Assembly (NCBI RefSeq): GCF_000020025.1 | Contig: NC_010628.1 | Coordinates: forward strand, 900,001 to 932,000 | Reading direction: 5' to 3' | Origin: Nostoc punctiforme PCC 73102 | GTDB taxonomy: Bacteria; Cyanobacteriota; Cyanobacteriia; Cyanobacteriales; Nostocaceae | DNA length: 32,000 bases | Shown here: positions 1-32,000 of the stretch, in pieces | Layout: each line of letters starts with the position of its first letter | Position numbering within the stretch: the first letter of the stretch is position 1 | Notes under the pieces: generated by a model | What the model saw: the letters and a program-made list of their open reading frames with translations, nothing else | Databases searched by the model: none | What the model was told of the DNA's origin: nothing | Program-made: the position numbers and the translations under genes

Positions 1-154
1 TGGTTCCAGGGTTAACGGGAACGGTTCCAGGGTTGACGGGAACGGTTCCAGGGTTGACGGGAACCGTTCCAGGGTTGACGGGAACCGTTCCAGGGTTAAC
101 GGGAGTGGTTCTGGGGTTAACGGGAGTGGTTCTGGGGTTAACGGGAGTGGTTCC
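1..154. repeat. Tandem array of a 21-nt quasi-palindromic unit (GGTTCCAGGGTT[G/A]ACGGGAAC). About 7 copies, running off the left edge, with one further copy at 294-314 beyond an inserted element.
   Basis: Direct reading: units start at 2, 23, 44, 65, 86, 107 and 128. Variants are G/C at the centre of GGAAC[G/C]GTTCC, GTTAAC vs GTTGAC, and AAC vs AGT at the unit end. Two + frames and one - frame are open, so coding status is unresolved. Confidence 0.9.
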
Positions 155-289
155 AATACGGTTCGATTAGTGATATTTTGCCCTGGAGATCCCCCCAACC
201 CCCCTTAAAAAGGGGGGCTTATAATCCTCTTTTACCCCCTTTTTAAGGGGGTCGCCGCAGGCGGGAGGATCTTAACCGAACCGTATTGG
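153..289. mobile_element. MITE-like non-autonomous element (~135 bp) inserted into the 21-nt array
   Basis: Perfect 13-bp terminal inverted repeat: CCAATACGGTTCG (153-165) and CGAACCGTATTGG (277-289). The interior holds two G/C-tract hairpins (CCCCCCTTAAAAAGGGGGG and ACCCCCTTTTTAAGGGGGT). No ORF. The array resumes after the element. Confidence 0.7.
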
Positions 290-357
290 GAGCGGTTCCA
301 GGGTTAACGGGAGCGGTATTACACCAATTCTCTGTGAATTAGCTACTTATTTATATT

Positions 358-3204
358 ATGAGTAATCAGCAAGAGCCAGAAAATTTACCCTTTGACAATG
401 AGCATTCATTGCAAACTTTAGTGCGGACAATTAGGCTTTCTCAGGGAGAATTTTCGCTGATTTTGCTGCGTTGTAATTATGCTGCTTTACGTAAGCGGAT
501 GGTAGAACGTCTGCGCCAATTATCTCCTGTACGCATTCATGAAATTACTTTACCTGCATCAGTTAAAACGCTTTACACAAATATTCGTGAACAATTGGGC
601 GATGAACAGCCACCAGCATTAATGATTTTTGGTTTGGAGTCTGTTAAAGATATTGATACAGTTCTGACTTCAGCTAACCAAGTACGGGAAGAGTTTAAAA
701 AGAACTTCTCGTTTCCGATCTTGTTATGGGTTAATGATTCAGTTCTGCAAAAATTTATTCGATTAGCAACTGATTTGGAGAATTGGGCAACTATCATTGA
801 GTTTGAAAACCCTACCGATGAGTTAGTAAATTTTCTTCAGCAAAAAAGTGATGAAATATTTGCTGATGAGGTAACGCCTAATCCCCAAATGTGCCGAGAA
901 CTAAAAACCGCCCGTCAGGATTTGCAAAATCGAGGAGAAGTATTAGAACCAGCACTTCAAGCAAGTTTAGAGTTTGTGCTTGGTTTAAATAATTATCTAC
1001 ATGACCAGATAGATGATGCTTTCGCAGATTATCAACACAGTTTGGGGTTTTGGCAAGAAAGTAACTATTTAGAACGACAAGGTATATTACTCGTTAATAT
1101 TGCTTTGGCGTATAATCGCCGAGCTGAAAAAAATCAGACAGAAAATCAACGCTATTGGCAAGAGTCTAAAAATTACCTTCAGCAAGCTATTGGAATTTTT
1201 GAACAAGCACAACGTTCAGATTTAGTTGCAAAATATATTACTAAACTGGGTGAAGTTCTGCGACATCTGCAAGCATGGATAGAGTTGCAAAGCCTTGTTG
1301 AAAAATCTCTGCCGCTACATCAGAATTATGGCACATCGTTGCAATTGGCTAAAGATTATGGTTTTTTGGCAGAGGTAGCTTTAGAGCAATCACGCTGGGA
1401 TGAAGCTAATCAACTCGCGAAGCAAACATTACAAATATTAGCTGATATACCTAATATTAAATCAGACGAATTTGGGCTGTATCGGTTTATTTTAGCCAAG
1501 TCGCAACAGGCTTTAGGTCAAGTTAAAGCAGCAATTAATAATTTAGAAGCTGCAAAAAAGGAAAGTAATCATCAGTACAACCCGCATTTATATATATCTA
1601 TATTAGAGAGGCTACGCTCACTCTACTTTGGGGAGGGTGAATATCTAAAAGCTTTTTATATTAAGCAAGAGCAATTACAAATTGAACAACAGTATGGTTT
1701 TCGCGCCTTTGTTGGTGCATCTTATCTTAATCCGCAACGACAGGCAATTAATTCTGCACAGTCGCAAGTGGAAAACCCGGAAACAATTGCTCAAGAAATT
1801 GCCGCTTCTGGGCGGGGACAAGATGTGAAGCGGTTGCGAGAAAGAATTGGCGGGACTGAGCATAAATTGACTGTAATTCATGGTCAATCAGGAGTGGGTA
1901 AAAGTTCAATTTTGCAGGGTGGGTTAATTCCGGCGCTGCAACAGCAAGCAATTGGTGAGCGAGATGCTTTACCTATTTTGTTGCGAGTTTATACAGATTG
2001 GGTGGGAATGTTGGGGCAGAGTTTGGCTAAGGCTTTTGAGGAAGTCAGAGGTAATGAATTATCTGCTAATTTTGATTCTTCAGCAGCTATTTTAGAACAA
2101 TTACGGAGAAATGCTGACCGGAATTTGTTGACGGTTTTAATGTTTGACCAGTTTGAGGAGTTTTTCTTTGTTTATCCCAACCAAAGTCAACGACGAGCAT
2201 TTTATGAGTTTTTGCGAGTTTGTCTTGATATTCCCTTTGTGAAAGTCATTCTGTCTTTGCGGGAAGATTATTTACATTATTTATTAGAGTTAGACCGTTT
2301 ATTTAATTTAACTGCAATTAATAATAATATTCTTGATAAAAATATTCGCTATTATTTGGGTAACTTTTCGTCCGCAGATGCTAAAGCAGTTGTGCAGAGT
2401 TTAACAGAACGCTCTCACTTTTATTTAGAACCTGCATTAATTGATGAATTAGTGCGGGATTTAGCAGGCGAGTTGGGGGAAGTACGCCCGATTGAGTTAC
2501 AAATTGTGGGCAAGCAACTGCAAACTGAGAAAATTACAACTTTAGAAAAGTATCGTCAGTTTGGTACTAAAGAAAAACTGGTTGAACGATTTCTAGAAGA
2601 AGTTATTCAAGATTGTGGTTTAGAGAATGAACAGGTTGCACAACTAGTTTTATATTTACTCACAGATGAAAATGGTACTCGTCCACTGAAGACTCGCGCT
2701 GAGTTAGCCGCAGATTTGGCAGCAGAAACCGAGAAACTGGATTTAGTATTAGAAATATTTGTCAAATCTAGGTTAGTGTTGCTATTACCCGAATCACCTG
2801 CTGACCGTTATCAACTGGTGCATGATTATTTAGTATCTCTTATTCGCCAGCATCAAGGAGATAAATTAATTACAGAGCTTGAAAAGGAAAAAACACGACG
2901 TAAGGTGAGTGAAGACAGATTAACTCGTGTAGTAAATGCAAATAACATATTGACAACAGCCCAACAGCAAGCAAAGCGGGAACCTCTAGAGCAAAAAATT
3001 AAGATTGGTTGGGTAATATTAATGATCTTGATTAAAGCTATTAGCATTGCAGGCTGTGTTTCTATTGTGCGTCTTTATGGCTTGCTGCAACCCTTAGAGT
3101 TAGCAGCTTACGATCAGATGATGCGATCACGCCCTGATGAGGGAGCCGATCCACGCCTGTTGGTAATAACAATTGACGATGACGATCTGGCAATTCAAAG
3201 ATAA
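358..3204 (+). CDS. TPR-repeat + nSTAND1-like P-loop NTPase with a coiled-coil, a TM helix and the first ~35 residues of a CHASE2 domain. Ends at an in-frame TAA; this is the N-terminal part of a split gene.
   Basis: 948-aa ORF. Walker A GQSGVGKSS (nt 1882-1908). Walker B-like LMFDQFEEFF (D at nt 2146). Helical TPR-like repeats in about aa 200-450. TM helix IGWVILMILIKAISIAGCVSIV. The C-terminal RPDEGADPRLLVITIDDDDL resembles the start of CHASE2. Confidence 0.75.
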   Translation: MSNQQEPENLPFDNEHSLQTLVRTIRLSQGEFSLILLRCNYAALRKRMVERLRQLSPVRIHEITLPASVKTLYTNIREQLGDEQPPALMIFGLESVKDIDTVLTSANQVREEFKKNFSFPILLWVNDSVLQKFIRLATDLENWATIIEFENPTDELVNFLQQKSDEIFADEVTPNPQMCRELKTARQDLQNRGEVLEPALQASLEFVLGLNNYLHDQIDDAFADYQHSLGFWQESNYLERQGILLVNIALAYNRRAEKNQTENQRYWQESKNYLQQAIGIFEQAQRSDLVAKYITKLGEVLRHLQAWIELQSLVEKSLPLHQNYGTSLQLAKDYGFLAEVALEQSRWDEANQLAKQTLQILADIPNIKSDEFGLYRFILAKSQQALGQVKAAINNLEAAKKESNHQYNPHLYISILERLRSLYFGEGEYLKAFYIKQEQLQIEQQYGFRAFVGASYLNPQRQAINSAQSQVENPETIAQEIAASGRGQDVKRLRERIGGTEHKLTVIHGQSGVGKSSILQGGLIPALQQQAIGERDALPILLRVYTDWVGMLGQSLAKAFEEVRGNELSANFDSSAAILEQLRRNADRNLLTVLMFDQFEEFFFVYPNQSQRRAFYEFLRVCLDIPFVKVILSLREDYLHYLLELDRLFNLTAINNNILDKNIRYYLGNFSSADAKAVVQSLTERSHFYLEPALIDELVRDLAGELGEVRPIELQIVGKQLQTEKITTLEKYRQFGTKEKLVERFLEEVIQDCGLENEQVAQLVLYLLTDENGTRPLKTRAELAADLAAETEKLDLVLEIFVKSRLVLLLPESPADRYQLVHDYLVSLIRQHQGDKLITELEKEKTRRKVSEDRLTRVVNANNILTTAQQQAKREPLEQKIKIGWVILMILIKAISIAGCVSIVRLYGLLQPLELAAYDQMMRSRPDEGADPRLLVITIDDDDLAIQR
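3202..3204 (+). other. In-frame TAA separating two halves of one reading frame
   Basis: 358 and 3217 are in the same frame (both are 1 mod 3). The sequence reads caa aga TAA aat ggt gag tct ttg atc, so only 4 codons separate the stop from the TTG that the ORF track uses as a start. Confidence 0.9.
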
Positions 3205-3216
3205 AATGGTGAGTCT

Positions 3217-4653
3217 TTGATCGGAGCTTCTATTTCTGAGAAATCTTTAGATAAACTCCTGGTAAAACTAAACCAGCAAAAACCTCGTGCGATCGGCTTG
3301 GATATTTATCGTGATTTTCCGGCTGAAGATAAAAATTTAATTAGTCGTCTCAAACAGACTCAAAAGTTGATTGGAATATGCAAGGGGAGTGATACAACAA
3401 ATATCCAAGGCATTAAACCACCGCCAGAAATCCCCATAGTCAACCTGGGATTCAATGACTTTGTTCGCGATCGTGATGCGGTTATACGTCGGTATCTTCT
3501 GTTTATGAACCCAGAAGTTACATCGTTATGTCCTGCTTCCTATGCGTTTAGTCTACAACTGACTTTCCTCTATCTCCAATCCTTTGAAATTCGACCCCAA
3601 TTCACTCGTGCAGGGAATTTTCAGCTAGGCAATACTGTTTTTGAAAACTTTTCTCCCCGTAGTAGCTATAATATCGATCCCAATGGCGGTCAAATCTTAC
3701 TTAACTATCGTTCATCAAAGTACATAGCCGAACAGGTAACGCTAACCCAATTTTTATCTAGTCCAGTAAACTCCAGTCCTGCCAAAGACCGGATTGTTCT
3801 AATTGGTTCGGTGGCAAAGGGGGATTTTCCAGATACCTGGGCTACGCCCTATGGATCTCCCTTGAACGAGCAAATGCCAGGAGTATTAGTACAAGCGCAA
3901 ATGGTTAGCCAAATACTCAGTACAGTGTTAGATAACCGACCTTTAATCAAAATCTTGCCTGAACTAATGGAATGGTTGTGGATCTTTGGCTGGTCAACGG
4001 TAGGAGCTAGTATTAGCTTAGGGTTATGGAGATTGCGTTTTACACAACTATCAACTCCCAGTATTTTAATAACAATGACTTGCCTTGCTGGTATCTGTTA
4101 TTTGGCTCTTATGCTAGGTTGGTGGTTACCTCTAATTCCTGCAATGGTAACGCTACTAAGCTCTATGATTCCTATGCCAGTAGTACCTAGCTATCCTTTA
4201 GATCAACTCGACTTTCAGCGTACTTTAGAGTTAATAATAGAAGCTTATGATGGAAATTTAGCTGATGCTCGCGTAGCTGTTGGATATCTTATCAACTCCA
4301 GTCCCAGGAAAAGACCTGCTATTCAAGGATTAATTAGTGTTGCGATGGATGCGCTTAATTCTTGTCAGACAATTGAAGGCATAGCTACCGTTGCCAATCA
4401 GTTAGCCTGGATTCCCTCACCATTACCAAAGGCTATTAACTCTGTACTTCCCCTATTTTTGCAAATTAGCCAAGGAGTACGAACTGCTTTGGATGTTACG
4501 CCAGTAGTCCGTCAGCGCGAATTGCTTAACGAGTCGATAAATGCCTTGCGCTTTTTGTCAGCAAGTTTAGCTTCAGAAAGCTTTAGCCGTGAAGCTGCGA
4601 CTTTCAGAAGTATTGCGTTAGACTGGATAATAATTCTAATATATTCAGACTAA
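3217..4653 (+). CDS. CHASE2 extracytoplasmic sensor domain + 3 TM helices + ~150-aa C-terminal helical region. This is the C-terminal part of the split gene; no convincing start codon or RBS of its own.
   Basis: KPRAIGLDIYRDF and the following ~230 aa fit CHASE2. TM segments are LMEWLWIFGWSTVGASISLGLW, ILITMTCLAGICYLALMLGWW and LPLIPAMVTLLSSMI. Same frame as 358-3204. Confidence 0.7.
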   Translation: MIGASISEKSLDKLLVKLNQQKPRAIGLDIYRDFPAEDKNLISRLKQTQKLIGICKGSDTTNIQGIKPPPEIPIVNLGFNDFVRDRDAVIRRYLLFMNPEVTSLCPASYAFSLQLTFLYLQSFEIRPQFTRAGNFQLGNTVFENFSPRSSYNIDPNGGQILLNYRSSKYIAEQVTLTQFLSSPVNSSPAKDRIVLIGSVAKGDFPDTWATPYGSPLNEQMPGVLVQAQMVSQILSTVLDNRPLIKILPELMEWLWIFGWSTVGASISLGLWRLRFTQLSTPSILITMTCLAGICYLALMLGWWLPLIPAMVTLLSSMIPMPVVPSYPLDQLDFQRTLELIIEAYDGNLADARVAVGYLINSSPRKRPAIQGLISVAMDALNSCQTIEGIATVANQLAWIPSPLPKAINSVLPLFLQISQGVRTALDVTPVVRQRELLNESINALRFLSASLASESFSREAATFRSIALDWIIILIYSD

Positions 4654-4883
4654 GCAATTAATATATAACATATAACACTTTTTTATACACTTCACTGTGC
4701 TATGTCAGGCTGCATGATTATCTGAAAAATAACTCGAAAGTGAGTCAGAGCGATCGCAATCTCTGCGACGATATCAAGTAAAAGCCAATCTCTTCTCTAA
4801 CCTCCTTCTCCTCTGTTGGGACGATGAAGTAAATTATTTGCCATGCCATCATCAATGAAACAAAACGTCAGTTGAGGTTTTTC

Positions 4884-5552
4884 ATGGCATTAGAAGGAGT
4901 GATTTTAGATGTTGATGGCACACTGGTATTAAGTAATGATGTTCATGCAAATTCTTGGGTAGAGGCATTTGCAGCTTATGGGTTAGAAGTGCCATTTGAA
5001 AAAGTCAGACCACTTATAGGTATGGGTGGAGATCAACTTATTCCCAAAGTAACGCCAGGATTAAATAATGAAGAAGGAACTGGCAAAGCGATCGCCGAGC
5101 GACGCAAAGAACTTATATTGAACAAATATACACGGCAAATTACTGCTGCCAATGGTAGCAGAGACTTAATATTAAAGATGCAAAAATCGGGATTGCATCT
5201 TGTTGTTGCTAGTTCAGCAAGTTCTCAAGAACTAGATATATTACTTAAAATTGCCCAAGTAGATGATTTAATATCGGAAGTAACTACATCCGATGATGCG
5301 GAAGCATCTAAACCTGCTCCTGACATTGTACAAGCCGCCTTGAAAAAAGGAAAAATGGCACCCGATCGAGTAGTGATGCTAGGAGATTCTCCCTATGATA
5401 TTGAGTCTGCCGGTAAAGCAGGGGTAGGCGTGATTGCTTTGCGTTGCGGTGGCTTTAGTGATGAACAACTGTCTCAAGCGCTGGCAATTTATAACGATCC
5501 AGAAGATTTGCTACAGCACTATGACTCTTCTATCCTGGGCACAAATGCTTAA
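4884..5552 (+). CDS. HAD-superfamily hydrolase (phosphatase, phosphoglycolate-phosphatase-like)
   Basis: Motif I DVDGTLV, motif II VVASSAS, motif III/IV K...GDSPYDI. ATG at 4884 is preceded by GAGG at 4874-4877. The track start at TTG 4872 is less likely. Confidence 0.85.
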   Translation: MALEGVILDVDGTLVLSNDVHANSWVEAFAAYGLEVPFEKVRPLIGMGGDQLIPKVTPGLNNEEGTGKAIAERRKELILNKYTRQITAANGSRDLILKMQKSGLHLVVASSASSQELDILLKIAQVDDLISEVTTSDDAEASKPAPDIVQAALKKGKMAPDRVVMLGDSPYDIESAGKAGVGVIALRCGGFSDEQLSQALAIYNDPEDLLQHYDSSILGTNA

Positions 5553-5605
5553 ATAATCACATCGACTCTGCGGGTAGTAAGGGAGACGGCAGCCACTCTA
5601 ACAAA

Positions 5606-5630
5606 TATTCCCAGTCTGAGACTGGGAATA
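5606..5630. terminator. Bidirectional hairpin between the convergent HAD and sulfur-carrier genes
   Basis: TATTCCCAGTC (5606-5616), loop TGA, GACTGGGAATA (5620-5630): a perfect 11-bp stem. Confidence 0.5.
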
Positions 5631-5688
5631 AGGTAAATTATCAAAGGTTTGTCTACTCAGTCTTCTAATTTATTTGGTGTTCTCTGTA

Positions 5689-5964
5689 TTAACCACCAGC
5701 AACAGCAGGGACAATACTTACTTCATCGCCATCTTTCAGGGTTGTGTTGATACCATCTAAATAGCGGATATCTTCGCTATCGACGTAAAAATTTACAAAC
5801 CGACGTAGCTTTCCTTCGTCATCGCACAACCGGGATTTAATACCAGGAAAGCTTTGTTCTAAGGAATCCAACAATTCAGCAATGGTGCTACCGTTAGATT
5901 CTAGAGTAGCTTGATTATTAGTCAAATTTTGAAGAGTCGTAGGAACTAAAACTGTTACAGCCAT
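5689..5964 (-). CDS. MoaD/ThiS-family sulfur-carrier protein, CysO-like, with a C-terminal Gly-Gly
   Basis: 91 aa ending VSIVPAVAGG. RFVNFYVDSEDIRYL...GDEVSIVPAVAGG closely resembles the mycobacterial CysO C-terminal half, as I recall it. Confidence 0.85.
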   Translation of the reverse strand: MAVTVLVPTTLQNLTNNQATLESNGSTIAELLDSLEQSFPGIKSRLCDDEGKLRRFVNFYVDSEDIRYLDGINTTLKDGDEVSIVPAVAGG

Positions 5965-6044
5965 AAAAATTCAGAGTGAAGAGTTAGGAATACAGTTAAG
6001 AGTTAAGAGTCATGAGTAAAAAACTCATAACTCATAGCTTTTAA

Positions 6045-7355
6045 CTAAACGAGGACTTGTTGCCATTCCAAGCGATCGAGAGTACGCGATCGCTCTAGGG
6101 CGCGTTCAAAACTATCCAGTTTAGCATCAATAGTCAAGGGTTCACCAACATAGCCTTGGATTGCTTCTTGGGTTTTCAAACCATTGCCGGTGATGTAAAT
6201 CACGGTAGTTTCATCTGGATCGATTTTGCCAGCTTCTACCAGTTTTTTCAGCACGGCCACGGTTGTACCACCAGCCGTTTCTGTGAAGATGCCTTCGGTT
6301 TCTGCCAGCAACTTGATGCCATCAATAATTTCTGCATCATTGACTGATTCAATGTTACCACCAGTTTTCTGAGCTAACTCCACAGCATAAATACCGTCTG
6401 CTGGATTACCGATCGCTAGCGATTTCGCAATTGTATTTGGTTTAACTGGTTTAATAAAGTCGCGTCCTTCTTTGAAAGCTTGGGCAATGGGCGAACAACC
6501 TTCTGCTTGAGCACCACTGAAACGGACTTTCTTGTCTTCTACTAAACCAACTTCTATAAATTCTTGGAAACCCTTATAAATTTTTGTAAACAGCGAACCA
6601 GATGCCAAAGGAGCAACAACATGATCGGGTAGTTCCCAGCCTAGTTGTTCAGCAACTTCAAAACCTAGCGTCTTGGAACCTTCAGAGTAATAAGGGCGCA
6701 GATTAATATTGACAAAACCCCAGCCATGTGTATTGGCAACTTCCGAACAGAGACGGTTTACTTGATCGTAGTTACCCTTGACCGCCATCAGCGTTGGGCT
6801 GTAGATCAGGCTACCGATAATTTTACCGGCTTCTAAATCTGCGGGGATGAACACACAGCAGTCTAAACCGGCATGAGCTGCGATCGCAGCTGTAGAATTT
6901 GCCAAGTTACCGGTACTAGCGCAAGAAACAGTAGTAAAACCCAACTCCCGCGCCCTAGACAGAGCAACTGATACTACCCGATCCTTAAAGCTAAGGGTGG
7001 GCATATTAACCGCATCATTTTTTATATAAAGCTTATTTAGACCCAGGCGACGGGCAAGACGGTGAGAACGAACCAAGGGAGTCATCCCCGTTCCCACATC
7101 TATAACATTGTCAGTTGCGACAGGCAAAAAGGGACGGTAGCGCCAAATTGAATTGGGCCCAGCTTGAATTGTTTCACGAGTGACAGTCAGACGGAGAGCG
7201 CTGTAGTCATACTTGACTTCTAACGGCCCAAAACATAACTCACAAACATTACTGGCTTTGAGTTCATATTCGGCACCACATTCTTTACACTTTAAGGCTT
7301 GAAAGTAGGCAGTGCTGGTTTGGGTTTGAGTTTGGGTTTTGATGGCCTGAGTCAT
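6045..7355 (-). CDS. thrC: Threonine-synthase-family PLP enzyme with an N-terminal CxxC...CxxC zinc ribbon
   Basis: 436 aa. PLP-lysine motif PTLSFKDR. Zn-ribbon CKECGAEYELKASNVCELC. Gly-rich GTGNLANS-type loop (ASTGNLANS). Confidence 0.85.
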   Translation of the reverse strand: MTQAIKTQTQTQTSTAYFQALKCKECGAEYELKASNVCELCFGPLEVKYDYSALRLTVTRETIQAGPNSIWRYRPFLPVATDNVIDVGTGMTPLVRSHRLARRLGLNKLYIKNDAVNMPTLSFKDRVVSVALSRARELGFTTVSCASTGNLANSTAAIAAHAGLDCCVFIPADLEAGKIIGSLIYSPTLMAVKGNYDQVNRLCSEVANTHGWGFVNINLRPYYSEGSKTLGFEVAEQLGWELPDHVVAPLASGSLFTKIYKGFQEFIEVGLVEDKKVRFSGAQAEGCSPIAQAFKEGRDFIKPVKPNTIAKSLAIGNPADGIYAVELAQKTGGNIESVNDAEIIDGIKLLAETEGIFTETAGGTTVAVLKKLVEAGKIDPDETTVIYITGNGLKTQEAIQGYVGEPLTIDAKLDSFERALERSRTLDRLEWQQVLV

Positions 7356-7424
7356 AAACTAGCTTTCCCTGTTTGTCTGTCGGCTGTCGCCTGATAGTAA
7401 CACGAGCAAAAATACCAGTCAAAC

Positions 7425-7449
7425 ATACCCGACTAAAAATGTCGGGTAT
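7425..7449 (-). promoter_or_regulatory. Hairpin in the presumed 5' leader of the thrC-like gene
   Basis: ATACCCGAC (7425-7433) pairs with GTCGGGTAT (7441-7449), with a 7-nt A/T loop. It lies ~70 nt upstream of the start codon at 7355. Function unknown. Confidence 0.25.
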
Positions 7450-8001
7450 TCTTAGTATTGGAAAAACTGATTTTTGTAAAATTTTTATGACCGTAATCGT
7501 AGTATCAAGTATTTACACTTACATTTATTTGTTTCAAAATTAGATAAAAACTTCAGTTATTCAGTTTTAACACTGAGTATTCATATAATTAAATTGCATA
7601 TTATCCATGAGTTATTTGCATTTTGCTCAATTAGCATCACTTTATTTAGTGATCCAGATCACTGAGGTGATTTTTTATTTCTTTATACCAATTACTCCAC
7701 ATGGTACTATGCATACATGGCAGCAAATATTCAAAAGTGCTTTTATATATAGATTGTGGTGTGTTTTACTTCCGTTTTAAACACTAAAATTGCTATGTGT
7801 GTCGCCAAAATAAAGTTAATTTTTCAGCCTTGATGCACTCATCCATCGCTAGAGAAGTTACTTATTTATACGGAAGTTTTTTTTTGGCATAAAAGCTACA
7901 TTGTTATTTACATCGAAGATTCAGCAGGACACAGTAGTAAGTTACCCATATTTACGATTGCTAACCTTGATAATCAACGGTAAGCGTAAAACATACAACA
8001 A

Positions 8002-8136
8002 GAGGCAATAGCTTTTCTGCCTATTGCCTCAATCTAGTTCTTCAGGAGTAGCCAATAAATTAACTCCTCATATATACATTGCCCAAAACCTTAAGGCTTT
8101 GGGCAAGTCTAGTCGGTAATTCTTTAAAGAATTGCC
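8002..8136 (+). promoter_or_regulatory. Four consecutive stem-loops or palindromes in the leader of the first cluster gene
   Basis: (1) GAGGCAATAG/CTATTGCCTC, 8002-8030, perfect 10 bp. (2) AGGAGT/ACTCCT, 8044-8068. (3) GCCCAAAACC/GGCTTTGGGC, 8081-8104, 9 of 10 bp with a TTAA loop. (4) GGTAATTCTTTAAAGAATTGCC palindrome, 8115-8136. Confidence 0.4.
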
Positions 8137-8195
8137 GAACTTTATCCTGTCTCAAAACCCAAGATACAAGTTCAGCAAATAAACAAACTACTTTT

Positions 8196-10685
8196 ATGGT
8201 AAACCGAAATAAATCTGTCAACAAGCAGCGCCAGCATTACCAATCTCTAGTAGCAACAGCATTGTTAACTGGTAGCTTTTTCCAATTTATTGCACCTGTA
8301 CTAGCTGACGGTACAGCTGGTGGTCAATCTATTAGTAACACAGCGACTGCTACCTACGAAGATCCCAACGCGCCAGGGACAACTATAAATGCCACCTCTA
8401 ATACTGTAACCGTCACTGTGGCAGAAGTTGCTGGGATCACCGTCACTGCGTCGGGTGTTACAGATAACAATGGTGGCGCTGTTGGAGTTAACGATTTACT
8501 AACTTACACCTACACCCTAACGAACGTAGGTAACGACCCCACCAAATTCCATATTCCCAACCAAGCAACGACAACCGGGCCTGGTACAGTTTCTGGTGTA
8601 CTTCCTGCTGATAAAAATGGGGTAACACCAGCTAGTGGCACACTGCAATACAGTACTGACGGTGGTGCAACTTGGACAAATGTAGCAGCAGGTGGTGTAG
8701 ATACAGCCTCAATTCCGGTTAGCGGTACTGTGTTGGTGCGTGTGCCAGTGACTGTACAAACTGGCGCTCAATCCGGTGACGTAATTAAAGTTACCCTTGG
8801 TAATACTCCTGGTGATGCCCAAAACCAACTCCGGAGTCCTGATGGTGGTGACGTTTATACTGTAGATAACGCTGATAACGCAGGTGGTGGAGAAGTTGCT
8901 GGCGCACCAGTTAACGGTACACGAGAATCTAGTATTACCCAGCAAATTCAAGTGGGTAACACTGTTAAAACCGTTGCTCTAGCCACAATACTCAAAACTC
9001 GAACAGCCTACAACGCTGGTGATGCTTCCGTACTCAATGATGACTTGCTGACTTATGGTTTAAGCTTGCGAGTTGAGAGCAATGACGTAACCAATCGGGG
9101 GCTAACACCCGCAGCTTTAGCTGGTACAAATATCAATGTAGATGGTAGTCTAGTTCCTCGCATCTTAGTTTCTGATGCACTTCCAGCATCCACAACTCTT
9201 AATGGGACTCCAACCGCTCCTTCAGGGTGGATAGTGGTTTATGCTGGCGAAGATCCTGCCACTACAACTGCCGATCAGTCTCTGTGGAAAACTGACAAAA
9301 CTCAAGTAACAGGCGGTATAGTCAAACGGGTTGGTTTTATTAACAATCCTAGCTCTATCTCTACAATTGCCACTGGCACAACTGTTACAGGCTTTACGGT
9401 GCAAGTAAAGACCACTGGAATCGCAGTAACAACACCGACAAATGTTAACAACATCGCTCAAGTGTTTGGTAAAACTGCTGGCGATCCAAATAGCCCCCTG
9501 CTCTTTGACGATTCAGGCGATCAAAACCCAGATAACATCAACCCCTCTACTGGAGCCTTTCCTACTACACCTGACATTGGTTATTATCCCACTACTCCCG
9601 GTAATGTTGACACAGGCAATAACAACCAAGGTGCTAATTCTGTTACAGGAAATGTCAACGTTTATACTGTTTCAGTCGCCCAGGCAAACTCAGTTTTAAA
9701 CGGGCCGAATAATGCACCGGATGCTACTGGCCCATCGGGTTTAACCAACGATGACTTCACTAACAAATCTTCCTTTGTTCCTCCCAACACACCGCCTGGT
9801 AGTACACTTGACCCGCAATCGGTTGGCTTCACTAATACAATTAAGAACAACGGCGCTAACCCTAACGACATCACAATAGTGCCAACCGCACCAGCAACAT
9901 TTACAGATTTGCCAAATAATACAAAGGTGACTGTTAGTTATAATAGTCAATCTGCTGTTTATACCTACAACAGTGCTACTGGTGTTTTTACCATAGCAAA
10001 CGGTAATACACCAATTAAAATCCCTGCTGTTCCTGCTGGTGGCATTGTTAATTATGGTGTAGAAGTTGACCTACCACCTGGTACGCAACTATCGACTGAT
10101 ATTGGTAAGGGCTTCCCAGTACCGATCACTGCTTTTATTGACACTGATAATAATGGTATACCGAATACTGCGGTTAATGGGGAAGCGTACAATATCTCCA
10201 TCGATCGCGTCTACACTGGCTTCTTAAAACTGTTGAAAATGTCACGAGTTCTACAAGGAAGTGGCCCAGCAGTGCAAGGGACTGATGGGACATTCAGTAT
10301 TACTCCGAAGAAGCCTGCACCAGGAAACATTATTGAGTACCAAATTCAATACACAAATATTTCTGATGCTCAATCTGGAACCGGTAACGTGATTTTGAAT
10401 GCTAACAAAGTTGTGATTACTGAAGATGGTACAGCAGGGGGCAACAACTGGGCGCTAGACAACGACAATAACACTCAAATTGATACTAGCAACATTGTTG
10501 GTTCAGCAAAGGATTCTGGGGCTTCAACTATCCAGTTCTTCAATGGTAATCCGGCTACTAACTCTAGTATCGATCAAACTGGAACCACGCTAAACAGTGA
10601 TGTCACAAAGTATGTAGATACTGCCACTGGACAGATTGCACCTGGTGTTCAAAGAACATTTACCTTCCAACGCAAGGTTAACTAG
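8196..10685 (+). CDS. Secreted multi-domain DUF11/TIGR01451-type repeat surface protein (829 aa from ATG 8196)
   Basis: Signal peptide MVNRNK...LLTGSFFQFIAPVLA|DG. N-terminal motif ISNTATATYEDPN...TSNTVTVTVAEVAGITV. DUF11-like cores LLTYTYTLTNVGNDP and PGNIIEYQIQYTNIS. T/N/G/S-rich composition. Confidence 0.8.
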   Translation: MVNRNKSVNKQRQHYQSLVATALLTGSFFQFIAPVLADGTAGGQSISNTATATYEDPNAPGTTINATSNTVTVTVAEVAGITVTASGVTDNNGGAVGVNDLLTYTYTLTNVGNDPTKFHIPNQATTTGPGTVSGVLPADKNGVTPASGTLQYSTDGGATWTNVAAGGVDTASIPVSGTVLVRVPVTVQTGAQSGDVIKVTLGNTPGDAQNQLRSPDGGDVYTVDNADNAGGGEVAGAPVNGTRESSITQQIQVGNTVKTVALATILKTRTAYNAGDASVLNDDLLTYGLSLRVESNDVTNRGLTPAALAGTNINVDGSLVPRILVSDALPASTTLNGTPTAPSGWIVVYAGEDPATTTADQSLWKTDKTQVTGGIVKRVGFINNPSSISTIATGTTVTGFTVQVKTTGIAVTTPTNVNNIAQVFGKTAGDPNSPLLFDDSGDQNPDNINPSTGAFPTTPDIGYYPTTPGNVDTGNNNQGANSVTGNVNVYTVSVAQANSVLNGPNNAPDATGPSGLTNDDFTNKSSFVPPNTPPGSTLDPQSVGFTNTIKNNGANPNDITIVPTAPATFTDLPNNTKVTVSYNSQSAVYTYNSATGVFTIANGNTPIKIPAVPAGGIVNYGVEVDLPPGTQLSTDIGKGFPVPITAFIDTDNNGIPNTAVNGEAYNISIDRVYTGFLKLLKMSRVLQGSGPAVQGTDGTFSITPKKPAPGNIIEYQIQYTNISDAQSGTGNVILNANKVVITEDGTAGGNNWALDNDNNTQIDTSNIVGSAKDSGASTIQFFNGNPATNSSIDQTGTTLNSDVTKYVDTATGQIAPGVQRTFTFQRKVN

Positions 10686-10697
10686 ATAGTTTGATTT

Positions 10698-10726
10698 CAC
10701 CCCTCTTTAATTTGCAAAGAGGGGTG
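10698..10726 (+). terminator. Strong hairpin 12 nt after the stop of the first cluster gene (terminator or attenuator)
   Basis: CACCCCTCTTT (10698-10708), loop AATTTGC, AAAGAGGGGTG (10716-10726): a perfect 11-bp stem. No clear U-tract follows. Confidence 0.5.
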
Positions 10727-10857
10727 TATAGCACATCTGTATTTGTAGCTGGTGCTTTAATCCTAAAGTGCCAACTACAAAATGATTGTTCTCCAGCGAA
10801 AACAGGGAAAGATAAATCAGCAATCGGCATTATGAAAGTTTTTTGAGGTTATTGATT

Positions 10858-11421
10858 ATGAAGCGTTTTTCTTTTGCAAGTTTAGGAGCGTTCGCACTTA
10901 TTGCTACAGTGCCATTTGTTAGTCAAGTGCCAGGAATCGCTTCTCTATGGCATTCTACCAGTGCTGTTGCCCAAAATGTCAAAACTCAAGGGCAAATACA
11001 ATTGCGCTTAGAAGCTGAGAAGCAAGTGATAGCACAGGATCAGCAGGGTAAGCAAAGTAAGACATGGCAACCTTTAAAAGGTCAAGCCGTGGTGCAACCA
11101 GGAGATGTGTTGCGATATACATTAAGTGGCGAAAATAAGAGCGATCGCCCCGTGAAGAATTTGATTCTCAATCAACCTATTCCTAAAGGAATGGTATACA
11201 TACTGAAATCTGCAATTGCCGCTAATGATACTAAAGTTACTTACAGCATTGATGGCGGACGCAGCTTTGTCGAAAATCCCACTGTTAAATTTACTCTTCC
11301 TGACGGGAAAGTGGAAACAAAACCAGCACCAGCAAATGTTTACACCCACATCCGTCTGCAAGTGTCATCAGTTCCAGCCAAGAAAACGGTTAAAGCTACT
11401 TATCAAGTCCAAGTGCGCTGA
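10858..11421 (+). CDS. Small secreted single-domain DUF11 protein (187 aa precursor)
   Basis: Signal peptide MKRFSFASLGAFALIATVPF. DUF11 core PGDVLRYTLSGENKSDRPVKNLILNQPIPKGMVYI. GAGG lies 8 nt upstream of ATG 10858. Confidence 0.75.
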   Translation: MKRFSFASLGAFALIATVPFVSQVPGIASLWHSTSAVAQNVKTQGQIQLRLEAEKQVIAQDQQGKQSKTWQPLKGQAVVQPGDVLRYTLSGENKSDRPVKNLILNQPIPKGMVYILKSAIAANDTKVTYSIDGGRSFVENPTVKFTLPDGKVETKPAPANVYTHIRLQVSSVPAKKTVKATYQVQVR

Positions 11422-11572
11422 TTCGTTATGCCTGATATCACCCGCCTGTAGAGACCTTTTTTTAAGGCAGTCAAGAGCGGAAAACAACCGTGCTTTATAA
11501 GGAGAGTCGGAGGGCATCTTCGATAGATAAACAAGTGCTTTTATTAACAAAAAAAGTGGCATTCCAGAGGAG

Positions 11573-13123
11573 ATGTGTTCAGTGAGCCATCCTCAAAAGC
11601 AAAAACAAATTACTTATAGGAGTAGCTGGTATCAAAGGTTAACAGCTACTGTTCTTCTGGGAAGTTTTTTGCAAACTACTATATCTATACCAGCGATCGC
11701 ACAACAGACTAACAATCTCGGTGCGTCTTTGCCATTAATAAATCAAGCTACTTATACTTATACAGACTCTGCTAATAATCAGAAATATGACGGAACTTCT
11801 AGTCAGCTTAATGTTACTCCTAGCCCATTATTCGATCCATTAGGGAGAATATTAGGTTGCGCTGGTACTATTTTGCCTGACTATACAGGTTTTTCAGTTG
11901 GCGTATACGAATCTAATCCTAGCGACCCAACGGGGACAGAATTAGGTGGCTTGCTTTCTTTGACTCGAACAGAGTTACCCGATATTCCTAATAACAACGT
12001 TCCTGGCGGTAAGTCGCCAAATACCGAGAATAGTAACCCCTACTTCGTTACTAATAACCCTGCGGGTGTCTACAATTTCCTACTCGATCCGAATAAGGGT
12101 CAAACCGATCCAGGTAGAACTTATATTTTTGTAGTTAATCCACCGCCAAATTCTATCTATAAGCAACGGCGGATCAAGATTGAAATCCTTGGTAGCACTG
12201 GCACACAAGGTAATAATATTGTGCGATATGTCGCTAGTTCTCTGGATGGCCAACCAATCAGCCTTACAGGTGAGACGAGGGTAGAGCAAACAGTTGTCTT
12301 AGTTCCGAATGCAGAAGTAGTAGGACTGGACTTATTAGCCTTTGAATTCAGTACAAATTTGTGCCAAGCCAATCAGTTGCAGATTGTCAAAACAGGCGAT
12401 CGCGCTACTGCTGAACCTGGGGATACGGTAATCTACCGCCTCTCAGTAAAAAATCTTGCTGATGCTGGTTTGAATAATATATTTGTCACCGACAATTTAC
12501 CTTTAGGATTCCAGTTTTTACCTAAATCTGTGCGCGGAGAGTTGGATGGCAAATCAGTTGCTATCACCTCAGAACGCAATGGAAACACAGTGACATTCCG
12601 CACAGACGTAACAATTCCTACGGAAAAAACTCTGAATATTGCTTACGCGGCTCAACTAACAGCCGATGCTGTGCGTGGTAACGGTCGCAATAGTGCGATC
12701 GTGAATGCCCAACGAGCTGATAACCGTTTTAGCACCAAGGATGGACCAGCAACGCACCAGTTAAAAATTCGTCCAGGAATCGTTTCTGATTGCGGCACGA
12801 TTATCGGTCGCGTGTTTATTGATAAAAACTTTGACGGTGAACAACAACCTGGTGAGCCTGGAGTCCCCAATGCAGTGATTTTTCTGGAGGACGGAAACCG
12901 AATCACCACAGATCCGAATGGTTTGTTCTCCTTAGCTAATGCCTTACCAGGAAGTCATACAGGCGTACTAGACCTCAGCAGTGTACCTGGTTATACCCTA
13001 GCTCCCAACCAAAAATTTCGTGAACGGAATAGCCAATCTCGCTTAGTACGTTTAGAACCTGGTGGCTTGGTACGTATGAATTTCGCTGTCACCCCCGCCT
13101 TCCAGGAGCCAGTCAAAAAATGA
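11573..13123 (+). CDS. Secreted protein with a DUF11 domain and an SdrD-B/Cna-B-like domain
   Basis: Its signal region YQRLTATVLLGSFLQTTISIPAIA is similar to that of the 8196 gene. N-terminal motif INQATYTYTDS...SSQLNVT. DUF11 core PGDTVIYRLSVKNLADAGLNNIFVTDNLPLGFQF. GRVFIDKNFDGEQQPGEPGVPNAVIFLEDGNRITTDPNGLFSL is SdrD-B-like. A GTG at 11582 is an alternative start. Confidence 0.75.
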   Translation: MCSVSHPQKQKQITYRSSWYQRLTATVLLGSFLQTTISIPAIAQQTNNLGASLPLINQATYTYTDSANNQKYDGTSSQLNVTPSPLFDPLGRILGCAGTILPDYTGFSVGVYESNPSDPTGTELGGLLSLTRTELPDIPNNNVPGGKSPNTENSNPYFVTNNPAGVYNFLLDPNKGQTDPGRTYIFVVNPPPNSIYKQRRIKIEILGSTGTQGNNIVRYVASSLDGQPISLTGETRVEQTVVLVPNAEVVGLDLLAFEFSTNLCQANQLQIVKTGDRATAEPGDTVIYRLSVKNLADAGLNNIFVTDNLPLGFQFLPKSVRGELDGKSVAITSERNGNTVTFRTDVTIPTEKTLNIAYAAQLTADAVRGNGRNSAIVNAQRADNRFSTKDGPATHQLKIRPGIVSDCGTIIGRVFIDKNFDGEQQPGEPGVPNAVIFLEDGNRITTDPNGLFSLANALPGSHTGVLDLSSVPGYTLAPNQKFRERNSQSRLVRLEPGGLVRMNFAVTPAFQEPVKK

Positions 13124-16100
13124 AACCCAGACTGCACCATACAAATATTTTCAACCTAAAGATGATGGGGGTGATGCCAATAGCTCTCAGCCTCGTTTTG
13201 TATCCTGCCATAGTTAAGGCAGAACCTACAAATGAAAATCTTTTTTCCCCCGAATCGCCTTCGCAATCAGACAAGGGTGTCGAAGATCCTGACTTTTCAA
13301 GGGATCTAGAAAACCTCTCTTTTAAAACGGGAGAGGCTTTGAATTCTCCCCCGTCTTTACAAGCTACGCTGTACACACAAGTTATCGAATTACCCCACCC
13401 TAACCCTCGCCTTGGAAAGGGGAGGGAACTAGATTTTCTTTCCACCCTTTCCAAGGGGGGATTAAGGGGGGTAAAACCCGGATCTCAAAGTAACTCCGAT
13501 TTGCGTGTACACGGTAGGTTTTTACAAGAGAAGGGGGTTAGAGGTTTGGTTTTTCCAGATGATGTGAAAAATCAGGATGAGGATCAAGCAGATCGGAATA
13601 AAGTTGCTGAAAAAAGTATGGATTCAAGTTCTCCCCATCTTTTGGGAAGTTCTGACAAGCAACTTCTACCTCTTGAACTTTCTTCAACTAATACTTCAAT
13701 TCCAGATGTTCAACCAAGTGAAACGGAAATACAAGGATTTCAACCAGCAACTTCTGTTGATTTACCCAGAGACTTAGGTAAACTAGCAGTCATCAAGAAT
13801 GAAGGACGCAAAGACACAAAAATAGAGCTTCAAACTTCTCCAAGGGAAATACAAGGATTTCAACCAGCGTTTTCTGCTCAATTACCTAGAGGGTTACGTA
13901 AAATAGCTGGAGTAATTGAGGAAAATCAGAAAATTCCCCCCACTTCCCCCATCTCCACAGGAATAAAATTCCTGATGCCAACGGCTAACAACATTGTGGA
14001 TGTTCCTGCTACCACAGTGATTGTGCAATTTCCCGTTGGAAGCACAGTAGAATTACGGTCTAATGGCGTATTAGTCGATCCTTCTTCAATTGGACGAACA
14101 GAAACCGATGCCAGTACTAACTTAGTAACGCAGACATGGTATGGTGTTTCGTTAAAAGAAGGTAATAACACCATCTCTGCACAAGTAGTAGGAGGGACAG
14201 AACCTCCTGTAACGGTTCAAGTCGTAGTCCGGGGAGCGCCACAGAAACTAACCTTAGAAACTGTTGAGTCTCGTATCCCGGCGGATGGACGTTCTACAGC
14301 TACAATCAGGGGTCAACTGATCGATGCAAGTGGTAATCGCTCTAATCGTGATGCTGTTATCACTTTGATACCTACTGCTGGGGAGTTGGTTGGGAAAGAC
14401 TTCAAACCCGATGAACCCGGATTTCAAGTAGAGGCGAAAGCGGGGCAATTTACGGCTAAGTTGCGATCGCAACTCAAAGCCCAAACTGTCACAATTCGCG
14501 CCATCGCTAATAATTTAGAAGCCTTTACTCAATTACAATTTGAAACATCACTGCGTCCGAGTTTGGTTACTGGCGTAATAGATTTACGTTTGGGCGCTAG
14601 AGGTACAGATTATTATGGTAGTTTCCGTGATTTTCTCCCGCCTGACAAAGATAACAGAACGCAATTAGATTTCCATTCAGCGATATTTGCCACTGGTGCG
14701 ATCGGAGAATGGTTGTTTACAGGCGCATACAACAGTTCTCGTAACCTCAATGAAGATTGCAACTGCGATAATCGCCTGTTTAGAACTTACCAATCTAGCG
14801 AGCAAAATTATCCTGTCTATGGCGATAGCTCGCAAGTTGATGTTGTTGCTCCTTCCATTGACAGCCTATATGTGCGTCTTGAGCGTTCAACTGGTATCCC
14901 CGGAGCCGATCCTGATTATGCCATGTGGGGTGACTACAATACAGAAGAATTTGCGCGGCGATCGCAGCAATTTACTTCTATCACCCGTCAACTCCACGGT
15001 TTTAAGGCTAACTACAACTTAGGGAATCTACAAATTACAGGTTTGTATGGCAACCACTTAGAAGCTTTCCAACGAGATACCATTGCTCCCGATGGCACTA
15101 GCGGTTATTACTTCCTCTCTCGCAGAATACTACAACCAGGTAGTGAAAATGTCTTTATTGAGTTAGAAGAACTCAATCGTCCTGGGACTGTACTAGAACG
15201 GAAACAGCTTAACCGCGGTCCAGACTATGAAATCGACTACGATCGCGGTACCTTATTGTTCCGCGAACCTATCCTTCGTACCGATATCGATCAAACCGGA
15301 CAAGTATTGGTACGCCGGATTGTTGTTAGCTATCAATATGACAGCGAAGATTCTGATAGCAATATCTATGCTGGTCGTTTGCAATATAATCTTTCCCGCA
15401 AACTTAACCAGGAAAGTTGGATAGGAGCAACTTATGTCCAAGAAAATCAGGGAGTACGTGACTTTCAACTCTACGGTGCAGATGCGCTGATTTCTTTGGG
15501 TAATCAAGGTAGATTAATTGCAGAATATGCCCATTCCACTAATGATTCTGATGTTGTAGGAAAGGTTAGTGGTGAAGCGTATCGGTTGGAAGCTGAGGGA
15601 CAAATTACTGACGGGATTCAAGGTCGTGCCTATTATCGCTTTGCCGATACAGGTTTTGCTAATAATGCCACTATCAGCTTTGTCCCAGGACAAACCCGTT
15701 ATGGAGCGCAGGTTACAGCTAAACTCAGTTCAACCACTAACGTCAGGGCTCAGTACGACCACGAAGACAATTTTGGCATTGCTCCCCAACCCTTAGATAC
15801 CTTTGAAGAACTGTTTGCACCCCGTTATGAGTCGATACCTGGTAGTAAAGTTGATAATTCCTTAACGACAATTTCCGCCGGGATTCAACAACGCTTGGGT
15901 AGTGCCATTATTGATGTGGATTGGATTCATCGTCATCGAGAAGACCGCATTCCCGACAGCGCCCTCAGTGGTACTTCGGATCAATTGCGATCGCGTTTTA
16001 CAGTTCCTATTGCTAAAAATCTGACTTTCCAAGCCCAAAATGAAATCAGTTTATCTTCCCAAAAAGATAGTGTTTACCCTGACCGTACCATCTTCGGGCT

Positions 16101-17274
16101 AAATTGGGCAGCAATTCCTGGTGTAAATATCAGTCTGGCCCAACAGTTTTACACTAGTGGTCAATATTCGGGTAATTCCATCACCAGCTTGAGTGTCAAC
16201 GGTGAACACAAACTCGGATCGGATACTACCTTGACTGGTCGTTACTCAATTTTAGGTGGTGCGAATGAAATGACTACCCAAGGGGCGATAGGTCTAAATA
16301 ACCGTTGGACTATTGCTTCGGGATTGCGGCTGAATGTTGCTTACGAACACGTATTTGGCAACTTCTTCGGACGGACTGCGGCAGGTCAACAATATGCCCA
16401 ACCCTTCGCCTTTGGTCAATCAGCATCTGCGATCGGATTTGATGGTGGCGATAGCTACAGTGTGGGTCTAGAATACAGTGATAATCCGCAGTTTCAAGCC
16501 AGTGCCCGTTACGAACATCGTTCTTCTTCTGGTGGTAGCAATACAGTAATTACCGCAGGTGCTGCGGGTAAAATTTCTCCGGCTCTCACAGCATTGGTAC
16601 GTTATCAACAAGCTGGTTCATCCAATCAAAAGCTTTCGGGATTGGGGGATACAGCTACTTTGAAGTTGGGACTAGCTTATCGCGACCCCAATAGCGATAA
16701 ATTTAATGCCTTATTGCGTTATGAATATCGCAAAAATCCATCAACTATCCCTGACACCATCCTCTTAGGTAGTGGTACAGGTTCCGAAGACCATACTTTT
16801 GCTTTGGAAGCTATTTATGCTCCTAACTGGCAATGGGAATTCTATGGTAAATATGCCTTGCGTAACAGCACTTCTTACATAGCCAGCGATTTAGCTGGTA
16901 CAAATACGGTAAATTTGGGACAATTACGCGCTACCTATCGTTTGGGATATAGCTGGGATTTAGTGGGTGAGGCTCGTGTAATTAGTCAGTCTAGTTACAG
17001 CGAAACAGGCTTTATTGTAGAAACAGGCTATTATCTCACGCCTAACCTGCGTGTTTCTGCTGGATATGTATTTGGTAAAGTTGATGACCGGGATTTCTCA
17101 GGAACACGTTCCGCAGGTGGTGCATATTTGGGTGTCAGCGTCAAACTCAATGAATTATTTGATGGCTTTGGACAGCAAAAACCAGTGCCACGTCAGCCAC
17201 AGGAATCTGCAATGAAAACTTTGGTAGGTAAACTCAAGGCCGCAACGAAGGGGATGCAAAAGCGTGAAATATAA
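13120..17274 (+). CDS. 1384-aa predicted outer-membrane protein: signal peptide, ~250-aa low-complexity linker, two Ig-like domains (the second Big_1/invasin-like), and an ~880-aa beta-barrel-like region
   Basis: The ATG overlaps the upstream stop (ATGA at 13120-13123), with AGGAG at 13104-13108. Signal MMGVMPIALSLVLYPAIVKA. IPADGRSTATIRGQLIDASGNRSNRDAVITL is Big_1-like. From about aa 480 there are alternating-hydrophobic strands with Y/G/N/D turns, ending ...AGYVFGKVDDRDF...GAYLGVSVKLNELF. Confidence 0.8.
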   Translation: MKPRLHHTNIFNLKMMGVMPIALSLVLYPAIVKAEPTNENLFSPESPSQSDKGVEDPDFSRDLENLSFKTGEALNSPPSLQATLYTQVIELPHPNPRLGKGRELDFLSTLSKGGLRGVKPGSQSNSDLRVHGRFLQEKGVRGLVFPDDVKNQDEDQADRNKVAEKSMDSSSPHLLGSSDKQLLPLELSSTNTSIPDVQPSETEIQGFQPATSVDLPRDLGKLAVIKNEGRKDTKIELQTSPREIQGFQPAFSAQLPRGLRKIAGVIEENQKIPPTSPISTGIKFLMPTANNIVDVPATTVIVQFPVGSTVELRSNGVLVDPSSIGRTETDASTNLVTQTWYGVSLKEGNNTISAQVVGGTEPPVTVQVVVRGAPQKLTLETVESRIPADGRSTATIRGQLIDASGNRSNRDAVITLIPTAGELVGKDFKPDEPGFQVEAKAGQFTAKLRSQLKAQTVTIRAIANNLEAFTQLQFETSLRPSLVTGVIDLRLGARGTDYYGSFRDFLPPDKDNRTQLDFHSAIFATGAIGEWLFTGAYNSSRNLNEDCNCDNRLFRTYQSSEQNYPVYGDSSQVDVVAPSIDSLYVRLERSTGIPGADPDYAMWGDYNTEEFARRSQQFTSITRQLHGFKANYNLGNLQITGLYGNHLEAFQRDTIAPDGTSGYYFLSRRILQPGSENVFIELEELNRPGTVLERKQLNRGPDYEIDYDRGTLLFREPILRTDIDQTGQVLVRRIVVSYQYDSEDSDSNIYAGRLQYNLSRKLNQESWIGATYVQENQGVRDFQLYGADALISLGNQGRLIAEYAHSTNDSDVVGKVSGEAYRLEAEGQITDGIQGRAYYRFADTGFANNATISFVPGQTRYGAQVTAKLSSTTNVRAQYDHEDNFGIAPQPLDTFEELFAPRYESIPGSKVDNSLTTISAGIQQRLGSAIIDVDWIHRHREDRIPDSALSGTSDQLRSRFTVPIAKNLTFQAQNEISLSSQKDSVYPDRTIFGLNWAAIPGVNISLAQQFYTSGQYSGNSITSLSVNGEHKLGSDTTLTGRYSILGGANEMTTQGAIGLNNRWTIASGLRLNVAYEHVFGNFFGRTAAGQQYAQPFAFGQSASAIGFDGGDSYSVGLEYSDNPQFQASARYEHRSSSGGSNTVITAGAAGKISPALTALVRYQQAGSSNQKLSGLGDTATLKLGLAYRDPNSDKFNALLRYEYRKNPSTIPDTILLGSGTGSEDHTFALEAIYAPNWQWEFYGKYALRNSTSYIASDLAGTNTVNLGQLRATYRLGYSWDLVGEARVISQSSYSETGFIVETGYYLTPNLRVSAGYVFGKVDDRDFSGTRSAGGAYLGVSVKLNELFDGFGQQKPVPRQPQESAMKTLVGKLKAATKGMQKREI
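13370..13511. mobile_element. MITE-like G/C-tract palindromic element embedded in-frame in the linker of the 1384-aa gene
   Basis: Terminal inverted repeats TGTACACACAA..ATCG (13370-13387) and CGATTTGCGTGTACA (13497-13511). The core CCACCCTTTCCAAGGGGGGATTAAGGGGGG...GGATCTC resembles, in reverse orientation, the core of the 153-289 element. It translates to LPHPNPRLGKGRELDFLSTLSKGGLRGVKPG. Confidence 0.5.
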
Positions 17275-17294
17275 AACGATTATTTAAAAACAAT

Positions 17295-17321
17295 ACCATT
17301 GTAAATCTGAATACAAATGGT
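17295..17321 (+). terminator. Weak A/T-rich hairpin after the 1384-aa gene
   Basis: ACCATTGTA (17295-17303) pairs with TACAAATGGT (17312-17321), with one bulge. Confidence 0.25.
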
Positions 17322-17444
17322 AGATTATCTACGATTTTGGGAAAGCTAAAGACTAAAGATTAGTTTGAGGAGAATCAGTCCTCATTGATGATTATGGTTC
17401 AGTTAATCAGCATTTTTTAAAGGTTATTTTATGGTGATTTACTA

Positions 17445-19874
17445 ATGAAGAATTTATGGCAAAATATTAATATTTTTAGCTGGGGACTTCTCGGTGCGAC
17501 ATTAGTACTTCAACCTACAGTAGCGCAAGCTCAATATATCCAGCGATCGTTCCTAAACCCCAGCTTTGAGCAACCTGTATTTGGTAATGTTGGTCAACAA
17601 TGTTACGTTCAAGTATCGCCAGGTATTATCCCTGGTTGGGAAACGACTCATGGCTCAGTCAAGGCGGGAACAGGTACTTGTAGTGGTTATGTATCTCCAG
17701 GAAATGTACCACTGATTGAGATTTGGAAAACAGGATTTAATGGTGCTAGCACAGCAACGATACCAACTAGTGCAGGAAATCAATTTGCTGAGTTAAATGC
17801 AGAGCAAAATTCTGAGTTGTATCAGAATATATGCCTAATTAAAGATGAGACAATTACCTTCTCTCTTTTACATCGTGGGCGGTCAAGCTCATCTGTGGCT
17901 GATGTGGCCAATTTTTTAATTGGACTAAATACCAATCCAACATCAACTATTTTTGGCAGATTCTCAACAACTAGCAATGGAACAGTTACGGCACAACCAG
18001 TAGCACAGAATGGTGCAACTATTCCTACTGTAACTAACAATAATGCAGGAAATGGCTGGGTAAGATACACTGGTACAGTGCCTTACACTGGTGCTAGTGG
18101 GAATCAACCTGTAGGATTTGCGGCTGTTTCCACGGCGGGCGGAAACAATACTATAGGCAACTTCCTTGATGAAGTCCAATTTGCTGGTAAACCGGTGCTT
18201 GAGTTCACGGCGAGTTCAGGTGGTGCAGCAGAATCGGAAACTAACCCTACTACTAACCCACCTAAACTTAGGATTGTTGGTTTAGTGCCAACTGGTGGGA
18301 TCAGTGTTTCAATTTCAGTTTCTGGTACAGCCGTTTTGGGTACAGACTACAACACAATATCAAACACATCCACTTTTAATATCAATATTCCTGCGGGCAA
18401 CTACGACGGCAGTGATGCTACTAGTGTCTTTACCATTCCTTTTACTGTTATTAACAATAACGTTCCTCAAGGTGTGAGGACAATCGTATTCACTATACAA
18501 CCTTCATCTAGTTTTTTCGCCAGTTCAACAACAACTTGTGGCGGTTCCCCAACGATCGCTTCTAGCTACACAATTTATGATGATGATTTCCTCAGTGGTA
18601 AGGTTTGGGATGATGCCGATAATAGCGCTAACAATACTTTTACTAATATCAATACTGGCTCAGAAACTGGCACTAATGCTGGTGGATTGTTAAATGCTAT
18701 TCTTGTAGATTCTAATAATAAAGTATTAAAAACAATACCTGTTGCAGCAGATGGTACTTACACCTTTCTCGATGTTCCCCTGAATCAAAACAACGTTAAA
18801 ATTATCTTGAGTACAACTGCTGGCACTGTAGGTAATACTGCCCCTGCACCATCCCTCCCTTCTAACTGGATCAACACTAGCCCACTAACGACAGCTACTT
18901 TTAATACTGGTACAAACATCTCTAGTAAGGACTTTGGAATTGAGCAGTTACCTGATACTAACAATGTCAATGGATCGACAACAACAAATCCAGGGGGAAC
19001 CAATACTGTACAAGTACCAACATTATCAGGCACTGACCCGGAAGATGGGAACCTTAGTTCTGGCAACAGTTTCAAGATTGTTAGTCTGCCAAGTAATGGG
19101 ACACTGTACTACAACGGTGTAGCTGTGACAGCGAATCAAATTATTACTAATTACGATTCGACCAAATTAACAGTAGATCCGAATATAGATGGCGCTATAA
19201 CCATCACTTTCACTGTAGCCGCAATAGACAAAGCAGGCAAAGAAGATCCCACACCTGCTACGGTAACTATGCCATTAACTGCGTCATCATCTGGCAAACC
19301 TCAGTTAATTTTAGTTAAACGCATCACCCGAATTAACAGCCAGAATTTAACCAACATTGTAGATGGTCGCAGCGACGTTCCTTCTAATGCTGCTAACTAC
19401 GTAGCATCTCCACGTGACACTGATGATGATAGTAGTAACACTTGGCCCACTAATTACTTGCGCGGATTGATTAACGCTGGGATAGTCAAACCAGGAGATG
19501 AGTTAGAGTACACTATCTACTTCCTTTCCAATGGTCTAGGTAATGCAACTAATGTTCAAATCTGTGATTTAGTTCCTGTCAATAGTACTTTTATTCCTAC
19601 TGCCTTTAGTAGTATGACTCCTAATGATGGTGGTTTAGCAGGAGCAGATCAAGGTATTGCTCTTGCGCTTAGTTCTAGCACTCCTACGGTTTATCTGACT
19701 AATGCCCAAGATGCAGATCGCGGACGTTTTTATACTGCTAACGAGACAGTCCCATCTTACTGCGGCGCTAACATCAATGGGGCAGTGGTGGTGAATATTA
19801 CACGGAGTCCAGATTTACCCAATCTCGTCAAAGATTTTTACGGTTTTGTCCGTTTTCGCGCTAAGGTGAAATAG
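17445..19874 (+). CDS. Secreted multi-domain surface protein: lectin/jelly-roll-like N-domain, Calx-beta, SdrD-B-like, Ig/cadherin-like and C-terminal DUF11
   Basis: Signal MKNLWQNINIFSWGLLGATLVLQPTVAQA. FLNPSFEQP...PGWET...IEIWKTGF...GNQFAELNAEQNSELYQ. Calx-beta motif SGTAVLGTDY. GKVWDDADNS...DGTYTFLDVP. DUF11 core PGDELEYTIYFLSNGLGNATNVQICDLVP. Confidence 0.8.
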   Translation: MKNLWQNINIFSWGLLGATLVLQPTVAQAQYIQRSFLNPSFEQPVFGNVGQQCYVQVSPGIIPGWETTHGSVKAGTGTCSGYVSPGNVPLIEIWKTGFNGASTATIPTSAGNQFAELNAEQNSELYQNICLIKDETITFSLLHRGRSSSSVADVANFLIGLNTNPTSTIFGRFSTTSNGTVTAQPVAQNGATIPTVTNNNAGNGWVRYTGTVPYTGASGNQPVGFAAVSTAGGNNTIGNFLDEVQFAGKPVLEFTASSGGAAESETNPTTNPPKLRIVGLVPTGGISVSISVSGTAVLGTDYNTISNTSTFNINIPAGNYDGSDATSVFTIPFTVINNNVPQGVRTIVFTIQPSSSFFASSTTTCGGSPTIASSYTIYDDDFLSGKVWDDADNSANNTFTNINTGSETGTNAGGLLNAILVDSNNKVLKTIPVAADGTYTFLDVPLNQNNVKIILSTTAGTVGNTAPAPSLPSNWINTSPLTTATFNTGTNISSKDFGIEQLPDTNNVNGSTTTNPGGTNTVQVPTLSGTDPEDGNLSSGNSFKIVSLPSNGTLYYNGVAVTANQIITNYDSTKLTVDPNIDGAITITFTVAAIDKAGKEDPTPATVTMPLTASSSGKPQLILVKRITRINSQNLTNIVDGRSDVPSNAANYVASPRDTDDDSSNTWPTNYLRGLINAGIVKPGDELEYTIYFLSNGLGNATNVQICDLVPVNSTFIPTAFSSMTPNDGGLAGADQGIALALSSSTPTVYLTNAQDADRGRFYTANETVPSYCGANINGAVVVNITRSPDLPNLVKDFYGFVRFRAKVK

Positions 19875-19887
19875 CTTTGAGGAAGAA

Positions 19888-19927
19888 AAAAGGTTAAATA
19901 TGAGGTTCCTTTTCCCCTTAACCTTTT
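19888..19927. terminator. Candidate bidirectional hairpin between the convergent cluster end and miaB
   Basis: AAAAGGTTAA (19888-19897) pairs with TTAACCTTTT (19918-19927), with a 20-nt loop. Confidence 0.3.
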
Positions 19928-19944
19928 GCCTTTACCCCTCTTGT

Positions 19945-21315
19945 TTATACTGGTATGGCTTGTCTCACTTCAACTGGTTGACCAGTCAAGCTAAAAGGAC
20001 GAACTTCGGTAATTTTTACCTTCACTAACTGCCCTTTCAACTCTTTAATGTCTCCACTGAAGAATGTCAGACGATTGCCATCAGTGCGTCCCATCACCTG
20101 GGTTTGGTCTTTAGGATTCTGGTCTTCTACTAAAACTTCTTCGATGCGTCCGAAGTAACGTTGCGATCGCTCGGCTACTTTCAAGTTTCCTAGATGATTG
20201 AGCCTTTGGAGGCGATCGCTTTTAACTTCTTCACTTAGTTGATTGTCCCACAAAGCGGCAGGTGTCCCTGGACGCGGTGAATATGCTGCTGTATTCAACA
20301 TATCAAAGCCAATATCTTCCACCAGTTTCAGAGTATTTTCAAACTGTGCTTCTGTCTCCCCAGGAAAACCAACAATCGCATCGGCACTAATGGAAGCATC
20401 TGGCATATACCGCCGAATGGTATCGATAATCCGGCGATATTTTTCATGGGTATAACCCCGCGCCATTGCCTTCAAAAGTTCATTATCCCCAGATTGAAAG
20501 GGAATGTGGAAGTGTTTGCAGACTTTGGGTAACTCAGCGCAAGCCTTAATTAATCTCTCTGTAAAATAACGGGGATGACTAGTAGCAAATCTTAATCTTT
20601 CAATTCCCGGCACATCATGGACGTAATAAAGTAAATCTGTGAAGTTGTGCAGATGCCGACCTTCTGGTGTTGTTCCTGGTAAATCTCTACCGTAAGCGTC
20701 AATATTTTGACCAAGTAAAGTAATTTCCTTGTAACCTTGCCGTCCTAATTCTTCCATTTCAGCCCGGATAGCTGACGGTGTGCGCGATTGTTCAATACCT
20801 CGCACATTAGGAACCACGCAATAGGTGCAGCGTTCGTTACAGCCGTAAATCACATTTACCCAAGCTGTGACTTTACTATCCCGTCGTGGTTGGGTGATAT
20901 CTTCAATAATATGAACAGACTCGGTTGCGACAACTTGGTTGCCGTCAAACACCGACTCCAGCAAATCTTTGAGGCGATTGGCGTGTTGTGGCCCCATTAC
21001 CAAGTCTAATTCTGGAACTCGCCGCAATAGCGCTTCGCCTTCTTGCTGGGCAACACAGCCAGCAACTATAAGGGTTAAATCAGGCTGATCATGTTTGCGC
21101 TTCGCTTGTCTGCCAAGGTAAGAATATACCTTTTGCTCGGCATTATCCCGAATTGTGCAGGTATTGTAGAGAATTACATCTGCATTATTCGGATCTTCTG
21201 ACCATTCAAAGCCCATGTCTTCCAAAACGCCAGCCATGCGCTCTGAGTCAGCTTTATTCATCTGACAACCGAAGGTAGTGATGTGGTAGTGGCGTTTAGA
21301 AGTGGTCATGGGCAA
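19945..21315 (-). CDS. miaB: tRNA-i6A37 methylthiotransferase MiaB (radical SAM)
   Basis: N-terminal TFGCQMN. Radical-SAM cluster motif [13 protein letters not shown]-terminal TRAM-like region. 456 aa. Confidence 0.93.
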
Positions 21316-21501
21316 TTCTGCTTAATCAGCGTAATGTATGTAAGGTTTATTTTTATTCTAACCCGCATAACGCAGTGTCTCCTCTCTACTCGCTGTCTCA
21401 ACCCTAGGATTTTACATTGACCAGATGCGATTAATTATGTCTGATCAATGCCGTTGTTTTTTAACCAGAGGAAGGAACGCAGAGGTAACGCTGTGGGGTT
21501 A

Positions 21502-22935
21502 TTAGGCTGGGTTCCAAGTGCCGTGGAAGCTGTGGGGGATGACGCTGGGTAATCCTAGTTTGCAAACGGGTTCGGCATCCAGGCGATCGCTATCAAATAT
21601 CCAAACTTCGCTAGTATGAGAATTAGCATCGTAGACAACGGTTAACACCCAACTTTGTGCAGGGTTTTGGGTATTTTGGGCGTGGATGGGTTCTGAAGGA
21701 TAACGATTTTCTCCAAAGTCTGCTTCGGTGAGGGTTTCGGTTTTGTTATCGAAGCGGGCGATCGCATTTAATATTTCTTGACTAATATCTGTTCCTGAAC
21801 GGGATGTTGACATATATGTGTAGCGGGAAGCTTGCCCCACGTTTTGCTGTGGTACATTCGGAAATTCGCAGTGTCCGTTGAATAGCTGCTGAATTGACGT
21901 AACTTTACCAGTTTGGGGATGCAGATGAACTCGCGTTAGTGTACTTTTAGCTGGGGTGTGAGTTTCACCTGTAGCTACTTCCTTAAGATATTGGTTAGTT
22001 TGAAAATCTTCAAAACGGGCGATATCCACAATCACTGAGCCGCTAGCATCTACATAACCGTTACCAAAATGCCATTGGAACCAAGGTTCGGTTTCTCCAC
22101 GACTGACTACAGATAAGGTTTCTCGATCAATAACTAAAATCTGAGTTCCTAATCTAGGTTGCCACTCTAGCGAATCACTATAGTTGTTTATCCCTATTAG
22201 CAGGGGTAAGACATTCAACCGCACTGGCGGAATGAAAAATACAAGATACTGTCCTGCTAAAACAAAATCATGCACCAATGGTACACCATCTAGCTGATAT
22301 GCGGCTTGTTTGATAATCCGGCCAGTGGAATCGCTTTTGTAAATATTAAGTGTCGCATTTTGCCCAGGGCTGATGCCAAAGTTAAAAATCTCCCCTGTTT
22401 GCTTGTCACGCTTATAATGTGCGGAATAGTTTAATCCTTTTGTTAATCCCCCTAAATGATCTTCGCCCCAAGTTTCTAAAGTTTGTAAATCGAGGGCGTG
22501 GGGTTTACCACCTTCCCACAGTGCCAAAAGTTTATCTGGAAGTGCTAGCACGGAGGTGTTGGCAGCATTTTTGATGGGCTTTTGCCATTGATTCCAAATT
22601 GGCCCTGGTGCAGTCATCCCATAATTGCCGTAGAGTAGTTTACCTGCTGCGGCTTCTTCTTGATAGCCAGAGGTTTGCACGTAGCGATAAACCCCCGTTG
22701 CAACTGCATCAGTAAAATTTACAGCCAGAATTGCCCCATCTCCATCAAACCAGTGTCCCATGTGAATGCCACCGCGTCCTAGCCGTGCGGGGCCATTGCG
22801 GTAAAGAGTGCCACGCAATCCATCTGGGATTTTGCCAGAGATAATTGGCAGTTGGGTAGAGGGAAATTCTTTTGCTGGTTGTACGATCGCACCTGCCCAG
22901 GCTTTTGTTGTTGACTTTTTCTCAATGGTATGCAT
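21502..22935 (-). CDS. Carotenoid/apocarotenoid cleavage oxygenase family protein
   Basis: ~477 aa with family-typical conserved His contexts (HWFDGDG, HDFV, WHFGNGY, HSFHGTW). The start at ATG 22935 (MHTIEKK) is preferred over the upstream ATG at 22977. Confidence 0.88.
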   Translation of the reverse strand: MHTIEKKSTTKAWAGAIVQPAKEFPSTQLPIISGKIPDGLRGTLYRNGPARLGRGGIHMGHWFDGDGAILAVNFTDAVATGVYRYVQTSGYQEEAAAGKLLYGNYGMTAPGPIWNQWQKPIKNAANTSVLALPDKLLALWEGGKPHALDLQTLETWGEDHLGGLTKGLNYSAHYKRDKQTGEIFNFGISPGQNATLNIYKSDSTGRIIKQAAYQLDGVPLVHDFVLAGQYLVFFIPPVRLNVLPLLIGINNYSDSLEWQPRLGTQILVIDRETLSVVSRGETEPWFQWHFGNGYVDASGSVIVDIARFEDFQTNQYLKEVATGETHTPAKSTLTRVHLHPQTGKVTSIQQLFNGHCEFPNVPQQNVGQASRYTYMSTSRSGTDISQEILNAIARFDNKTETLTEADFGENRYPSEPIHAQNTQNPAQSWVLTVVYDANSHTSEVWIFDSDRLDAEPVCKLGLPSVIPHSFHGTWNPA

Positions 22936-23123
22936 ATCAAATTTTGGTTGATAAATTATCGATGTACATACCTGCATTCTTACATTTTCATCTTTGTTGC
23001 AGTTTTTGAAATGATATTACTCGTTAACTGAGGTAGCTCATAGTAACCAATAGGAATAATCACTAAAGTGAAGTCAATCAAGATTCTAAGTGGTTCAAAA
23101 ACTATGGTTAGCCAACAAACAAT

Positions 23124-24126
23124 AGAGTTGTCGGGAAATAAAAGATAAGTGAGGCAATGCTGGTCTTGTAATTGGGATTCTCTTAAGCAGCCATCAAGTA
23201 GAAGTTCCATAATCCTGCTGCGGTCAGCATCAAATGGTCATCAAAGTTTTCAATCCGATTACGATAAATGACACTGGCGGCGTTGTAGCGCTTCACACCA
23301 GCAAAGGCATTTTCGCAAACTACACGGGATTGACTCAATTGACGATTCTCCGTTTTTTGAAGGTCACTTAACTTGCCCCCTTTGGGCTTTTTGTGAGGAA
23401 GATGGAGATTGTCATACTGCTTCTGTAATCCCTGAAAGCCCGAGTCTACTTCAATCGGAATTTCATCAGGCACACTACCTGCAATGTCATCTTCGTCATG
23501 AAAACGTTTGTCATGCAGTTTGCCTTCTCGTGCTTTGCTTAAGATCAAGACCCGTTTGGTTTCATCAACTGCCGCCAAGTGTTTACGCGTATGACGTTTC
23601 TTTTTACCGGAGTAATTCTGTTGTTGTTGTTCTCTTTCTTGAGGTCGCGCAATTGGGCGTTCTGTCCCATCAATCATCACTCGTTGCACTCCTGGAAAGC
23701 GTGACAAAAATGCTTCAATGCTTTCGAGATGGCGTTCCGGCAGCGCCATCTTCTGTCCCAAAGCCGCTTCTAATATTGGCTGCAATCGATGCATCCACTC
23801 ATGTGCCTGGGAGCGATGCATATCAAAGAGCAGTCCCGCCACATCAAAGGTCGGATAACATTTGAAATAGAAAAGGATGAAAAACAATTTGTCTTGGGCT
23901 GTAAGTAAGCGGGCTTTGCGTCCTCCACCCAGGCCACGTTGACGAGGCTTGGCCTGTTGAGTATCTAGGTACATCGTGGTAAACGTGGGCAAAAGGGCAT
24001 CAAATGCTTTCCGGTTCAACCCAGTTAATGCCCTCAACAGTCGGTCTTGCTTCAGCGCACCTTCAATATTCAGCATCATTCTTCCCTACCACTGCTGTCT
24101 ATTCTCTCTTATTTCCCGACAAGTCT
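23124..24126 (-). mobile_element. IS element (~1.0 kb), IS5-family / Harbinger-like (DDE_Tnp_4-type transposase)
   Basis: Inverted repeats AGAGTTGTCGGGAAATAA (23124-) and the reverse complement of ...TTATTTCCCGACAAGTCT (-24126), 17 of 18 bp matching. Flanking direct repeat AAT (23121-23123 and 24127-24129). Boundaries are ambiguous by +/-2 nt because AATAG is shared on both sides. Confidence 0.8.
23183..24079 (-). CDS. DDE transposase (HTH_Tnp_4 + DDE_Tnp_4-like)
   Basis: 298 aa with motifs MIDGTERPI, YSGKKKRHTRK, VDSGFQGL, PHKKPKGGKL and NRQLSQSRVVCENAFAGVKRY. Confidence 0.9.
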   Translation of the reverse strand: MMLNIEGALKQDRLLRALTGLNRKAFDALLPTFTTMYLDTQQAKPRQRGLGGGRKARLLTAQDKLFFILFYFKCYPTFDVAGLLFDMHRSQAHEWMHRLQPILEAALGQKMALPERHLESIEAFLSRFPGVQRVMIDGTERPIARPQEREQQQQNYSGKKKRHTRKHLAAVDETKRVLILSKAREGKLHDKRFHDEDDIAGSVPDEIPIEVDSGFQGLQKQYDNLHLPHKKPKGGKLSDLQKTENRQLSQSRVVCENAFAGVKRYNAASVIYRNRIENFDDHLMLTAAGLWNFYLMAA

Positions 24127-24587
24127 AATAGATATCGTCAAATCTACAGCACCTGTTTTGAAAAAGAACGGTCAGCAAATCACAACTCGGATGTATGAAA
24201 TCATGTTTCAAAATCATCCAGAAGTCAAAGAACAATTTAGTATGGCGGCTCAAGCAGATGGTTCTCAGCCTGCAAGATTAGCAACAGCAGTTTATAGTTA
24301 TGCTAACCAAATTGATAATTTGCCTGCTTTAAAGTCGATGGTAGAGAAGATTGCCCATCGTCATGTGCAGACTCATGTTACACCAGAGCAATATCCTATT
24401 GTCGGAGAAAGTTTACTGCAAGCCATGAAAGATGTTTTGGGAGAAGCTGCTACAGAAGAAGTGATGGCAGCTTGGACTGAAGCTTATCAGGCATTATCTG
24501 AAGTGTTTATTCACAGAGAACATGATATATATGTGGGTGAAGATAAAAAAGCACAGCTTTTGCATTCTTAAGGACAAGACTTAGTGT

Positions 24588-24856
24588 CATAACAACAGCT
24601 TGAAGGTTTGTTACAACAACTTCAATGTTTATAACAACAGCTTGAGGGTTTGTTACAACAACTTCAATGTTTATAACAACAGCTTGAGGGTTTGTTACAA
24701 CAACTTCAATGTTTATAACAACAGCTTAAGCATTCATAACAATAGCTTAAATTGTATTAACAACAGCTTCAATTTTACTTATAACAACTGGAGTTGTAGT
24801 AACTACAGCTTGAGCATTTGTTACAACAACTTAAATTCTGCTAATGAAAGCTTTTA
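24588..24856. repeat. Tandem array with 21-nt periodicity: three near-perfect 42-nt units followed by ~6 degenerate 21-nt units
   Basis: ATAACAACAGCTTGAGGGTTT + GTTACAACAACTTCAATGTTT occurs three times (24589-24714), then diverged copies (ATAACAATAGCTT..., TTAACAACAGCTT..., GTAACTACAGCTT..., GTTACAACAACTT...). It lies between convergent genes. Confidence 0.9.
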
Positions 24857-24930
24857 GCGTAGCGACTTCAGCAAGCGAAAACTCTTCTAAATATATTTTT
24901 GTTAGCTTCTTCTATTTTTTTTATTGTTGC

Positions 24931-27045
24931 TTAATCACCTGGAACCAACAACATCCGCGCCTCAATTGCTTCCCAGGTTTGGGGTGACACCCGCACTGCT
25001 GCTTGTTTGCACTGGATGATGAGGTGATTGGCGTAGAGATAATTGCCGAATGCTTCCGCTTCTGCCTCAGATAAATCGATCATTTCTAGGGTGAGATTGA
25101 AAGCATAAAGTAAGGTTTGTTGTAGGTGTTTAGCAAATGCCAGACGCGCTTCCCTTGGCTGTTTAACATCAGGAACTTTAGCTCTCAGTGCTTCTAGACG
25201 GGCAATCAGCACAGTAAAGTTGATGTTATTGAAGATTTTTAATTTTTCTAGTTGACGAGAGTAGTTGATAGCTTCGGCGTTGGCGTAGGCGTTGGCGTAG
25301 GCGTTGGCGTAGTCTTTGGCGTTGGCTTTGTTGTAGGCTTTGGCGTAGGCGTAGGCGTTGGCGTTGGCGTAGGCGTTGGCGATGGCGTTGGCGTAGTCTT
25401 TGGCGTTGGCGTTGGCGTAGGCGTTGGCGTAGGCGTTGGCGTAGGCGTTGGCGATCGTCATCGCAACTGCACGTTTACCAACAGGTTTAAAATCCCCTGT
25501 CGATCCAACTGTTACCTGTTCTGCCCAGTTTAATAAAGCTTGCAACTTCGGGATATTAATATACTTTTGCGCTTCTTTTTCCATTAGCAACAGCAAATTA
25601 TCTGCACCACCACGCATTAACCCAGCTACTAACAAAAACACCTCTTTCCAGCGCTTATCTATTAGATGTTCAGTAACTAACTTATCAACTTGGCGATGGT
25701 CATCAATATATTGTGCTGTTAAATATTCTTGTAGCGTTAGATGAGAGAAGGAAAAGACATCCTCGGCTCGTTCTACCAAAATTCCTTGTTGAATTGCGAT
25801 CGCATTCAGCACTGATTCTCCATCTAAATGCTGAGGTGCATTCAGATTACTCGCTAAAAATGTTTTAATTTGTTGAACAATATCTCGTTGTGAAAAGAAT
25901 AGCCTGTCAGACTCAAAACCTGTATAAGCAATTTCTGATAGTAATATCTCTTCTAATTCTGTATGCAGTCCTTGATAAATCTCTTCTCTGAGAATTCGCT
26001 TTTCCGATGCCCACTCTTCTAGCAATATCCGCAGTGCCTTCCGGTAAAGAACACTGCGATTATCTGGAAAACTTTGGGAACGGTCATAAACTAAACACAG
26101 AAATGTCAGCAATAAAGGTGTGTGCGCCAACTCTTTAGCAGCTTCATGTTCTGGTTTTTGTAGTAACTCCCAGCATTTCTCGCCTGTCTTCGCCTGCTTG
26201 TCTGCTTCACAATGAAACCAGTTATCAATAAATTGCTGAATTTGAGCATTGTCGAAATCTGCCATTGCCACATCACTAAAGCGGCGAAAAGCGCTGCGAT
26301 AAGCCGCCGTGCGACAGGAGGCAATAAAACGATTTTTATCGTACTTATCAACAAAATTTTGAATTTCGCTAATTGCCTCAGTCAAATTTCTTGTTGGTAC
26401 TTCATCTAACCCATCCAGCAAAATTAGTAATTTACCTGCTTCTAAAGCTTTGGCTGTAAATTTATCTGGTGATGGAAAGCCGCAAATACGAAACTCTTCA
26501 GTAATAAAAGTTTCAATATTTATATTGCTAGATGCAAACCTTTTCAATTCGATAAAAACTGGAATACAGTCGTGTTTAAATCCTCCTTTTTTACCTTGGA
26601 GCGCTTCTAGTCCCATCTTCCGCACAAATGTAGACTTTCCTGCACCAGGGCCACCAAGTACCATCAGATATTGCTTATCGTTAGCAACTTTTATTCCTTC
26701 TTGTTTGCCACAATTTTGAGGTTGAAATCTGCGGTTGTTAGCTTGGCGATATAAATTTTCTAAATTTTCAATAGATTCAAAGCTCTGAATAGCATCATCA
26801 TCTAAAAACTGCACAGCTGTATAGAGCGATTCCAGCTTGACAGGTTCACGCATTCCTAATACTTTGAGAATGCCATGCCGTTCTTCGTAGTTCTTTTCAT
26901 ATTGCTTTGATGCAGCAAAAATTAACTTCTTGGTTTTTTCATCCAGAGTTTTACCCAATCCTACTAAAACCTGACCACCGATTTGGGCAAACATAGCGGC
27001 GACACCGCTAACGGCTGATATCGCCCAAGGTTCCATTCCTGTCAT
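24931..27045 (-). CDS. NACHT-family STAND NTPase with a hydrophobic N-terminal segment and a C-terminal helical region carrying an (X-Ala)n repeat insert
   Basis: 704 aa. Walker [11 protein letters not shown] (aa ~130-139). Walker [12 protein letters not shown]. Hydrophobic N-terminus [26 protein letters not shown]. Confidence 0.85.
25275..25453 (-). repeat. Hexanucleotide (GGCGTT/GGCGTA) microsatellite-like tract within the NACHT CDS, encoding ANAYANAY...
   Basis: About 30 consecutive 6-nt units with few substitutions. On the coding strand these are AACGCC (N-A) and TACGCC (Y-A). Peptide: [62 protein letters not shown]. Confidence 0.9.
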
Positions 27046-27109
27046 AAAATTATCAGTTAATATACTTAAAAATTAAAACAAAGTTGTATTATCAACTCTA
27101 AGTTATATT

Positions 27110-27874
27110 ATGACAACTAGACCAAGCTTCAATTCCTGGGTTATCTGTCCCCAACCAAATCCGCAAGCAAACTTGCGTTTATTCTGCTTTGCCTACGCTG
27201 GTGGTAGCGCGGCAATTTTTCGCACTTGGCCTAATAATCTACCTAGTAATGTCGAAGTCTGTGCTGTGGAATATCCGGGACGGGGAAGGCAGATTAAGTC
27301 TGCACCCTTGACGCGATTAGAACCTCTTGTGGAAGCGATCGCTCCAGTTCTGTTACCATACTTAGACAAACCATTCGCCTTTTTCGGTCATAGTATGGGC
27401 GGATTAGTTAGCTTCGAGTTGACCCGTCTACTTCGCTTTCAGTATAATCTTGCTCCCTTTCACCTCTTCATCTCTGCTCGTCGCGCTCCGCAATTGCCAC
27501 CCATAAAACCACCCCTCCACATCCTCTCAGACCATGATTTGCAAAACGAGCTACACAGTCTTAACGGTACACCTAAAGCAGTGTTAGAAAGCGAGGAACT
27601 AATGCAGATATTTCTCCCGATTTTGCGGGCAGATTTTGCAGTTCTAGAAACTTATATTTACAATCCAAAGCAGCCACTGGAGTGTCCTATTAGTGTTTTT
27701 GGTGGTTTGCAAGACCAAGACATTAGTCATGAAGCTTTGCAAGCATGGCGAGAACAGACCATCGCTGCTTTCTCATTACATGAGTTCAACGGCGACCACT
27801 TTTTCATCCATTCACACCAAGAATTATTACTTAAACTTATATATCAAGAATTGCAGATGCGTAACGGTAGCTGA
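27110..27874 (+). CDS. Type II thioesterase (alpha/beta hydrolase, NRPS/PKS-editing type)
   Basis: 254 aa. LFCFAYAGGSAAIFRTW. Nucleophile elbow GHSMGG. C-terminal GDHFF. Confidence 0.85.
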   Translation: MTTRPSFNSWVICPQPNPQANLRLFCFAYAGGSAAIFRTWPNNLPSNVEVCAVEYPGRGRQIKSAPLTRLEPLVEAIAPVLLPYLDKPFAFFGHSMGGLVSFELTRLLRFQYNLAPFHLFISARRAPQLPPIKPPLHILSDHDLQNELHSLNGTPKAVLESEELMQIFLPILRADFAVLETYIYNPKQPLECPISVFGGLQDQDISHEALQAWREQTIAAFSLHEFNGDHFFIHSHQELLLKLIYQELQMRNGS

Positions 27875-27902
27875 TATTAGTTATTAGAGAAAAAGGAGTT
27901 AG

Positions 27903-27930
27903 GAGTCAGAATATCGAATTTTACTGACTC
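27903..27930. terminator. Weak hairpin between the convergent thioesterase and exbD
   Basis: GAGTCAG (27903-27909) pairs with CTGACTC (27924-27930), with a 14-nt loop. Confidence 0.25.
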
Positions 27931-27962
27931 TCTGAACTTCTGATGTACAATATTTCTACTTT

Positions 27963-28364
27963 TTATTTTTGGGTAGCGATCGCTAACTTTGCCCCTTCAA
28001 CTTTACGAACCCGATCCATCACCGCTACTACTCGACCATAATCAACTTTCTCATCAGCATTAATAATCACCAACACGTCTGAGTTAGAACCAACTAAAGC
28101 ACGTACTTGTTCTGTTACATCATCAACTGCAATTGGTTTCCGGTTCAGACTTACCTGTTCTTTGTCATCTACCGTAATGGTAATTCTAGTTGGAACTTGC
28201 TGTTGTTTTGCTGTGCTAGCCTTCGGTAAATTTACTGGTAACCCTTCTGAACGGGTTAAAAACAGAGTTGACATGATAAAAAATGTCAAAATTGCAAAAA
28301 TCACATCAATCATCGGCACGATGTTGATCTGTAATGGAAGTTCTGGCTCATCTGGTAGACGCAT
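27963..28364 (-). CDS. exbD: ExbD/TolR biopolymer transport protein
   Basis: Single N-terminal TM helix (NIVPMIDVIFAILTFFIMSTLF) followed by a periplasmic domain. ATG 28364 is preceded by GAGGAG with ~9-nt spacing. Overlaps the exbB stop by 17 nt. Confidence 0.85.
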   Translation of the reverse strand: MRLPDEPELPLQINIVPMIDVIFAILTFFIMSTLFLTRSEGLPVNLPKASTAKQQQVPTRITITVDDKEQVSLNRKPIAVDDVTEQVRALVGSNSDVLVIINADEKVDYGRVVAVMDRVRKVEGAKLAIATQK

Positions 28365-29001
28365 AAGTTTTTTCTCCTCTTTCATAACGACGACGGTAGA
28401 GTAATTCTAACTGTCCCCCATACTCTTGAATTAAGGCAATTTGCCTTTGATACAATCCCCGGAAGGTATTGGCAAACATGAGTATGAATATAGCAACTAT
28501 TAATCCTGATGCTGTTGATACCAAAGCTTCACTAATCCCGGCGGTAACATTTGTCGTTTTGCTACCTCCCACATCACCAAGATTTAGGGAAGCAAAGGAG
28601 GCTATCAATCCTAATACTGTGCCGAGAAGACCCAACAGTGGTGCCAGACTAATGATTGTCTCGAAAATGTTTTGAAAACGTTTTAACACAGGTATCTCAG
28701 CCTGGGATTCGCTTTCTAACGCCAAACGAAATTCTTCTGGATTTGGCTCTTCCAATTCTAAAGCCGCAAGAAAAATCCGTGCCAATGGTAAATCTGCGTT
28801 TTTCTGAAGTTTATCCATTGCGCCGACAACATTATCAAGACGGTAGAGATTCAAAACATCTCGCACTACACGGTTTTGACGCTGATTAATCCGTACCCAA
28901 AACCTGATCCGCTCGATGATCAGTGCCACACCCAATACCGAAAACGCCAACAGGGGCCACATGACCACACCGCCTGCTGCAAACAAATTCTGAATTCCCA
29001 T
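28348..29001 (-). CDS. exbB: ExbB/TolQ/MotA-family proton channel
   Basis: 217 aa with three TM segments and the conserved C-terminal region LAPLLGLLGTVLGLI...GISEALVSTASGL. Confidence 0.9.
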   Translation of the reverse strand: MGIQNLFAAGGVVMWPLLAFSVLGVALIIERIRFWVRINQRQNRVVRDVLNLYRLDNVVGAMDKLQKNADLPLARIFLAALELEEPNPEEFRLALESESQAEIPVLKRFQNIFETIISLAPLLGLLGTVLGLIASFASLNLGDVGGSKTTNVTAGISEALVSTASGLIVAIFILMFANTFRGLYQRQIALIQEYGGQLELLYRRRYERGEKTYASTR

Positions 29002-29087
29002 GTAGTGCCTCTATAACATCATCCACAATACAAAATCAGACTACCAGAATCTAGTTCAAAGCTGAAACTTTTTCTCAATAAAATATA

Positions 29088-29138
29088 AAATATAATGATA
29101 ACTTTTTCAAATGTAGCCATCATGATTTTTATTTAATT
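29088..29138. promoter_or_regulatory. A/T-rich Fur-box-like sequences in the exbB-tonB divergent promoter region
   Basis: AATATAATGATAACTTTTTC (about 29089-29108) and CATCATGATTTTTATTTAAT (29119-29138) partly match the GATAATGATAATCATTATC-type iron box. Confidence 0.25.
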
Positions 29139-29343
29139 GTTCGTTTGCTTTGCATAAAAAAATTTAATTGGATTGAAACAAAAATTAATTTTGTTCAAAT
29201 ACCATGATATTGGTGGTTTTAAAAGATGTTTTTGCTAGTGAAGGGTTCCGTAAGGCGATCGCAATTAATTTTAATTTTTGACTTGATATTTGTAACCTTG
29301 CATTCTAAGATGGCTAAATTAGTGAGAATAGGTAGCAATAGCT

Positions 29344-30786
29344 ATGAGTTTTTCTGGCATTACTGTCGAGCAACGTTCCAAAGAAGTTGAGGCTCTCAAG
29401 TCTTTTCTGACTTACAGTCTGATAGGTTCACTGGCGCTGCATATCGGCGTATTGTCATCAGGCATAGGTAATTATTTGACGAGAGTGCCTAAAGAAGAAG
29501 ATGAAGCGATAGAGTTAGCGATCGTCGATTCTCCGGCTGTGGAAGCAGAAAAACCGCTTGAAAAAATTCCAGAAGAACCCAAAAAAGAACCTGAAGTTGT
29601 TCAAAAACAATCTATAGAAACTCCACAAGTACAAAAACCAGTACAAGAATTGATTGAAAGATCGACAATTCAACCAGTTCAACAACCGCAACAAACTATT
29701 CAAAACCCACAGCCAGTTCAACAACAACCACAACAAACAACTCAAAACCCACAGCCAGTAAATAGGGAAATTGCTCCCAAACCATTCGTCCCTGTGACAA
29801 CTGTTGCTCCTCAGAGTGGTGGTGGTGGTGGCGGTGGCGGCTCTGGTGTTGGTTTAGGCTCAGGTAGTGGTATTGCTGTAGGTACAAGCAGCGGTACTGG
29901 CGCTGGTGGAGGAACTGGCACTGGCTCTGGTGGTGGCATTGGCAGTGGTACTGGCACTGGTGTTGGCTCAGGAATTGGCTCAGGTACTGGTAATCAAACA
30001 GAAAATCGTCCGCCAGTAGCAACAGCGCCAACAGCACCAACACCTCCAAAAATTAACAGTTCAGGTAATGGTAATGGTCGTGCAGCCTGCCGCGAATGTA
30101 ATGCCAAATATCCAGAAGCTGCAAGGCAGCGAGGAGTTGAAGGCAGAGTAGAAGTAGCTGTCGATACTGATGCACAAGGCAATGTTACCAATGTTCGGGT
30201 TGCTCGCTCCAGTGGAAACCGCGATTTGGATGAAGAAACTGTAAGACAGGCGCGTGACTGGAAATTAAAACCCGCAGAAGGTGGTAGACAAGGGGTATCA
30301 ATAGCCACTGAATTTGCCATACAAGGTTCACGGCGATCGCGCCAAGTTCAAGAACGGAAAAGACAAAGAGAAGCACAAGAGAGAACCCAACAGACAACGG
30401 CTGCTAACTCCACAAATTCCACAGAAGAAGCTCCAAAACGTAGACGCAGAGAGTTGACACCACCTTCATCTAATGAAGTTAGAGCTACAAGACCAGCAAT
30501 ATCTGGATTTAGTAGACGATTGGAACCTCAAACAGCGGAAAGTACTCCTACCAACTCATCATCTGGAGCTAGCACAACTCGCACTCAAGGAACTGCTAGA
30601 GAGTCTTTACGCCGCATCCGGCGTGAGCAAACAGCTAACGATTCATCACAAAAGCCACAACCAACCGCAAATAGGCGGCGGCGAAGAGATAACGCTAACC
30701 AGAATAAATTGCGGGACTCGTTGCGCCGTTTACGCCAACAACCTCAATCGCAACCTACTGCACCGCCTGCTACAAGTCAGGAGTAG
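29344..30786 (+). CDS. tonB: TonB-family energy transducer with Q/P-rich and Gly-rich spacers and a ~150-aa basic C-terminal extension
   Basis: N-terminal TM anchor LIGSLALHIGVLSSGI. Spacers EEPKKEPEVV and QQPQQT.QNPQPV (twice). A (G/S/T)-rich tract. TonB_C-like domain YPEAARQRGVEGRVEVAVDTDAQGNVTNVRVARSSGNRDLDEETVRQARDWKLKP. Then an R/Q/S/T-rich tail. Confidence 0.8.
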   Translation: MSFSGITVEQRSKEVEALKSFLTYSLIGSLALHIGVLSSGIGNYLTRVPKEEDEAIELAIVDSPAVEAEKPLEKIPEEPKKEPEVVQKQSIETPQVQKPVQELIERSTIQPVQQPQQTIQNPQPVQQQPQQTTQNPQPVNREIAPKPFVPVTTVAPQSGGGGGGGGSGVGLGSGSGIAVGTSSGTGAGGGTGTGSGGGIGSGTGTGVGSGIGSGTGNQTENRPPVATAPTAPTPPKINSSGNGNGRAACRECNAKYPEAARQRGVEGRVEVAVDTDAQGNVTNVRVARSSGNRDLDEETVRQARDWKLKPAEGGRQGVSIATEFAIQGSRRSRQVQERKRQREAQERTQQTTAANSTNSTEEAPKRRRRELTPPSSNEVRATRPAISGFSRRLEPQTAESTPTNSSSGASTTRTQGTARESLRRIRREQTANDSSQKPQPTANRRRRRDNANQNKLRDSLRRLRQQPQSQPTAPPATSQE

Positions 30787-30850
30787 AGATGTAAAAGTAT
30801 TACGTCTCTAGAAGGATGTAGAATTTCCTGATTTTTTGTCAGTATTTCAA

Positions 30851-30916
30851 CAGGTACGGTTATTGCGTAGGCGTAGCCCGTCGTAGACATCGCACATTGC
30901 TATAAAACCGAACCTG
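30851..30916. mobile_element. Small (66 bp) MITE-like palindromic element
   Basis: Terminal inverted repeat CAGGTACGGTT (30851-30861) and AACCGAACCTG (30906-30916), 10 of 11 bp. Core GCGTAGGCGTAGCCCGTCGTAGACATCGC. The ACGGTT/AACCG termini resemble those of the 153-289 element. Confidence 0.45.
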
Positions 30917-30950
30917 CTGAACTTGAAGGTTGATTTAGTCTAATAACTAG

Positions 30951-31039
30951 GAAGCTTGAGATTGAGCTTTGTGCAATTTAAGATTGCTTAACAACCCATT
31001 TTATCAGCTGTTCGCAAGCTAAGAAGCTTGAGATTGAGC
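30951..31039 (+). repeat. 17-bp perfect direct repeat GAAGCTTGAGATTGAGC upstream of the small HSP gene
   Basis: Copies at 30951-30967 and 31023-31039, spaced 72 bp start to start. Similar flanks: CTAG/CTAA before, TT/CT after. Confidence 0.85.
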
Positions 31040-31069
31040 CTCCTAAGACAAAATAGTTCATCTTAGAGG
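31039..31069 (+). promoter_or_regulatory. Candidate RNA thermometer: a 5'-UTR hairpin sequestering the Shine-Dalgarno sequence of the small HSP gene
   Basis: CCTC(C)TAAGA (31039-31048) pairs with TCTTAGAGG (31061-31069): 9 bp, one bulged C and a 12-nt loop. The 3' arm contains the SD AGAGG. The ATG is at 31078. Confidence 0.45.
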
Positions 31070-31077
31070 TGATAGTT

Positions 31078-31575
31078 ATGCCACTGGTGCGTTGGAACCC
31101 ATTCCGGGATAGTGAACGTTTAGAACCATTTCGGGATACTGAATCTTGGGAACCATTCCGAGAAATCGACACCTTGCAGAGGCAAATGAATCGTTTATTT
31201 GACAGATTGATGCCAACTACTAATGGTGGTGAGAGGTCTGGATTTATATTTAGTCCTGCTGCTGAACTAGAAGAAACTGATGATGCAATTCGCTTGAGAC
31301 TAGAAGTACCTGGTCTAGAAGCAAAAGATATCAATGTAGAAGCAACTCCCGAATCAATTTCGATTACCGGTGAGCGTAAAACTGAAACCAAGAGTGAAGA
31401 AAACGGTATTACTCGGTCTGAGTTCCGTTATGGGAAATTTCAGAGGGTAATCCCCTTACCTTCCCAAATTCAAAATGACAAAGTGCAAGCTGAGTACAAA
31501 AATGGTATTCTCCAGTTAACTTTGCCGAAAGCGGAATCAGAAAAACACAAAGCCGTCAAAGTCAATCTTGGTTAA
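31078..31575 (+). CDS. hspA: Hsp20/alpha-crystallin family small heat-shock protein
   Basis: 165 aa from ATG 31078. Alpha-crystallin core AIRLRLEVPGLEAKDINVEATPESISITGERK...FRYGKFQRVIPLP...AEYKNGILQLTLPK. Confidence 0.93.
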   Translation: MPLVRWNPFRDSERLEPFRDTESWEPFREIDTLQRQMNRLFDRLMPTTNGGERSGFIFSPAAELEETDDAIRLRLEVPGLEAKDINVEATPESISITGERKTETKSEENGITRSEFRYGKFQRVIPLPSQIQNDKVQAEYKNGILQLTLPKAESEKHKAVKVNLG

Positions 31576-31630
31576 TTCAATTCAACATTCGGGAGTCTTG
31601 GACTTTCTCTGATATTTTGATTAGCGATGA

Positions 31631-31668
31631 GAACCGCCTTCTTAAAAACGGGAGGTGGTTCTTCTTTA
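31631..31668 (+). terminator. Rho-independent terminator of the small HSP gene
   Basis: GAACCGCCT (31631-31639) pairs with AGGTGGTTC (31653-31661): 9 bp including one G-U pair. Followed by TTCTTT. Confidence 0.6.
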
Positions 31669-32000
31669 TACATAAATTGTTTTGCTACTCCTAACCCATC
31701 TACTATGGGGAAGAGGGCTTAAAAGTGGTCTACTTTATATAATTGGCAATTATACACACTGGTAATAACTTGATTTTTCCATCAATAAAAGTAGAAGCGA
31801 ATAATCTTGCACTCCCCTATGCTCAATTTCCCTGATGAGGTCGATGAAAATCGTTTCTACATCCAGATGAATCAAAATCAGGGACTGAAGGATACTCTGG
31901 TAAGATTTAATTCACAGTCTATTCAAGCACCTCCAAAAGGTCTTTAAGAAACTATTGTCGAAGTGTAATCTTATCCAGCCAAACTAGTTTATGCTTGCCT

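Follow-up and report, generated by a model that had tools for sequence, protein, structure and literature searches.

A Candidate Surface-Fiber Gene Cluster of Nostoc punctiforme with Apparently Split CLIPPER-Type Domains and a Giant Predicted β-Barrel

RESULTS

Organization of the gene cluster

The window analyzed is a stretch of 32,000 nucleotides from Nostoc punctiforme PCC 73102 (contig NC_010628.1, positions 900,001 to 932,000), and all positions given below are those of the window. Five co-directional genes, here called g1 to g5, occupy positions 8196–19874 of the + strand and are spaced by 172, 151, −4 (an ATGA overlap), and 170 nt. The gene coordinates and gaps given in the original prediction proved exact when the ORF positions were re-checked. 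The 0.84-kb noncoding leader reported to precede the cluster measures 840 nt (7356–8195, + strand). It carries a conserved hairpin at 8113–8138, ∼60 nt 5′ of the start codon, and is 88% identical across three Nostoc loci. The ATG at 8196 is supported as the start of g1 by locus L036, in which the upstream TTG extension is closed. The convergent gene downstream of the cluster, previously named miaB, is MiaB-like, as judged by UPF0004, Radical_SAM, and TRAM matches.

In all five products, the N terminus contains a hydrophobic segment that fits a Sec signal peptide, a call made heuristically from that segment and in line with the original prediction. The same prediction noted that known export machinery is absent, and the 21 window ORFs scanned indeed contain no PapD-like chaperone, sortase, POTRA, or T1SS, T2SS, or T9SS domain. 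Four of the products had been assigned DUF11/TIGR01451 cores. This assignment holds for g2, g3, and g5, which score 26.4, 51.0, and 30.1 bits against TIGR01451 (cut-off 24), and fails for g1, which has no TIGR01451 match. Membership of g1 in the CLIPPER/DUF11-type family is instead evident from a match of 216.8 bits (2.7e-64) to Pfam DUF7925, a CnaA-like isopeptide domain, and g3 additionally matches PF01345 at 44.3 bits (cut-off 24.6; 2.5e-11). An SdrD-B-like module in g3 scores below the Pfam cut-off (25 versus 29.7 bits). No match to the proposed Calx-beta modules turned up at any position, even with a threshold of E ≤ 10; for the N-terminal parts of g5 and g1, neither these nor other modules have Pfam support.

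Truncated ends and orphan hairpins of the subunit proteins

In both g1 and g3, the signal peptide is immediately followed by an orphan hairpin that corresponds to the last ∼35 positions of a CLIPPER (DUF11-type, CnaA-like) domain. Conversely, g1, g2, and g5 end in a CLIPPER-type domain that is cut exactly before its final hairpin. We refer to the orphan hairpin as the donor and to the truncated domain as the acceptor. The signal region and mature N-terminal motif common to g1 and g3 had been recognized before; they are real and are kept in every aligned ortholog, including those from other phyla. Likewise, the amphipathic strands noted at the C termini of three products are conserved as protein ends.

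In the g1 product (829 aa; 8196–10685, + strand), a signal peptide and a donor hairpin precede internal CnaA-type domains (DUF7925), and a truncated acceptor domain closes the protein. It is the ortholog of Anabaena Q8YS00/all3292, which is the Pfam reference sequence for DUF7925 and is predicted to form a K/D/N isopeptide (PMC12617251). The donor hairpin (aa 38–75, DGTAGGQSISNTATATYEDPNAPGTTINATSNTVTVTV; 8307–8420, + strand) corresponds, in orphan form, to the final two strands of a CLIPPER-type domain, includes an invariant Asn48, and is nearly invariant across more than 30 orthologs. The CLIPPER-like acceptor domain (aa 672–829; 10209–10682, + strand) stops at ...RTFTFQRKVN, just short of the place of the final hairpin. 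In the AF2 model of the g1 monomer, the internal domains are confident, the donor hairpin has pLDDT values below 50, and most of the C-terminal acceptor domain is also of low pLDDT. Low confidence thus falls on the two segments of g1 that are most conserved, the N-terminal hairpin and the bulk of the C-terminal domain. Foldseek searches with this model retrieve Gram-positive CnaA-type adhesins and pilins together with the CLIPPER structure 9IFR.

Two strong stem-loops (10698–10726 and 10742–10781; together 10698–10781, + strand) lie directly 3′ of the g1 stop codon, with a folding z-score of −4.5. Five other cyanobacterial loci have a strong stem-loop of differing sequence at the same site, so the element is present in 6/6 loci examined. 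These hairpins have no U-tract and were not flagged by a simple terminator scan. Because they follow its stop codon, g1 is probably made in excess. As g1 is the sole product with both donor and acceptor ends and has this conserved stem-loop behind it, we consider it the candidate shaft, or major, subunit.

The g2 product (187 aa; 10858–11421, + strand) is a single truncated CLIPPER-like domain that has an acceptor end only (...KATYQVQVR), and members of its family terminate at this strand all the way from cyanobacteria to Marinimicrobia-type metagenome-assembled genomes. The suggestion that g2 might be the major subunit was not borne out, since a protein with only an acceptor end cannot be the polymerizing subunit; g2 is a candidate cap, adaptor, or tip-proximal subunit. 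The g5 product (809 aa; 17445–19874, + strand) is also acceptor-only (aa 614–809; 19284–19871, + strand; ending ...FVRFRAKVK). Its large N-terminal region is without a family match, and the gene varies in size or is missing from locus to locus. We regard g5 as a candidate tip adhesin.

In g3 (516 aa; 11573–13123, + strand), the signal peptide is directly followed by a donor hairpin (aa 45–84; 11705–11824, + strand), and then by a complete CLIPPER domain (aa 269–375) and an SdrD_B-like domain (aa 413–486). The protein matches TIGR04226 (RrgB isopeptide fimbrial D2) at 30.1 bits, and K, D, and N can be read at the expected motifs of its internal domain. The g3 stop codon overlaps the g4 start codon (ATGA), and in distant relatives g3 and the barrel gene g4 are fused. 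This donor-only protein is a candidate anchor.

Donor hairpins complete acceptor domains at the profile level

Donor hairpins were appended to acceptor domains and the chimeras were scored against Pfam, with reversed, shuffled, and misplaced hairpins as controls. Mature g2 alone scores 19.7 bits against DUF7927 and 16.6 bits against DUF11. Addition of the g1 hairpin lifts the two scores over their Pfam cut-offs, to 33.6 and 25.1 bits, with an alignment that crosses the junction to profile position 127/132. The g3 hairpin yields 24.0 and 21.5 bits. For the control chimeras, the corresponding DUF7927/DUF11 scores are 22.4/19.7 (reversed), 22.5/17.7 (shuffled), and 19.0/17.6 (wrongly placed). A chimera of g5 with the g1 hairpin gives a DUF7619 match of 25.3 bits that spans the junction. 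Overall, appending the g1 hairpin to acceptor domains restores the profile ends of DUF7927, DUF11, DUF7619, and DUF7507, an effect that the control hairpins lack.

The same pattern is seen in the non-cyanobacterial locus L015. The C terminus of its shaft protein alone reaches DUF11 position 84/114 and DUF7927 position 94/132; joined to its own N-terminal hairpin, it aligns in one stretch to 99/114 and 122/132. With the hairpin, the DUF7619 match of the tip-like protein of this locus lengthens from 12–99/133 (21.8 bits) to 12–130/133 (33.1 bits). In hhalign comparisons of chimeric with complete CLIPPER alignments, the last acceptor strand falls on the penultimate element and the donor I-x-N-x-A falls on R-N-S-A. 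The hhalign scores of the chimera against the complete CLIPPER domain of g3 show no gain over those of the acceptor-only, reversed, and shuffled controls. Searching the PDB by sequence, with the chimera profile or a canonical non-cyanobacterial chimera as query, returned nothing useful. Donor complementation is a profile-level result, obtained in chimera tests with controls in two phyla. At this level, the N-terminal peculiarities of g1 and g3 and the C-terminal strands, previously listed as separate oddities, make up two parts of a single split domain.

Residues for a putative isopeptide bond

In the terminal domains, the Asn of the putative Lys-Asp-Asn triad is located on the hairpin of another polypeptide. 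In the DUF7927 and DUF7619 profiles, the donor Asn falls at positions ∼106 and ∼112, respectively, and it coincides with the isopeptide Asn positions tabulated for these two families (PMC12617251). Acceptor domains keep the strand-A Lys, and in non-cyanobacterial loci the catalytic Asp is kept as well; the L015 shaft, for example, has K57 and D92 at the Lys and Asp positions. In an alignment of g1 chimeras (A4), the donor N169 shows no variation, and K10 and E72 are almost always retained. Since the donor Asn aligns with the CLIPPER isopeptide Asn and the acceptor retains the strand-A Lys, the junction may be locked covalently without a sortase. In cyanobacterial g1 and g2 proteins, Ala or Gln stands where the acceptor would canonically have its catalytic Asp, with E72/D73 located 7–8 residues further on, which makes such a lock doubtful in this Nostoc.

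A giant predicted barrel without PDB or Pfam relatives

The g4 gene (13120–17274, + strand) encodes 1384 aa comprising a signal peptide, a disordered region of ∼250 aa in which a 40-aa unit is duplicated, two Ig-like domains (aa 285–475, AF2), a barrel, and a C-terminal tail. The product is the ortholog of Anabaena All3289, and its AF2 model has a pLDDT of 78.7. The predicted barrel spans aa ∼482–1344 (nt 14563–17151, + strand) and has ∼38 strands (36–40), as read from DSSP assignments of the model. A tail of ∼40 aa follows the last strand and includes a predicted helix at aa 1364–1380.

Two features stand out in the family alignment (A1). The motif YPVYGDSS (aa 564–571; 14809–14832, + strand) is located in a low-pLDDT loop, is invariant or nearly so, and is the most conserved stretch of the entire barrel family. 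The densest run of invariant columns coincides with a ∼75-aa β-sandwich insert (aa 649–724; 15064–15291, + strand) that follows approximately the seventh strand of the model. DSSP assigns this insert seven short strands (fragment residues 365–440), and it has no Pfam match. By its position, it is a candidate plug or gate.

The original prediction would have been undermined if g4 had turned out to be LptD, a TonB-dependent receptor, or a porin. In profile searches g4 is homologous neither to LptD, a TonB-dependent receptor, or a classical porin nor to an usher, and models of TonB receptors, ushers, LptD, autotransporters, and POTRA domains gave no match. Sequence and family-profile searches with the barrel revealed no relative in PDB or Pfam. 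The top structural neighbors found by Foldseek are SlpA, SprA, and MtrB, all with TM-scores of 0.28 or less. The Ig-like domains match Big_1 and Invasin_D3-like models below the cut-off, and SLH, OmpA, and coiled-coil models do not match.

Conservation of the cluster

Using YPVYGDSS of g4 as the search pattern, we recovered 317 species representatives, and the cluster core is found across cyanobacterial orders and in at least eight other diderm lineages. Co-occurrence of the genes in other genomes, which had been set beforehand as a test, was observed. In 45/46 cyanobacterial and 22/24 non-cyanobacterial loci, g3 and g4 either lie side by side or form a fusion; 33/44 cyanobacterial loci contain g1 and g2, and 18/22 others contain a g2-like gene. 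Approximately 16 non-cyanobacterial loci repeat the entire set of roles: a large and a small acceptor-only protein, a donor-plus-acceptor protein, a donor-only protein, and a barrel. In distant relatives, CLIPPER/SdrD_B modules are naturally fused to the Ig-barrel module. In one such fused homolog, P0190, three SLH domains directly precede the Ig-barrel module and thereby separate the CLIPPER part from the barrel. The counterpart of the cluster in Anabaena PCC 7120 is All3288–All3292. These patterns support the view, from comparative sequence data, that the five genes form a functional unit.

DISCUSSION

A model for fiber assembly

With moderate confidence, we propose that the cluster encodes a thin, heteropolymeric, bead-on-a-string surface fiber as well as the outer-membrane protein that would anchor it and form its export pore. 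The computational evidence covers the linkage of the genes, the complementarity of the split domain, the fold class to which the subunits belong, and the lack of known machinery; from these, a site outside the cell, transit through g4, the assembly order, and a covalent bond are inferred. All five products would be exported by Sec, and the subunits would be built of CnaA/CnaB-type domains (CLIPPER/DUF11, DUF7925, and SdrD_B-like), as in Gram-positive pilins. At each junction, one CLIPPER-type domain would be divided between two polypeptides. The N-terminal hairpin of the next subunit (I-x-N-x-A...Y-x-D...S-N-x-V-x-V), freed by signal-peptide cleavage, would complete the acceptor fold in trans. 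From tip to base, g5, with its large variable N-terminal region and acceptor end only, would be the tip adhesin; the single-domain, acceptor-only g2 would be a cap or adaptor; and g1, with donor and acceptor, would polymerize head to tail as the shaft. The donor-only g3 would end the fiber and remain bound to g4, with which it is fused in distant relatives and to which translational coupling presumably ties it in this cluster.

The g4 protein would reside in the outer membrane with its two Ig-like domains in the periplasm, and would act as translocon or usher. A lumen of ∼5–6 nm, estimated from the ∼38 strands, would leave room for folded CLIPPER domains, and the β-sandwich insert may gate it. 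The fiber appears to be anchored to g4 and is probably exported through it. No chaperone is evident for uncomplemented acceptor domains in the periplasm, and this counts against a fiber.

A more specific formulation is possible and is offered tentatively. It holds that the cluster represents an unrecognized class of diderm pili, present in Cyanobacteria and several mostly uncultured phyla, in which pilin subunits of Gram-positive type would polymerize as an N-terminal hairpin enters a CLIPPER domain that is split by nature. The junction would then be locked by an intermolecular Lys-Asn isopeptide bond that forms spontaneously, a natural SpyTag/SpyCatcher that needs no sortase, and the fiber would be extruded through and anchored in the largest single-chain β-barrel seen so far (∼38 strands).

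Alternative functions

One alternative is that g4 serves as a static envelope tether or surface-layer anchor, an SlpA/OmpM-like structural link between outer membrane and cell wall, and that the CLIPPER proteins form a short stalk or sheath-attachment complex. The best Foldseek matches of g4 are the 30-strand SlpA complexes 8ae1, 8agd, and 7zgx, its long N-terminal region is presumably periplasmic, and All3289 has been considered before as the anchor that holds a large soluble domain at the outer membrane. The SLH domains preceding the Ig-barrel module of P0190 imply a periplasmic segment; they count against a fiber in that a static tether fits them equally well as a fiber base does. However, the TM-scores between g4 and SlpA are only ∼0.2, a match generic to large barrels, and the window g4 itself matches no SLH, OmpA, or coiled-coil model. 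A donor-plus-acceptor g1 accompanied by acceptor-only and donor-only proteins suits a linear polymer rather than a tether, and a ∼38-strand barrel with a conserved internal insert exceeds the needs of an anchor. We therefore consider a tether unlikely.

Alternatively, the cluster could encode a split giant adhesin resembling an autotransporter, with g3 as passenger and g4 as its private translocator; g1, g2, and g5 would then be independent adhesins that share domains and the pore, with no complementation. Natural g3–g4 fusions exist, the ATGA overlap suggests translational coupling of the two genes, and Big_1/Invasin_D3-like Ig domains lie beside the barrel as in intimin and invasin. Yet no autotransporter, POTRA, or intimin-barrel model matches g4, and type V barrels have 12–16 strands. 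This arrangement would also leave unexplained why g1, g2, and g5 end exactly one hairpin short and why g1 and g3 start with that hairpin in every phylum, which makes it quite unlikely.

Finally, NCBI and UniRef name many g4 homologs "TonB-dependent receptor", an ExbB, an ExbD, and a TonB_C protein are encoded 8–11 kb downstream in the window, and protein secretion dependent on a TonB-dependent transporter has a reported precedent (PMC6434023), but a role of g4 in nutrient uptake, or in Ton-energized protein release as by Myxococcus Oar, is very improbable and was rejected on model searches: g4 matches neither Plug (PF07715) nor TonB_dep_Rec (PF00593) even at E ≤ 10, nor any NCBIfam model; its family profile retrieves no TonB-dependent transporter from PDB; it has ∼38 predicted strands rather than 22; seven unrelated genes, including an insertion sequence, separate the cluster from the Ton genes; and these genes are missing from the cluster neighborhoods of Trichormus and Chlorogloeopsis.

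Relationship to known fiber and secretion systems

The original prediction did not recognize the gene set as a described pathway, and in the literature searched we likewise found no matching pathway, split-domain fiber system, or counterpart. The logic of the proposed donor-hairpin complementation is that of donor-strand complementation in chaperone-usher pili (Fim/Pap; usher FimD/PapC), where an incomplete Ig-type fold is completed by an extension at the N terminus of the next subunit. Under the proposed model, the resemblance extends to an acceptor-only tip adhesin and a donor-only terminator, to a gated outer-membrane barrel with an early internal β-sandwich insert and Ig-like periplasmic domains, and to a major subunit gene that comes first and is followed by a stem-loop. 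There is nevertheless no homology: no Usher (PF00577; E ≤ 10), PapD, or fimbrial model matches here, no PapD_N/PapD_C chaperone is among the 21 window ORFs scanned, and FimD is only a generic barrel match of g4 (TM 0.14/0.26). In addition, the donor is a two-strand hairpin of ∼38 aa and not a single strand, the subunits are multi-domain CnaA/CnaB proteins of 500–830 aa, and the barrel has ∼38 predicted strands compared with 24 (with plug) in the usher.

Sortase-assembled Gram-positive pili (RrgB, SpaA/SpaD, EbpB, PilA) share with this cluster the CnaA/CnaB fold class, whose intramolecular isopeptide triads are putative here, a likeness backed by the TIGR04226 match of g3 and the Foldseek matches of g1. 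Their tip/shaft/base architecture is also like the one proposed here, and a Lys-Asn amide between subunits would be possible in both. In contrast, the host here is a diderm, the window has no sortase, and the C termini (...FQRKVN, ...VQVR, ...EPVKK, ...AKVK) bear no LPXTG-type signal. Any covalent link would be formed autocatalytically in the reconstituted domain and not by transpeptidation. The thread filaments of archaea (Sulfolobus) combine donor-strand complementation with intermolecular isopeptide bonds (PMC9715654), but they involve no outer membrane or barrel and their subunits are unrelated. Three further filaments were considered and set aside: the Microcystis cyanobacterial tubular (CT/MrpC) pilus has an unrelated 12-kDa pilin and another gene cluster, haloarchaeal Tat-fimbriae were linked to the search only via "DUF1102", and each grappling-hook filament of the DUF11 kind in Litorilinea and Aureispira consists of one giant protein, with no subunit polymer. 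CLIPPER/DUF11 fibrillar adhesins belong to the same domain family, with the g1 ortholog Q8YS00 as DUF7925 reference. The bonds described for them are intramolecular, in single-chain adhesins, and the description includes no split domain, operon, or barrel partner (PMC12617251).

Very large single-chain outer-membrane barrels are known from SprA, the 36-strand type IX translocon, and from the 30-strand SlpA of Deinococcus. Both are top structural neighbors of g4, and SprA passes folded proteins. However, the TM-scores do not exceed 0.28 (0.10–0.18 for SprA) and the sequences are unrelated. The window ORFs scanned contain no other T9SS domain, and Pfam scans of g1 to g5 gave no cargo C-terminal-domain models. 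SlpA/OmpM connectors have SLH and coiled-coil segments before the barrel, neither of which is found in g4; SLH domains occur in one distant fused homolog only. Type V secretion differs in that g4 matches no 12–16-strand translocator, POTRA, or LysM model and has only the sub-cut-off Big_1/Invasin_D3-like Ig domains. SprA was described in 2026 as the largest known barrel, and g4 would exceed it if the modeled count of ∼38 strands holds. A single-chain barrel of this kind would set a new size record and would be a challenging BAM substrate.

If the fiber model is true, diderms would have a fiber-assembly pathway beside the chaperone-usher, type IV, type V, and curli systems that is made from parts thought typical of Gram-positive pili. 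A function would be provided for the barrel family, which occurs in at least 317 species representatives and for which the label "TonB-dependent receptor" is unsupported by any model match. A role would also be given to All3288–All3292 of the model cyanobacterium Anabaena PCC 7120, and contributions to adhesion, sheath or biofilm attachment, and Nostoc symbiosis could be tested by knock-out. The SpyTag/SpyCatcher pair is an engineered split isopeptide (CnaB) domain that reconstitutes and locks covalently. In the Nostoc cluster, by comparison, the split is apparently natural and lies in a CnaA-type (CLIPPER) domain, where the bond is putative. A naturally split, possibly self-ligating CnaA domain would be of interest to protein engineers.

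Organization of the gene cluster

Five genes are arranged in the same orientation on the plus strand: g1 (window positions 8196-10685, 829 aa), g2 (10858-11421, 187 aa), g3 (11573-13123, 516 aa), g4 (13120-17274, 1384 aa), and g5 (17445-19874, 809 aa). These coordinates match the original prediction exactly, and the intergenic gaps are 172, 151, -4, and 170 nt. The convergent MiaB-like gene reported downstream of the cluster is present. On the other side, a divergent PALP (threonine-synthase-like) gene is followed by an 840-nt leader and then by g1. The leader (7356-8195) is 88% identical among three Nostoc strains, all of which are too closely related for selection to be judged. It carries a conserved 11-bp hairpin (8113-8138) ∼60 nt upstream of the g1 start codon and duplicated ATTTGCAT-type boxes (∼7585-7630). 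No tRNAs or members of Rfam families were found in the window.

All five products had been described as having Sec-type starts, and each indeed has an N-terminal hydrophobic segment of the kind found in Sec signals. The assignment of modules needs some revision. No support was found for Calx-beta modules in the cluster products, and the SdrD_B module yields a match that is below threshold. The DUF11/TIGR01451 assignment does not hold for g1, which carries DUF7925 instead of a TIGR01451 core.

A predicted CLIPPER-like domain split between subunits

DUF11, renamed CLIPPER in 2025, adopts a CnaA-like fold that contains an intramolecular Lys-Asp-Asn isopeptide. DUF7925, DUF7927, DUF7619, and DUF7507 are its sister families, and Q8YS00, an ortholog of g1, is the DUF7925 reference sequence (PMC12617251). 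The N-terminal motif that had been noted as common to g1 and g3 is real and conserved. Its pattern, I-x-N-x-A...[YF]-x-D...S-N-x-V-x-V, is located right after the signal peptide in g1 (aa 38-75) and g3 (aa 45-84), and corresponds to the consensus for the final two strands of a CLIPPER repeat; neither protein has a domain body in front of it. The three strand-like C-termini are likewise genuine and conserved. In g1, g2, and g5, a C-terminal CLIPPER-like domain ends directly after the preceding strand (...RTFTFQRKVN, ...KATYQVQVR, and ...FVRFRAKVK), and this end point is kept from cyanobacteria through to Marinimicrobia-type metagenome-assembled genomes. We call the orphan hairpin the donor and the truncated domain the acceptor.

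Chimeras in which a donor hairpin is appended to an acceptor were scored against Pfam, with reversed, shuffled, and misplaced hairpins serving as controls. Mature g2 alone scores 19.7 bits against DUF7927 and 16.6 bits against DUF11. Addition of the g1 hairpin gives 33.6 and 25.1 bits, both of which exceed the Pfam cut-offs, and a second aligned stretch crosses the junction to reach profile position 127/132. The corresponding values are 24.0 and 21.5 bits with the g3 hairpin, 22.4 and 19.7 bits with a reversed hairpin, 22.5 and 17.7 bits with a shuffled hairpin, and 19.0 and 17.6 bits when the hairpin is placed in front of g2. The C-terminal domains of g5 and g1, when extended by the g1 hairpin, acquire matches that span the junction, to DUF7619 (92-128/133) and DUF7507 (51-100/105).

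A non-cyanobacterial locus (L015) behaves similarly. The match of its shaft-like C-terminus alone ends at 84/114 of DUF11 and 94/132 of DUF7927; when its own N-terminal hairpin is added, the alignment extends in one piece to 99/114 and 122/132. For the tip-like protein of this locus, the DUF7619 match grows from 12-99/133 (21.8 bits) to 12-130/133 (33.1 bits) with the hairpin. An hhalign version of the chimera test places the hairpin in the expected register, with scores that do not discriminate.

AlphaFold2 modeled the internal domains of native mature g1 confidently, but gave the N-terminal hairpin a pLDDT of 36-45 and most of the C-terminal domain values below 50. These low-confidence segments are the most conserved in g1. 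Such values are what would be expected if these parts required a partner to fold, although they are not proof. Foldseek neighbors of g1 are Gram-positive CnaA-type adhesins and pilins (PrgB, antigen I/II, CNA, EbpB, PilA, SpaD), and the match to CLIPPER 9IFR has a TM of 0.67 on the target. Split-domain complementarity and the fold class of the subunits are shown by computation, as are gene linkage and the absence of known machinery.

Putative roles of the subunits

Because of their donor and acceptor ends, the subunits can be given putative roles. Having both, g1 would be a polymerising shaft, and is the sole product whose ends would allow head-to-tail polymerisation. The single-domain g2 has an acceptor only and may be a cap or adaptor, whereas g5, with an acceptor only and a large variable N-terminal region, may be a tip adhesin. 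The donor-only g3 would serve as terminator and as anchor at the barrel. Chaperone-usher pili (Fim, Pap) have a tip with an acceptor only and a base with a donor only, and the polarity of the cluster fiber would be alike. Loci of Neomarinimicrobiota, Latescibacterota, Gemmatimonadota, and Lentisphaeria have the same set of five roles, arranged as tip, small, shaft, anchor, barrel.

A strong stem-loop without a U-tract is present 3′ of the g1 stop codon in 6/6 cyanobacterial loci examined (window 10698-10781; L001 7700-7740; L003 7716-7746; L033 7527-7552; after the g1 stop in L035 and L036). Its position is kept and its sequence differs. This arrangement agrees with a differential abundance of the g1 product, and the element could possibly stabilize or attenuate the mRNA to set the ratio of g1 to downstream products.

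Conservation of the gene unit

The genes constitute a conserved unit and co-occur in other genomes; the original prediction had named a lack of such co-occurrence as a refutation. Ortholog clusters in Trichormus variabilis and Chlorogloeopsis fritschii have the same gene order, and the closest g4 match is from Nostoc sp. FACHB-133 (97-98% identity). An exhaustive profile search recovered 2072 cluster representatives of the barrel family, 680 of them at E ≤ 1e-30. A genome scan found the barrel-family motif YP[IVL][YF]GD[STA]S in 317 species representatives. These include cyanobacteria of many orders, Gloeobacteraceae and Pseudanabaena among them, together with Armatimonadota, Latescibacterota, Gemmatimonadota, Poribacteria, Neomarinimicrobiota, Lentisphaeria, Aerophobetes, and Deferrimicrobiaceae.

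Gene content was counted in 84 distinct loci, with g3-g4 adjacency scored where upstream sequence sufficed. Of the cyanobacterial loci, 45/46 have a g3-like gene directly upstream of, overlapping, or fused to the barrel gene, as do 22/24 of the others. Cyanobacterial loci contain both g1 and g2 in 33/44 cases, and non-cyanobacterial loci a g2-like gene in 18/22; g5-like genes are variable (19/55 loci). Cyanobacterial loci lacking g1 and g2 form a second subtype, in which a short g3-like gene (∼311 aa) with a donor-like N-terminus directly precedes g4 and no g1 or g2 is found upstream (L034, L037, L038, L044, L047, L048, L051, L052, L055, L057, and L079, from Coleofasciculus, Spirulina, Lusitaniella, and Symplocastrum). 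In Symplocastrum, the two subtypes occur together on a single contig (L051 and L062).

Distant relatives of ∼2000-2500 aa have DUF11/DUF7507/DUF7927/SdrD_B modules fused N-terminal to Invasin_D3-like Ig domains and the barrel. Natural fusion of both parts links g3 to g4. In one metagenomic homolog (P0190, 2488 aa), the CLIPPER/SdrD_B part is separated from the Ig-barrel module by three SLH domains plus a FlgD-type Ig domain, implying that the intervening segment lies in the periplasm and attaches to the cell wall.

The barrel protein

Searches of Pfam and NCBIfam with g4 found no TonB-dependent receptor, usher, LptD, Omp85/POTRA, autotransporter, or OmpA match, and so none of the homology to LptD or TonB-dependent receptors that had been raised as an objection to a translocon. 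The matches obtained are a marginal partial Porin_4 and sub-threshold Big_1/Invasin_D3. Among solved structures, neither single-sequence nor family-profile searches yielded a relative of the barrel; the matches are confined to the Ig tandem and are to GH2 C-terminal domains and invasin.

An AlphaFold2 model of residues 285-1384 (35-sequence alignment, pLDDT 78.7) contains two Ig-like domains and ∼39 long strands by DSSP, a count we give as 36-40. A seven-strand beta-sandwich of ∼75 aa, the most conserved part of the barrel family, is inserted after about the seventh strand, and the last strand is followed by a ∼40-aa C-terminal tail with a predicted helix. The invariant YPVYGDSS motif is in a low-confidence loop. 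From barrel geometry at ∼38 strands, the lumen is estimated to be ∼5-6 nm. The best Foldseek PDB neighbors are SlpA (30 strands), SprA (36 strands), and MtrB, then TonB-dependent transporters, LptD, and FimD. All have TM ≤ 0.28, and therefore the resemblance is generic. SprA is still named the largest known barrel in a 2026 preprint, and predicted barrels of at least 38-40 strands are mentioned in the literature as uncharacterised, with no function given. The Anabaena ortholog, All3289 (1289 aa), is mentioned in the literature searched solely under a mis-assignment as "OmpA-like".

A duplicated ∼40-aa unit (…EIQGFQPA.S..LPR.L.K.A…; window 13726-13965, g4 aa 203-282) lies within the disordered N-terminal region of g4. 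This region differs greatly in length between orthologs, whose total lengths range from ∼1070 to ∼2360 aa in the loci analyzed. NCBI and UniRef give many orthologs the name "TonB-dependent receptor" with no TonB-dependent-transporter model matching, which looks like a propagated mis-annotation.

A model for fiber assembly

We favor, with some confidence, a Sec-exported fiber complemented by hairpins. Subunits g1, g2, g3, and g5 would be exported by Sec and joined by hairpin complementation, and the fiber would be assembled at the g4 barrel, passed through it, and anchored in it by g3. That the fiber is extracellular, that it passes through g4, that the insert gates the barrel, the order of assembly, and the covalent bond are all inferred.

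The cluster could instead be a static tether of the SlpA type, for which the SLH domains of P0190 speak, although they occur in one distant homolog; we consider this unlikely. A split autotransporter-like adhesin seems slightly less probable still. That g4 is a TonB-dependent receptor is very improbable: ExbB, ExbD, and TonB genes are located 8-11 kb away, but they are not conserved neighbors, being absent near the cluster in Trichormus and Chlorogloeopsis, and g4 has no feature of a TonB-dependent transporter.

If subunits of the favored fiber pair as proposed, the joint might also be locked covalently. Isopeptide positions were read off near-ungapped reference coordinates, which place the Asn at DUF7927 ∼106 and DUF7619 ∼112 (PMC12617251). 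The donor Asn, hairpin residue eleven, falls on both. The L015 shaft domain has K57 at the Lys position and D92 at the catalytic Asp position. In a cyanobacterial chimera alignment of 22 sequences, N169 is invariant and K10 and E72 are nearly so. At the canonical Asp position, however, g1 has Ala and g2 has Gln. An intermolecular isopeptide therefore appears plausible in general yet uncertain for Nostoc punctiforme.

Comparison with known systems

The cluster would work like a chaperone-usher pilus, but it lacks the defining usher homology and chaperone. Its subunits share their domains with sortase pili, whereas a sortase and an LPXTG signal are absent. Archaeal threads, which combine donor strands with isopeptides, offer a parallel, although the cluster sits in a diderm envelope. 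A full-text literature search, with many subscription papers outside its reach, found no published description of the operon, the split domain, or the barrel's role. We rate the cluster as new as a system whose functional steps are predicted.

Other loci in the window

Genes for ExbD (27963-28385, minus strand), ExbB (28348-29001, minus strand), and a 480-aa TonB_C protein (29344-30786, plus strand) constitute a Ton system (27963-30786) 8-11 kb downstream of the cluster, with seven unrelated genes between, an insertion sequence included. An IS-type DDE_Tnp_4 transposase gene (23183-24079, minus strand) adjoins and overlaps a globin gene on the opposite strand (24047-24571, plus strand), and a NACHT NTPase gene lies further downstream (24931-27045, minus strand). 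Finally, a CHASE2 domain is divided between adjacent ORFs: an nSTAND1/TPR protein (358-3204) ends at profile positions 5-45, and the next ORF (3217-4653) begins at 51. A frameshift, a pseudogene, and a genuinely split gene are possible explanations.

Follow-up and report, generated by a model that had tools for sequence, protein, structure and literature searches.

Our analysis of a 32,000-nucleotide stretch of the Nostoc punctiforme PCC 73102 genome (contig NC_010628.1, positions 900,001 to 932,000; hereafter the window) indicates that a conserved five-gene module (8079-19874; Table 1) includes a 1384-aa protein with a predicted outer-membrane barrel as its membrane component. The module is overlooked when the gene is taken alone, and it is what gives the barrel gene its meaning. 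On balance, we lean towards the view that the module displays isopeptide-type surface proteins, with the barrel translocating them across the outer membrane and anchoring them there.

This reading draws on the coupling of the barrel to its partners across relatives. Of the 62 loci examined, 61 have a DUF11 (CLIPPER)/SdrD_B protein, which 25 carry fused before the Ig-barrel unit and 36 as a partner homologue encoded directly upstream; the remaining locus has a 3263-aa upstream ORF without a match. Relatives of 1600-2800 aa carry DUF11, DUF7507, DUF7927, CarboxypepD_reg and SdrD_B domains ahead of the Ig-barrel unit. The relative P0192 matches first the 516-aa ORF of the window (E=1e-32) and then, after a gap of only about 35 aa, the barrel ORF (E=7e-85), in colinear order. 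The 516-aa partner has a DUF11/CLIPPER domain at aa 269-375 and an SdrD_B domain at aa 413-486, and its stop codon overlaps the barrel start by ATGA; overlaps of 1-4 nt or direct adjacency are also seen in Marinimicrobia, Hydrogenophaga, Steroidobacteraceae and another cyanobacterium. CLIPPER (DUF11) and CnaB-type domains (SdrD_B, CarboxypepD_reg) are building blocks of fibrillar surface adhesins. Peptidoglycan-binding modules recur as well: an OmpA gene lies 3' of the barrel gene in 32 of the 62 loci, and in some relatives OmpA comes after the barrel or SLH precedes the Ig domains, as in P0190, whose SLH separates the CLIPPER part from the barrel. Some partners measure 2000-3300 aa and carry at least eight CLIPPER domains, which makes them far too long for the periplasm; one such partner has two OmpA domains at its end.

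The module has three further genes. The first matches DUF7925 (E=2.9e-64), probably starts at the ATG at 8196, and is followed by a stem-loop with a minimum free energy of -20.8 kcal/mol (z = -4.1 relative to shuffles). The protein that served to define DUF7925 comes from Nostoc PCC 7120 (PMC12617251), and in a further cyanobacterial locus (L004) the gene order is as in the Nostoc module, including the DUF7925 gene. The small CLIPPER protein probably starts at the ATG at 10858. Full-length homologues of it precede the barrel in loci L002, L004 and L007 and in no fewer than 20 loci from Proteobacteria or Verrucomicrobiota. The 809-aa protein, whose TIGR01451 match covers aa 680-719, has a homologue directly downstream of the barrel gene in Polaromonas (locus L085, E=1e-45). 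The five genes include no evident chaperone or energy source.

Table 1. Features of the five-gene module and of the barrel protein (positions in the window)
Feature	Position	Strand	Basis
First module gene, secreted DUF7925 (CnaA-like isopeptide-type) protein, 868-aa ORF	8079..10685	+	Pfam
Stable stem-loop just 3' of first module gene	10698..10726	+	Folding energy
Small single-domain DUF11/CLIPPER protein, 192-aa ORF	10843..11421	+	NCBIfam TIGR01451
Partner gene, 516-aa secreted protein	11573..13123	+	Pfam, NCBIfam
Barrel protein ORF, 1384 aa	13120..17274	+	
Putative signal peptide of barrel protein, aa 1-34 (...AIVKA/EP)	13120..13221	+	Read from translation
Hypervariable linker, aa 35-289	13222..13986	+	Composition, Ig1 start shifts, strain-alignment indels
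Two tandem repeat units of 40 aa (120 nt), EIQGFQPA.S..LPR.L.K.A...	13726..13965	+	Exact 23-mer
Ig-like domain 1 (Ig1), aa 291-370	13990..14229	+	AlphaFold2, family conservation
Ig-like domain 2 (Ig2), Big_1/Invasin_D3/GH2_C5-like, aa 376-475	14245..14544	+	Pfam, family profile, AlphaFold2
First long predicted barrel strands, aa 482-492, 515-528, 531-538	14563..14733	+	DSSP on AlphaFold2 model
Motif YPVYGDSS in loop, aa 564-571	14809..14832	+	Family-wide conservation
Conserved beta-rich insert, aa 583-723	14866..15288	+	Alignments, separate fold prediction
Predicted main barrel wall, 32 long antiparallel strands, aa 729-1342	15304..17145	+	DSSP on AlphaFold2 model
Basic C-terminal tail, aa 1346-1384	17155..17271	+	Sequence; low-confidence helix in AlphaFold2 model
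Last module gene, 809-aa secreted protein, DUF11-type domain at end	17445..19874	+	NCBIfam TIGR01451

The first-pass annotation had described the barrel ORF with its signal peptide; the ORF is confirmed here, and the N-terminus (MKPRLHHTNIFNLKMMGVMPIALSLVLYPAIVKA/EP) looks like a Sec signal peptide. It had also described a low-complexity linker of ~250 residues. The linker (aa ~35-289) is indeed rich in L/S/P/E/G/D/K/Q (S 10.9%, L 10.9%, P 9.4%, E 7.4%) and probably disordered; "low complexity" is too strong a term and hypervariable fits better, with the start of Ig1 ranging from aa 133 to aa 300 among other Nostocales and large indels within the linker in the alignment of strains. Relatives outside Nostocales lack the linker, and fused relatives have ~35 aa in its place. 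The proposed 40-aa tandem duplication is marked by a 23-nt match that is exact at 13726 and 13846 (chance expectation 0), the two units being identical at 17/40 aa and 69/120 nt and too diverged for Tandem Repeats Finder, which misses them. The repeat is genuine; related Nostoc strains hold 1, 2 or 3 copies in the strain alignment.

Two Ig-like modules, the second Big_1/invasin-like, had been suspected next, and the AlphaFold2 model agrees. Ig1 is a seven-strand beta-sandwich (pLDDT about 87) that is conserved throughout the barrel family in the family alignments, and Ig2 is a beta-sandwich (pLDDT about 88) whose single sequence gives weak, below-threshold Pfam matches to Invasin_D3, Big_1 and Glyco_hydro2_C5. 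Searched as a family profile against the PDB, Ig2 hits the C-terminal Ig domains of GH2 proteins (E=1e-11). The speculation in the first-pass annotation that the fused Ig domains might do the work of a separate periplasmic chaperone finds no support. Comparison of gene and domain order instead places them at the junction with the DUF11/SdrD_B protein, which many relatives carry fused ahead of these domains and which the overlapping gene upstream encodes in Nostoc.

Beyond the Ig domains, the model, which was built on a 34-sequence alignment (pLDDT 77, pTM 0.69) and from whose DSSP string and pLDDT strand positions were taken, arranges aa ~482-1342 as about 35-40 long antiparallel strands: three long strands, the insert, and 32 long strands, with low confidence at residues 740-820. 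The dyad amphipathicity of the barrel strands is significant (2.10 versus 1.47 +/- 0.17 in shuffles), and the aromatic content of the region is 11%. The ~880-residue barrel-like region proposed earlier is borne out at ~860 residues. Usher barrels have 24 strands, those of inverse autotransporters 12 and those of TonB-dependent receptors 22, and the modelled strand number agrees with the earlier claim that the barrel exceeds ushers and inverse autotransporters. We thus predict a very large single-chain barrel, as large as the largest known, with a conserved beta-rich insert near its start; its outer-membrane location, closure and strand number, and the positions of the Ig domains and insert, are likewise predicted from the model.

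The insert carries GxSGxYxLS...GSExVxIE...DYxIDYxxGTxxF and is the best-conserved block of the barrel family. Modelled alone, it adopts a confident fold (pLDDT 85.5), and sequence and structure searches with it gave no relative (Foldseek, none at E<0.01). It is a candidate plug or docking domain. The preceding motif YPVYGDSS contributes invariant or near-invariant columns (Y275, P276, Y278, G279, D280, S282) to alignments A1 and A2. The final strand, GAYLGVSVK, is followed by LNELF and the 39-aa basic tail, whose position is occupied by an OmpA domain in some relatives (P0201, P0362 and others).

The barrel is covered by no Pfam, NCBIfam or PDB sequence family, with a marginal Porin_4 match at aa 1106-1249 (Pfam), and none of the solved structures searched by Foldseek is close (best TM about 0.2-0.3). 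The best matches are the largest barrels known, Deinococcus SlpA (30 strands; 8agd, 8ae1, 7zgx) and SprA (36 strands). Behind them rank the barrels of MtrB, LptD, FimD and TonB-dependent transporters. The top matches of the long beta region are all outer-membrane barrels, and the others are GH2/invasin Ig domains on Ig2. Modelling and structural searches, which the first-pass annotation had suggested, thus gave neither a soluble solenoid or propeller nor clear homology to a characterised outer-membrane protein, and its view that the protein fits none of the named classes stands, as the Pfam models for ushers, intimin/invasin, LptD, SprA and TonB receptors are all without a match.

Among known systems, the module resembles autotransporters and two-partner secretion (type Va/Vb): fused relatives place a passenger of repeated beta-domains N-terminal to a C-terminal outer-membrane barrel, the window has the passenger in the adjacent gene and a barrel protein with periplasmic N-terminal domains, and export would be Sec-dependent with no ATPase in the module. 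However, the Nostoc barrel lacks Autotransporter, ShlB/POTRA or Omp85 homology (Pfam) and has about 36-40 strands rather than 12 or 16, its N-terminal domains are Ig-like instead of POTRA, and the passengers consist of CnaA/CnaB-type Ig domains and not beta-helices. Inverse autotransporters (intimin/invasin) likewise join a Big_1/Invasin_D3-like Ig domain to an outer-membrane barrel, but in the Nostoc protein the Ig domains precede a barrel about three times larger, without an IAT_beta or LysM match. SprA, the 36-strand translocon of the type IX secretion system and largest known single-chain barrel (bioRxiv 10.64898/2026.03.07.710327), is similar in predicted size and handles adhesin-type, possibly folded cargo, whereas it gives no sequence match and a TM of 0.09-0.16, T9SS C-terminal sorting domains are absent from the Nostoc neighbour proteins (Pfam, NCBIfam), and the barrel family extends to phyla that lack T9SS, cyanobacteria and Proteobacteria among them.

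An usher-like platform (PapC/FimD), at which the 192-aa CLIPPER protein and other module proteins are polymerised and extruded while the Ig domains receive subunits or act like a chaperone, seems rather unlikely to us. It would account for the small single-domain CLIPPER protein (about 160-200 aa) kept in the module across phyla, for the order of periplasmic beta-sandwich domains, large barrel and conserved beta-rich insert after the first strands, for the Ig-fold surface-fibre proteins encoded alongside, for FimD among the Foldseek matches, and for the stem-loop 3' of the first gene, as often found behind major-subunit genes. Yet Usher, PapC_N and PapC_C all fail to match in the Nostoc module, which also lacks a chaperone gene, the insert is structurally unlike the usher plug, the barrel is far larger (about 36-40 strands versus 24), no sortase or other polymerising enzyme is encoded in the modules, and the strict 1:1 fusion or translational coupling to one partner suggests a stoichiometric complex instead of a many-subunit platform.

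We also find it improbable that the protein is an outer-membrane-to-cell-wall tether and large porin comparable to Deinococcus SlpA/OmpM, with the partner as a rigid periplasmic or surface strut. SlpA tops the structural matches, SLH (P0190) or OmpA modules (many members) are fused to or adjoin family members, and the long Nostocales linker could bridge their thick periplasm. However, the TM to SlpA is only about 0.2, the window protein itself lacks SLH and OmpA domains and a coiled coil, and the CLIPPER coupling that defines the barrel family is missing in SlpA and OmpM. Moreover, the partners that reach 2000-3300 aa and bear adhesin-type domains at the N-terminus typify surface fibrils rather than periplasmic struts (PMC12617251), and the family, as far as we infer from the match lists, is patchy within phyla and not universal, unlike core envelope tethers.

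The name on most NCBI and UniRef records of homologues, TonB-dependent receptor, would imply a nutrient importer, which is hardly plausible: Cir, FauA and BtuB are matched at E about 1e-6 and a TonB_C protein lies 12 kb away (29344-30786), but TM values of 0.14-0.25 reflect generic barrel likeness only, neither Plug nor TonB_dep_Rec of Pfam nor any NCBIfam model matches at E<=0.01, the strand number is far higher, and the gene context is adhesin-type, not transport-type, leaving the label unsupported. A soluble secreted solenoid, propeller or sheet protein, conceivable insofar as the membrane location is a prediction from a model with low-confidence regions, is highly improbable given the barrel matches, the alternating amphipathic, aromatic-rich strands, the periplasmic-type OmpA modules after the C-terminal strand in relatives, and the diderm origin of all named family members.

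Under the translocator and anchor reading that we prefer, the barrel would sit in the outer membrane as both conduit and anchor for its partner, with fused forms acting like an autotransporter and split forms, as in Nostoc punctiforme, like a two-partner system. The partner and other CLIPPER proteins would be exported by Sec and then pass outward through the wide lumen, which in a barrel of about 36-40 strands could accommodate folded domains. The partner might remain attached by its C-terminal end to the Ig domains, where the barrel opens to the periplasm, the lumen might be plugged by the insert, the Ig domains or both, and OmpA-type modules, where present, might link barrel and partner to the cell wall. 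For Nostoc punctiforme, the proteins on display would be the 516-aa partner together with the CLIPPER-type proteins of 868, 192 and 809 aa. This partner is short and without OmpA or SLH, so that the picture of a long fibre through the barrel is borrowed from distant relatives, and the SLH position in P0190 fits this model only if the chain goes through the lumen. The gene coupling shows a functional link compatible with either direction; the partner could also be periplasmic or cap the barrel from outside.

The barrel family is widespread yet unstudied, with 2060 clusters at 50% identity at E<=1e-3 (677 at E<=1e-30) in cyanobacteria, Proteobacteria, Verrucomicrobiota, Acidobacteria, Nitrospirota, Marinimicrobia and Ignavibacteriae; the proteobacterial pattern alone retrieved 583 GTDB species genomes, YPVYGDSS being one of the patterns that pulled out these relatives. 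The partners share the build of Gram-negative CLIPPER adhesins with an OmpA-like anchor, such as Acinetobacter silvestris B9T28_05395, with CLIPPER/SdrD_B domains forming the adhesive or stalk part at the N-terminus and, in some cases, OmpA at the end. The literature on Proteobacteria recognises adhesins with a DUF11 stalk and a C-terminal OmpA "anchor", and describes them alone, with no outer-membrane route named (PMC10952558, PMC12617251). The barrel family is thus a candidate for this missing route, and may be the one by which many Gram-negative bacteria bring fibre-like proteins to their surface.

The open reading frame at 13120-17274 (+) encodes a 1384-aa product, described in the first-pass annotation as a signal peptide, a linker, two Ig-like domains and a long beta region, and this architecture was borne out by the sequence and by AlphaFold2. 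The prediction covered aa 290-1384, used an alignment of 34 sequences with identities as low as ~25% and gave a model with a mean pLDDT of 77 and a pTM of 0.69, according to which the earlier structural reading of Ig domains ahead of a very large predicted barrel is largely right. The model contains at least 35 long strands, and we estimate from the parity of the DSSP string that the barrel has 36, 38 or 40 in total: since Ig2 and the C-terminus have to share one side of the membrane and only 5 residues link the insert to the next strand, the number of wall strands ahead of the insert should be even, which leads to these three totals. The barrel strands are dyad-amphipathic (2.10 vs 1.47 ± 0.17 in within-strand shuffles). 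The insert reached a pLDDT of 85.5 when modelled alone; it follows the first strands in the model, and it had no significant match among PDB structures, PDB sequences or Pfam.

Features of the barrel protein ahead of, within and after the predicted barrel
Feature	Position	Basis
Ig1 beta-sandwich	aa 291-370	DSSP of AlphaFold2 model
Ig2 beta-sandwich	aa 376-475	DSSP of AlphaFold2 model
Three long strands	aa 482-538	DSSP of AlphaFold2 model
Loop with family-invariant motif YPVYGDSS	aa 564-571	DSSP and family alignment
Insert, eleven shorter strands, most conserved family block	aa 583-723	DSSP and family alignment
Thirty-two long strands	aa 729-1342	DSSP of AlphaFold2 model
Basic C-terminal tail, low-confidence helix	after barrel strands	AlphaFold2 model

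A Sec-type signal peptide is suggested by the N-terminus of the protein (…ALSLVLYPAIVKA/EP). The linker that follows (residues ~35-289) is enriched in S, L, P, E, G, D, K and Q and is the sole poorly conserved stretch of the protein, the start of Ig1 ranging from aa 133 to aa 300 among other Nostocales homologues. A tandem duplication had been noted here, and it stood up to an exact 23-mer search, in which a 23-nt repeat was found at 13726 and 13846 against a chance expectation of none. The two 40-aa units are identical at 17/40 residues and 69/120 nt, and at such low identity (58%) the 120-nt repeat was missed by Tandem Repeats Finder. Given that the unit (two copies in the window, at 13726-13965) is present in 1, 2 or 3 copies in aligned, closely related Nostoc strains (homologues P0414 and P0007), the repeat is real and variable in copy number; an additional 35-aa indel lies upstream of it among related Nostoc strains. 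As judged from these alignments, the linker is the fast-evolving portion of an otherwise conserved protein. The only two cysteines form a CNC motif (aa 547-549, window 14758-14766) in the loop before YPVYGDSS; Nostocales retain the surrounding EDCNCDN string, and conservation of the first Cys extends to a wider set of cyanobacterial members.

Immediately upstream, the gene at 11573-13123 encodes a secreted 516-aa partner with DUF11 and SdrD_B domains (DUF11 44.3 bits, cutoff 24.6; TIGR01451 51 bits), whose stop codon overlaps the start codon of the barrel gene (ATGA). In the fused relative P0192, residues 328-564 match aa 269-509 of the partner (E=1e-32) and residues 599-1624 match aa 270-1345 of the barrel protein (E=7e-85), with only ~35 residues separating the two matches. 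As the two window genes are colinear with this relative, the Nostoc pair is the split form of a single gene, and sequence comparison marks the signal peptide and linker of the barrel protein as an addition at the split. Residues K273, D307 and N373 of the partner, which pair with conserved K, D and N of P0192 in the alignment, represent a candidate Lys-Asp-Asn isopeptide triad, the spacing of which resembles that in 9IFR (PMC12617251).

This coupling recurs in relatives. Neighbourhoods from Thalassovita, Marinimicrobia, Hydrogenophaga, Steroidobacteraceae and a second cyanobacterium have a CLIPPER/SdrD_B protein that is either fused in one gene with the barrel or encoded by a gene running 1-4 nt into the barrel start; a small 140-200-aa protein is encoded further upstream in them, and downstream there is often an OmpA gene. 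In a scripted neighbourhood check of 62 GTDB loci with enough upstream DNA, the partner was fused in 25 and present as a homologue directly upstream in 36, hence fused or coupled in 61/62; the one other locus has a 3263-aa ORF upstream of the barrel that was unmatched by the partner queries. An OmpA gene follows the barrel gene in 32 of these loci, and full-length homologues of a 192-aa CLIPPER protein of the Nostoc module lie upstream of it in at least 20. Other family members carry OmpA after the barrel or SLH ahead of the Ig domains. Two Steroidobacteraceae-type loci continue, right after the partner, barrel and OmpA genes, with a small gene for a GGDEF protein (diguanylate cyclase; L005 13916-14437, L006 14560-15081), a hint that c-di-GMP may control the module in some lineages.

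An exhaustive search over 1.84 billion cluster representatives placed 2060 clusters in the barrel family at E≤1e-3, 677 of them also at E≤1e-30. The named members are drawn from Cyanobacteria, from Alpha-, Beta-, Gamma- and Deltaproteobacteria (including Stenotrophomonas, Xanthomonas, Lysobacter, Janthinobacterium, Hydrogenophaga, Rhodoferax, Gallionella and Thalassovita) and from Verrucomicrobiota, Acidobacteria, Nitrospirota, Lentisphaerota, Marinimicrobia and Ignavibacteriae, and two peptide patterns of the proteobacterial members alone (alignment A4) retrieved at least 583 relatives in GTDB species genomes. Distant members have either a short form of ~1000-1150 aa, comprising the Ig-Ig-barrel unit only, or a long form of 1600-3400 aa, in which DUF11/CLIPPER, DUF7507, DUF7927, CarboxypepD_reg and SdrD_B domains are fused ahead of the unit. 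The family is large, uncharacterised and tightly coupled to CLIPPER surface proteins.

In Nostoc, the pair belongs to a five-gene module at 8079-19874, encoding a DUF7925 protein, a small CLIPPER protein, the partner, the barrel protein and a further CLIPPER-ended protein; its extent follows from the recurrence of homologues of its genes in the loci of relatives, and the genes on either side are unrelated and lie on the opposite strand. The 868-aa protein matches DUF7925 with 216 bits, and the 192-aa and 809-aa proteins exceed the TIGR01451 cutoff, so that the DUF11/TIGR01451 domain lies above the curated threshold in the neighbours and the CLIPPER class applies to them, not to the barrel. In a Polaromonas locus (L085 13011-17225), a 1404-aa homologue of the 809-aa protein (E=1e-45) is encoded directly after a fused barrel gene, so that, as far as homology indicates, the fifth module gene too has at least one instance of conservation between phyla. 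The stop codon of the gene for the 868-aa DUF7925 protein is directly followed, at 10698-10726 (+), by a hairpin of 11 perfect base pairs closing a 7-nt loop (-20.8 kcal/mol, z = -4.1; no T-run), which may act as an attenuator or mRNA stabiliser raising expression of the first gene above that of the rest of the module. Neither the window nor the 720-nt upstream region had a match to a riboswitch or any other RNA family in Rfam, and a promoter/terminator consensus scan gave sites no more numerous than in shuffles.

STAND-NTPase and mobile-element genes surround the module, counting the nSTAND1 gene at the left end of the window. That apparent single gene (358-4653, +) is divided by a single in-frame TAA at 3202-3204 into a 948-aa ORF (TPR, nSTAND1 NTPase and the first 45 CHASE2 positions) and a 478-aa ORF with the remaining CHASE2, in the same frame and 12 nt apart; the TAA could reflect a pseudogene, a sequencing error or read-through. 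To the right, a DDE_Tnp_4/IS5-type transposase gene adjoins a NACHT-family NTPase gene (23183-24079 and 24931-27045, both on the minus strand). The gene at 29344-30786 (+), 12 kb downstream of the barrel, codes for 480 aa including a TonB C-terminal domain, and no link between it and the module was found.

The partners of relatives reach 2000-3300 aa with at least eight CLIPPER domains, which is the architecture of surface fibrillar adhesins, and one of them ends in two OmpA domains. OmpA domains bind peptidoglycan in the periplasm. Since such partners are far too long for the periplasm, the simplest topology places their N-terminal stalk outside the cell. Based on the predicted structure and comparative genomics, we somewhat favour a model in which the barrel is the outer-membrane conduit and anchor that displays the CLIPPER partner. 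The partner chain would cross the outer membrane via the barrel lumen, its N-terminal stalk lying outside the cell and its C-terminal end being held at or below the barrel. Fused forms would follow the logic of autotransporters and split forms that of two-partner systems, with a non-homologous and very wide barrel that could pass or house folded Ig domains. So large a pore would have to be plugged, and candidates for this are the conserved insert, the Ig domains, the SdrD_B end of the partner and the small CLIPPER protein. For the Ig domains, the chaperone role raised by the first-pass annotation looks less likely than a docking role.

By sequence, the barrel region has no relatives of known structure or function in Pfam, NCBIfam or the PDB. 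Pfam gave a marginal Porin_4 match only (27.7 bits, cutoff 27) and a sub-threshold DUF2490, NCBIfam had no match on the protein, a single-sequence PDB search returned only a designed barrel (E=0.55), and the family profile searched against all PDB sequences matched through Ig2 only, to the C-terminal Ig domain of GH2 glycosidases (1e-11). The first-pass annotation had also suggested a Foldseek comparison; the best matches to the long beta region were all outer-membrane barrels, led by the largest, in the order Deinococcus SlpA (30 strands), SprA (36 strands), then MtrB, LptD, FimD and TonB-dependent transporters, with TM-scores all ≤0.3.

The insert after the first strands recalls the usher plug, which sits in an early periplasmic turn of a 24-strand barrel, a likeness that stays an unproven analogy. 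That the barrel is a usher-like polymerisation platform, as in PapC/FimD, is unlikely, as Pfam found no Usher, PapC_N or PapC_C domain on it and neither the module nor the ORFs flanking it include a gene for a cognate periplasmic chaperone (Pfam, NCBIfam). A tether and porin resembling SlpA/OmpM, which combine N-terminal SLH with a periplasmic stalk, would agree with the top Foldseek rank of SlpA and with the OmpA or SLH domains of some family members (SLH in one distant relative, P0190), but the window protein has no SLH and the TM-scores are low, and we regard this as improbable too. Most NCBI and UniRef records of the homologues carry the name TonB-dependent receptor, but that identity is very improbable: as there is no Plug (PF07715) at E≤0.01, no TonB_dep_Rec (PF00593) and not the 22 strands of that class, the name is unsupported, and it looks like a widespread, propagated misannotation, flagged by the present finding. 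NCBIfam likewise gave no match, and TM-scores to Cir, FauA and BtuB are only 0.14-0.25. A soluble fold is scarcely credible and was set aside given the Foldseek matches.

Among other known classes, inverse autotransporters (intimin/invasin) have an N-terminal 12-strand IAT_beta barrel followed by a C-terminal Big_1 passenger, whereas here the order is reversed, the Ig domains preceding the barrel, and there is no IAT_beta match. Classical type Va autotransporters end in a 12-strand barrel, compared with which the predicted barrel is ~3x larger, and no Autotransporter (PF03797) match was found; their passenger is N-terminal in the same chain, as is the passenger-like part of the fused relatives, whereas in the window the passenger-like protein is encoded by a separate overlapping gene. 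SprA of the T9SS, with 36 strands the largest known barrel (2026 preprint, bioRxiv 10.64898/2026.03.07.710327), is a single chain of a size comparable to that predicted here, but there is no SprA Pfam match on the barrel protein and no Por_secre_tail on its neighbours. The protein is best classed as a variant on the passenger-plus-barrel theme.

In Gram-negative bacteria, fibrillar adhesins of the DUF11/CLIPPER type are common, many with a C-terminal OmpA-like "anchor", and those with DUF11 stalks have been called functionally cryptic, no outer-membrane route being named (PMC12617251, PMC10952558). We found no description of the barrel family in the full-text literature, the coverage of which is incomplete, so that this absence is not proof. 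The barrel family is a concrete candidate for the outer-membrane crossing of these adhesins, and with thousands of members it includes homologues in the genetically tractable Stenotrophomonas, Janthinobacterium, Xanthomonas and Nostoc punctiforme. Tentatively, and with less confidence, the family might form the core, at the outer membrane, of a secretion-and-anchoring pathway that has so far gone unrecognised and that serves CnaA/CnaB-type isopeptide-stabilised fibrillar adhesins. If so, this pathway would use a single-chain barrel of at least 36 strands, equal to or larger than SprA, and would be the diderm counterpart of Gram-positive sortase-based display, occurring in cyanobacteria, Proteobacteria, Verrucomicrobiota, Acidobacteria, Nitrospirota, Marinimicrobia and Ignavibacteriae. 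Should the strand count hold, the family would widen the size range known for single-chain outer-membrane barrels and raise questions for BAM-dependent folding and for the sealing of so wide a pore.
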